Positions 1 through 64,000 of a DNA stretch of 64,000 bases are shown in pieces; positions within the stretch are counted from its first letter, which is position 1, and each line of letters starts with the position of its first letter. The position numbers and the translations under genes are program-made. The stretch covers positions 6,446,849-6,510,848 of the forward strand of contig CM082583.2 in the NCBI GenBank assembly GCA_040954595.2, written 5' to 3'. Source of the stretch: Balanoglossus misakiensis (taxonomy: Eukaryota > Animalia > Hemichordata). Below the pieces are notes generated by a model, which saw nothing but the letters and a program-made list of their open reading frames with translations, was not told the DNA's origin and made no database searches.

Positions 1-119
1 GTGCATTCCATCTGTTCTTCAATTATTCAAAGGTAACGGAGAACTGCGTAATGCTTGTCTTCGAGATATCACTGACTGCTCTTCATTAGTAAATGCCCAG
101 ACACCGGCCAATGTTGCAA

Positions 120-830
120 ATTGCCGATTACTGGGTGATCTGTCATTGTTTCTGGGTTTTATTGAAAGTCTGATTGTCTACCTACTCACACAGCGAGCAT
201 TATAAGGGGCCGTGGATACTTGAGACATCAACCTCTCTTAGCATTTCTATCTATCATTCCCTGAGTGCCATCCGGACTCTACTCATCGGTTGAACAAAAC
301 AAATGGTGGAAGCACAAGCTATAATTGGCAGTTATCCACCCTGGTAATTATCTGTAATCAATATCATGCACGGTGCAGTAAGAGCCATGGTCATGTACTT
401 GTCCTTGTAACTAACTTTGACAGAAGATGCCTCCGACGTCACTGAGTAATAATGACATTTGGACATGAGAAATAACGCATATGGCCGACCTGTAATTACA
501 CTGAGCGCGCACATGTACATCACAAAGCCCAGCTACTTAAAGTAGTTCCTGAAATGTCTTGATAATTGTGGACTACAGAAGGCCTTGACAAGATAAAGAC
601 ATAATCAACACCCCCGTGAATCACATCAGAAACAAACATGATGTGCTGGTGCCAGTTATGCCCCGGAGAAAGTAATACCCAGGCGAAGTTTGAATTGAAA
701 TTCTCCAGTCATATGAGTGGTAATGTGGAAGAGTTGTGGACATATACAGAAATTTCACTCCATGAATAAATTTGCATCGTGAAATACATCCCACGTGCCG
801 ACAAAACCCAAGGGAAACCAACCGACTTCC
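120..830 (+). mobile_element. Possible highly degraded non-LTR retrotransposon (CR1/L2-like ORF2 endonuclease-linker) remnant
   Basis: Scattered peptide fragments in different frames resemble LINE ORF2 motifs: LLGDL (~128-142), GHVLVLVTN (~389-415, cf. GHTLDLVLTN), SGNVEELWT (~716-742), VKYIP (~779-793). There is no open frame and the spacing fits only roughly. Confidence 0.3.
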
Positions 831-3800
831 TTTCTTAATGTTATCAGTATATCGGTAAAGTATAATTAGGTGAACGTTAACATCTCTTTCCGAGGGTTAG
901 GGCAGGAGGAAGGACACATCTTGATGAAAAAGCGTGCATAGATTATTACATTGTACGAATTCGGCTTCCAGTTTAGTGACATGGCATTTCTTCTCGATTT
1001 TCACAAACTGACAATTTGTTATCTCACATTTGGTACAGTATATGTATTTAAACAAAATACCGGTAGAAGCTGATGGGATCAGTTGGTGCCTCCAAAACTG
1101 TTCTCGGAATTTTCTAATTTTCGGATTGTTATGTTAAAATGACCGTCGCTTATGTGGGACGACAGTTATTCTTTTTCAGGGAACTTTCCTAAATCCATCC
1201 TTTCAGATCAGACGAACAGAAAACACTTCCGATGGCGCACATGGACACAGAAATTAAAGAGCTTCCCGTTGCCATTAAAATATGTTGACACGAACCTTAC
1301 AAGTTTTTATTTTTATTTCCAAATAATTGATCGTTTTTATTACTTGACTCGGACTAAGGAAAATGAATGTAACATCCGTCATGTCCGTGTATATAGAAAA
1401 CTGTTTTGTGATTGGTCAATTCATATGCGCAGTCCTAACTGCCATTGTTGAGCACAGATGGTGATGATCAGCTCTGATTGGCCAACCTTTGGTTGACATC
1501 ACTCTGACTGGTCAATACGAGATGGGCTGTTGTAGAATTCGTTGACCCTTGGAATATGGATGTCGTTGTTTCTTTCTGGTTTCGTTGACTCTGTCCTGGA
1601 TGGATATGTCGTCGAACGTTTTGTGTGAGTGGACAAAGCCGGGAAAATTAGCAGACAAAGCCGAGGACATGGAATAAGGAATTGCCGCCACGTTTTGCAG
1701 TCTCCGAAAGGAAGGGTGAGGTTACATCGCCAGAACACGACGAATGCCACATGGGCAGGACAACGCCCATTCGGGTAAGCCAACATTTCATTATGCCCAG
1801 AGGTAAATGATAGAAGTGAAATATGTACATGTTCTATCACTTTCAAGTGAAATGCAGTGATCCCTGTCTGGTCAGACACAGACGTGAGAGACCAGAGGAA
1901 CGTATTCCCAAAGTTTTTTTAGTTGTTGAGTAGTTGTATTCCGTGAATGTTAGCCTGTTGAATTGCATGTATTTGCATATTTGTGATCCGTATTCATATG
2001 CAAATCATGTCAAAGCCCAAATGCGTATGTTGATTACCAATCAACTTTACACGTATAAAAACTTCTAGAAACATGGCTGTTTACAAATCCTGTAAACATG
2101 CCCTGTAGGCGTGGAAGAAATATCACCACCAAGAGTAGTATTTACACATGATAGCAAGGATAATGTATCATTGTTTGCAGCCTGTTAAAGGCTGTACTCT
2201 CCGACCATAGGATGAATAGTAGCCCGCAGGTAGACAGGTACAAGTACCTTGTCTTTATTCTTAATAGGCGTGTCAGTGCAAAAAGTTCCCAGTCAATCAC
2301 ACGCGTACACCTCGCCATCTCGTCTCCTATTGAGAACAGACAGAGCACCAAGTGTAATAATTACATGACATTTATTGTCAAACAATAATGGCGTATGTAC
2401 TTTGCATTGTAAAAAAGCTCTTACCGCAAACCGTATCACGATCGATCAGACTTGATAGTCTGTGGTGGCGATAATTGTACTCGTAGGGTTTCGTTTTCTT
2501 TTGGCGCTTGGATCAGTGAACTGTAATTTTCAAATCCCAAACGACCATTGTTGTACCAGCTAGCCTCAATTCATCAATATTGTCTCCTCGCGCGACTCCT
2601 ACAAATGCTAGCAACCCACTCTCCCAAAACGTAACTTGCTTTGTGTCCCGATTTTGATTTTATTTCATTGCCGAGACGTTGTTTACAAATTTCACTCACA
2701 TTTTTAAGTTTTATTGTAGATGTCACATGCTATTCATTATCAGTGAAACCTGAATGGTGAATTCCATCTCACCTGATGGGTAATCCATAACGGATGAAGG
2801 ACATAAACCCATTTTCCTACAAAGATTGTCAATAATGAAAGCTTAACATAAAGTGGCTGCGAAAGTTAGAAAAACTTTGAGTGGATATGCAGGATTAGAC
2901 TTTCAGTTGATGTATGGTGCAGTTGACACGCCGGCGAAGTCTTCGAGATATTTTTAGCCTGGGTGCTCGACACTTGAGGAAATGCACTTTAACTAGCGTC
3001 ATGGTGTCTGTTTTTACCGTCGGGGTGAAAAGTACGATTCAGAGGTAAACGTGAATATTTGTCCAGTGGCACGACTTTTCATGGTTTCTCCAGGTTTTGT
3101 TTGGCATTCTTATGCCTATGAACGATCGTTAATTAGAACAGAGACTAACGTGTGAGAAATATGTTGCTCCAGTAAACATTTGCTTAACTGTAAGGAAGGT
3201 AGCGATTTTAAGTGGTTCAATTTCAAGAAACACACCGATCCTGGTAAAAGCACTTAAACAGAAATCCTGTCGAAGCGATGTCAATTCTGAAACGAGTAAA
3301 ATGTGTCCATGTACAAAATTGCGAAATCATCACACACGATCTTTGTCGGTTTTTGTCGTTTCTGAATCAGTCAGTATTTTTAAATTGTCTGCCTGTTTCT
3401 TGCATGGTTGCTAGATAATTGAAAAAGGAGAGGCACCGCTGTCTAACATCTGGCGTCTGCCTGGCTACCCTTTGAAGGGCTCCTCTTCTTCATCGTCAGT
3501 GGTAATTTTCATTTCCGCTCGCTCGGTGTCGAGACTGGCGATGCTATTTGTGATTTCTATGAGAGCAGCGCAGAAAAAGTAAACGCTGCACTTCCGAAGC
3601 AATTCAAACCCATTTCCCCCCGTATGTCGTCCATTCAAGAGTTACACTTCGACAGGAAAAACTGGGAAACTCCTTTAACTCCCCGCTTGCTTGTCGCCTT
3701 TCTCCTGTTTGGAGGGGGGATCCAACGTTTACGACCACTGCCGTGTTTGTTTTAGAAGGAATGTAATATTAACTTCTTTTCTGACACTATAACGTTCATA

Positions 3801-4663
3801 AATTCTTAATTCTTTTCTGGAGACCCTTCACGTAAATTGTATTTTATGGGAACGGTGACTAATATCAGCTCATAAATCCGACGCCTAAACGATTCGCGTT
3901 CTGAACTTTTATAACCCCACATGAACATTAACTTGCTCAAGTGTAGTGATTTCATACGTCTCTGTCAGACCTAATTTTGACTAAAACACCAGGATAATTG
4001 AGGGATTATTTCCACAACTTTGACCGTGTACTGTCAATTTCAATGATTACCTCGGAAAATGTGAATTCAACTTTAGAATACCCATAACGCGAGGGTGTGT
4101 TTGATGTCATTTATCTCTTTTTATGTTACAATGATAAATGTGCACGATGTAGGATATGTTTACAGTAAGGGAACACATAACTATATAAACATGCCACTAC
4201 AGGTCTCGTATATTAGCGTTATGTTATTTAAAAAAAACGAAATTTCGATTTCTGGGTTAATCCAGATAGAAGGCCGTATGGACATGAGTTAATGTGATTA
4301 AATTAGGACAGTAGTGGCGACCTTTTGAGTTCTGGAGCTGTCATGGTTTCTTACTTTCTCAAAGGCGCAAACACAATCCACTTGCAATTGCCTGAAGCAG
4401 TGGCTTCGGGGCATTGAGCGTAATGGGACGCGGTGTATCGACGCACGCCGATCAAGACAAGCACGAACACGCCAAAGTTAACGTTCATTTGGAAAACATG
4501 CGTGTTTCAGGGCAAAGCGAACAGCGACCGACTCCTCGATACTTCTTGGGGGGGGGGGGGGGAACACACGATCATCAACGCCGACATGGCCAGGAGCACG
4601 CTTCCATTGTGTGTACTGACATGAGTAAAATGCTGGTGGTCATTCTGAGTTGAAAAACGTTAA

Positions 4664-5399
4664 GGGAGCATTCGTTTTTTACAGGGAGGGGGGGGGGCCG
4701 GTGGAATTTGAGTCGCCGACTAAATGTAAAAGGCAACCCCCCCCTGGAAATTACTTTTCTAAAATGTGACCCCCCCCCCCCCAAAAAAAAAAGTTTATCC
4801 ACCGGATTAAACTTATCATGGACACAGCGCTCCCATGAAAAGAATTTGAAACCGATGTTTCCCCTCATCAGTGGGTAGTAAAACTTAACATTGTTTTTAT
4901 TTTTAAGTATTTGTATTCTGTGTTGGGAGACATTGAAAACCGAGAATTGAAGGGGGTGGGTTTGGGAGGGGGTGTCCCCCTCCCACGTAAGAAAATTTTA
5001 TAAAATACAGAGCTCAAAGCTGCATTTTAATGAACACAGCAAAAGCAAATTAACGTCGCCGCTCAAAGTTATCATGGGGTGGGGGCAAGTCCCCTGACCT
5101 GGGACACTAGATAAACCAGTCAATGATTGAAAGGTGTTGATGAATGGAGGGGGTGGGTGTGGGAGGGGGTGTCCCCCTCCCACATTAGAAAATTTTGTAA
5201 AATAAAGGACGCGAAACTGCATTTTTGTGGACTCAAAATAAATATTTAGCCGTCAAAGTTTTCAAGTCCCCCCCTTTCAGTCCCTATATAATAATCCCTT
5301 GATTATAAAATTTGTCCCCCCCTAAAAACTGCTTTGTAAAAGTAAACCCCCCCCTGATTTCCACCGGCCCCCCCCTCCCTGTAAAAAACGAATGCTCCC
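4664..5399. mobile_element. Non-autonomous DNA transposon (MITE), PIF/Harbinger-like, 736 bp
   Basis: ~41-bp TIRs: GGGAGCATTCGTTTTTTACAGGGAGGGG..GCCGGTGGAA from 4664 and TTCCACCGGCCCC..CTCCCTGTAAAAAACGAATGCTCCC ending at 5399. TAA flanks both sides (4661-4663, 5400-5402) as a 3-bp TSD. No coding capacity. Confidence 0.85.
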
Positions 5400-8300
5400 T
5401 AATGGGGTTTTCATTTCCTGGAATTAAAAGTCTCTCGCAAAGTTCGTTCAGTGGGGCTGAACAAATCCAATGAAAATCCCACTTACTTTTCTCGTAGCTC
5501 TGTGTCCTTATTTAATCACAGCGCCGTCGTAAAGTTTAACTCACAACAGCAGAAGCATTTTTGTTTGTACTTCGTTAAGCTCTCCAATTATGGTATCACC
5601 CACGTTCATGTTGCGCCCTTGTCAGTAGAATTTTCTCTGATGGGATAATCACGAAGCAACTTCTATAATTTTCATCATAAGGAATTCTGAGATACAGTAG
5701 ACTATTGAAATCTTTGATCGCATACGGTCACGTGACCAACAATGCACAAACGCCTTCCATTCTTTAATCAATCCATATTTTTTTCTTTTTTGAAGAAGCA
5801 ATCAAGTTTTTTTTTTTTCATTCTGGAGGACGGTCCAGCAAACAGGATAGTTTGATTAAATTTATGAATAAAAACCCTGAAAATAAATTACCTTTTATTA
5901 AGACATCAACCACCTGTCATCTCAATAGCTTCTCGATAAAACAAGGCCAAGATTGTGAATTTTTATTACCTTCTCAGCTTAGTGACTATGTGCTTGATGA
6001 AATCCGAAAGATAACGCGTGGTATATAGTGAATTAACTTAGCCGAGGTCAATTAGTGGTGTTAGCGATATGATCGCGCTCCACTTATAATCGTCTGTAAG
6101 AGGTTAGGCGTTCAACGACGCCTTGGGGGTACAGTAATTGAATTTTGATTTCATTTCCTATACTATGTTTGGAGGTCGGAATTCTTGATGTGCTAAGTAG
6201 GCTCCATGCTGGCAAGCAATTGAACAGATTCGTGTTTTTTCACGTCCACCAATCCAAAGCCCTTGTGGTTTTATGGATGGTCAACTTAAAGTTGGAGTTT
6301 AAGATCCCAAGATTAAAAAATCGCAACATGAATTTCTGGGCTGCTGAATGTTCGTAATTGAACTGGCAACGCTGCTTGATGAGCTGTCGTAATTTTAAGG
6401 GGATTCGACAATTGGCATCAATCAAAGATATGCAATCGCCCTATACTGTCCATATGACCTTATATAGACAAAAGTCCGTGTCTAAGGCTTCGAATGACCT
6501 TTCGATGGCGCGCCTTGTTTCGCGCATGTACAATTTGTCTGAAAAATTGGGGTCGGTCGGACCATGAGAAGCACTTTTATTTTTGAACATCTTTCGCATT
6601 GTCTAGCTACAGCGATTTTGAATCAAACATGGACGTAATGAGAGAATGCTACTGTGATGAATGTTGAATAGCTTTGAGAAGTGTATTATTTCTGGTGAGA
6701 TTTGGGCGTCAGTTGACGCTGTCGATAGACGTAATGAAACAGCTTGGGCGTATACTGTCGGTAATTACATGTGATAGTCATGCAGTAGATGATAGTGCAC
6801 ACTTTGTCGCGTCCCAGCAATACTGTCATTGAAATCGGTATAATAGCAACCAAAATAGCCACAGAAACCGCTAGTACAAATTAAATACAAGGAATGAGAA
6901 ACCAAAAGCTCCCCCAGAGAGGAATCTATGCCGATTTACGCACGCTTTTGTTCGATTGGAGGTTTTTAATCTGGTCTGATACGTTTTTTTTTTCGAACGT
7001 GCCCTAGTTTTCTTTTTGGAATCTTTTATGAAGTCGGGATTTCTTACATTTTGAGTTTGTGTAGCCAGACAATGTTTCACGTATATTATTTATATATTCC
7101 TTAAGTGTAACATTTCGTGGGCAACTGGCGAAAATATTCGTTGGATTAACTATACACAAATCGGTTTGATAAATACGTGTTTTCTGCACATATTTTTTAA
7201 CCAGAGGGAAAATTGGTTATATGTGTGTATTATTGCGTGCATTCAATACGACGTGTAAAACATTCTGTTAACGTTCACTCTGACGAAAAAAGCATACAGA
7301 GTCACATATTACCTAACCAAAACTTCCAGAGGACACAGTCTTCCGTTCTGTAAACTCTGTATATCAACCCCCATCTAGGAAATGAATTGACGCATGTAAT
7401 CAGTGAGGTAGCCTTAGAAGAAGGTCGCTGTGTACAGTCGGGTGCCACACGCTTCAGATATCATTCCATTTTCACTTCTGCAAATTGGAAATCGATCTAA
7501 ATTGTTCCCTGCTTCCGAAACAGCCTGCAGGGGCTGGCGTTGTGAAACTCTAATTTCATCTGGAAGCTTTGGCAGAGAGTATCGAGATATCGTAGAGACT
7601 TCGAAGAGGGGGGGGGGGGGGATATTGAGAGAACGTGGTTCCAGTCGTTAGCAAATTGTAATCATGCTGTTACTATAGGTACGGCAAAACGAAGCATGAT
7701 TTTTGCCCAAAACGTGGTTATTTCAATCGTGTGCTGAGCACGTAGAGACACATTTTTTTTTCATTATCTTCCCTTTCGCCCAGTTTGCTTAAGATGGAGT
7801 TTGATAAATTTTCGATCAGGGCTAACATTAGCTCATGTTATTAGATTTATGAAAATAACATATCATACATATTACCAATACAGACACACAGACACGTCTC
7901 TGTAACATTAAAATAAGTAACCCAAGTTGTACATTTCCGTGTTTCCTACAGGCTGGGAGTTTTATGCCATAATAAAACTTAATATAAGCCTACATTGTAC
8001 TAGTGAGGATCCCGGCGGTAGCCACAACTCATGAATTTGACGATTTTAAAAAAAACATTATCACATTTTACTATCTTCGAAACTCTCTGAACGGCGTAAA
8101 TCAGAATTTTTATGGCATCCATTGGAACATACGTGGGTTCCCTGCTGACTCGGTCTTGCATTGATAGCATGTCTTAGGCTAGAAGAAGACTGACCCGTTC
8201 ACCCAATCCGGTTCCGAATTTTCTAGCTTATTTCACAGACTGTTCGGAATGAGGTGGAATCAATTTTAATCCTTTCCTCTCGAGTCGTGAATGCCACGCT

Positions 8301-11300
8301 GCCTACATTAAGCACACCGTTTCCTACAATCGTTCAGATGCCGGTTGTAGACAAACACGTTTTTAAATGAATAAATTCTCCGCTGATCCAAACCAAACGT
8401 AATATTCTGACAAACACCCGCGAACAAAGGCTTTTTAATTCAATCAGTAGGTCCGTCTGGAGGAGTTTATATTTAATGTGAATTGGATGGAAACTACAAA
8501 CAGAATTCCAGAAAAGATCAGTTGCAGCGTATCAAAATTAATTTGTCAGGTATAGCCTTGCAACTATCACAATATTATGGTGTTTTTCAGTAGCTAGGAG
8601 TCCCTTTTTTAAATTCATAAAATATTTTCACTGAATACCTGAAGGTATTTTGAATACTTGTTTGTACCCTTATCTCCTAATCAATCCCTTCAGCATCGTG
8701 ATTAATTCTGTTCCGTCATATTCCGCTTCTTTCGTTTACACAAAGTACCGAGAAAAGACGGTTTTAATTTACTTTTAACCGTCCGTGTTCGACATAAGGC
8801 CACGGAAATTAATGAAAACTTCGCCGTTCCGGTTCAATCACCCGCATTCGCAGAGACACCATAGGAGGCACGCTGACTGTGTACTCTACAAAAGCCGTAT
8901 CCGACTAAGTAAATCAGTTAATTCGTATTCATTTGGGACAGTGTTTCCACGTTTTACATTATCACGGAATTCCATACGTTTCTCTAGAGCCTTCCTTTCG
9001 ACTCAATTGCAGACTATCCACCAAGGAGCAGCAGCGTGTTCTTAGTATATAGTGCTGAGAGTAGTTAAGAAGCCATGGGCATGCGTGCATATTGACTGCG
9101 AAGGCAGATTTGGATTGGAAAGGTTCAATTCATTATACGAAAATGATGATAATGCAAAGACTGTCTCTTGTCGATTACGGACTTCTAATTATATTGATAC
9201 AATCAGTTGAACACGGCTATATCCTACTGTAATTTCAATGACGAAATACATGATAAATGTCACAATTAATTTGAGGTCATTTCACCAAAATAGACCAAAC
9301 AAAACGGCTCCCCTAAAATAGCAATGCAAGTTAAAATGAAAAGCAAGAACAATTTCAATATGGCATTAGTTTTTCACTTTTGCAATTTGCGTCAGTAGAC
9401 TAGACATTCCCGATATTTCTTCTTACGTCCTCTCCCAAGACACAAATCCGTTCCATGTAAATTTTTGAGATTAATTTTGACCGTCTGAAGGAAATCATCT
9501 GGGGAACCCTCTCTGCCAACATTGGTAATTATCTCGTTCCGCCATCGACAAAGTGAAGTACACTGCATGGCGCATTCAAATTGGATCTTCAGCCGAAATG
9601 GCAATCACACTTGCATGCGCATCGTCTGGAATCTTCTAACGCGACACAACGGGGGGAATCGAAGCACCTGGCTCGTCGCAGCCACCAAATCTCATCGGAC
9701 ATAGTTTGTGATTCACGTCCGCGAATTGAACTCTTGCCTGTGAAATCGGGCAGAGATATTAAAGGCTCCGTTGTCATCGAGAGTGAAGGCTGATAATTAT
9801 ACGAGGTTAACGAAGTGCCAACGTGGCTTCTTTTGAATATAACACGGTTTTGCTCGCTTAGCAAGATGGTTACAGTATCGACCTCCTTAATGATAACAGT
9901 TACTGTTTACCTGCATTGCATACTGAATGAACGATGTTGGTCGAGATTGAGTTCGAATTCTTGTGAAAGGGGATTTTGTGTTTCCAAAAAAGATTCAAAT
10001 CGCTTTCTGTATCAAGTAAATATGCCAAACCTCAATGCAATGCGTCTTGCGTGACATTGAAACAATTTGGATTGGCCTTATTTCATTTTCCACTCAAATG
10101 CGTACAGTGTGTGACTTTTGAATAACAGCTAACGCCTTCCACTTATTGAAAGTACATGCGCCCTTTTGGCAAACTTCGCCGTCGGTGCGCCAACAGGCAT
10201 TGCATCTTTCTTTCAAACGCCTTCAACCATAATATGCATTTATCTAGTGCAACATTTCAATGCCCTCCACAGTGTTCCTTTGCTATGACTTCAACAATAG
10301 TACATGTACCTCAATTGTCTATCATATCCATACATTTATCAACCGCCGCCCCCAACCTACCCCTCCACCAACCCACCCAAATAGTTGGATTAATGCAAGA
10401 ATGTTATGTTCTTCGCGATTGTACTTGAATAGACGAGATGGGAGTACAGAAATTGAGATGGAAAAAACGCTTTTGATATAATCATGGCAGAAACACAGGC
10501 TCATTAAAAATTTCCCCGCGACAAGAGCGTATAGTGTACATCAGCCCTCAAAACTAACGATGTAAAAACAAAGCACATTTTGTTATTAAGACTTCGCTGT
10601 GGGCAGGTTTAGGTTATCGACTCGAACCGAACGCGGGTGGTACCTTCGCGGGCAGTAATTGCAGTGCGCCTGGGTGACTTTGCAGATATTTTCCGTTACA
10701 AGTAAACCGTTCACATTACTATTCCCAAATTCGTTTTACGCTTATTTGACAACGGCGAGGTACTAAATGAAACAGAATAAATCATTCGAAATGTGAACGA
10801 GTGAACTGCTTATGGCTATAGTCTCACTTGATCTTTTATGGCATTGTCGTCAAGTTTGACAGTATCTCTATATCATACAGTTAAGGTTTTATGTCGGCGG
10901 AAATGTTCCGGAATCAGAGATTTCCATGCGACGGAACCTAATAACACCAACCTTCAAGCCTATACTGCTTGATTTACAATCTTGTTTGTTCCTACCATAC
11001 CATAATACCCTTTTATCGTCGAATCGTCTAGCATGTTTGCGGCGCGGGTGCATGACGATATTGACCCTTTGCGAAATGGGGTCATGAGCTAATATGAAAT
11101 GTTTTATAATAGCCTGTTTATGCCAAAACGGGACACGCACGTCAGCAATAGAGATGGATGTTATTATGGTATTTCCTTCACAGAAAATAACGATCAAAAT
11201 GGAGATAATTTTATGAAAAGAAACGTCTCAGCGTTTAGAATAGATTTTACTTTCGATTGTAGGTGTTGGGGTGTACATTTGATACCTTTTGATAGCGGGT

Positions 11301-11622
11301 GTTGATTACAATATCTGATAACCCGTGCAAATGGAAAAACTAATGACCATCATCCATTAGGGTCTGATTCCTGATTTAGTTACAACAGCGAGCTGAGAAC
11401 TCCTTAATGATTCTGTTGTTCACATTCAGGTAGCATAACAAACTTAAAAGGAGTGCACTTATAAATGTGACGCTTGGTGAAATGACTAACGTCAACAGCG
11501 GCATTAACATTAAAACATGGCAGTGTAGTCCAATCTCACCCTTGGGGATACACGTGCTTATCGTAAACCAAGTTCAACCTGAGTTGAGTTGTGTTTACGT
11601 AAGAGAAAACGCGGCGAATACA

Positions 11623-11636
11623 ATGTGACGTCACAT
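11623..11636. promoter_or_regulatory. Palindromic CRE-like site (ATGTGACGTCACAT) ~1.5 kb upstream of SSTR-like gene 1
   Basis: Perfect TGACGTCA octamer (11626-11633) inside a 14-bp palindrome. Function not demonstrated. Confidence 0.25.
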
Positions 11637-12499
11637 CCGGTGTGATATTGAATGGTAATGATGGTGTCTGTAATGGTAACAAATACAGTATCCTTTGGGA
11701 ATAATTTCGTATCAGGTGCAATGTTGTATCTGACCATGTACTATTAGTATAGTCGACCAATCTTTATAGATAGAATACTGTATCATCATATTATTATTCT
11801 CTCTTAAAACTAAGAAGTAGCATTGGGGACAATCATGCAAAAATTTGAATGAGAGTGCAAAGTTGTCTCAAATTTGAAATTCAAAATGGCGGCTAATGGA
11901 TTTGTTGAGCCCTTGCTCGTGGACAGAAATTAACTGGGGATTTTTTTTACAAAATCAAGACGATGAACACACTGTTATCCCCCCCAACGGATACACACAT
12001 TGACTTGAATATAGTAAAGAATCGGAAAGGTTCGAAGTTGCAGGGATATATAGCAATTATGTCTCTAAGCACGCCAATCATTGGTCATCAGATGGCTCTT
12101 CCATCCTGCCTGTGATGATTTACTGTGACCCCAGGTAATTATTGAATACCCACTTTGACTAAAAACAAGGCATTTGAAATGTATCAGAAACCGGCAAGCA
12201 CTGAAGCAACCATTTCGATGGCCCCATTGGGTTCGAGTTTCCCCGTTTAATAGACGGCTAATTAGTCTCGGTTGCTTCTAGAAGTTCGCCCTGTGAGCTA
12301 GAATATATAGTTAATTCCATCAGTGAGGTTCAGCCGAGAGTACCCACGGCATGCTGATTTAATATATAGCCGGTGCGCCACCGAGACTCCGTGATCGCAC
12401 TCGCAACGTTCTGAAATACAAAAGTTCAATTCAAGATTTACAGAAACGGAAGACGTGACATGGAAATCTTTGGCAGATGTCGTAAATTGCAATCCAGTT

Positions 12500-12860
12500 T
12501 TGTATATATAAGGCAGGCGACGGTCGTCACCCTACGACAAACACGTACGCATGTGCACAAAAAATGTTCTCATAAAATATTCAAATCCGCAATATGAGAG
12601 AAAGAGCGACAAAACACCATTCCATTTTGGACCTGTCACGATAGGCGGATCGGGAGAGGAGAATCGATCGATTCCGGTGTGACGTGCGTGTCCGTGGGTT
12701 ATTTACCTCCCTGACGTCATAAACGGTGGTTTGGATTCGACGCGTCCGTCGGCCACCGCGGTGTTTGTGTCAGCGTGCGTCCTTCGAGCGAGCCGACGGC
12801 AGCATTTGATGTTTAGGCAGTTGGTTTAAGCCAGTAACGTCACTCGCGACACCGGTATTA
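12500..12860 (+). promoter_or_regulatory. Candidate proximal promoter of SSTR-like gene 1 (TATA-like element, CpG-rich tract, CRE)
   Basis: TATATATAAGG at ~12503-12513, a CpG-dense stretch at ~12640-12860 and a perfect TGACGTCA at 12712-12719, all 300-650 bp upstream of the ATG. Confidence 0.3.
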
Positions 12861-13152
12861 CCAAATCACAGTGCGTTTGTAAACAAGGTTGGCGTACTTG
12901 GCAATAATATGAAAGTTGTTCAGCCGATGATTCAAACAGGCACTGACAGTTATATATGACTGACATAAAAACGCGATAGGTGGTAATGGATTCAATGGGC
13001 GTGCTTTGCTTTGTAGGCGACAGGTAGTGTCTTTCGTATATATCACACACACGGATATGATTCGGTACAAAACACTTGCGCGTATCTCTACCGATTTCAT
13101 ATGCTGACTCGCCGCAACCGTGCTTGACTACAGTGCAAGAGCAAAGACCACA

Positions 13153-14832
13153 ATGGCACACCTTAATACTACCGAGGCGTACGGAAACGATACCTCCGCG
13201 GAGAATTTCACCAATGCACTCGGTTCCACGACGTACAGGTTAACAGACGCGGTGTCTCCGACGACCGGCAACTTCAGTGTTTTGAATTTCACCGGGCTGC
13301 CGGACGATGTGACAACGTCGACACGGGGCAACTTTTCCATCACTTCCACGGTGACTGCACACCTGGCCGATGCGATGGACAATGTCACGTTTGCTCCGGA
13401 TCCAGAAAACACTACCGACATCCCGTTTCTACCAAGCTGGTGGCAAGAATGGCAATCCATGATCAGTACGATGCTTCCGGTTCTGTACGGATCCATATGC
13501 TTCCTTGGTATCGTGGGCAACCTGCTTGTCATACTGGTGTTGCTGCGTTACTCCAGCATGAAGACGTTGCCGAACGTTTACATCTTGAATCTGGCCCTGG
13601 CGGACTTTCTCTTCATGCTGACAATACCCTTCATAGCCTACCAGTTTGTGGCCGAGCGGTGGATATTTGGCTACGCCATGTGCAAATTCGTCATGTCCTT
13701 CGACGGGATGAACCAGTTCACGGGCGTGTTCCTGCTGACGGCGATGAGCTTGGATCGCTTCGCGGCCTTTTGCTATCCGATGAAGTCTCTGGGTATTCGA
13801 ACGCTGCGCAACACCAGATTCATCTGCTGCCTCATGTGGGCGTTGTCCGGAGCCGTCAGTCTGCCCCTCTGGATGTACTCGGAGACCTTCCCGCATCCGG
13901 CCGGCAACAACGAGACCATTTGCAGTCTAACCTGGACGAGAGGTGTGCGCAGGACTTTCATATTGTACGCCTTCATCCTCGGCTACGTTATCCCACTCTT
14001 GGTCATTTGCACGTGCTACACCTCCATCATACAAGTCATCCTGAGCAACAAACAGCCCGGCGAGAAGGGAATGAGTAAGAGGGGGTCGAAGAGGGTCGTC
14101 GTGCTGGTGATAGCGGCCGTGGTGACGTTTTCCGTGTGCTGGCTCCCTTTCTACGCGCTGCAGATTAAATTCACTTTCTTTCAAGGCACGTACACGAAGT
14201 CGGCTGCAGTTGCCAGCGTGATATCGATATGCCTAAGTTACGGCAACAGTGCCATCAACCCGATTGTTTACACCTTCGTCGGCAGACACTTCAAGGAGAG
14301 CATCGCCCGCCTGCTCTGCTGCAGAGGGGACGTGCACCGGAGATCGCAGAGCGTGTTCGCCTCCAGCACCCGCGGCAATCACATAGCGCGGCAGCCGACG
14401 AAAGGTCTTCCCAGGACAAAGTATATCAGCAGCCAGTCGTTTGAAGGGAACGCGGACGTGTTGACGTACGATAACAATGCATATCAGCTGAGTGTCAGCG
14501 ACACCTCGCCGAATCACACTGCGACCGATTGTCCGGAGAGCAAACCCGCCGTCCCCCGTGGCGAGACTGGGGCGGGGAGCAACCGTTTTAGGGGTGGCGA
14601 AAAACTCCACGACAGTCGAACGTCCCTTCCAAATGGAAACATCAACGAAGGGAAAACCGATACGACAAGTCCCCAAAAAGAAAAGAATCAGAGAACGTCT
14701 GTATGTGCATCGGAAATTATTTTGGACGAGGGAATGGACAACGTGGATCAGGCAATCGAGTTGTCGATCCCAATAGATAAAGATGACAACGTCGTCGACA
14801 TTGTTGAAACAGCTACCGTGTCTGAGGCATAG
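13153..14832 (+). CDS. SSTR: Somatostatin/allatostatin-C receptor-like class A GPCR (paralog 1), intronless, 559 aa from ATG 13153
   Basis: Seven TM segments with GN (TM1), NLALAD (TM2), DGMNQFT...DRF (TM3; the DGxNQFT pattern is typical of SSTRs), CWLPFY (TM6) and NSAINPIVY (TM7). MKTLPNVYILNLA in ICL1 resembles SSTR MKTxTNxYILNLA. N-terminus is rich in N-glycosylation sites. The ORF-track start at 13120 is GTG; the first ATG (acaATGG) is at 13153. Subtype not assignable. Confidence 0.92.
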   Translation: MAHLNTTEAYGNDTSAENFTNALGSTTYRLTDAVSPTTGNFSVLNFTGLPDDVTTSTRGNFSITSTVTAHLADAMDNVTFAPDPENTTDIPFLPSWWQEWQSMISTMLPVLYGSICFLGIVGNLLVILVLLRYSSMKTLPNVYILNLALADFLFMLTIPFIAYQFVAERWIFGYAMCKFVMSFDGMNQFTGVFLLTAMSLDRFAAFCYPMKSLGIRTLRNTRFICCLMWALSGAVSLPLWMYSETFPHPAGNNETICSLTWTRGVRRTFILYAFILGYVIPLLVICTCYTSIIQVILSNKQPGEKGMSKRGSKRVVVLVIAAVVTFSVCWLPFYALQIKFTFFQGTYTKSAAVASVISICLSYGNSAINPIVYTFVGRHFKESIARLLCCRGDVHRRSQSVFASSTRGNHIARQPTKGLPRTKYISSQSFEGNADVLTYDNNAYQLSVSDTSPNHTATDCPESKPAVPRGETGAGSNRFRGGEKLHDSRTSLPNGNINEGKTDTTSPQKEKNQRTSVCASEIILDEGMDNVDQAIELSIPIDKDDNVVDIVETATVSEA

Positions 14833-17800
14833 AACGAACAAAGAGAAGACTGCATTATATGGCATTTGTAATATATCCGATAAACATTTGGTACTTAAAC
14901 TAGTCTTCGTAACAGTATTAGCTACACTATCGACCAGAAGTATTAAGTACAAATTGAATACCACTTTTCATTATGGAATTTAAATAGTTATCGGTGTATA
15001 TTAATTCCACACAAAAAATATTTTCTATATTAATGTCCGAATTCTATGATGAGCTGGCACTCATCGATTTAAATAACCATTTCACGCGATTTACACTGTA
15101 TGGAAGATGAGTTACATGTACATGTGTTTACACGCTTTACGACAACTTCTTCATTTTAGACCCTTTTGCGTCACCTGATATACAGTACATGTACATTTGT
15201 AGATGTCGTTGCTGGAGAATTCTCCCTCCGCTGAGCGGAGTAACTGAGCTGATAACACGAGAAATATATCGCCAGCTGTGCCCTGCGGCTTGGCAATGAC
15301 TCTAAAATTGAGATAGGAGTCGGTGTATCCCGCCAATTTTCACGTGGAATAAAGATAGCGCGGTGTCATTTGTTCCGGAATGACGGATGGTGGTCAGTTT
15401 TCTGTATCGAGTGTGTGCTATACATGTATTTCTATTGTCTTTGATCGCGATTACTCGTGGAGGGTTGTGTGGGTAGACCACCGCATTGCGGTGTGGCGTC
15501 ATCGTCTTTCGGTTTCGTTCTATGATAGCTTGTTCTAGTGTCAGTACAAAGAGACAGATACGATTACTATCAAATGCCCACTTGAAAGAAGATCCGTCAA
15601 CCTATCTGACATCCGTGAATGTGAATCGGAGGTTGTTCATAATTTTCTGTCTTCCGTATACTATCACAGAAATGCATGTACAGTACACTTGTACATACCC
15701 CCCCGCACACACACCACATATAGACACCGTGACACACCGTTACAGAAGTACATATTGTATACGCCTGTGTGCAACCACACACGAGGGGAATAAATGGAAA
15801 CGCACGATGACAGCAGCGATATAATGTATTTTTGCTTCAAACTTCATCTCGCAACAGAGATTGGAGCGCTTTTAGGCGTGAAGTGAACTAGGTCATGTTA
15901 TTTTCTTGTCACCACCTTTTAAAACGACAGTTTATATCGACTATTGCAGTGTGACGAGCTGGTAATGACTTCTAATATCCAAACTTTTCACCCGGCCGCC
16001 ATTTTGCTTAATTCTAAATGGTTGTCACGGCAGTAATTGAAATACTCGAAAACAACATACATATTTGACTCTTTCAAGCACATGTTTGACCGGGAACTCA
16101 GCAAGCATTGCTTTCCATTTGCTGAAACGCGACGGTGAGTACTCGCCAGTATTATACTGGTCGATACTGAGGAATGTAATTGTTTTAACGGTGTCCAGAC
16201 GGTATTTCAGCTACACGCGGGAATCCTTTCCGGCACCGCGCCAGTTTAAATGAAACTCACTCAAATGGCATTATGCGTATGGTCGAGAGCTAAGAGACAA
16301 CGTTCCAGAAATCGTCGATTTGGAGGTGATAATCAGCGGCTGCATGTTTCAAAGCTGCCGACGCCATGGCCACTTATAGTATAGTCAGGCGCCCTCAAAC
16401 GTGAATTTTGTAACGTCAACAAGTATCACGAGATGAATAGGCCTATGGTACGTCAAATTACGATCCACCGAATAGATTTTTATCGCCGTTCTGTTCTATA
16501 GCGAAAACTACTCCCTGGGAAAGAATCTTAGAATCAATAAAGGTAATCTTGCAAGAGTCAAAGGGAATCCCGGATTTGTTATCAAATAAATGAATATTGT
16601 AGTCTTAAAGAAACACGAAGTTAAATAATATTTCATTGTCTTATCACGTGATATAAGAGTAATTATTAGTGACTCTGACGAAGTACAGCCTTCATTTCAT
16701 GACGTAGGATCTGTTCGCTGTCACCCCGAAGGTCAAATATAGACGATACGCAACTGCTTCAAGTTACTTTAGCGCTGTCAAATATCGTAAATCGAAACAA
16801 ACCCCATTCTAAAATATCGCATGGCCGATCTTCTGTTTGACCCCCCGTCTACACAGATTCAAATGCCACGGTTTGTTCCCATCACCGCGAATTCCTCACC
16901 ACAGCACTTATCATATCGTATAACACCTTAAAGTAATGTTTAAAGGTGTACACCGTTTCAAAAAACACGCAAAACACGTTTTAATGGCGCTTAAACCGTC
17001 ACCAATGAAACTTCATTTCGCCACTCCCTTTTAAGAACCAAGGATTCAATTCTGGTCGCCATGTTACATCTTAAAAGTCTTTTTTAGAGTCACTATGTTT
17101 TTTATAGAGACGCGTTGAATATTATATTCCAATTCTTTTATTGATTTGCGGAAAACATAACCAAACTTATATAATACTAATACATAAGAGAAACGAGGCA
17201 CGATTAATCCCTTTTCCCTTGGATTAAAAGTTGTAATCGAAGCAATACATTATATTATATCAGGTTTGCATTCCATTGAAAAGAGAAAAACATTGCGGCG
17301 TTGCTTTCTTCACCCATTGCTGTTCGTAACGCTCTTTGCTTTTCACCGTCCAACTGGTTTAGTGACTTAGCGCCGAGGTAGAATACCGGAGGGTCTACAT
17401 AAGTAACTCAGGCTTTTGCTAATTGTTTGAATCAGTATATATGTACGTGCCTTATTCAAAGTCTCTGCTGGGACCCTCACTGACCTATAGTTTCAAGGAA
17501 TTCACCTCGGGCGCAGAGCTTCGTGGAAGCCGTCTAATTTGACCGTTTTGCAGACTTCCGTCTCTGCGATAACCAACACACTCGCCATTGGGAGTGTGTT
17601 AATTACCAAAACTTCTGTTTCCAGTCAATACAGGGTTTTCCCCATCTCTATAATCGTCCAGTTTTGCATTGTGGTAAACACTTTTTTCGGGGAAATGAAC
17701 AAGACAACGGAGTTCATATAAATAACAAAAATACTAGGCATTAGCAAAAAGCCACTTTTGTTATTTGTACAGCACTTTATCAAATTTCATGTTGCACAAG

Positions 17801-18914
17801 ATACGGTGCATCACATCGTTTGTCGTCTTTTACCGGTGCTGTAGGAAGTGTTGGTTCGAGTCCAATCAGTTTCATATTAAGTAAAAATCGTTACTAAGTA
17901 TTGTTTAGGAATTATAATGCAAAGAAAGGTACAGGTGCACTGTAAAGCAAACGCCCGTCATTGATCATACGAACCATTGCCATTTAATCACAGACAGCAG
18001 AAGTTTCTATAGTTTAAGCTTAGCGAGATTCGTACAAATTTCAAACGTTGGTAAACCCTATTAAGATAGGCTTCCGTCAGAGATCGTGTTTAAACAATGA
18101 ATTTGAATTTTGCACTGACAATTACGCTGGGAGTTCTCACGACGCAAGCAGTTGTTAATGTTGTCCTTCACGCGGAGATTTGAATTCGTACCTGCATTTT
18201 GCTCAATCGCGGGAAGGCTAGATTGAAATACCAACCGCCGTGTGGCAGAATCTGTGGTAGACGTGATACACATTCAGCGCAACCATTTAATCAGACGAAA
18301 CCGGTGCAAGTCGAATTGGTAATTGGTTTTGTATTATCGTCTTTGACTTTTAGGTTAAAGATCAAAAGTTGTCTTTCATCAATTTGCCTACGCGCAGACA
18401 TTCTGTCATCACTGTGATTTACAATCATCTGAAGACACGCTTGCACTTTGAAGCAATATATATTTAACATACGTATACGTAATTCGTATCTCTGTCTCCT
18501 CCCAAGTGAATCATACGTGTTTACACTCGAGGACGAACGCAATGTATGCAGATGGGTTTTCAATAATGCCATTAAATATTTCATAGCTGACAATTCTGTG
18601 TGGAGCAATTTGTCTGTGCTATCATCGCTAGAAAAAGGCAAATAACTTCAATTGGATACCGCAAACACTGTCTACACGACTGTATATATAATTAGAAAGT
18701 AGGTATAGCCTACGCAGGTAGCGACGTGTTCGGTCAGAGGTCACCGTTCTCTTTGTTTGTCATGGCTAACGTTCCGTCTTCTCGTTAAATCGCAAGCGAG
18801 CAATTTGTAAATCAATAATGCGCATGTACAGAATTGATTGATGAGATCGTCTTGTTGCTCCGAAGAAGCTTTGGTTTCAACCATGCAAAATACGCAATTC
18901 AGTATTATTGTACA

Positions 18915-19007
18915 ACACTACACTACACCACACCGCATCACATCACACCACACAACACCACACCACACCACATCACAACACAATACACCCAACCAAGACA
19001 CACCACA
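18915..19007. repeat. Imperfect pentanucleotide tandem repeat (CACCA/CACAA/CATCA)n
   Basis: cactacactacaccacaccgcatcacatcacaccacacaacaccacaccacaccacatcacaacac... Confidence 0.8.
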
Positions 19008-20934
19008 TGCACTTCTGAGTTTGACAGCTCCGAAAATTCAAGTCCCGCTAAATGTGTGACAATATACAAGAGCAATCTCTGGGTGAACCTATATCGCTGT
19101 ACCACTCCAAACATGAAAAATAAGGTGAATAAGTACGTTGATTAAGATATGTGGTTTCAATTGTGCTTTTTAAAATAATTCTGGCACTTGACGCTCATGC
19201 TTTTGTTTGTATGTTGACAACAAATCAGTCACACATGCGCCCTACTAGTTTTCTTTTCGAGTACTGCAGCTTACACCCCAATTCTATTACTTCCGTGACA
19301 TTTGAAATCGATTTCTGCGACCCCCTCCCCTCGCCCTCCAGCCCAGAAATTAATCAAATATTCGATCAGACATTTGTTCTTGCGACACTGAAAATAATCA
19401 TTATGGAAATTCTGGAAGAGTCTCAAGCCGTTTTCATTATTTCCACGAGGACAGCATAGGCTTTTCGATTTAAAGCTCCGTTAACTGTAATTTTTAGCCA
19501 TTTTTCAGTACTCTTGTCTTGTGCATTAACTGTAATTTACTGTTCGACTTTCTAAAGCATGATGAAATACCCAATATGTAGCTTATCAATACAGCCCGTA
19601 TATGTCACACTCAGTGTTGTTATTGTTGATAATTGAATTCAGGGTTTGACTTGAATTCATTTGCCAGTACTAAACAAAAACCCATTTCTCGTTTCCTCAT
19701 GCTATACATTGTCAAGCACTTCAAACAGAATATTCGACATATGGCATGTTACACGCAGTAGGACAGGCTACTTGTTTAATCCTACATCAAGAATACTGAA
19801 CCGGCAGCTATGAACTGCTTAAATTGTTACTTTAAACTGAGAGTCTATACACGAGCACTTGGTTTACGTTTTTCAAAGATGGATATGATGAATTGCGTTT
19901 GACATTTGAAGCAAGAGGGCATGGAGATGTCATACTGATTTGATTTGTACAGCGCGCAGGCAAACGAGGTGGTAGGCCAACAGACTAGGATCAGACTGTC
20001 AATATTAGCCTTCAAGGTATTATGCGGCATATTGATCGCGGAGCCAATAGATCGTTGTAACACGTGTGGATGTGATGACCAGTAATAGGGGCATAAAACG
20101 AAAGACTCTTTATGTTATACGTATTTACATTACAGAACGCCTAAGACACACGCTGTCGATTCCAAGCAGCAGTTCAAGTAACTTATAATAGGAGTATTCT
20201 GCTCACGTAGTGACAACATTTGCATATTGGTTGACTGAAACCGCGTTATCTGTTACCGGCCCCATGTGATTCTCACGTAATCTTTATGTAAAACGAATAT
20301 TGTATTTATTACACAATCAAACCCAGTAAAGGAAAATTAGAAGGTCTGGTGGATCAAACGCTAACCTCAAATGGTTATTTGCTTGCTTACGGTCACAAGT
20401 AAATGAGTCCCCAGAAACGTGTGAACATTCCCAAAAGTCGAACAACTCCCTCTGGAAGTAATGAGGGTAAAGGCTTTTTTATTGGACATTGACCCCTATG
20501 TCTGCGGCCACAAACACAGCCGGTAGAATACCATTCGATCGTGCAACGTTTGCTGTGCCGCTGGTGAAACAATTCGCAAGTTTTGAATAATTTCACACTT
20601 GCACAAATATTATTCAAGTAAACGTTGGTGACACAGGATTTCCCTAACCCACCATGTTGCTTTATAGCGGCTGTTGATATGACGTCACAGAATCCTTGGA
20701 AACGGACAAAGCTGGTGGATACATTCGTTTGGTAACAGAAAGCGCTATGTACTTGGATTCCCATTGTACACTACACGCGCTTGGACGCCATACGTGGACA
20801 CCAGCCGTACATCTGTACATCCGAAACCTCATCACCGAATATATACCTTTACTTAGTTATATTTAGTTTAGACCCCCTATCGGATTGTATCTTTGCCAGA
20901 TGAGTTAATAAGCAACGCCGTTTACAATAGCGTC

Positions 20935-20956
20935 CCTCTCTCTCTCTCTCTCTCTC
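20935..20956. repeat. (CT)n microsatellite
   Basis: Run of ctctctctctctctctctctc. Confidence 0.85.
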
Positions 20957-23900
20957 CCGGCGAAGCCTTTTCTTCTGCTTCTTCTTTTGTGCTATACCGA
21001 CTGGATGTTTTGACGGTAAAGTGATTCTGATAACGGGTGGTCTATCTCTCCGCTTGGGTAGCACGTGATTGGTACCATTTGCCTTCAGGTGCATACAAAC
21101 CGCAATCCGCCATCCAAACATTGTCACGCGTTTAGCTTTGACACTGTGATGCACTATTCTTACAATGATGCTGCTCATTCACCGGTTGGCTGCAAGGAAT
21201 TTTTTTTCTGGTTACTTGCAGATGCTTTTCGAATATCCTCTTTTTATAAAAGGTTTCATAATGTGCGATTTTCAGAGTAATTTGTAGAGCTGGTCTGAGA
21301 TATGTGGAGGAAGTGATGTGGAAACTTCCTTATCGACAGCTCAAATCATAATGATGGCGCTATTTTGTGATCCCCTCATATCGATACCGTCTCCTGTCAA
21401 TCATCGATGAGTCATGACCCAAAGTATAAGCATTCGGGGAATAGTTAGTGTCGTGTTGCTTGACTGATTTGTCCAACGTCTTTGAATGTTTCGAAACGTT
21501 CGATATTTAAACGTTGCCATCACTGCCGTCACATCATCCTTTAACGGGAATTAACATCGTTAGGCGATGAACAGTTTGCTCTCGGATCAACGTTAACACT
21601 TTTTACTCGCTGGCAGACGAGCAGACAAAGACACCTGACAGATTCAAACTGAGGCAATAGCGTTGCAAGGGTATCCCGTTATATATCCGGGAACTTGAAC
21701 GATTTGCACGGCCTTTTACATGCAATATGTACGCACACTGACAAAGAACAAGTGGCATAGAGTGCGGGTAGTCCAAGTATAGGATAACTAAATGTGAATG
21801 TGAATCTAACCCACAAGTGGTCACCATGACATTGAAAAGTTGAATCCCGGGGAAGAATTGTTTCCGTTGGGGTTGTGAGTAGCCCGGCCCATTGACTTCA
21901 ATTTAACTGACACAACCAGATGACAAAAATCATTTGCGATATTTGTAGAGAGACACAGTATATCATTTAGTGTCAGCGGCACTCAGCATCGCTGTACATT
22001 ACAGTAACGCAGATGTAAAAAAAAACGCGATGGCCTACATCTATTTGCCTGAAGGTGTCACATTTTAAGACGACGTAGCCAATTCCGGGAATTATTGTAT
22101 CGTGGTTTGGAATTGTGGGGCACTGCGGCCTCTTTTGGTGGCTTTGAGTACCCCCTAGGTTGGCAATCGTGAATTGTCTATATCCAGTCTAATCCCGTCT
22201 GCCTCTTCATTTTTACGCATCTTGGGTACATGTATGTGCGTGGAGAGAAGCTTTCATTTTTAAATGCAACGTTTTTAAATCCCTGCCTGCGAGGTGATCA
22301 AAATAAAAAAAAAGTTCTAAAAGATTTTGCCGTAATATATATATCTGCAGGGAGTTGGCAAAAAGTTTGCCGCGCACCATCCGTGTAATTTTGCTTACCG
22401 TGTATGGCGGACATAAAACTTGCATGAAACATAATTTCTTATAATGAGCCTACTTGTAATGGAGAACGGAAAATTCGCATTGGTGACGTATTACGTCCTA
22501 TAGGCAGTGTCAAGCGAAGAATCTTGGAGCCATTCTTACCTCTCTATGAATACCCACGTTAGTCAGATTTGCTGTTCTTCCCTGTTTCCCATTAATCCCA
22601 TTGCTCCCCCTCGAAAATATATAAACATATAAGTGTGTATTTAGAGTAAACTAACCCTACCTTTTCTGCGTCATCAATACATCTGACCTGTGGCCTTCGT
22701 TACCACATATAGCGTTCTCTTTCGACGACTCGTGACACCCGAGTAGTCCAGGCAAATTGCTGGTACAAATGCGACTTTAATGAAGTAAAGGCAAAGAATC
22801 GTCGGTGGAGCGTTCACTACAAATTGCAGCACTTATCGTGAATGGAAAGTTGCTTGAAAAATTTGGGGAAATTGGCACCTCCGTTTCTATACGGCGTGAT
22901 GTAGTAACGCGCCCGGGCATGCATGGATAACCACACTCATGCCTACAACGACTCAAGAGAACTATTCTAACAAAAACGATCTATTTCGCAACGTTCTGTC
23001 TGTCATGTTTGACCTATAAGCACGCCCTTCGCTCAAACTTCACGAATTCACAATGTTTTAAATATACACCTGCGTACTGCCCATTGCTATTTATAAATAA
23101 ATTATATCAGCGTCGGTTTGTATTCCTATCATTGTGAAGTCGTTGTCTGGCATGAAAGAATTGCCCGTTTTTGCTGATGAATAAGTTAAGTCATTGCCTT
23201 TTAACCATTTATCCTTCGGGTCGAAGTGTCGGTGGTATATCAGCAGGCATGCGTTCTTTATTAACTTCTATTCGCATATATACGAACAGTTCCACTTTAG
23301 AAGAAGAGATGGTACGGTCATGCTGTTCTACTTTCGGACAGAGTATTAAAATAGAACATGTATATTGTCAACTTTTATTGGCTGCATCGGCTTTGAAGAT
23401 ATTATGTAACATTCAAATTTTCATGGTGCAGAGAACTCATCATCATACCCGTGGAACTTTATTAATATGAGTGAGGGCATATTACATGTAATTGTGATCA
23501 CAACATCGTTGAAGCGGTGCTTTGAAACCACACTTATTTTATACACACATTCACAGTTTTCTTAGTTGAAATGAAATGAAAGGTGTCCATGTCGAGCGAA
23601 GAGCGGCGTTTTAAGATCAGTGAAGCGCAGCTAATGCCAATGTGCGGCGGGCGTTGCCATGGATACAGCGCCACGTCCCAGATCCTGCATATTTTTGCGG
23701 GGAAAACGCCACAAGGCTATTCTAATTAACGGAAGCACCGCGAGGTAATGCAGGTTCAATGTACACCAAGCGGAAGCGTGAAATGCACGCTCCGCGGATA
23801 CACTGGGCATGATGTGGCAGTTACGTACTGTGTGTGGAGAATGTAAGGCACTCCCGTCGATCGCATTCGCTGGGAAAGATTTTCGTGAGAATTTTATAGA

Positions 23901-26900
23901 TGGGGGTTTCAGCAAGGCATATAATGTCGCCTAGTCTTCATTACTAATCATCCATAGTCTATACAATGACTGTACAATTCACAGGCATAAAACATCACCC
24001 TCCTCTGCTCTCCAGAATCGGTTGCACACCGGACCTGTCGGGCAATCAGGAGATACACTTTCGAAAAAAAAACCTCCCCCGCTTTTCTCATGACTTTCAA
24101 ATGGATATGCTTCGGAGGTAGACAGTACCTTGTATTTTGATCCACTTCGTTTACGAGAAGGCAATCATGTAGCTTTGTGGAGGGAGAAAGAAACTACGAA
24201 GTGTATCTCGGGGCGATAGGTGTTCCACAATCAACATGAAAGCTCACTCTGGAGTGCGGGCCCTGTTTCTGATCATGCGAATCGTGATGTTCAGCCGACC
24301 AGTGTTACGGTTTAACGAATTTCACAGAGACGTAGTATACAGGCGAGACTGTCTCAAGAAGCTTTCATCGAAATTGTTAGCGGTGGGAGTTGTCGAGGAA
24401 GGTGCTTTGCGTAGTGTGTGCCGATGAGATTATATGCCTGTTCACTGCGAACGGGAATAGACGCGAGTTTTGCTCGCGAAGCCGTTTTAATACGACCGTA
24501 TCCACGTCGTTGTCGTGTATTCATAATACATATAATATTATCGGGAGGGCCTATCTGTGAAATGTTGTTTTTATACCACCAAAGTATCTTACTTTATGTT
24601 AGTAGTTTTTCCCTCTTAATATAGACATCACTTCGTACATTACCGACTCATATTCCTGTGACGTAAACAGCATTTACAAATGTATTTGAATGGTAACCAC
24701 CTTCAGAGAGGGTGATTTTGCTCGGAAAACCGTTTTCCCTATTCCTACAACTAATGAATGAATACCACACTTATCAATCACCTTTCTCCGAGCATGATCA
24801 CACGAGATCTGACACATAGTCACGTTGATAATTGGCTATATAGACTAATTAGGCAGATCGACGCTTGAAACAATATCGCCACACTGATTGAGTGATACAC
24901 CGGGTTCGCCCCAATCGGTGGCAAAGATATCCGCTTACAAAATATCGCGTTTCTCCCAATTTAGATGATATTATTAACCTTTCAAACTTGTTAACATCAA
25001 AGGCAAAATAAATACCTTAAACACTCCTCTAGATAAACATTACGAGCAATACCAGAGCATAAACGTTCTCAGCGTGCTTCAAACTAATGTAGCAGCTATG
25101 ACATGGAAAGGCGACAGGTGATTTCAGCACGAGACGGAACATTCATGATATTGAAAACTCACAGGCAAATTTATGATAGAAGATTCAAATAATAGTCATT
25201 TACTGGAAGGCGCCGTATGGTTTCCAAGTAAGTACATCGACACGAACATTTCCCTGTATCTTTAGCTGTTTGAAATGGGCACGAGTTCAAACGAACACCA
25301 ATCAATTCGACGAAAAGTTATCGAGGAAGCCGTGAGAACGCTCGAGAAAGCTTACGTTGACGGGGAATAAGATATTGGATTGGCAAGAAACTAATATAGG
25401 AATGATTGAAATCGTATCACTAGGATATTAGATAAATTAATGGTTAAGATATCCCTGAAATATAAGTGGTAAAGTTACGTATAGAAAATTCGGCACGTAC
25501 ATGTATCATGGGCCTGTCTGTATTCAAAACCAGTGTTTGCATCAAAATTGTAGCCATGTTAAATCGAGTATAGTCTTGGTAAAGGGTGGTCTTCTGATCC
25601 GCGTCCAAATTTAGTGTCCAATGACGATCACCAGCGGTTCGGTGATACAATTGTAACCGGTAAGTGTGCGATAGCATGCGTATTTGGTACATTTTAGGGA
25701 GACGTAGAAGTCCATTGCCAACTTTCAAGTGTGTATAATGTTTGATGGCATGCGCAATGCATGGGTACATTAAAAAAGCTCTTTCGTTTGGTAGGTTCTT
25801 GAGATCAAATATAATCGCTTACAGTGTCTAAAACTGAAAGTTTAAAATTAAGCTACGTACTATACAGCTGGGCCATGTGTGTTTCCTTTACTGATATTCA
25901 TAGATCTGTTTCAATGCAAACGTGAGGCAGAGGTTCCTTGCATGTTACGGTGATTTGCTTTATACAAGGAGCTATGCCTCCGGGATTCCCGGCATTCTCG
26001 CAATTTTTGCACGCTTTCTGTCTTCCGTTCTGCATTTCTATTGACCTTATGAACCACCAAAATTATTTTTATCTTCATGAGACTTCGACAGACTGACGTA
26101 TAGGCCTAATTGCGGCCTCCATTGTGGTTTCTATCTTCGCCTGTCCCTCTGCGATACTCAGGCAAAGAGTGTCACATAAGAATATTGGCGCTTCTCTGTT
26201 CTGCAGTAATCAAATGAAGTCGTCCTAGTTTGTGGCGTATGAATTTTGCATCCCCTTTGCTGCCTGGTGCCAGTTTTTTTCTCGCCGCGGTGAGTGTGAA
26301 TGTTTCCAATGCTCGCTTTTTCTTCTGAAGGTTTTCACATTAGGCACAGGAGATTCCGGATACGGATAATATACTGCGTGTGTTTCATGTGTCATGTTGG
26401 GCGCAGCTTGTCGTTTCATATTTTGGGCAAAGCATCGCGAGGAAACGTAGCTGTGGATACGCAGTATCCATGCGGCGGTTGTGACGTGTGCAAACACATA
26501 GAGCGGTCACGCAACCTTTATACGTTGTTTAATTTTTTTGCGCCGGTGGTGACGGCTTGATCCCAGAAGGGTAATTTTGAGTAGGGGTTAGCAGCCTGAA
26601 ACTCCACCCACTCCAAAACCAAAATTTTAGAATTGGTTTGCCCGCTTCTAAATCTCAGGTTTTACGATTTCACGTCAAAATATGCAGCAGAAGAAACTGA
26701 TTCCGCGTTTTGGAGTTAGACATCCCAGCTGATACCGGGTAATTCAACACGAATGAAAGCGATATGGCATATCACGTATACATTGTATGTACATGCATAC
26801 ACCATTGCATCTATGCGTCCATAGCTATTTAAAGTGCCTTTTCCAGTAGCTGACGAACCTACAAATGTATTAGTTTATCCATTCATGCAAATGTAGATGG

Positions 26901-28109
26901 AGAATATGCCTCGAATCTCTGTTACTTGAACATAAAAGAATAACAAAAGGGTTTCCATCCGTAAAATAGTATTGTTCACGTATATTAATACAGAGTAACA
27001 TATAACAAAAAAGCACAATTTTAACACAGTCTTCATTTAGTTTTGAAATAATAGAATGCAAGATCGTGTAAAGTGATGTAGTAGTTAGTGTACCATTCAA
27101 CCACAGTTGTCATTGTTCCTTACGTGTTGCATGCAACAGTGACTTACTTGAGTTTTCTATAAGAAATTTTCCACATTCTGTATTCCACTTCCAGCAGATG
27201 TTTTTATGATGGTTCGCATATGTTGATGTACTGTGCTGTGAAAACAATTCTGTCTGTAGGAGGTCAAGCATAAAAGAGGAATGGCACCATAAGGAGTATG
27301 CAAGGTCAAGTGTAGATGAGGAGTTATGTATGAATGTTTATTGGAGTTAAAAACATCATGCGTATATGCTTGTCATGTTGTACTTTTTTGAACTTCAACC
27401 AAATACCACCAGCCATACACAAGACGTTTACCTTTAACCCAACCAGAAGTAGCCATGAACAGACTAACTTGTTTGTAACACGTTCGGTCACGCGAAGATT
27501 AGCTTCTTTGGATGGAACCAGGTATTAATATCATCACGCAGTGGCTATACAGTTAGTTTGCACTTTGATTGAAATCAGACGTCATTTTGTGCTGTACTCG
27601 TTGCCGCTCCAGTGAAACTGTGCACCTGAGCGAGTTTGGGTGTCGAAGGTCAAGCGAGGAAGATTAGGGCAGAATCTGATAATCGTTTGACATGTATTGT
27701 GCACGAACAATGACCGTGGTCATTATTCCAGTCCAACGATCATGCGCAAGACTCCGATTTGCTGTGCTTTGCGTGTTGGCAAGACAGGTCGAAGACAAAA
27801 CGATTATAATCATCAGAGTGTGAGAGCTGGGGGCCATTTAGGTTTGGACACTCAGAGAAAAAAAAGATGAAAATCTTCTGTCGTATAAAAGCGTTTATTA
27901 CACCTCACGTATTATGTCGTATTCGTGATTGGCTGAGACGCGCTCACGTGACATAGAGAAAAAAGTGATATAACATGGCTAGAGTTGATAAAGCCCTGTC
28001 GCGTGCGCTGATATAGCCCGCTGGGTTGTTTTTGTGTTCTGCGCACCATTTCTGCGCATCAACAAATTGTCGTTCACAACAAACCCTTTCCCTTTAACGC
28101 ACCACCACT

Positions 28110-29411
28110 ATGGCTTCAAAACGACACGCTGATTTGACACCAGCTCAACTGGATGATATTTTACTTCAAATGGACAGCAAAAACACGAGAGTAGCGACCA
28201 ACAATGCAGTATCCGTTTTCCGAAATTATCTCAGTGCCAAGTACGGATATAGTCACCGGGAGATCGAGACCTTCACAGCGACGACTCTGGACGCAGCCCT
28301 GACTACATTCTACGCTGAAGTGCGAACTCAGAAAGGAGAACTATATACGAACAAGTCTCTTCAATCACTTCGATACGGCATTCAGCGATTTTTCAATCAG
28401 CCACCAATGCGCCGAAATTTCGATATAGTTGATGGCGATGAGTTTTCCAATAGCCGGAAGATGTTTAGTGCAGTTTGCAAGCGACTGAAAAGCCAGGGCA
28501 AAGGAAATGTTGTACACAAACCGGCCATACTCCCGGGCGATCTCGCTAAACTAGCCACCTACTTCAGTCGCTCGAATACCGACGCAACTTTACTTCTGCA
28601 CAAGGTATGGTTCGATATCATGTTGTATTTTTGTCGCCGTGGTAGAGAAGGGCAGCGTGACCTCCGTCCTGAAAACTTTCAGGTTAACACGGACGACCGT
28701 GGGAATAAGTACGTGATCCAAGTTGGGAGCGAGGTGACAAAAAACCACCAATATGATGACGATGGTGTGTCGGGCGGAATCATGTATGCCAACCCCACCA
28801 ATTTATCTCGGTGCCCCGTTCGTACCTACGAACTGTATATTTCGAAGATAAACCGTAAATGCGACGCACTATTTCAACGACCACGCGATAACTACAGTAG
28901 TGACGACGCGCTGTGGTACGAGAACAAACCACTCGGCAAAAATACATTATCGGCGATGATGGCCACTATATCTGCAGCAGCAGAATTAAGTCAACGCTAC
29001 ACAAATCATTGTATTCGTGCCACGTCCATCACACTTCTTAGCGAATCCGGCTTCAACAATAGGCACATCATGAGTGTGAGCCGCCATCGAAACGAAGGGA
29101 GCATCTCCTCCTATGTCAGGGATACGTCAATCCAGCAGAAGAAATTGATGGCAGAAACCCTTTCATCCGCAACAATGACACCATCTGCTGCTGACGAAAC
29201 TGGTGACCACGGTGCAGCCATCGCAACATCAAGCCCCCCACAACAAGCACATCGCTCACCACTTTCATCCATCATTTCGCAGCCTGCTTTCAGTGGTGTG
29301 GCCCAGCCAAATATTAATATACCCGCACCCAAATCAGCTGCAGCATCCCTGTTTGCAGGTGCAACGATCACAGGAGGAAATTTTAACATTTTTCTTGGAC
29401 AAAAACAATGA
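28110..29411 (+). CDS. Tyrosine recombinase (Crypton transposase; DUF3504-type, related to the ZMYM/QRICH1/KCTD1/KIAA1958 domain), 433 aa
   Basis: Candidate catalytic residues in order: R (YFCRRGRE), K (EVTKNHQ), HxxR (TNHCIRATSIT), H (SRHRN), Y (SISSYV). Also family motifs FYAEVRTQKGELY, CPVRTYELY, LFQRP, WYENKPLGKNTL and a C-terminal LFAGATITGGNFNIF tail. Uninterrupted frame with a good start context (actATGG). Confidence 0.9.
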   Translation: MASKRHADLTPAQLDDILLQMDSKNTRVATNNAVSVFRNYLSAKYGYSHREIETFTATTLDAALTTFYAEVRTQKGELYTNKSLQSLRYGIQRFFNQPPMRRNFDIVDGDEFSNSRKMFSAVCKRLKSQGKGNVVHKPAILPGDLAKLATYFSRSNTDATLLLHKVWFDIMLYFCRRGREGQRDLRPENFQVNTDDRGNKYVIQVGSEVTKNHQYDDDGVSGGIMYANPTNLSRCPVRTYELYISKINRKCDALFQRPRDNYSSDDALWYENKPLGKNTLSAMMATISAAAELSQRYTNHCIRATSITLLSESGFNNRHIMSVSRHRNEGSISSYVRDTSIQQKKLMAETLSSATMTPSAADETGDHGAAIATSSPPQQAHRSPLSSIISQPAFSGVAQPNINIPAPKSAAASLFAGATITGGNFNIFLGQKQ

Positions 29412-29560
29412 CAGTATTTATCTTTTGTGAAATATGCCCAGTACGTTTATTGTTGGTTTATTGTTGTTTCGTGTTTGGCCATTAAACTGTTGTGGTAATA
29501 TAAATCCTGACTGTGTGATATTGTCTTGTATGCTGTGTGAATGTTCGGTGTAATAAAATA

Positions 29561-29741
29561 AATAACACATGATAGCGAGGGCAATATCACAATTTGTTGC
29601 CTGCCCTCGGGCTGGTGACCATGACCGAAATATTGATGATGCCCTCGCCTTCGGCTCGGGCATCATCAATATTTCGGTCATGGTCACCAACCCTTGGGCA
29701 GGCAACAAATTGTGATATTGCCCTCGCTATCATGTGTTATT
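29561..29741. repeat. Long near-perfect palindrome: 84-bp arms, 13-nt centre TCGCCTTCGGCTC
   Basis: Left arm 29561-29644 is the reverse complement of right arm 29658-29741, with 3 mismatches clustered at ~29607-29612 / ~29690-29695. Confidence 0.95.
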
Positions 29742-32227
29742 ATTTAAATATTCTCCCGGCGAGAGACAGTTATCGCCAGCTAGATCCTGAACTCCCAGCC
29801 TCTATACCATGCATAGAGTCATTGAGCTCATGGGTCGTCATCATTGATTCGACTGTTCATCAATATTACGAAATACCAATGTTGCATGCTTTGTATTTTA
29901 TATGAAAATTTGTTCATCAGAAATATGTAATCAACGGAACATTGCATCCAATTTACTGAATCATTGTGTCATGCTGTTTCGATATGCAGTGATCATATCT
30001 TCCCCCTGCGGCGTATCACACAATTTCAAGCATTTAAATACGTGGCAACAGTCAACCCATCCATCGATGTCAGTCTGAATACCTTCGGATGATATCAGTT
30101 TTCTCCGCTTTTTGCATACCACGGTTCTGTGATCGCGTCCAAGGGACATCACTTTAATGTTAGGGGTTTCGTAAACCGTACCGTTCAAGTTTGACGGATA
30201 CTAGAACGGCCGCGTATTGGCTCATCGCCCCAGTCTCGCCCGTTTGGACGGCATTATACTTTATTTCTCGCAAGCCCCCAGAGCACTTGGCAGAAAGGTT
30301 TGCGCTGGTGGATTGTTAAGGGGTGTATTATGTGAAGAATATCGTGTAACAGCTGGGCTGAACTTTGAAGGCAAGGGTTACAGCAGGTTATCACAGCATC
30401 AATGATCGGCTCGTTTGTGGTTGTCATATAGTTAAGTACTTGAAGATCACAAGTTTATCATAGCACAGTTAGTCTACAAAGTGAAATGATCTTCATTAAA
30501 GGATTCTAGGACAGTTACCCCGGGTTATTGCTGTTACTGCAAGTTGCATGTCATGACACGTCGACATAACTTGAACGACTCGCTCATGAAATCACCTGAT
30601 CCGAAATGGCAACACCAGAACTATTCCGCACGCAGAACTTTATTACTGAACACATACATGTAGTGTGATAGTACATCGAAATAACTGTGTACATCGTGTT
30701 TGTTACTTCACAAAGATAATTTCAAAGAAATTAACGTTTGCGCTTACTTCTACTGGCAAATAACAACCCAGTATACACCGTCTCCATAAGACTGACACCA
30801 TTGAAATGTTCAAGACAGAGATACACTTTTAATGCTTAAAGAAAACCGTTACATAGGTCATGTTGTGTTGAACAGGGAAAAAATTAGTCATCGCTGTAAC
30901 TACGCTTAGTTCCATCAAGACGCACCAAAGCTTTTTGTTCAGTTTTATTTTTTCAAATCACAATTCTTGCCCATCATTTCCAAGTTGTAAAGATTTCATC
31001 TGGACATGAGATTGATTTCATAAGCTTAAAACATTTCCATACTTTCTTTAATCCGCTTTGGACTATAGTGTAAGTTGCAGCCACCGCGTCGCCAACGAGC
31101 CACCGTTAGTAATTTCACTTTTGATATGTACCAGTAATCGTCATAGCGTTGCTTTGGCGAAACACCGTTATTAGAGGCCCACCAACAAGAATATCCCACG
31201 GTTACTATTTGCAAACGTTAATCCGTTCGCCGGGGATGTTTGGGCCTTACTATAATCTGGCAGCATAGCAAATGGCGACGGAGGAACGTTTGACAGGTGG
31301 TTGGTTGGTAACAGTATAAAACGCAGTTGCCATTGCTGATATAACTGCATGCGTTACTTAACTGAACCACTCCCAACTCGCACCGTGTTCCAAATCAAAG
31401 ATCTGGCCTGATGAAGAACGATGGCGCGAGTTTTATATAATGTGATTTATTACTTTGAGCTTATTTGACTTGGTATCATTCTCGTCTAAAGCACGATCAG
31501 ATGGCCTGTGCGAAACAATGAGCCATCGGCGGTGTACTTGTCCGAAACGAGGCAAGCGGTAAATTGGTGCCGTGGCGTTTACAGTGCGTTGCTAATGTCG
31601 TTATTTTTATTCAGTGCACAAATAGTCACCTCAGATTCACGACGAGCGAATACATCAATAGCTAACTACTCCGAGAAGAAATGTTGAATAAAGAAGAAAA
31701 CATTAATTCATCAATACCGCCATAATGCAACACAGAAAAATCAACGTGAAACCGGAAGAAAACTTCGTGCGTACCTTTCTTGCAGACTTCAGTAAACTCA
31801 GAATTTCTTTAAAAGGGAATACACTTTCTCTGCTATAATCGATTTTTTAGCAACTTTTGACATGTTGGAACGTTTGCACTACAGTTACTAAAACAGATAT
31901 AATTGTATCGTCTCACGTTTTACTATAGAAGGGACAATCGACTTGTATTTTACGGACTTCGAACCCACACTAATACCGCACAAATTCACGTAGCACTTAA
32001 CGCATTTCAACGGAAGCGTTGAAGAGCTAATGTATGCCAGTGCTCCGTGTAACATTGTTTAAGCCACTATAGAAATAATCTCGTTACGGCTAATTGACTT
32101 CAAAGCCTGTCTTAGACAACATATGTATGCAAGATAATGCTATAAAGGTAATTGGGGGCGTGAAATTATTTCCATATAACATGAAAGTTAGATGTCTGTA
32201 GAGCATACACCGATAAAGGTTATAGAG

Positions 32228-33745
32228 TTAGCACTCTGCCGGGTTGGCCGAGAATTCGCGCAGCGGAACGCCACCGTCTGTGTCACCTGGGAATACCTGC
32301 GGCGCTGCTGTGTCTGTCTCTTCGGGATATTTACGTGTGAATTTCATACTCTCGTCACTTTGCTGGTCGCTTCCCTTCGCGCCGGGTAAACCAAGCCTGT
32401 GATTTGGCTCGGAGGGTTTCGCTAATGAATTCTCTTGTGGCTGTTGAAAGGCGCGATTATCATACGCCGCCACGTCGGCAGTGTTCGATGCTGATTCGGA
32501 GCCGGAGGTGTAGTACCTGCTGTTTTGCCGCTCGCTTCTCGCCAGCCTTTGACTTACATTAGTTTGGTGAGTGCTCGATGCGTACATGCTCCTCCTCCGT
32601 TTGCCTCCTCTGCAGAGAAACAGGCGGATGACGTTCTCTTTAAAGTTCCTGCCGACGAAGGTGTATATTAGTGGATTAATTGCACTATTTCCGTAACTCA
32701 AGCAAATGCCGACGTAATGGGCCACTGTACCCGCAAATGAGATCTCCCCGGGTTCGGCGAAAAATGTGTAGTACAGCTGAGTGGCGTAGAATGGGAGCCA
32801 GCATGTGGCGAATATAATAACCGCGGTTATGATCAGAATGGCCACCCTTCTGGAACTCTTTTTGACGCCGCCCCTCTCACCAGGCTGCTTGTTCGTCAAG
32901 ACGAGACGAAGAATGGAGAAGTAGCAGACGCTGATCACAAGAAGCGGCAGCGCGTAGCCGACGGCGAATGCGTACGCCACGAAGGCCCGGTACACACTCC
33001 GCGGCCAAGTGAGAGTGCAGCCAATCTCCCCGGTATATTCGTGCTGAAATGTTTCCGAGTATATCCAGAGGGGCAGGCAGACCAGCGTGGACATGGCCCA
33101 CATCAGTATACAGACCGCGCGCGTGTTGCGCAGAATCCTGAACCTGAGAGACTTGATGGGGTGGATGAAAGCGAGATACCTGTCCAAGCTCATGGCAGTG
33201 AGAAGGAAAACCCCGGTGAATTGGTTCATGCCGTCAAAGGACAGCACGAACTTGCACAGGGGGGAACCGAAGATCCATTTGTGCGTGGTAAACTGATACG
33301 CCAAGAAGGGTATGGTCAGCATGAAGAGGAAGTCCGCGATGGCAAGGTTCAGGATGTACACGTTCGGGAGGGTCTTCATGTTCGAGTACTGCGTGATTAC
33401 CAAAATGACCAGCAGGTTACCCACGAGGCCACAAAGGCACGTCAGACCGTAGAAGACCGGCACCGCGACAGTGATGACGGCGAAAAAGTCTTGCCACCAA
33501 GCAGGGAAAGGAGAGGTGCCACCGGCGTCCGTTGTGTTGCTTGCCGGCGACGTTTCGTTTAAAGTCGACGAGACATTCCAAAGACGCGCCGAGAAGTTGA
33601 ATAATTTAGCTGTCGTGTCCGCCACGGACGTCATCGTGGTGGAAACTTCTGCATGGCACTGTGAAGCCAGCCTCTCCAAACTGGTATCATTTCCGAAGAA
33701 GTCGGTTGCATTTGAGGCAGCACACGCTAACAGGCTCTCAGTCAT
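32228..33745 (-). CDS. SSTR: Somatostatin/allatostatin-C receptor-like class A GPCR (paralog 2), intronless, 505 aa
   Basis: Seven TM segments: YSNMKTLPNVYILNLAIADFLFMLTIPF, CKFVLSFDGMNQFTGVFLLTAMSLDRY, CWLPFY, YGNSAINPLIY. TM1-TM3 and TM7 are nearly identical to paralog 1. Start context accATG. Confidence 0.92.
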   Translation of the reverse strand: MTESLLACAASNATDFFGNDTSLERLASQCHAEVSTTMTSVADTTAKLFNFSARLWNVSSTLNETSPASNTTDAGGTSPFPAWWQDFFAVITVAVPVFYGLTCLCGLVGNLLVILVITQYSNMKTLPNVYILNLAIADFLFMLTIPFLAYQFTTHKWIFGSPLCKFVLSFDGMNQFTGVFLLTAMSLDRYLAFIHPIKSLRFRILRNTRAVCILMWAMSTLVCLPLWIYSETFQHEYTGEIGCTLTWPRSVYRAFVAYAFAVGYALPLLVISVCYFSILRLVLTNKQPGERGGVKKSSRRVAILIITAVIIFATCWLPFYATQLYYTFFAEPGEISFAGTVAHYVGICLSYGNSAINPLIYTFVGRNFKENVIRLFLCRGGKRRRSMYASSTHQTNVSQRLARSERQNSRYYTSGSESASNTADVAAYDNRAFQQPQENSLAKPSEPNHRLGLPGAKGSDQQSDESMKFTRKYPEETDTAAPQVFPGDTDGGVPLREFSANPAEC

Positions 33746-36700
33746 GGTTGTAGTACTTCAGTATATTATTTTCGTCAGCTCAGCAGCGCTCACCTCTGAT
33801 CACAAAGCTTTGGCGTATTGCACAATGAAAGCACTTTTTTCCTCCAAATGGACGCCCACACTCATGTGTCAGCATTTTTATCCCACTCGTCTGGGCCATG
33901 GCTCTCTCCTGCCTCGAAGTTATACCCGGGACCAATCCATTCACCAATGGGGTGGACAAGGAGTCGCCCAATTGGTCGTTTGATTTTTGCGACTGAGCTA
34001 TTGCCCAGTTTGCATGGAAATGAAATAACTGAGTCTAAAACAAGCAACTGTCCACTATAGTAGAATAATATAATACTATCAATTAGCATCTTCAATTAGT
34101 TTTGTTAATTCTCAGATCAGCGTGTGTCTACTGTACCTGAAGTAACCAATGACACCCCCTGTCGGTTTAATTGGATAGTTTTATATGTATATGTGTATAT
34201 GTTTATTATTATATGTTAATTTTACGGTAAAATGCAGAAATTTTACCTTGACTTTGCACGTCATAATTCAAAGGGGGATAGCAACGCGGAAGGCGAAAAA
34301 AAAATCATTATCCTCTCGTCCCGGAGTATGTAGTAATTGGCTCAGAAATGATAAATGTTGCTGTTCAAACGGTGACAAATGATTGTGTTTGGAGATAGTG
34401 AAATTAATCGATGTTAATCTTCGATACAGCCCACGGTAATAATTAGAGCAAATAATTACTCCGCGTTGTAAAGATGTGCCCGCGCCACGAAAGTATTCCG
34501 CGGGAGAGAATAAATTGGACAACCGTTAATCCGATTTAAGTTGTAAATTTATGAAGACCGTTTTAGCTCACAAATTATTTCAAAATACATAAATTGAGAT
34601 TGAAAACGTGTTACGTATTACGATATTATGTGTTTTTCTCGTAATCTTTTAGCTCGTGTTTGTCGTGACTTGAGGTAATACAGCGCTATAGTATGTATTC
34701 ATTATTGAAGGTTTTCACTCCAATACGACAGGTGATTAATTGGCGAAAAAACTGTTATTAGCAAGATAATTCTCATGGTTTCCTCTTAAGGTAGAATTGA
34801 TTCACTCCCGAGATACCTTGTCTAGAAAATTACGTTCCTAAAAATCTGCACCCGTCCTTTGCTGCATTTCATGAAAACGTGTGTCGAATCATATTTGAAA
34901 GCACTGGGTAACTTTGTATGATATTGTCCATTTCAAGTTCGTCTTCCAAACATACTGACTCGGCCTACGAACTTATGTTAAAAAAGTCTGGTGGTAATAG
35001 TCAATGAAGCTTTGGATATCGGTATGTCTCAGTTATAAATGTCTCATTCATTAAAATAGAAGCGAACTCACCTGCCAAAAAGTGGATAACCTTTGACCCT
35101 GACACGACACCGAACCGTTCTTCCTCAAAACAAATTATTTTCTCGGCACCACAATAGATTATACTCGCAGTGGAATTCCAGTACAGTGGTAATGACGCGT
35201 CGCAGCTTCTGCTAAGCTTGCAAATCTCGGATTTGAGTCCGAGTCCTACCTCTCCCCACATCATGTTTCAACGCGCAAGAAATGTTGGTCGAATAAATCC
35301 CTTTAATTGCGTAAGGCCTGCGGGAGATTGCCGTCACCCACGGTTCCGATTTAGTCTGAAACAGATGTTTAGGACTGACAGTCATTTCAACGATTTGTGT
35401 ACAACAACGTCAGTGAGCTTCTCAAGTAACAAATAAACGGAGAAAGAATGGCAAGGTGATTTGGAAGGCTTTATCAGATTTCCAATCAGTGTTTTTTAGT
35501 CCTACGCAGGTGCTCGGTGGAATTCACAGCGCGTTGACAGATTGGGATTACCGCCCATGGGTATAACATTGTAATTTGATTTTCTAGCGTTAGGTCACGA
35601 TCATGTCGTAACAGCGAATCAAAATTCATGACAATACTATCACGCTATGTCTCCGGCCTTGCCAGTTCCTAATATAACGCCGTAGATGTCATAAAAACTA
35701 ATAATTTTTGGTCGCAAAATCATAAAACCGATCATCCGCGGGTCAATATAAACTGTGTCACTTTGCATTAGTGTCAAATGAACAGCTTTGCTTGACAAAT
35801 TATCACCAAAGGATTGGTGAAAAGTTATACATGTAATAACTGTATTTATTAGATGTTCCAGCAAAACACATCTCCATCTGAAATATTTTGGTGACAGCTT
35901 GATTGCCAGACAGATATTTGAACAGAGCTTATAAGCGGGACTAACTATTCAATAGTAAACAAAACTCAAACTCAAAAGTCTCAAAACCGCTTCGCAATGC
36001 GTCACGTTTCCAACTTAAATAAAATATGCCAACACATTTAATGGTGTACATGTATATATGCACTTCACGATACTTTCGCAGAACCTAGTCATACCAGCTA
36101 CAAAACCCCCATATCTTAAAAAGGAACGCGTTCTTGAATCCTACGGAATGTGTATAAAATACACACAAAAGTTTATCGCTGTCTGCAGCAATAACAATAG
36201 GCATTGTTAGCGTTGTTATGCTGGCAGTCATAATTTTATTATAACATTGCCCAGCAAAGACCAGAGGCATGTCGACATTAATATATGTTGTAAAAAACGA
36301 TCAATAACTCCTTTCTAGTTCACTACTTGTACGTCTTATCAAAACAATTCAGCCGCAAATCGGGGTAATTGGGTCTAAATTAATCGCTCCTCATCACGCA
36401 GTAGCGTTGTTGTCAACATATCCCTGGGCGAACCGTGTCGAGCATTCGTTATTCCGTTCACGATCAGACACGATTAACTTTTAAAGAGGCAAAATGAAGA
36501 ATACCGTGAAGGATGCCATTTCTGTTCATCGTCCCCTCGCCTACTTCAGACCAGTCCGCAAATATTTGACTGCGTAATGGCGCTGATAACTCTAAAGGGG
36601 CATAGTGAGGCATAGAAATAGTGGGCCGTTTTATATACTCCGCATTCTGAAACCTAACTGTGGCGGACAAATATTTACAAAACTCTCTGTATTCCAAAGA

Positions 36701-37924
36701 ACTTAATACAACGAAAGAACTATTCTTTTCTCGAGTTTGCGCTTAGATCACCCGGCAAATAATTCTAAGCCTAGAGCAAGTCAGGGTTATGGGGAGGCGA
36801 CCCTCCAAACCCGTTTAAGTGTTCCACTGATGGCTTGCCCACTGCAAGCACATCAGCTTTGTCTTTGATATACCGAATAGCCGACAGCGAACAATGTCTC
36901 CAGTCTAAATCACATTTCATTTTGTCTGTTTTGCACGAGACAAAGTGGAAAAGCGGGTTGCAAACCGTAGGGAAATAATCAAATTTGCAAGCTTTCGGTG
37001 AGACCTTTCTTTATGCAAAGATGGAAAACCAACTTTGTACAGTCGATGTGAGGAAGACACACAGCAATAGAAACGAACGCCTTGTCTGTGAATTACTTGT
37101 ACATTTACCAGGCTGCAACAGTTGTGTGATAAAAAATTCGTCTGGTTCGCTTATGTTCTCGTAATATCGATTATATAAGCAAACGACTGAGCCGTTTTGA
37201 CTAATGTCTTTAAAACTTACAAAAAGCTACAGTTCCAGGTTTAAAATATTTAGTACTCACTGTGCACATAGAAATGCACATTGCTCATCCTGGAGCTATT
37301 ACAACTACTCCATTTGTCTTTTAGTAGGCTTTTCCAAGAAACGATGATAAATTGGCTCATCATAGTCCGTATCATTTATGCAAAGGTTTTGCATTTCCCT
37401 GCAAGAATACGACTGGATTTACTATGCATAATTTTAAGTGGCAAACACGTTCTCTCGTTTTGTATTCCCAAGCTACTTTTCCCCGCAGACTGATCATTTA
37501 CTGTCAGTTGTAAGGGTTCGATCCACACCCCGCGGATTGATACACTCCGCGATCCACGGAATCTATGAATCCTTAGGGGGCCTGGCGACCTTCCATGAGA
37601 TGAAAGTATCACCCTGGAGTCTCACAGGATATTTCTGGATAAACGTCCCTAGAAATGAATGAGTGGATTTCCTTGATCGGCAACCTATTAGTATTACACG
37701 GGGCTGATTGCAAAGGAGACTAACAGTATATAATGTACATGTAGTCGTCCTCCTAATACATGAGTGAGACCGTTTTAAAGACACAATGAAGTAACGCGCC
37801 CAGGGTCATTAGGGTCAAAGCAGTTGACAGGGTTGTCAAGCTGCTGTAAATGCCACTTGCTGGCAGCGTATCACATCACTTAGATAATTAATACTGCTTG
37901 TTAACATCAACATTTAGTTGTTCT

Positions 37925-38090
<166 letters not shown>

Positions 38091-38789
38091 GCGACATCTG
38101 CTACATTTTTGGCGAGTCTGCAAGAAAAGTCTGTCTGATGTTACATCTGTCTGAGCAACAACGCAGACACAACTAGTACCTCTTATGCATTAAGCATTTA
38201 AGAATGGGTTCTATTCAGTACTAATGGGACATTTCAGAGTTCTTTAAAGACTGAGATAACTGTTTTTGAGGAGCAATACTCGTGGCGACTTAAGGTCTAC
38301 GATCTGTTGCATGCATTCAACGCTTTGACTTCTTGGCCTTTTATTTCTAACATATGTCTGAAGAGGAATCTATAGTATCTCTAAGAAGGAGGTTAACTCT
38401 TCAGATGTTCTGAAATGAGAACAGGAAAAGCTTACTCAAAAGGGAATTCTTTCTTACTGTGTGCTTTTTGTCTTTCATCACTAAGCATGTCAATCGAACC
38501 TGAGTAACCCCATTGAGATAAGATGAGCTCGCGACAACACTTGTGAAATTACCTTAGTTGCTAGGGGATACGAAGAGAGGGGGGAGATTAAGGCGAGTGA
38601 AACATAAACAAAGAAAATCAAAAGTAAACGCCTGACTACTGCAGGAGAAGTGAGTCGTGCCGCCAATGTTTAGAAGACTAGTTTTTAAGACGTGTTCCAA
38701 TACATGGTGAAGCCATGAAGACCGATTCAACAGACATTATATACCCCAAATGCAAAAATGGCGTCAATTTGGGGTCGCATCAATGCTGG

Positions 38790-39049
38790 GATAAAATAGG
38801 TCGTTTCCATGACCCCTACATGACCTTACATCCTCGTACTTCCGTTGGTATGAATCCACCATGTTGATTAAAATCTTTACAAAACTTTATAATTACAGCT
38901 GTAGTCAATACATTATGTACTTAATGACAATAATGGCCCTTTTTAAGCAACATTCTGCACGTTCTTGACCCAACATTTTGACAACCCCATACCAACGGAA
39001 GTGAATGGATGTGAGGTCATTTAGAGGTCATGAAAGAGGCCATTTTATC
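38790..39049. mobile_element. Degenerate foldback/MITE-like element with ~60-bp imperfect terminal inverted repeats
   Basis: GATAAAATAGGTCGTTTCCATGACCCCTACATGACCTTACATCCTCGTACTTCCGTTGGTATG versus the reverse complement of the right end, GATAAAATGGCCTCTTTCATGACCTCTAAATGACCTCACATCCATTCACTTCCGTTGGTATG. Confidence 0.7.
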
Positions 39050-42000
39050 ATTATGGGACGAAGAGTGAACGTGTTGGCAATATTAAAGCTTGTGTATTGC
39101 TAACTGTATCACCAGACGCAAATACCAAAACACCAAACAACCACAGACTTATTTCACAGATGGAATTCTGGAAAAGGGGGTAAAAGCTTTCACGCTGTAC
39201 TTCAGCTACATGGTTCTTTGTGAACGCCTGCAGTTCGAGGAAAGCAATAACGCGATTGTTGTTCGCGGGATGAGCTAAATACATCCACGTCTTCTATTGA
39301 TATCGGCGGAGACGTCTGCTCGATAAATACTTGTAATGCATAAGATAACATGTTCTCTGTGATAAGAGCCACTTATTAAGTAATTTCAAGCTGAGTTTTT
39401 GAAAACATTTGCTGCTGCTCGAAGCGACATGTTTTGTGCGGCCTCCATTCCCGTAGCGGAACGACAGCCTCTAATGGTTGATGTGCAATAGAGGGCGTAT
39501 ATTTGGTTGTGTCGACATAGGTGGGCAAAGCATGGCGGTCATATACCGTCACAAGGGAAGTTTCATATTTGAAGTTTAAGATATAAATATCTGGAGCTAT
39601 TACCCCGACATTTACAGATTGTTTTTATCAATGCGAATGGTATTGTGTGAACATGTCAATTCGCCATTCTTTGATTAATACATGTACATCTGCACACCAT
39701 AGGGAGGAGAACAAGAAATTGTAGTTGGTAGACAAGACGAAAAATACCGAAAAATATTCAAAAGGTTATAGATACTGGCCTTTAGTTATCCATGGTCCCT
39801 TAGTCGGGGATTGAGCTCAGTCTTATGGCACGAGTTGCATTCCTTTGGAAATGACAGACCTTCAGATTTAATAGCTCGCCATTGCCTTACAGGAAAAGTC
39901 ATCTGTCCTGACCTTTATGCTTTAAATGCTTGCAATGTAAAGTCCCTGCGTTAGTCTATCGAATGTACTCTCGTTCACTGGTTTACGACCTCGTATGTAT
40001 ATTGAATAATGGAATAATTTTATTTATAAAATGAATGCATGAATCATGATTAAATAATAAAAACGCCATAAATTAGCAAAATAATATGGATATAAATATT
40101 CCCTCGTCTGGAACGGCATAAATTTATGGATGGAAGTTTTAACACCACATATACATGTATTGACATATGCCTGATCCCAAAGCTGTAATGATATATTCTA
40201 GAGTAAATAAATCATGACGGTAAATTGAAATGTAGGAATATCAATCATCTAAGACAATTCAGTGCGCCGACAGTCAGCGGGTTGAAATGGTGTGTTTTTA
40301 CTTAACGAACGTTCTGTATGTCCCCCACCATGGTCGTTATAGCTAGGTTACACTGTATATAGATGAATGGAGTGGCAAGAGACATCTTCACGGCAACTCG
40401 AGCCTGTATGGACTGATCACTGTTAACATTTTCAAAACTACATCTACGCTGTAGATGCCCCTTCAAAATCAGTTTGTTTGTGTCGAACACCCCTGACCGT
40501 GCAAGAGAAAGCTCACAAAGCTTATCTTCGGCATCTCAAAGAATTGGCATTTCTTTAAGTTTCAATTTGAATTGGTTTGAGGTAATAACCTTATGTTAGC
40601 CAGAAGCATGTCATTTCTGTACTTACGCGATAAGGTTCTTAGAGTATGCGCGGCGATTGAAAGTGACAGTGATTGGACATCATAATTTTCTAGATGGTTA
40701 CACTGATATTTCTAAAAGCTGCTGATTCTATCTTAGGTTCTTCATTTTAGATTCCCCTCGGTCTATATTGACCCTGTAGAGTTGGCAAGTCAGAAAAGAT
40801 CGTTTATTGAAATGTGATTGGCTGGCACATCACCATGCAGTCTTTCTCAAGTTTTACTGTTCGCCACAAATGTAGTGACGTTGCTAGAATATGCCTTCGC
40901 TAAAGTGAGCTATCCTTGATCGAAAATCATACAAATGTGCATTGACACAAGAATTTAATGACGTTGAAAACAAAGACCATGGAAAACTGCGTTGTCTGTG
41001 AGGTCATGAAATTATGTGTCCATAGTGCTTGCGTGTGCACGGAGCATGACATGAATGGAAAAGCACCGATGACCCTTTGCATCCAGGACAGCGGTAAATA
41101 TTCGGCCTCAGGCAAGACATCGGCATCTTGAGTAAAGATGAAGAAGTAAGAGCAATGTTTATCAGACAGGGGAAAAAATGAAAAGTGTAGCTACAGAGTT
41201 TATTGCACGGCGCGTAATATAATGCACATGTGGCGATCCCTTCGGGGCGTTCGTTTCATTGCATTTTCTGCCTTCAATTTTATTGCCCCGTTGTTTCATC
41301 TTTCCCTCAACCTTGCACGCTGGCAGGTCTATATTGTATAAGCATCCTTCCACGTACGCAAAATTAAAAATCAGTGAATGACAAAGCCCATGCACAAACC
41401 AAACAAATGAGTTACTTTTGTACGAAAACAATATGACTGTCAACACAAAATATATATACACTGCGAAGAACCATCAAAGGTTTCCCCAGAACTGTTTGAG
41501 ATACACTTAGACCACTTTGCATCAAGACGTAAAATAGGACAGAAATATAGGGGTAATATAGAGCATACGATCCCCATTCACTAACGGTTATCCATGTGTA
41601 AACGTTGGTGGAAAGCTTTTAATTTGACGGGTAAGACAGACTCGATCGCGCGCACACGTTCATTTTGCTTTCTTCTCGCCAGAGAGCTCTGGAACGTGGC
41701 CAAGCATATGTGATAATTCAAAATGTGAATTGAGAAATGTTTCTATGTGTGAATTTATTTTCGAACGTGTGAAAAAAGTGGAGTATTGACGGAGTATCTC
41801 TTTGAATTATTACACACATACATGTACATGCATGTCGCGTATTAAAGGTCAAGCACTTGCAAAGGGCTTTAATAGACCAATAAAAGTTTCTCAATCTGTT
41901 AGCCCAACTTCTTATCAACCCAGTACTTGTTTGTCAAGTCTTATTTCCATAAAAGCATGCGGCCCATCCATGAATGCTTGGATATCAACAACAGAATGGT

Positions 42001-45000
42001 GCTATCCACTTCATAAATATGTTAGAACTATACCCAGGGGAGACCAATAGTCTCCATATGCTTAGAGCCGCTGCACATATTGGAGATTTGTAATTTGTAA
42101 TTAAAGGTATAGTCATCCCCATATTGTTCGAGCAGAGCATACACATCGTGTTCATTTGAGGTCATTTTTGCGGTCAGCGCTTGGGTGAAGGTTGTTTAAT
42201 TTTCTTATTCCTTAATTTTCCAATTAACTATTCTTACGTTGTGATCAAAATAAGAGATAAACTGTCCTAGGGACAATTTTGAATACATACGACATGTAGC
42301 AAATATCAGGTCTGTTACTGTCTAATGGAACATTAAACTTGTATTTTTCAGGCATTTTGCTGTATTCAGAAAACAAATTGCCAGTCTCAAAATCTAACCA
42401 CGAGTGGGTGAGTTGATAACTTTTAATGTTATATTATTTTTACGAGTATTTATAATTAGATGTGTACGCCATTCTAATCAGATATTACAAACATAAACAG
42501 CGAAATAGGTCACTTGTGAGTGACTCACCGTGTTAATAATAGTTATTATGAACTCACTACACGTTAATAATCGTTGTTTCATGAACTGTTTAAAATTTGG
42601 CAGCTACCATGATGAGCGGTTAACAGAAAGCATGCGAAAGATTTCAATATTAAAACACACAGGAAACTTGGATGGAAATCAGTGTTCAGTTGATTAATTC
42701 TTATTAGGGCCTTATTCAACACAGTTGATTTGGATTTGGGATTATTTAGTCGCATGCGTTTTGCGGAAACTTTGTGGGATTATCTAATATACAGATTCAT
42801 AATTGAATTGTTAATTAACAAATGTGTAAAGTTCGCTGAGATGAATTAGTATAGTGCGTGGGCAATATAAAATGTGCTTGATATATATCCATGCGTGCTG
42901 CACAAACTGCCCCTTGTTAGGTTAAGCACACAAAAGGCGATTTTTGTTATTCCGATTACAAAACTTTCAAGCTGTAAAATTCAGCACATTGTATTGGTAT
43001 CAAATTTATCAGGAATTCGTTATTTCGACATGTATTAAAGGAAGTATAAGTAGCAGATAACAATTCAGATGGATTGAATAGAAATTTCAAGTGGTGTATT
43101 TGGATAGTGATTTCAAGTGATTTGGTATTCATGGTCATTTGCAACGAAGGCGGAATTACACAAGTTCAATCAGAGAAACCATATAAAACCCTCATCCCCC
43201 CCCCCCCCACGAACATTCGATTCATCAACAATCCCCAACCCTGGCATTCCTTTAGATTGAAAAAACACATCTCGGTCCACTTAATCGTACTTGATTGGCA
43301 GCGGAGATATAAACGCATGTTTTGCTTTGTGCTGAGTAGACATGTTTTGAAGTTTATATCGCTGACTTTGGCTTGCTCTTTATTGATTCTGTATAGGTGG
43401 AGGGTCGTTTACATCTGAGAGGCTGACACGCTAGCGACCTTGTTTTTCGTGCTAGTCGTAAACTTGAGTTGAATGACGTAGTTCACTGCAGCCCAAGGAC
43501 ATATTTGATTACAAATACGCCACATGATTTCTACATAAAGACAGAAGCATGTCGAATTCCGAGTTCAACTAGTTCATGTTCTCACCTTTTCCCCTGTAGA
43601 TTAAAAAATACTGGTAGCTTTTATGGTTCAATGAATTGCGTATTTGAATTGCGACTACCGGTACGTGATACTACCCATGAAGACCTGTATGTCACGCATC
43701 ATGTTTTTGCATTGTGCTCTCGTGGGTTTAATCTCGTGACTGAAAACCGATAAAACCCAGACTAAGACTAAAATAGGTCTACTGGATTTATAGCCATGTT
43801 TTGTGCTTGAAGTCTCTTATGCATTGTGCCAGCGTGATGTATCGTTCATAGACCCATTTTTGCCCAATGTGTCAGTCACGGATATGTTTTTTTTTCTTCA
43901 AACGACTCCTGTCCACCGGAGTTTTGGGTCAAAATGATACATAATCGCAAAGTCCTTCCGATTTGCAATTAAAACGAGGAAGAACGATTCTCCGTGCGTT
44001 ATCTTGGTTCACACGACGGTGGTCTTTTATCGTCACGACAATGCAATTTCGGATGCCGTATGGTTCGCTTAACAATTGTAATAAACACACGATCTATACT
44101 CGTGTTATATGCCGCGGTTTGTATTACGTCGGCCACAATAGTAACGCAAAGAAAACGCATATAAAATGTTATTGCTATGACATTGCGCCAAACGTATCGT
44201 GTGACCAATTTCGTCTATTCGAAATTATACACCCTGTGAACTAGAACACTCGCTGTTTACTGATACACCATCGATAAGCCTGCGTCCGTGTTAGATCACG
44301 ATCGATCGAAATTAGTCGTGGCAATGGCGGCTCAATGATAAACAGAAAAACAGTCGAATAACAAAGTGTAGATTAATAGGAATAAGCGAAGCTCCACGCT
44401 CTTCCTTACGCGCATAGCCAGAGGCTACCATATTGAACTACAGGACTTTGTCTTATTAAAGTGAATGATAACATCAAGAGACAACCTTGTCCTGTCACAA
44501 CGAGAGATGTTCGCCACTGCAGATCCGGTCATGGAGTGCATGAGCAATGCGTATTTGTTGGTTAGCATTAAGGGATTAGGCCCAGGATCAAAAGTTACTT
44601 AAGTTTATATAGTATTGAACTCGATTAACTTTGATAATGTGACGTGTCTTACGGTTTGGGAGTTTCCTGACCAAGTTCGGTCAAAGAGTCTCACGAGAGC
44701 AACAACGGAGATTAAGAGTTAATTTCCTTAGTTCGACAAGTATCATCTAAGGAATGCTGGGTGCTGTATGAACGCAATCCCCTGGGTACCGTGACCTTTA
44801 GCGATGAGAAATACTAAGATTTATTCTGTGGGGGGTTACAAACCAAATATCGCACGAAAGACTTGTATTGCGTTTGACTGTAATGCTTGTGGGTGGAAAG
44901 ATGTTTAGATATAGGTGCACGCCAGCATATTCTTCGCTAGATTAATGAAAACACCGGTTATACTCTGAAGAGACGGGTTACATCAAAATCAGTAGGTTCC

Positions 45001-48000
45001 TAACCAGCATCGACGTCAAATCACCTAAATTAATCAAGACGCGAGACCATACAAGATTCAGTTAATTTTCACAGTTTATTAATATTTGAATGAAACCGTG
45101 AAGTTTTAATCAAGAATATATGAGGCCATGTTACCAATGCTCCATTTAGCTCAATTACAGCTCGTACCATTACATTAGCAATCACTATTCTCGAGTGTTA
45201 ACCATACCACCTACCGTCTACCGGGTATCAAAAGCTTTGCTCTTCTCTCGTAGAGTATAAACATTAGGGACAAAACGTGAAGATATATAGAAGAAAACCT
45301 CAAGGAGTTTGAAAATCAGAAAATGATATTAGTGGGAAATGGCGTTAGTGTGTCATTAAGGGACACGTGTTTCAGTTGAGATAGATACACTAAAATACAG
45401 GCAGTGCTGACATAAAATAGTTTCATTTACGCAGCCCAACAAAACACGGTTTTGTGAAAAGAGGTTCCGAAAATAAAATGTACGGTTAGAATTCATAAAA
45501 GCGTTCTGCAGGCAAAAAAATGTATTTCTTACATAAAGTCAAAGAAATCGTGACTTCGTGCTGAAACACGTAAATAGACCACGGCAGGATTAGTTGTTTA
45601 ATTTTCTTAGAAAAGCACGAACACCAACTTTCTAGTCAATATGAATGTAGCTTGCCAGTAAGCCAGCGTGAAATATAATTGTATAGAATGTGATTGCTTT
45701 TTTCCTTTATAATAATGATTTCTGCACGTGATCGCTAAGATATAAAAACACTTACATAGAACCAGTTTGTTTATATACACGTACTCTGGTGCACAAATAT
45801 CCACGCATTTCAGAACCTCTGGGAAACAGCCACTCACTGACTGGCTAGTACAATGTATACAACATCAATACATGTCCGTTTTGCATGGCATGCTCGGCAG
45901 AGGGCGTCGTTGCCATTTCTGTGGAGGTAAAAGGACAGTGCACGGAACAGCGAACAAAGAATCTTTATTAATAAGTTTCTTGCGAACTATTGTTGATGTT
46001 TGTCGTCCAAGGATCTTGAAACGACTAGGGCGCCACCTTGAGGCAGCATTTAAGTTTACTGGTGTGTCTGTTTTACTGCCTGTCGTTGTAATATTTACGT
46101 ATATCTCTGAGCTGCCCTCATAGCAGACATACAATTCCTATGCATATACACAACATTGCATAGTGTATATCTGTGTGGTCTTTGGATGCAATAATCAAGA
46201 TTTGTACTTTTACGTTATTTTGATGTTTCAAATGAGATTGGCCGGTGGCCTTTAATGCAATACATACTATTATTATTAATGCTGAAAGTATTGTATGTCT
46301 ACCCTCGGGGCAACCGTGTGCTATAGCTGCTTCTAATAATTTGAGATGTCGTTAGATATTGTGCACAATGTTTACCGGTGCCCGGCAGGCCTTCAGGAGG
46401 CACTCGTCTTAAATTTCTCTTGGTGACGTCATACGGTGGCCATCGTTTTGCCCAGGGTCCATGCCAATGCGGCGATTGATGCAATATACCGGACCCCGTT
46501 CATTCATTAGCACAGCACCGCCAGCGGTAGCATCAGGGCAAGACAAAGACTACATTCTCTATCCTCTGCGGAGGGTCGTGTTGTTGTCTTTTGAAGGAAT
46601 CGGGGGAGATTAATATCATTTTCTCAACATATTAGGGAAATTCCCAGCAGTGAGTTTGCTCTGTTCTGGTTTCGTATGTCATTTTCTCGCCACGCCCTTC
46701 GGCCACGCTTACATGGTAATATCCAATATGATTTTTCAGTGTAATGTTTGCATCGTCTCTTACATCTCATTTTTTTAAGTTTATACTGAGTACGTTTTAA
46801 AAACTATATTTTGTAGTTATTAGTATAAAGTTTGGTCATGCATTGACAAACTAAAGCTTTCCTACCAACAGAACTTGATTGCTACAAAGCGCTCAGTGCT
46901 TATAGTGTGTGTGGACACGACGCGACTCAAAGGATTAATGCTCTGTGTTTACCATAGGCAAATGGTGTCTCAATTTTTTCCCTGTCTGTACAGTGGGTGG
47001 ATAAAACAGCAGATGTTATGATTTATCTCTCAGGATTAAATGCCAAGAAGATTAACCTTAAATGCCAATGGGAAGGGTATACTCTACGACCTTCAGAAGC
47101 TGTGACAAATAACAACAGGAACAATACAGTTACGAAACATGAAATGGTATAATAGTGAAGTATGAGAAGCCCATGTAAAGCACTGTAAAAGAAACGTAAT
47201 AGTAATCTTTAATAAGAGGAGACCACGTGTACAGACTTCGAAATGAATATCTGAGCTCATAATGCAGTCTTGTTTAGCGGGCGGGGTAGTTTTAACGACG
47301 TGGATCTTCCGATGGTTTCCCTGGAAGGCACGCCTTTAAGATACTACTGAACGTCACCAGATATCATTCTCGAAAGTTAATGAAAATTCTGCAAAGTGAA
47401 AGGATCACGCATATCGCAAATGAAGTGCCCTTCTCTTCTGTCTGTACACGTGTCGTAGAAGTCTTGTAATGCGCTTTTTTTCGCTCTGCCTTGTCGGGCC
47501 GGCTTCCTGTTGATTTTCGTTGAAGAACGATGGATCTTGGGGAAAGGAGTAAATCGCCATAATATTAAACCGCTCTAAAAGGATATATCCGCTTATTTCA
47601 CCGCAGTTTCATTTGTCTTAATTGGAGAAACTGTAAAAGAACATCTGCTAGCCATTAGGACAAACACTGACTTTTGATATTTTGTGAAATCCGGACTTTA
47701 CATGATTATTGTATCCATTTAAGCTTAATTGTATGGAACTGGCGTTCTTTGCAAATTAAAAATAATCGAAGAAGAAAGACGAAAAACTATGTACCATTTC
47801 GTTATCAAGAAAATTAGCAATTCCAATTTCAAGTTTGCCTCGGGCTAGCTACAACAGAGTTTGGTGACTATTTGAATTTCCAATATTGCTAAGTTTCTGA
47901 TTTACTGATTATCCTTTCTCAGACTGTCAAACCATTGTGGGGTGCATGACGTGTCCCTGAAATATGAACTCTTTGATTGTTTTGCATGCGGTGTACTTAG

Positions 48001-48545
48001 CGATCCTTTCGCGCGGCATCTTGCATTTGTCTTCCTGGAAAATGATTGTGTTCTGCGCGTCGAAAGACACTAACGACGTTAACCCGCTGTTAGATGAATA
48101 AAAGTGCTTCCCCGTGACCTTTGGAGACAGCCGACATCACGTGTGTTGCGTATGTTCGCCACGTGTTTACATTGTGGGAAACACGGCGCAGTTTGAGTTA
48201 CTGGTGTACAATACACGTGACTTAGCGGCGTTCATGATGAGTGAAGTTAAGGGTACATAATTTTAGTCAACCCTGCTCAGTTAGTCACAGTTACTACGAA
48301 AAGTCGAGATCTTTCCTGACCAAATTGTCATTAGCTCTTTTAATCATATATGAGCATACAGTCTTCGGCGTGTCTGCGTTGGATCTACTTGTTAATTCAC
48401 TACCCAAATTCGCAACTGTTTGAGATATATTTGGTAAATCGATTAGCAACAGAAAAGACTAAGAAAGAAGGCAGCGTACCCCTTTTAACTGCTGACATTT
48501 ATTTTTAAAAACACGCACATCATAAATTGTCCATTTCCGCTGATA

Positions 48546-48662
48546 TCATTCGATTCATTCATGTTCAAATTATAGCTTAATTGGATGGAGAATTGGTAAT
48601 ATGGTCATTTGATTCATTCTTATTTAAACTGTAGCATAATTGGATGGAGTATAATATGGTCC
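48546..48662. repeat. Two-copy diverged tandem duplication (~55-59 bp unit)
   Basis: tcattcgattcattcatgttcaaattatagcttaattggatggag..taatatgg followed directly by tcatttgattcattcttatttaaactgtagcataattggatggag..taatatgg. Confidence 0.75.
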
Positions 48663-51600
48663 AACTGTGATTACTTTTAAGGTTAATACCCGCGAGTAAC
48701 GTCGCTTATCGACGATTTCCAACTGTTCATCTAAATCGACAGTTTTATTCGGTAGTTATTAAAGGCTCAGGAAAATGAAAGAAGTACATGATGATATAGT
48801 CAACATGAAAGCGAAAATACATGGACATTCAACTGGAGTGCAAACGCGAACTTAAGTTGATGTAAAGTTGGTAATCTCAAATCAGACGTTGGATACCACA
48901 TAGCTGTCTGTTTGTCTGTATCTATCTAACGAACAAACTTGTACTCCGTCAAATATCAAAAGCAATGCTTTGTCGTTATTCAACGATTTATTCCGAATCT
49001 TTTTGCGTCCATAGGCTACTAGTTGCTTGCTCCTGTCGCATAACAGCAACGATTCCGTGGTGACACTTATCTTTCTTGTAAACATACATGTCCAGATGTG
49101 TCGTACTTGGCATTGTATGTTGACCGGTCAAGGTCGCCATGAAGTCGTCCAAATGGTGTTTATGTGGATGCGGCGTAGTTTCCCTGGTTACGCCAACAAT
49201 CACACAAGTAGTCAGAGAGTAACCGTGACAACCGTTGGCATTCAGACGAACTCGGAGCTCAAGCACCAAGCTAAGCAGGCACTGAAATTTAAACCTATAC
49301 GGCTGACAACATTTTGTCAGCGTGAAGTGAAGATGTTCATGGATTGAAATTCAAAACATACTTATGTGTGTTTAAACCCCTATAAATGATATTTATCACA
49401 GATGGATGTGCCTATCTCTGTACTTACCCAGCCGTCTTTCCACTCAGCCATTCTACCAAGCAAACTAACCACCTCGACCTCAAAATGATGGATATTGATT
49501 TGACCAGAGTTTCAAAGATGTGGTGGTTTGATTTAAACTGACAAAATCCTAGGTGAGTTTCATCCACCAATTAATTTAAACCCCACTTTGTCAAGATATG
49601 GTGGCAATTAATGTCAATGGCGTGGTGCACACTTGGAGTACATACATTATCTCATCATGAATGTATTTCTTGTGTATAACAGTCCTATACAATTGAGATG
49701 GCGCCGTACATAGGCCTACTTGCAATGTTTTAAAAAATCAGAAAAAAAACATGCTTAGTGTGAAAAAGACTTGCAGTGATCGGTTCAAAAGAAAATTGAT
49801 TTGTCCAAATGGAGCATTAAACTCGGTTACACACTATATTCCAACTGTATTCAGCTCAGAGATCATTGTAGGTATAGCCTTTAGTATCTTCAAATTAGGA
49901 TTTTCTGACTGAATCGTAATAAGGTTGATCGAAAATGCTTCAGGTTTCAATTGATTTCATTTCCTTTAACTTTACTTCGATTTGCAACATGAAACACTGT
50001 CTCTAAGGGATATCTGAGAATCATGTAATGTACGTGCACAGATCGCAGTGCCAACTACAACCAGCGTATAGCTTTACATATTAAGTTCATTCTCGTTCAA
50101 CGAAGCAAAATAAGACGTTCGCCACAGAAAACGGCTAATGTGGGTTATTAACGTCTATTTGTTATTGGCGTGTGTGAGGAAACTGAAAATTACCGCGTGA
50201 TTTCAAGCTGACCTCGCAAATTGTGAATTTCCTTTCACTGGCGCCCACAGCCCTCTGTTGCCAGGAAAAACCCATTTCCCTCTTAAGTAAACCTTTATGT
50301 AGACTGTCATCACAACTTAAAAATCCAACACGCGACAAGTGATGACAGTTGTGTTTCGGCTTGCGTCAATGTACGCAGGGTGCGCATTTCCTTTGCTTCT
50401 GCCAAACATGCCAAAAAATGATTTCTAAGATTACTATAAGCGTTCTGCCACGTGTGAAAACGTCGGTCATATTACACTCATCTTCAACACTTGTGACAGA
50501 GATTCACTAGATATCGTGTGATAAGCTCATAAGAAGTTTTTTTCAGGTGTCGTATTCGTACCGAAGTGCCCACTCTCAATGACAACAAGTGCCTTGTTGG
50601 TGATGTTATACACTGAGGCCGTTGAACCCAACTGAGCACTGAAAAACATATCTCTGATTATATTCGGCGCCGCTTTTTGGTCTGCTTTTGCTCTTTTTGC
50701 GTGAGGTGTTTTACTTTTTGGGAGATCTGTGCAATGTCATAATTGGAATATGTGACAAGTTGTTATTGTTGTCGTTGATTTTTGTCGGCTTCTTCTATAC
50801 CGTGGATCATCCGCTGCAGGTATAGGACATTGACCGGAACACCAACCAAGGACGTTGATGGCGACTTCGAGCCTGCCCTAATTATGGTATTACGCACATG
50901 TGTTTTGATTTTCCCAGTTCCAGTTTCTATGGTTTCTCCGCCAAGGGGTAAACGAAATGTCTGCACCACACATGGAGTTTAGGCAAATCCTTCATACGTG
51001 TATCGCGACCGACTGCGTGGTCGACCATGTCCTCGTTTCTATGGTTTCCGCTTGCCTCTGTTTCTCTCTCACGGAACATTTAACATTCACATTTCCTCGT
51101 GGAGACAGTCAATATTAATAAATTCATTAGTCGCGACTAATCAGTGTTCGCGGGAAAGCGTGTACAGTAAATGATGCGGAATAACACATGTTTTGTTGAA
51201 AGGGAAACAGTCAACGCAAAATAGTTCCTCTTGGTCGCTCGAGTGGGCGTGTTCTCATAATTATATTAACAAGGACTAACAAAAAACTACCAAAGTGCAT
51301 ATTGCAGCTTTTATGACAAGTGACAAAGGCGAATAATTGTGAGACGACAGTCGTCATCTTAAAGGTCTTGGGTAAGTTGACAGTTGGCTATACATTTACA
51401 TGTATGTGATATGTCTTCGATGTTAGAGTGCTCGTTAGGTGGTTTTTATGTAAATGTCAAATCATCCTGAGATTTTAAGCTTGGTCTTTTAGTCTTTCAA
51501 ACGCCCTGGGTTACCGTGGGCCTTCGTCCCACGTGTAAAAGTCGCAGATTCATGTTTCACTTGTGTGTACTATTTATAGTTTGGCCACGTGTGCTGTTAC

Positions 51601-51736
51601 CCCGATCAACAAGGCCCGGCGTTTATCTTTCTTCACAACACAATGAAAGTGAAATTGTATAAACACATAGTCTATTAACTCAAAGAACAGACATGTCTCC
51701 TTCGGTGTTTTCCCATCCCTGAGTTCTCACCAGTCT

Positions 51737-54700
51737 ATTCATCCATTCGTTCGTTCGTTCGTTCGTTCGTTCGTTCGTTCGTTCGTTCGTTCGTTCGTTC
51801 ATTCATTCATTCATTCATTCATTCATTCATTCATTCATCCATCCACCCATCCACCCATCCATCCACCCATCCACCCATCCATCCATCCATCCATCCACCC
51901 ATCCACCCATCCATCCACCCATCCATCCACCCATCCATCCATCCACCCACCCATCCATCCACCCATCCACCCACCCATCCATCCACCCACCCATCCACCC
52001 ACCCATCCATCCACCCATCCATCCATCCACCCATCCATCCACCCATCCACCCATCCATCCACCCATCCATCCACCCATCCACCCATCCATCCACCCATCC
52101 ATCCACCCATCCACCCATATATCCACCCATCCACCCACCCATCCATCCACCCATCCATCCACCCATCCACCCACCCACCCATCCACCCACCCATCCATCC
52201 ACCCATCCACCCACCCATCCACCCACCCATCCACCCACCCACCCACCCACCCACCCATCCATCCACCCATCCACCCACCCATCCATCCATCCACCCATCC
52301 ACCCACCCATCCATCCACCCATCCATCCACCCATCCACCCATCCACCCATCCATCCACCCATCCATCCATCCACCCATCCACCCATCCACCCATCCATCC
52401 ACCCATCCACCCATCCATCCACCCACCCATCCACCCATCCATCCATCCACCCATCCACCCACCCATCCATCCACCCATCCACCCACCCATCCACCCATCC
52501 ACCCACCCACCCATCCACCCATCCATCCACCCACCCACAAACCCAACCACCCATCCACCCATCCATCCACCCATCCATCCATCCAGCCATCCACCCACCC
52601 ATCCATCCACCCATCCACCCACCCATCCATCCATCCATCCACCCATCCACCCATCCACCCATCCATCCACCCATCCACCCATCCATCCACCCACCCATCC
52701 ACCCATCCACCCACCCATCCATCCACCCATCCACCCATCCATCCATCCACCCATCCATCCACCCATCCACCCATCCATCCATCCATCCACCCATCCATCC
52801 ATCCACCCACCCACCCATCCACCCATCCATCCACCCATCCACCCATCCATCCACCCATCCATCCATCCACCCATCCATCCACCCATCCATCCACCCATCC
52901 ACCCATATATCCACCCATCCACCCACCCATCCATCCACCCATCCATCCACCCATCCACCCATCCACCCACCCATCCATCCACCCACCCACCCACCCACCC
53001 ATCCATCCACCCATCCACCCACCCATCCATCCATCCACCCATCCACCCACCCATCCACCCATCCACCCATCCATCCACCCATCCATCCATCCACCCATCC
53101 ACCCATCCACCCATCCATCCACCCATCCATCCATCCACCCATCCACCCATCCATCCACCCATCCACCCATCCATCCACCCACCCATCCACCCATCCATCC
53201 ACCCATCCATCCATCCACCCATCCACCCACCCATCCATCCACCCATCCACCCACCCATCCACCCACCAACCCATCCACTCATCCATCCACCCACCCACAA
53301 ACCCAACCACCCATCCACCCACCCATCCACCCATCCACCCACCCATCCATCCATCCATCCACCCATCCACCCATCCACCCATCCATCCACCCATCCACCC
53401 ATCCATCCACCCATCCATCCATCCACCCATCCACCCATCCATCCACCCATCCATCCACCCATCCACCCACCCATCCATCCACCCATCCACCCACCCATCC
53501 ATCCACCCATCCACCCATCCATCCACCCATCCACCCACCCATCCACCCATCCATCCACCCATCCACCCATCCACCCATCCACCCACCCATCCACCCATCC
53601 ATCCATCCACCCATCCACCCATCCACCCATCCATCCACCCATCCATCCACCCACCCACCCATCCACCCATCCATCCACCCATCCACCCATCCATCCATCC
53701 ACCCATCTATCCACCCACCCATCCATCCATCCACCCATCCACCCATCCATCCATCCACCCATCCATCCACCCATCCATCCACCCATCCACCCACCCATCC
53801 ATCCACCCATCCACCCATCCACCCACCCATCCATCCACCCATCCACCCATCCATCCACCCATCCATCCATCCACCCATCCACCCACCCATCCATCCACCC
53901 ATCCACCCACCCATACATCCACCCATCCACCCATCCATCCATCCACCCATCCACCCACCCATCCATCATTCATTCATTCATTCATTCATTCATCCATCCA
54001 CCCATCCACCCATCCACCCATCCATCCATCCACCCATCCATCCACCCATCCATCCACCCATCCACCCATCCATCCACCCATCCACCCATCCATCCACCCA
54101 TCCACCCATCCATCCACCCATCCATCCACCCATCCATCCACTCATCCACCCATCCATCCATCCACCCATCCACCCACCCATCCATCCACCCATCCACCCA
54201 CCCATCCATCCACCCATCCATCCACCCATCCACCCATCCATCCATCCACCCACCCATCCATCCATCCACCCACCCACCCATCCACCCATCCATCCACCCA
54301 TCCACCCATCCATCCACCCATCCATCCATCCACCCATCCATCCACCCATCCATCCACCCATCCACCCATATATCCACCCATCCACCCACCCATCCATCCA
54401 CCCATCCATCCACCCATCCACCCATCCACCCACCCATCCACCCACCCATCCACCCACCCACCCACCCACCCATCCATCCACCCATCCACCCACCCATCCA
54501 TCCATCCACCCATCCACCCACCCATCCATCCACCCATCCATCCACCCATCCACCCATCCACCCACCCATCCACCCATCCATCCACCCATCCATCCATCCA
54601 CCCATCCACCCATCCATCCACCCATCCACCCATCCATCCACCCATCCATCCATCCACCCATCCATCCACCCATCCATCCACCCATCCACCCATATATCCA

Positions 54701-57700
54701 CCCATCCACCCACCCATCCATCCTCCCATCCATCCACCCATCCACCCATCCACCCACCCATCCACCCACCCATCCATCCACCCACCCACCCACCCACCCA
54801 TCCATCCACCCATCCACCCACCCATCCACCCATCCACCCATCCACCCACCCATCCACCCATCCACCCATCCATCCATCCATCCACCCATCCACCCATCCA
54901 CCCATCCATCCACCCATCCATCCATCCACCCATCCACCCATCCACCCATCCATCCACCCATCCACCCATCCATCCATCCACCCACCCATCCACCCATCCA
55001 TCCATCCACCCATCCACCCATCCATCCACCCATCCATCCATCCACCCATCCACCCATCCACCCATCCATCCACCCATCCACCCATCCATCCATCCACCCA
55101 TCCACCCATCCATCCATCCACCCATCCACCCATCCACCCATCCATCCACCCATCCACCCATCCACCCATCCATCCACCCATCCACCCACCCACCCATCCA
55201 TCCACCCATCCATCCACCCATCCATCCATCCACCCATCCACCCACCCATCCATCCACCCACCCATCCACCCATCCACCCACCCACCCATCCACCCATCCA
55301 TCCACCCACCCACAAACCCAACCACCCATCCACCCATCCATCCACCCATCCATCCATCCAGCCATCCACCCACCCATCCATCCACCCATCCACCCACCCA
55401 TCCATCCATCCATCCACCCATCCACCCATCCACCCATCCATCCACCCATCCACCCATCCATCCACCCACCCATCCATCCACCCATCCACCCATCCATCCA
55501 CCCATCCATCCACCCATCCACCCACCCATCCATCCACCCATCCACCCACCCATCCACCCATCCATCCACCCATCCACCCACCCATCCATCCACCCATCCA
55601 CCCACCCATCCACCCATCCATCCATCCACCCATCCACCCATCCACCCATCCATCCACCCATCCATCCACCCACCCACCCATCCACCCATCCATCCACCCA
55701 TCCACCCATCCATCCATCCACCCATCTATCCACCCACCCATCCATCCATCCACCCATCCACCCATCCATCCATCCACCCATCCACCCACCCATCCATCCA
55801 CCCATCCACCCACCCATCCATCCACCCATCCACCCATCCACCCACCCATCCATCCACCCATCCACCCATCCATCCACCCATCCATCCATCCACCCATCCA
55901 CCCACCCATCCATCCACCCATCCACCCACCCATCCATCCACCCATCCACCCATCCATCCATCCACCCATCCATCCATCCACCCATCCACCCACCCACCCA
56001 TCCACCCATCATTCATTCATTCATTCATCCATCCACCCATCCATCCACCCATCCACCCATCCATCCATCCACCCATCCACCCATCCATCCACCCATCCAC
56101 CCATCCATCCACCCATCCACCCATCCACCCATCCATCCACCCATCCATCCACCCATCCATCCACCCACCCATCCATCCACCCATCCACCCATCCATCCAT
56201 CCACCCATCCACCCACCCATCCATCCACCCATCCACCCACCCATCCATCCACCTATCCATCCACCCATCCACCCATCCATCCATCCATCCACCCATCCAT
56301 CCATCCACCCACCCACCCACCCATCCACCCACCCATCCACCCATCCATCCACCCATCCATCCATCCACCCATCCATCCACCCATCCATCCACCCATCCAC
56401 CCATATATCCACCCATCCACCCACCCATCCATCCACCCATCCATCCACCCATCCACCCATCCACCCACCCATCCACCCACCCATCCATCCACCCACCCAC
56501 CCACCCACCCACCCATCCATCCACCCATCCACCCATCCATCCATCCATCCATCCACCCATCCATCCACCCATCCACCCATCCATCCACCCATCCACCCAT
56601 CCATCCACCCATCCACCCATCCATCCACCCACCCATCCATCCACCCATCCACCCATCCATCCACCCACCCATCCATCCACCCATCCACCCATCCATCCAC
56701 CCATCCACCCACCCATCCATCCACCCATCCACCCATCCACCCATCCATCCACCCATCCATCCACCCATCCACCCACCCATCCATCCACCCATCCATCCAC
56801 CCATCCATCCACCCATCCACCCACCCACCCATCCATCCACCCATCCATCCATCCATCCACCCATCCATCCACCCATCCACCCACCCATCCATCCACCCAT
56901 CCACCCATCCACCCATCCATCCACCCATCCATCCACCCACCCATCCATCCACCCATCCACCCATCCACCCATCCACCCACCCATCCATCCACCCATCCAC
57001 CCACCCATCCATCCACCCATCCACCCATCCACCCACCCATCCATCCATCCACCCATCCATCCACCCATCCACCCACCCACCCATCCACCCATCCATCCAC
57101 CCATCCACCCATCCATCCACCCACCCATCCATCCACCCACCCATCCACCCATCCATCCACCCACCCATCCATCCACCCATCCACCCACCCATCCATCCAC
57201 CCATCCACCCACCCATCCATCCACCCATCCACGCATCCATCCACCCATCCACCCATCCATCCACCCATCCACCCACCCATCCATCCACCCATCCACCCAT
57301 CCACCCACCCATCCATCCACCCATCCATCCACCCATCCATCCAACCACCCATCCACCCACCCATCCATCCACCCATCCACCCACCCATCCATCCACCCAT
57401 CCACCCATCCACCCACCCACCCATCCACCCATCCACCCACCCATCCATCCACCCATCCACCCACCCATCCATCCACCCATCCATCCACCCATCCACCCAC
57501 CCATCCATCCACCCATCCACCCACCCATCCATCCACCCATCCACCCACCCACCCATCCATCCATCCATCCACCCATCCATCCACCCACCCATCCACCCAT
57601 CCATCTACCCATCCACCCATCCATCCACCCATCCACCCATCCATCCACCCACCCATCCATCCACCCATCCATCCACCCATCCATCCATCCACCCATCCAC

Positions 57701-59508
57701 CCACCCATCCATCCACCCATCCACCCATCCATCCACCCACCCATCCACCCATCCATCCACCCATCCACCCACCCATCCATCCACCCATCCACCCATCCAT
57801 CCACCCATCCATCCACCCACCCATCCACCCATCCATCCACCCATCCACCCACCCATCCATCCACCCATCCACCCACCCATCCATCCACCCATCCACCCAC
57901 CCACCCACCCATCCATCCATCCACCCATCCATCCACCCACCCATCCACCCATCCATCCACCCATCCACCCATCCACCCATCCATCCACCCATCCACCCAT
58001 CCATCCACCCACCCATCCATCCACCCATCCATCCACCCATCCATCCATCCACCCATCCACCCACCCATCCATCCACCCATCCACCCATCCATCCACCCAC
58101 CCATCCACCCACCCATCCACCCATCCATCCACCCATCCACCCACCCATCCATCCACCCATCCACCCATCCACCCATCCATCCACCCATCCATCCACCCAT
58201 CCACCCACCCATCCACCCATCCATCCACCCATCCACCCACCCACCCATCCATCCACCCATCCATCCATCCATCCACCCATCCATCCACCCATCCACCCAC
58301 CCATCCACCCATCCATCCACCCATCCACCCATCCATCCATCCATCCACCCACCCATCCATCCACCCATCCACCCATCCATCCACCCATCCATCCACCCAT
58401 CCATCCACCCATCCACCCATCCACCCATCCACCCACCCATCCATCCACCCATCCACCCACCCATCCATCCACCCATCCACCCATCCACCCACCCATCCAT
58501 CCACCCATCCATCCACCCACCCACCCATCCACCCATCCACCCATCCATCCACCCATCCACCCATCCATCCACCCACCCATCCATCCACCCACCCATCCAT
58601 CCACCCATCCACCCATCCATCCACCCACCCATCCATCCACCCATCCACCCATCCATCCACCCACCCATCCATCCACCCATCCAACCATCCACCCATCCAT
58701 CCACCCATCCATCCACCCATCCACCCACCCATCCACCCATCCATCCACCCATCCACCCATCCATCCACCCACCCATCCACCCATCCACCCACCCATCCAT
58801 CCACCCATCCACCCATCCATCCATCCACCCATCCATCCACCCATCCATCCACACATCCATCCATCCATCCATCCACCCATCCACCCATCCATCCACCCAT
58901 CCACCCACCCATCCATCCACCCATCCACCCATCCACCCACCCACCCATCCATCCACCCATCCACCCATCCACCCACCCATCCATCCACCCATCCATCCAC
59001 CCATCCACCCACCCATCCATCCACCCATCCATCCACCCATCCACCCATCCACCCACCCATCCATCCACCCATCCACCCACCTATCCATCCACCCATCCAC
59101 CCACCCATCCACCCATCCATCCACCCATCCACCCATCCATCCACCCATCCATCCACCCATCCACCCACCCATCCATCCACCCATCCACCCACCCATCCAT
59201 CCACCCATCCATCCACCCATCCACCCACCCATCCACCCATCCATCCATCCACCCATCCACCCATCCACCCATCCATCCTCCCATCCACCCATCCATCCAC
59301 CCACCCATCCATCCACCCATCCACCCATCCATCCACCCATCCATCCATCCACCCATCCACCCACCCATCCATCCACCCATCCACCCACCCATCCATCCAC
59401 CCATCCACCCACCCATCCATCCACCCACCCATCCATCCACCCATCCATCCACCCACCCATCCATCCATCCAACAATACAACAACACCCACCCACCCACTC
59501 ACTCACTC
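51737..59508. repeat. ~7.8 kb compound tetranucleotide satellite: (TTCG)n-(TTCA)n-(ATCC/ACCC)n, ending in (CACT)n
   Basis: (TTCG)n at ~51746-51797, (TTCA)n to ~51837, then interspersed ATCC/ACCC units to ~59470. (TTCA)n restarts at ~53966 and ~56009. Confidence 0.97.
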
Positions 59509-59742
59509 AAAGCTATTTTGTAAATGAACAAAAATGGAAATGAACCAATGGCACTGATACGAATGCCTAGGAGTTAAACTGTCAAACTCAGGCAAATTAT
59601 CAATCAGGCATAAACGCACATGCCATTAAATGCTTGTTTAAGTTTTACGACTAGGATGACGAACAACAGTATATTCGGAAAGATGTATCTGGATATGTTG
59701 CCTAGGGATTGCCATTTTGTTTAAATGATTACCAGGATAAAC

Positions 59743-59785
59743 TCAATTCAATTCAATTTATTCTACGCCGAAGGGCAGTTAGCCT
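59743..59785 (-). mobile_element. Possible 3' tail of a non-LTR retroelement or SINE
   Basis: Minus strand reads ...CCCTTCGGCGTAG AATAAA TTGAATTGAATTGA, i.e. a polyA signal followed by a short tandem tail as seen in CR1/L2-type 3' ends. No element body recognised. Confidence 0.25.
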
Positions 59786-61314
59786 ACATTTCAAAATCAC
59801 TGATTGAAATGCCCGATATCGATGTACCTTGTGTTTTTCCTGCTACTTACAGGAAATTGAAATAAAGTACGATTGGCTTGCTTTTACAAGAAGTCGTACA
59901 GATGGTTGAAAAATACATTTTTTTCAGAATGTAATGTCTTTCTTAAGCTTCCTCATTGAGTGTGCCCAATAATCAGAGTGTCACGGTTATATACAACAAA
60001 AACACACAGTTTACATGTTTACATGTAAATCAACGTACAATGTATATATTTCTTCTCTAACAAGATCAGTCTTTATTGTCAATCTGATGAATTTTAACAC
60101 AAGAAACCGAAGAGAACTTTGTTGTTTTTAGAAGTTATTAATCACAAGAATTCCATGTTGATAAATTAAGCTTTTTTCAACATACAAATGGTTTATTGCG
60201 ACTCGATGAAATAATTACGATATGGTCAAAACTACTCATAAGTAATATACTCAACACCTACCGATCAAAAGAATCGTTTTTTTTTCTTCAAAATACGGTC
60301 CAATAAATTTCTTTGACAAAAGGCAATCTCCGCGCAGGAAGTTTAAAGTTCACATAAGGTGAATGGGGTCCATTAACTTGTGCACGATAAATCTTTAATA
60401 CATAAAGTTATTTTTATAAACGGTCTGATACTTTTCTTTGACAAGTTTACTGTTGCTAGGAAAATAATAATCTCGGTCATTCTCTCCCAGTTGTTTAAAT
60501 TCATTTATCAAAGCCATGACGCCGTGAAATTGAAGGCTATTAGTATAGGCCTACCTGAAGTTCAGTTGACGCCAATAATTTTCTAAAACATTTGGTGAAG
60601 CCATGCAGGCCAAAGGGTATTAACGGAATTCAATTCACAGCAACATCGCACAATGGCAAAGTCATGATGCCATCAGTAATTTTATCAAATTTAGGATCGG
60701 TTTATACAATTATAATCTGAGTGGCAGATAGTTTTACTTTTTATTTGCTCTATCCAATTGTGTTATCGGTGTGACGAAACGTCGACAAGAGGAAGCAGCT
60801 ACAAGGGGAAACCGACAATCTAGTCTAAATTTTACACAATTATACATATGTCATCATCCGACAACACGTACACCCATTTCGGAAGACTGTCATATCGTAA
60901 AAAGCTCAATTTAGCCACACCGTTTGCTCATCAGTAGAAAGGAAATTAATTTCTGATTATATGGCCTGGTCAGTCAAGCCGACGACCCTATCTCTGGATT
61001 TATGACCTTCGCGTGATCCTTGCGAATCTGTTATGCAAACGAAGCCTATATGCCGTAACAGGGTGATGACCACAAGGGCTTACGAATGATAATAGAAGAC
61101 AGCCTCTAGTACAATGTATACTAAAGAGGCCGGTCGTTCGATATATCATCATTCTTCGCAGGCACCTGTGGTGTTGACAAGCCCTAGCATTGACTAGAAT
61201 GTGAGATCACACTCGGTGTTGATAAATGCTAGTTTGCGTCTCTTTCACCATAACCCATTGAATGTGTGTGATCCTTCACCGCCTCCACAATGCATAGAAC
61301 GGCTAGCTTCTCTT

Positions 61315-61501
61315 TAAAGGTATACAGTCAACTCCAATTTACATACGCCCATATATGGCTGAAATTGTGTATTTGAGCGTTCTAAAGAACATATGGTGGC
61401 GCTCCTTTTTCGCGTGTGCCACCCACTGAAAATCTGTGCTTGGCTAGATCTCACTTTGCCATGGTAACTATAGTTAATTTTCCGTAGGTGACAGTAAACC
61501 T
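61315..61501. mobile_element. Possible degenerate TTAA-type (Kolobok-like) MITE
   Basis: Left TTAA AGGTATACAGTCAAC; right GGTGACAGTAAACCT (reverse complement AGGTTTACTGTCACC, 12/15 match). The right-hand TTAA is not preserved. Confidence 0.35.
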
Positions 61502-63274
61502 GGAAGCGTAGGGGAAAACGTGATCATTCTCATCATCGATACATTGCGCATTTCGGATGACTGAAGACTTCGAGCCGATAAAGGTCAAATACTGCATACC
61601 CATTGGTTACATCATGACGACATGCCTTGGCCAGGCGCTATTTTTACTAAAGGGTGGCACCGGAGAGGGCGCACTTCGATTACTTGAGCTTGAACGAAAC
61701 ATTAACATTTTCCCCGATACCTTTAAACCCAACTATTCTCCGCGTTCGTCATCAGAATAACTTACAGTAATGACTACTGCTGTTGACTGGAGCGCATGAA
61801 CTACATCCCACTCGTTCTTTCCTTCTTTGCAGGGCTGGTGGATATTTGACGGCACACAGGAAATTACTTGCACCTCAGTGGGTCATTACGATCAGGGTGT
61901 GGAACTTGGAACATCTTAACGGATTGGTGTGGACAGCACCTTCAGAAACCTGTTTCCTCGAAGGCGTTGTAACATTCTCTGGGTAAGTTAATGTTACTAT
62001 TTTACTTTAAGAGAGGGCGAAGACAGAGCAACACACCTGTAATTTCGTTACTTTTCAATAGGAAACATTTTACTTAATCATTGTTGCCTTTCAGTAAAGC
62101 TGCCACAATCTTCTGTGAGCGACAAGAATTACGAGTGCCAAGAACCATAGCTGTGTGCTAACGTACCAAAAATGAAAGCGCGTACAACAGTACTGCTAAT
62201 CTCTCATTTGTAGTCACTGAAAGCAAATTTAGAACATTTCCTCGGTGCAAGTGTTTTCTCATTTCCATCCGGTTAGCAAATTTATGTTTGACATTTACGC
62301 CCTATTCATTTATTTCTGTGGATAAAGTAATACATTTCACGGCCTGTCTGTCATCGAGGTTTGCCTAAGTTACACAAGGCGCTTATAGTACGTGCCTTGA
62401 ACTGTCCAGTATGTTTATGCTGACGCCAAATTCGGAATATGCTATTAAGTTCGTATAAGCATATGGTTGCCATTGTTTATTTCGAATATAATCATATACT
62501 CGCCCTATAATCTGGCCAACTCCCAGCACACACACACACACATATATCACGAAAATAAACGCGATAATTATTTGATGCCTGTCTCTGTTGCTTCGAAATA
62601 CCATGGGTTTGATTTTCAAAACAATCTTCCAAAGGCACAGATGCCTGCGCAGTTTATCGCACTGTCCTTAAATTCTGCTTGTGTCGACATGACCGGGCAC
62701 ATGATGGGGAGGTGGTTGGTACACTCTGGCAAAATTTCAAGCCATGCTCCTGTGAATTCTTTGGTACGGTGCTGTGGCAATTCCGCCCCTACGACTAGAA
62801 TTAACGATTTGCAGCATTGTCGTTCTATTTTCCAGAGCTGGTCGAAGCACCGTGTTCGAGAAAAACAAACTCTCCGATCCCAAGAAGAACAGAGGAATAA
62901 AAAAATATCCAGTTAACACAACCCTCTGTAGTGTCGTAGCAACGGAACTACATTGCGCAATATGCCGGGACTTAACACGCGTTGATGGCCGTCGACACGC
63001 GTAAGATGTCGACACTTGTGAATCGATGAAAAACGAACGCGCTCTTACATTCACATCTATGTCAGTGTGACGGGCTGGCCTCAGCATGGTTGACGGGAAG
63101 GATTTTGAGCAGGATTACTGATGATCATGGGACTAATGCGGGTAGCACGAATTAAGAAGTGCATCCTCTTAGAGTCGACGTATCCGATCTCGCCAGGCCA
63201 CTGTTACAGAATACGCGCTTAAACTAGCATAGTCCTTTGTCGTCGAGAGAAACAGTCCACATAAAGCTTTCACC

Positions 63275-63796
63275 ATGGTGTCCACGCCTTCTGGACACGA
63301 TGTCGACGTCGACGATTATGAATATTCCAGCAACAGCTATAATTACAGTTACAACGGCACCGGCTTCGGTGAAATGCCAACGTTTGATGATGTCGCCTTG
63401 CTCAAGGTGGTTATTTGCTGCGTGATGATCTTCTTGTCGACGCTCGGCAACGTGGCTACTTTTACCACTCTGTACCGCATCCGCCGCAGAAAGTCGACGA
63501 TCAACACGTTGATACTGCACCTGGCCATCGCCGATTTGACGGTTACATACACGCTCATGCTGTCGAACGCCGTGTGGTACGGAACTGTGAAATGGCTAGG
63601 GGGAAACTTCCTATGTAAATTCGTCAAGTTCCTGGTCATGTTTGGGCTGTACTTGTCAACTTTTATCATGGTCGCCATTAGCGTTGATCGTTACATCGCC
63701 ATTATACATCCGCTGAGTCGAAACAGGGGTCCTCGACGAGTCCGCATCATGATCATCGTATCTTACATCGTTAGTGCACTTTTCAGTTTTCCTCAG
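63275..63796 (+). CDS. GnRH/corazonin/AKH receptor-family GPCR, first coding exon (N-terminus to TM4), probably corazonin-receptor type; gene continues beyond the window
   Basis: PTF motif before TM1, LGN, LILHLAIADL, WYGTVKWLGGNFLCKFVKFLVMFGLYLSTFIMVAISVDRY, SALFSFPQ, followed by the donor site cctcag|GTGAGT at the phase-0 intron position conserved in GnRH-type receptors (522 nt = 174 codons). Start context accATGG. Confidence 0.88.
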
Positions 63797-63967
63797 GTGA
63801 GTAGAGATGAGAATTGATTTCCCTTCAAATTGGATGACGTTGCTAATCGAAGCAAGACAATCCAACAATCTTCAACAATCTGTATCATTTAGAAGTTGAC
63901 GTATAATGGGTCCCGGTTATGAATATCGACCAGCACAGTGAGAGCTCATGGATCAGTTAACCTCCTT

Positions 63968-64000
63968 CTGTCTGTCTGTATGTCTGTCTGTCTGTCTGTC
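63968..64000. repeat. (TGTC)n microsatellite, intronic, running off the window
   Basis: ctgtctgtctgtatgtctgtctgtctgtctgtc. Confidence 0.85.

What the first reader, a model, noticed from the sequence alone, without database searches (positions are those of the whole stretch)
29561..29741. 181-bp hairpin 3' of the recombinase, with a GCC-GAA-GGC apex and repeated GCCCTCG motifs
Seen: 84-bp arms with only 3 mismatches. The centre TCGCCTTCGGCTC contains GCC-TTC-GGC (GCC-GAA-GGC on the minus strand). The motif GCCCTCG/CGAGGGC recurs at ~29576, ~29603, ~29641 and ~29720. The only mismatches fall in small sub-palindromes (GCCC-TC-GGGC versus CCC-TT-GGG). Known: C(GAA)G triloops are exceptionally stable DNA mini-hairpins; integron integrases recombine folded ssDNA attC hairpins; protelomerases, which are YR relatives, resolve palindromes into hairpin ends. 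Inference: this is a functional cruciform or ssDNA substrate (origin, recombination or hairpin-resolution site) rather than a random inverted duplication.
Basis: partly seen in the sequence, partly recalled or inferred. Interest (0 to 1): 0.75.

Follow-up and report, generated by a model that had tools for sequence, protein, structure and literature searches.

The report
Crypton transposon end folds one strand
The hairpin is the right-hand end of a 1.85-kb recombinase-driven jumping gene (Crypton) in an animal genome, and its strand-biased G·A mismatches and built-in complement of the joined ends suggest the element likely moves as a folded single DNA strand, a route known from bacteria but untested for these elements.

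Summary
The hairpin is real: 29561-29741, 89-bp arms, five mismatches. It is the 3' end of a CryptonA-type DNA transposon (about 27896-29752) with an intact tyrosine recombinase. A contig lacking the element joins its flanks, and both ends are far more abundant than the gene.

Related recombinases show the same cap (minus-strand GA/GA plus GNA or GNNA loop) on unrelated arms: 11 of 40 families, 26 hits downstream versus 0 upstream. Just before the stem lies an inverted copy of the element's left end (5 of 5 families with sharp ends and a cap). Joined ends would therefore extend the hairpin across the junction with a 2-nt bulge (5 of 5).

Best reading (0.55): the folded minus strand is the recombination substrate, as for integron attC or CTX phage. 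No circle or cleavage was observed. One clade lacks the cap, and one half-cap has opposite polarity.

I did not find this architecture in nine literature searches; Repbase and Dfam notes could not be searched. This scan has already reported it on other DNA (eight notes).

The parts
27896..29752 (+). Whole CryptonA-type element, counted from the first to the second copy of the 4-bp overlap TATT (about 1.85 kb)
   Evidence: X1 record 1 joins 27899 to 29763 with 8 letters between that resemble 29753-29760. Loose ends of other copies lie at 27895 and at 29747-29751. Summed depth rises sharply over both ends.
27894..27904 (+). Left end: 4-nt core (27894-27897) plus the first bases of the left arm; exact inverted match to 29547-29557
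27986..28019 (+). Two copies (27986, 28009) of an 11-nt motif that also occurs four times in the hairpin (29579, 29634, 29658, 29713); candidate recombinase-binding repeats (inferred)
   Evidence: the pattern was chosen by eye and has no chance control
28110..29411 (+). Single-exon 433-aa tyrosine recombinase (DUF3504 / Phage_integrase) with R176-R177, K211, H300-x-x-R303, H326 and Y335 present
   Evidence: Pfam; alignment; model pLDDT 81.6 matches QRICH1 and Cre in PDB; nearest named protein 79% identical, Ptychodera flava
29547..29560 (+). Internal complementary region: inverted copy of the left end (29547-29557) abutting the hairpin base
   Evidence: (score 10, shuffle p 0.023); same placement in families F3, F10, F19, F26
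29561..29741 (-). Terminal hairpin, 89-bp arms; on the minus strand all five mismatches are purine-purine or G·T
29645..29657 (-). Conserved cap: tandem GA/GA, 3-bp GC stem, GAA triloop (loop 29650-29652)
29607..29695 (-). Inner 2x2 loop (29607-29608 opposite 29694-29695; AA/GA on the minus strand) and G·T wobble (29612/29690)
29742..29752 (+). Right end beyond the stem, with the 4-nt core at 29747-29750 and the TATT overlap at 29749-29752

Best explanation
The hairpin is the 3' terminus of a CryptonA-type DNA transposon, and it likely serves as a folded single-stranded recombination site for the element's own tyrosine recombinase.

Shown: the element's limits, an empty site, an intact recombinase ORF, many shorter high-copy relatives, a cap and inner loops conserved on one strand, and an inverted copy of the left end at the stem base.

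Inferred steps. (1) The minus (template) strand folds when exposed by replication or supercoiling; the GNA loop and CGAG/CGAG sheared-pair blocks favour and mark that strand. (2) The internal complement pairs with the left end while the stem base holds the right end, so both ends lie side by side on one splint and the recombinase joins them into a single-stranded circle. (3) In the circle the hairpin runs through the junction, giving a duplex core with a 2-nt bulge. (4) This site exchanges one strand with a short A/T-rich target (A or T, A or T, T, A), and host replication completes the insertion.
For: Terminus. Empty-site contig. In F10, five contigs 99.5-99.9% identical over about 1793 bp end sharply just after the hairpin; two of them share a left flank, so some contigs may be chimeric.

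Linkage. A letter-blind cap search gives 26 hits in 55,002 nt downstream of the YR and 0 in 56,417 nt upstream, in 11 of 40 families; 10 of the 20 families with at least 1 kb of downstream flank have it. A stricter motif or a fold adds F5, F7 and a variant in F16. Cap-bearing families are scattered over the YR tree (quick tree only).

Strand bias. In 12 hairpins there are 79 pyrimidine-pyrimidine versus 9 purine-purine mismatches on the sense strand. Beyond the cap, 11 of 24 two-base loops are TC/TC and 0 are GA/GA (counted). The loop reads GAA, GCA, GTA or GTTA on the minus strand in 11 of those 12 hairpins (ATA in one). This fits the DNA GNA loop and CGAG block described by NMR (PMC10085684 passages).

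Internal complement. 8 of 13 left boundaries tested have a significant inverted copy downstream (p 0.003-0.023). In all 5 families with both a sharp end and a cap it ends 74-94 nt before the loop.

Bulge. The modelled junction is 2 nt longer than the complement in 5 of 5 families.

Precedent. attC and CTX phage use folded single strands with one strand exchange (PMC4792948 passages).
Against: No circle junction or go-back joint appeared in the three runs laid, and nothing here tests binding or cleavage.

Standard DNA energies barely separate the strands (-103.4 versus -105.4 kcal/mol; about 0-5 kcal/mol in 12 hairpins), so the strand preference rests on non-canonical pairs the program does not model.

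Half of the families with long flanks (10 of 20) have no cap. F2 has a long end hairpin with a different apex. F17 has a plain 12-bp inverted match and no hairpin in 609 nt.

L026, the closest relative by identity, has a homologous complement and left arm, but the truncated half-cap after it has the opposite polarity (one case). One contig joins a TC-type inner loop to a GA-type cap (table 5c); this may be a chimera through the 32-bp perfect stem.

5 of 13 left boundaries gave no inverted match (F2, F4, F5, F6, F13); they may not be true ends, but I did not prove that. Families are related by descent (F3, F19 and F26 have similar ends; two of the 12 hairpins have near-identical arms), so counts overstate independence. 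Core positions were set by eye.

The exact 21-nt cap also occurs in 93 prokaryotic loci without long arms, and none of 25 neighbouring proteins scanned gave a clear YR hit, so the cap alone is not a YR signature.
Confidence: 0.55

Rival explanations
1. Classical double-stranded circle, with the palindrome extruding as a cruciform. The cap nucleates extrusion in supercoiled DNA and helps assemble the synapse, but both strands are exchanged as in Cre or Tn916-type elements.
For: This is the published working model for Cryptons (PMC3212892 Background passage; PMC13565253 passage). The protein model is Cre-like. The 4-bp overlap at both ends and a perfect 4-bp target match for F3 in an F25-like sequence fit ordinary crossover.
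Against: It does not explain why an inverted copy of the joined ends sits at the stem base with a constant 2-nt offset, nor the strand-biased loops deep in the arms.
Confidence: 0.22
2. The hairpin is a replication or resolution structure: a self-priming end for second-strand synthesis or rolling-hairpin copying, or a protelomerase-like site, which would also keep the arms symmetrical.
For: Arms stay complementary while their sequences diverge between families. L026 and one contig hint at an inverted cap. Telomere resolvases share the YR fold (PMC4792948 passage).
Against: Such copying should give both cap orientations, yet 21 of 21 downstream caps by the strict motif have one polarity. The reversed cap in L030 belongs to a whole reversed element (read by eye). 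The element has ordinary flanks and an empty site.
Confidence: 0.12
3. The palindrome is only a symmetrical array of double-stranded recombinase-binding sites, or a by-product of the element inserting into or copying its own junction; folding is incidental.
For: An 11-nt motif is shared by the left end and both arms. The internal complement can be read as a subterminal inverted repeat, and F17 has just such a 12-bp match with no hairpin seen. Cryptons insert into one another's ends.
Against: It gives no reason for a fixed GNA loop, or for C-TC-G facing C-TC-G at a fixed distance of 23-25 pairs from the loop in most families.
Confidence: 0.08
4. The structure works in RNA (3' end of the transcript, or a microRNA-like hairpin).
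For: It lies 150 nt after the stop codon. Weak microRNA-model matches exist (best 29.8 bits against a cut-off of 80).
Against: The transcribed-sense strand carries the pyrimidine mismatches. Loop variants TGC, TAC and TAAC exclude a conserved UUCG tetraloop. No Rfam family reaches its threshold.
Confidence: 0.03

Closest known systems
CryptonA DNA transposons (DUF3504 tyrosine recombinase; Kojima and Jurka 2011, PMC3212892; fungal Glomhopper, PMC13465315)
   Same: One YR ORF with DUF3504, no reverse transcriptase, about 1.2-2.3 kb in the paper's supplement 1, abundant non-autonomous derivatives, present in hemichordates, short overlap instead of a true target duplication.
   Different: Those papers report no terminal repeats in animal Cryptons and contain no 'hairpin' passage. 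Here the ends are sharp and carry a long capped hairpin, an internal complement of the left end and a 4-nt core.
Integron attC sites and IntI; CTX phage attP with XerC (PMC4792948)
   Same: Imperfect palindrome with conserved structure rather than sequence, strand-biased unpaired bases, tiny homology at the crossover, tyrosine recombinase.
   Different: Eukaryotic self-mobile element; stem about 90 bp with tandem G·A blocks; the site is completed only when the two ends join; no cassette array. Single-strand use is shown for attC and only inferred here.
DIRS retrotransposons (internal complementary region; PMC8969392 passage)
   Same: An internal stretch near the 3' end is complementary to the start of the left end and to the end of the right end; YR integrase.
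   Different: No reverse transcriptase or RNase H, and no long inverted terminal repeats; the complement here is continuous with a terminal hairpin.
Tn916/Tn1549 conjugative transposon integrases
   Same: YR, circular intermediate, A/T-rich targets, unequal letters at the two cores (recalled); weak sequence and fold matches.
   Different: Double-stranded circle and no terminal hairpin (recalled).
Helitron and IS200/IS605 single-strand transposons
   Same: Subterminal hairpin close to the 3' end; single-strand transposition.
   Different: They use HUH nucleases and short hairpins; this element encodes a YR only.

Membership tests
CryptonA | Single ORF with a DUF3504-type tyrosine recombinase and no RT, DDE or GCR1_C domain | tested here: met
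   one long ORF; Pfam DUF3504, Phage_integrase and weak QRICH1 only
CryptonA | R-H-R-Y catalytic residues intact (element rather than domesticated ZMYM/KCTD1/QRICH1 gene) | tested here: met
   R176/R177, H300, R303, H326, Y335
CryptonA | No terminal inverted repeats or true target duplication; at most a 4-6 bp direct overlap | tested here: met
   TATT at both ends and once in the empty site; the inverted copy of the left end is internal, not terminal
CryptonA | Interspersed, mobile, with non-autonomous derivatives | tested here: met
   Empty site, a contig skipping 27927-29729, many loose ends, and end depth far above flank and gene depth; depth is not a copy number
CryptonA | Clusters with named Repbase CryptonA recombinases in a tree | not testable with these tools
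   No Repbase sequences were available; the tree holds only unnamed loci
Integron attC/IntI system | Recombined as one folded strand with a single strand exchange | not testable with these tools
   Only the sequence signature was tested
Integron attC/IntI system | IntI-type integrase with I2 insertion, attI site and cassette array | tested here: not met
   Protein is DUF3504-type and the window holds one hairpin, no array; an I2-equivalent segment was not looked for
DIRS retrotransposon | Reverse transcriptase/RNase H and inverted terminal repeats | tested here: not met
DIRS retrotransposon | Internal region complementary to both ends | tested here: met
Protelomerase target / rolling-hairpin terminus | Both orientations of the palindrome centre occur; hairpin-ended linear form | tested here: inconclusive
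   21 of 21 downstream caps have one polarity; two weak contrary cases (L026; one contig); short-read contigs cannot phase the centre
Helitron / IS200-IS605 | HUH (Rep or Y1) transposase | tested here: not met

The most novel reading that the evidence does not exclude
Animal CryptonA transposons are a eukaryotic counterpart of integron cassettes. A Cre-like enzyme reads a DNA structure (GNA cap, spaced sheared G·A blocks, 2-nt bulge) instead of a duplex sequence, peels one strand into a circle whose joined ends complete their own att site, and inserts it with one strand exchange at almost any short A/T-rich TA site. This locus offers an intact enzyme, both exact ends and an empty target for testing it.
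Probability: 0.45. Interest if true: 0.85.

Novelty: new variant of a known kind. Interest (0 to 1): 0.62.

Why it matters
How Cryptons move has not been shown experimentally (PMC13565253 passage), and animal Cryptons were described as having no terminal repeats. Yet they left relics in the human genome, gave rise to ZMYM, KCTD1 and QRICH1 genes, and still produce polymorphic insertions in oysters. The end structure gives exact substrates and four mutable features (cap, GA loops, internal complement, bulge), which makes the mechanism directly testable. If single-strand use holds, it would be a tyrosine recombinase acting on folded DNA in animals, and a compact 433-aa insertion system with very little target requirement. 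The structure is also a simple way to find and delimit these elements.

Tried and rejected
No whole genome is held for this window, so copies could not be counted or aligned.

The protein-based scan of viral contigs found no relative (0 of 47 candidate stretches).

The 21-nt cap in viral and prokaryotic collections gave 2 and 93 loci. Only 1 of these 95 (L146, an 877-nt contig, probably animal DNA in a bin; inferred) has long arms. Of 25 neighbouring proteins scanned, none gave a clear YR hit and 2 are serine recombinases. A prokaryotic YR link is therefore rejected.

One search used stem lengths guessed by eye and missed the F10 complement; one search repeated the test from the left ends and is the one relied on.

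The covariation score (0.81, 0 of 500 shuffles) is not used as evidence, because any set of centred palindromes would give it; only the conserved unpaired columns are informative. F20 is misaligned by one column there.

No Rfam family reached its threshold. No RNA holder was listed, which says nothing about expression. No circle junction was seen in contigs, which cannot show absence.

Whether the empty contig is the state before insertion or after excision could not be decided; it differs from the window at 8 of 185 and 6 of 173 flank letters. The careful tree did not finish; the quick tree was used. No earlier notes lie near this locus.

Full report
Observation. The palindrome is as described: 29561-29741, loop 29650-29652, 84 outer positions with 3 mismatches, plus a 13-nt centre holding a 2x2 loop and a 3-bp stem. 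It is the only such repeat scoring 14 or more in 64 kb. Read on the minus strand, the centre is a tandem GA/GA with a GAA triloop, the inner loop is AA/GA, and the last mismatch is G·T. On the plus strand the same places are pyrimidine-pyrimidine or C·A.

Context. The window is animal DNA with intronless GPCR genes. The ORF at 28110-29411 matches DUF3504 and Phage_integrase, keeps the catalytic residues and folds like Cre and QRICH1. Its nearest named relative is a Ptychodera flava protein at 79%, so the host is probably a hemichordate or near kin (inference). This is the CryptonA pattern of Kojima and Jurka (PMC3212892: abstract, sections 5, 8, 9, passages and supplement 1 seen).

Limits of the element. 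Three runs of one sample were laid on 26500-31500. One contig (X1 record 1) joins 27899 to 29763, lacking everything between except 8 letters that resemble 29753-29760. TATT stands at both ends of the missing part and once in the empty form. Other contigs leave the window sequence at 27895 and at 29747-29751. In X1, summed depth is about 50-95 on the flanks, 130-200 on the gene and 5,000-19,000 on the ends; this is no copy number, but it shows many short relatives. One contig skips 27927-29729. The hairpin therefore ends about 10 bases from the right end of a 1.85-kb element. The runs may be the window's own source.

Other families. An alignment-based scan of metagenome contigs confirmed 364 stretches and returned the best 80, which fall into 40 families at 80% DNA identity. 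A search for the shape 'stem, 2x2 loop, 3-4 bp, 3-4 nt loop' with no letters specified gave 26 hits within 1 kb downstream of the YR (55,002 nt) and none upstream (56,417 nt), in 11 of 40 families. Of the 20 families with at least 1 kb of flank, 10 have it. Most hits read TC...TC on the sense strand; a few off-motif hits are included in the 26. A stricter motif or a fold adds F5, F7 and a variant in F16. Many other contigs stop at or before the place where the hairpin would be. Gapped inverted repeats of 45 bits or more lie downstream in 16 and upstream in 5 of 41 families, the window's included. Cap-bearing families are spread over the YR tree (13 changes for 14 rows, no clustering; quick tree), which fits an old feature with patchy recovery.

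Strand bias. In 12 hairpins (the window's, one per family, and a second hairpin in L038 that resembles L050) there are 79 pyrimidine-pyrimidine against 9 purine-purine mismatches on the sense strand. Beyond the cap, 11 of 24 two-base loops are TC/TC and none is GA/GA; a loop lies 23-25 pairs from the apex in all but the window's hairpin. Random decay would put these classes equally on both strands. On the minus strand they are CGAG facing CGAG, a block of tandem sheared G·A pairs shown by NMR, and the GNA triloop is a stable DNA loop (PMC10085684, passages). The folding program does not model these pairs and separates the strands by only 0-5 kcal/mol. Relatedness inflates the counts.

Self-complement of the ends. 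Left ends were defined where copies with unlike flanks converge. For 13 boundaries the first 22 bases were searched, inverted, against up to 1 kb downstream of the YR. Eight matched better than shuffles (p 0.003-0.023) and five did not (F2, F4, F5, F6, F13). In all five families with a sharp end and a cap, the match ends 74-94 nt before the loop, at the stem base. Joining right end to left end in a script extends the stem across the junction, and the junction strand is 2 nt longer than its complement in 5 of 5 families (cores placed by eye; three of the five families have similar ends). Cores read as A/T, A/T, T, A in most copies. F3 flanks match a sequence in an F25-like end with a 4-bp overlap.

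Mechanism. These features are what a folded single-strand substrate would need. The closest working precedents are attC and CTX phage, where a folded strand with unpaired bases undergoes one strand exchange and replication finishes the job (PMC4792948, passages). The complement of both ends recalls the DIRS internal complementary region (PMC8969392, passages), but there is no reverse transcriptase. I put the single-strand model at 0.55, a duplex circle with cruciform help at 0.22, hairpin-primed copying or resolution at 0.12, binding-site array or by-product at 0.08, and RNA at 0.03.

Results against. No circle was seen. F2 has an end hairpin with another apex. F17 has a plain inverted match and no hairpin in the available flank. 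The window's nearest tree neighbours L002 and L014 show no cap, and L001 has too little flank. L026 has the homologous complement and left arm but a truncated half-cap of opposite polarity. One contig mixes polarities and may be a chimera. The bare cap is common in prokaryotes without long arms or a clear YR neighbour.

Novelty. The element is a member of a known class. Nine searches and passages of PMC3212892, PMC13465315, PMC13565253, PMC5753468, PMC8969392, PMC4455052, PMC8869645 and preprint 10.64898/2026.02.10.705023 gave no description of this end structure or of single-strand transposition for Cryptons. Repbase Reports, Dfam notes, Goodwin 2003 and subscription reviews were not searchable. 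I recall, without a call, that curators noted self-complementary regions in the Crypton-derived Eulor repeats, so the bare hairpin may be known. Supplements 2-6 of PMC3212892 and those of the other papers were not read.

Earlier notes of this scan. Eight notes report the same architecture on other DNA, one in this genome. My reading was entered with that look-up, before its answer, and the notes are not independent support. This locus adds an intact enzyme, both ends, an empty site and the constant 2-nt offset.

Noticed in passing
L088/L089, L102/L103, L152 (Patescibacteria bins): The exact 21-nt cap sits in an inverted repeat at both ends of a unit of about 1.7 kb encoding a large serine recombinase (Resolvase + Recombinase + zinc ribbon for L089 and L152; both copies seen in L088/L089 and L102/L103): possibly a serine-recombinase mobile element with folded ends.
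   Followed up: partly
L091, L104, L109, L130, L134, L141, L159 (one Acutalibacteraceae genome); L121, L129, L153, L158 (Sphaerisporangium); many actinobacterial bins: The same cap recurs as an intergenic REP-like repeat without long arms.
   Followed up: partly
L026:1370-1480: Homolog of the window's internal complement and left arm, followed by a truncated half-cap of opposite strand polarity.
   Followed up: partly
L005, L006, L030, L038: Crypton elements inserted in or beside the ends of other Crypton families, including a reversed end in L030 and two hairpins in a row in L038.
   Followed up: partly
window 27926-27956: A GATTGG (CCAAT-box-like) and a CACGTGAC (E-box-like) motif just inside the left end; GATTGG-like words occur at a similar place in F3, F10, F25, F26 and F31. 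Possible promoter; the labels are recalled.
   Followed up: no
window 13153-14832 (+) and 32228-33745 (-): Two related intronless rhodopsin-family GPCR genes facing each other, with the Crypton between them.
   Followed up: no
window 51836-59506: 7.7-kb array of CCAC/CCAT-type 4-mers with extreme strand skew, preceded by a short ATTC/TTCG repeat.
   Followed up: no
window 4663-4695 and 5368-5400: 33-bp perfect inverted repeats 672 nt apart, likely a MITE (I5).
   Followed up: no
L146:520-680: 877-nt contig in a Bacteroidetes bin carrying a long-armed hairpin with the same cap amid simple repeats; probably animal DNA in the bin (inferred).
   Followed up: partly
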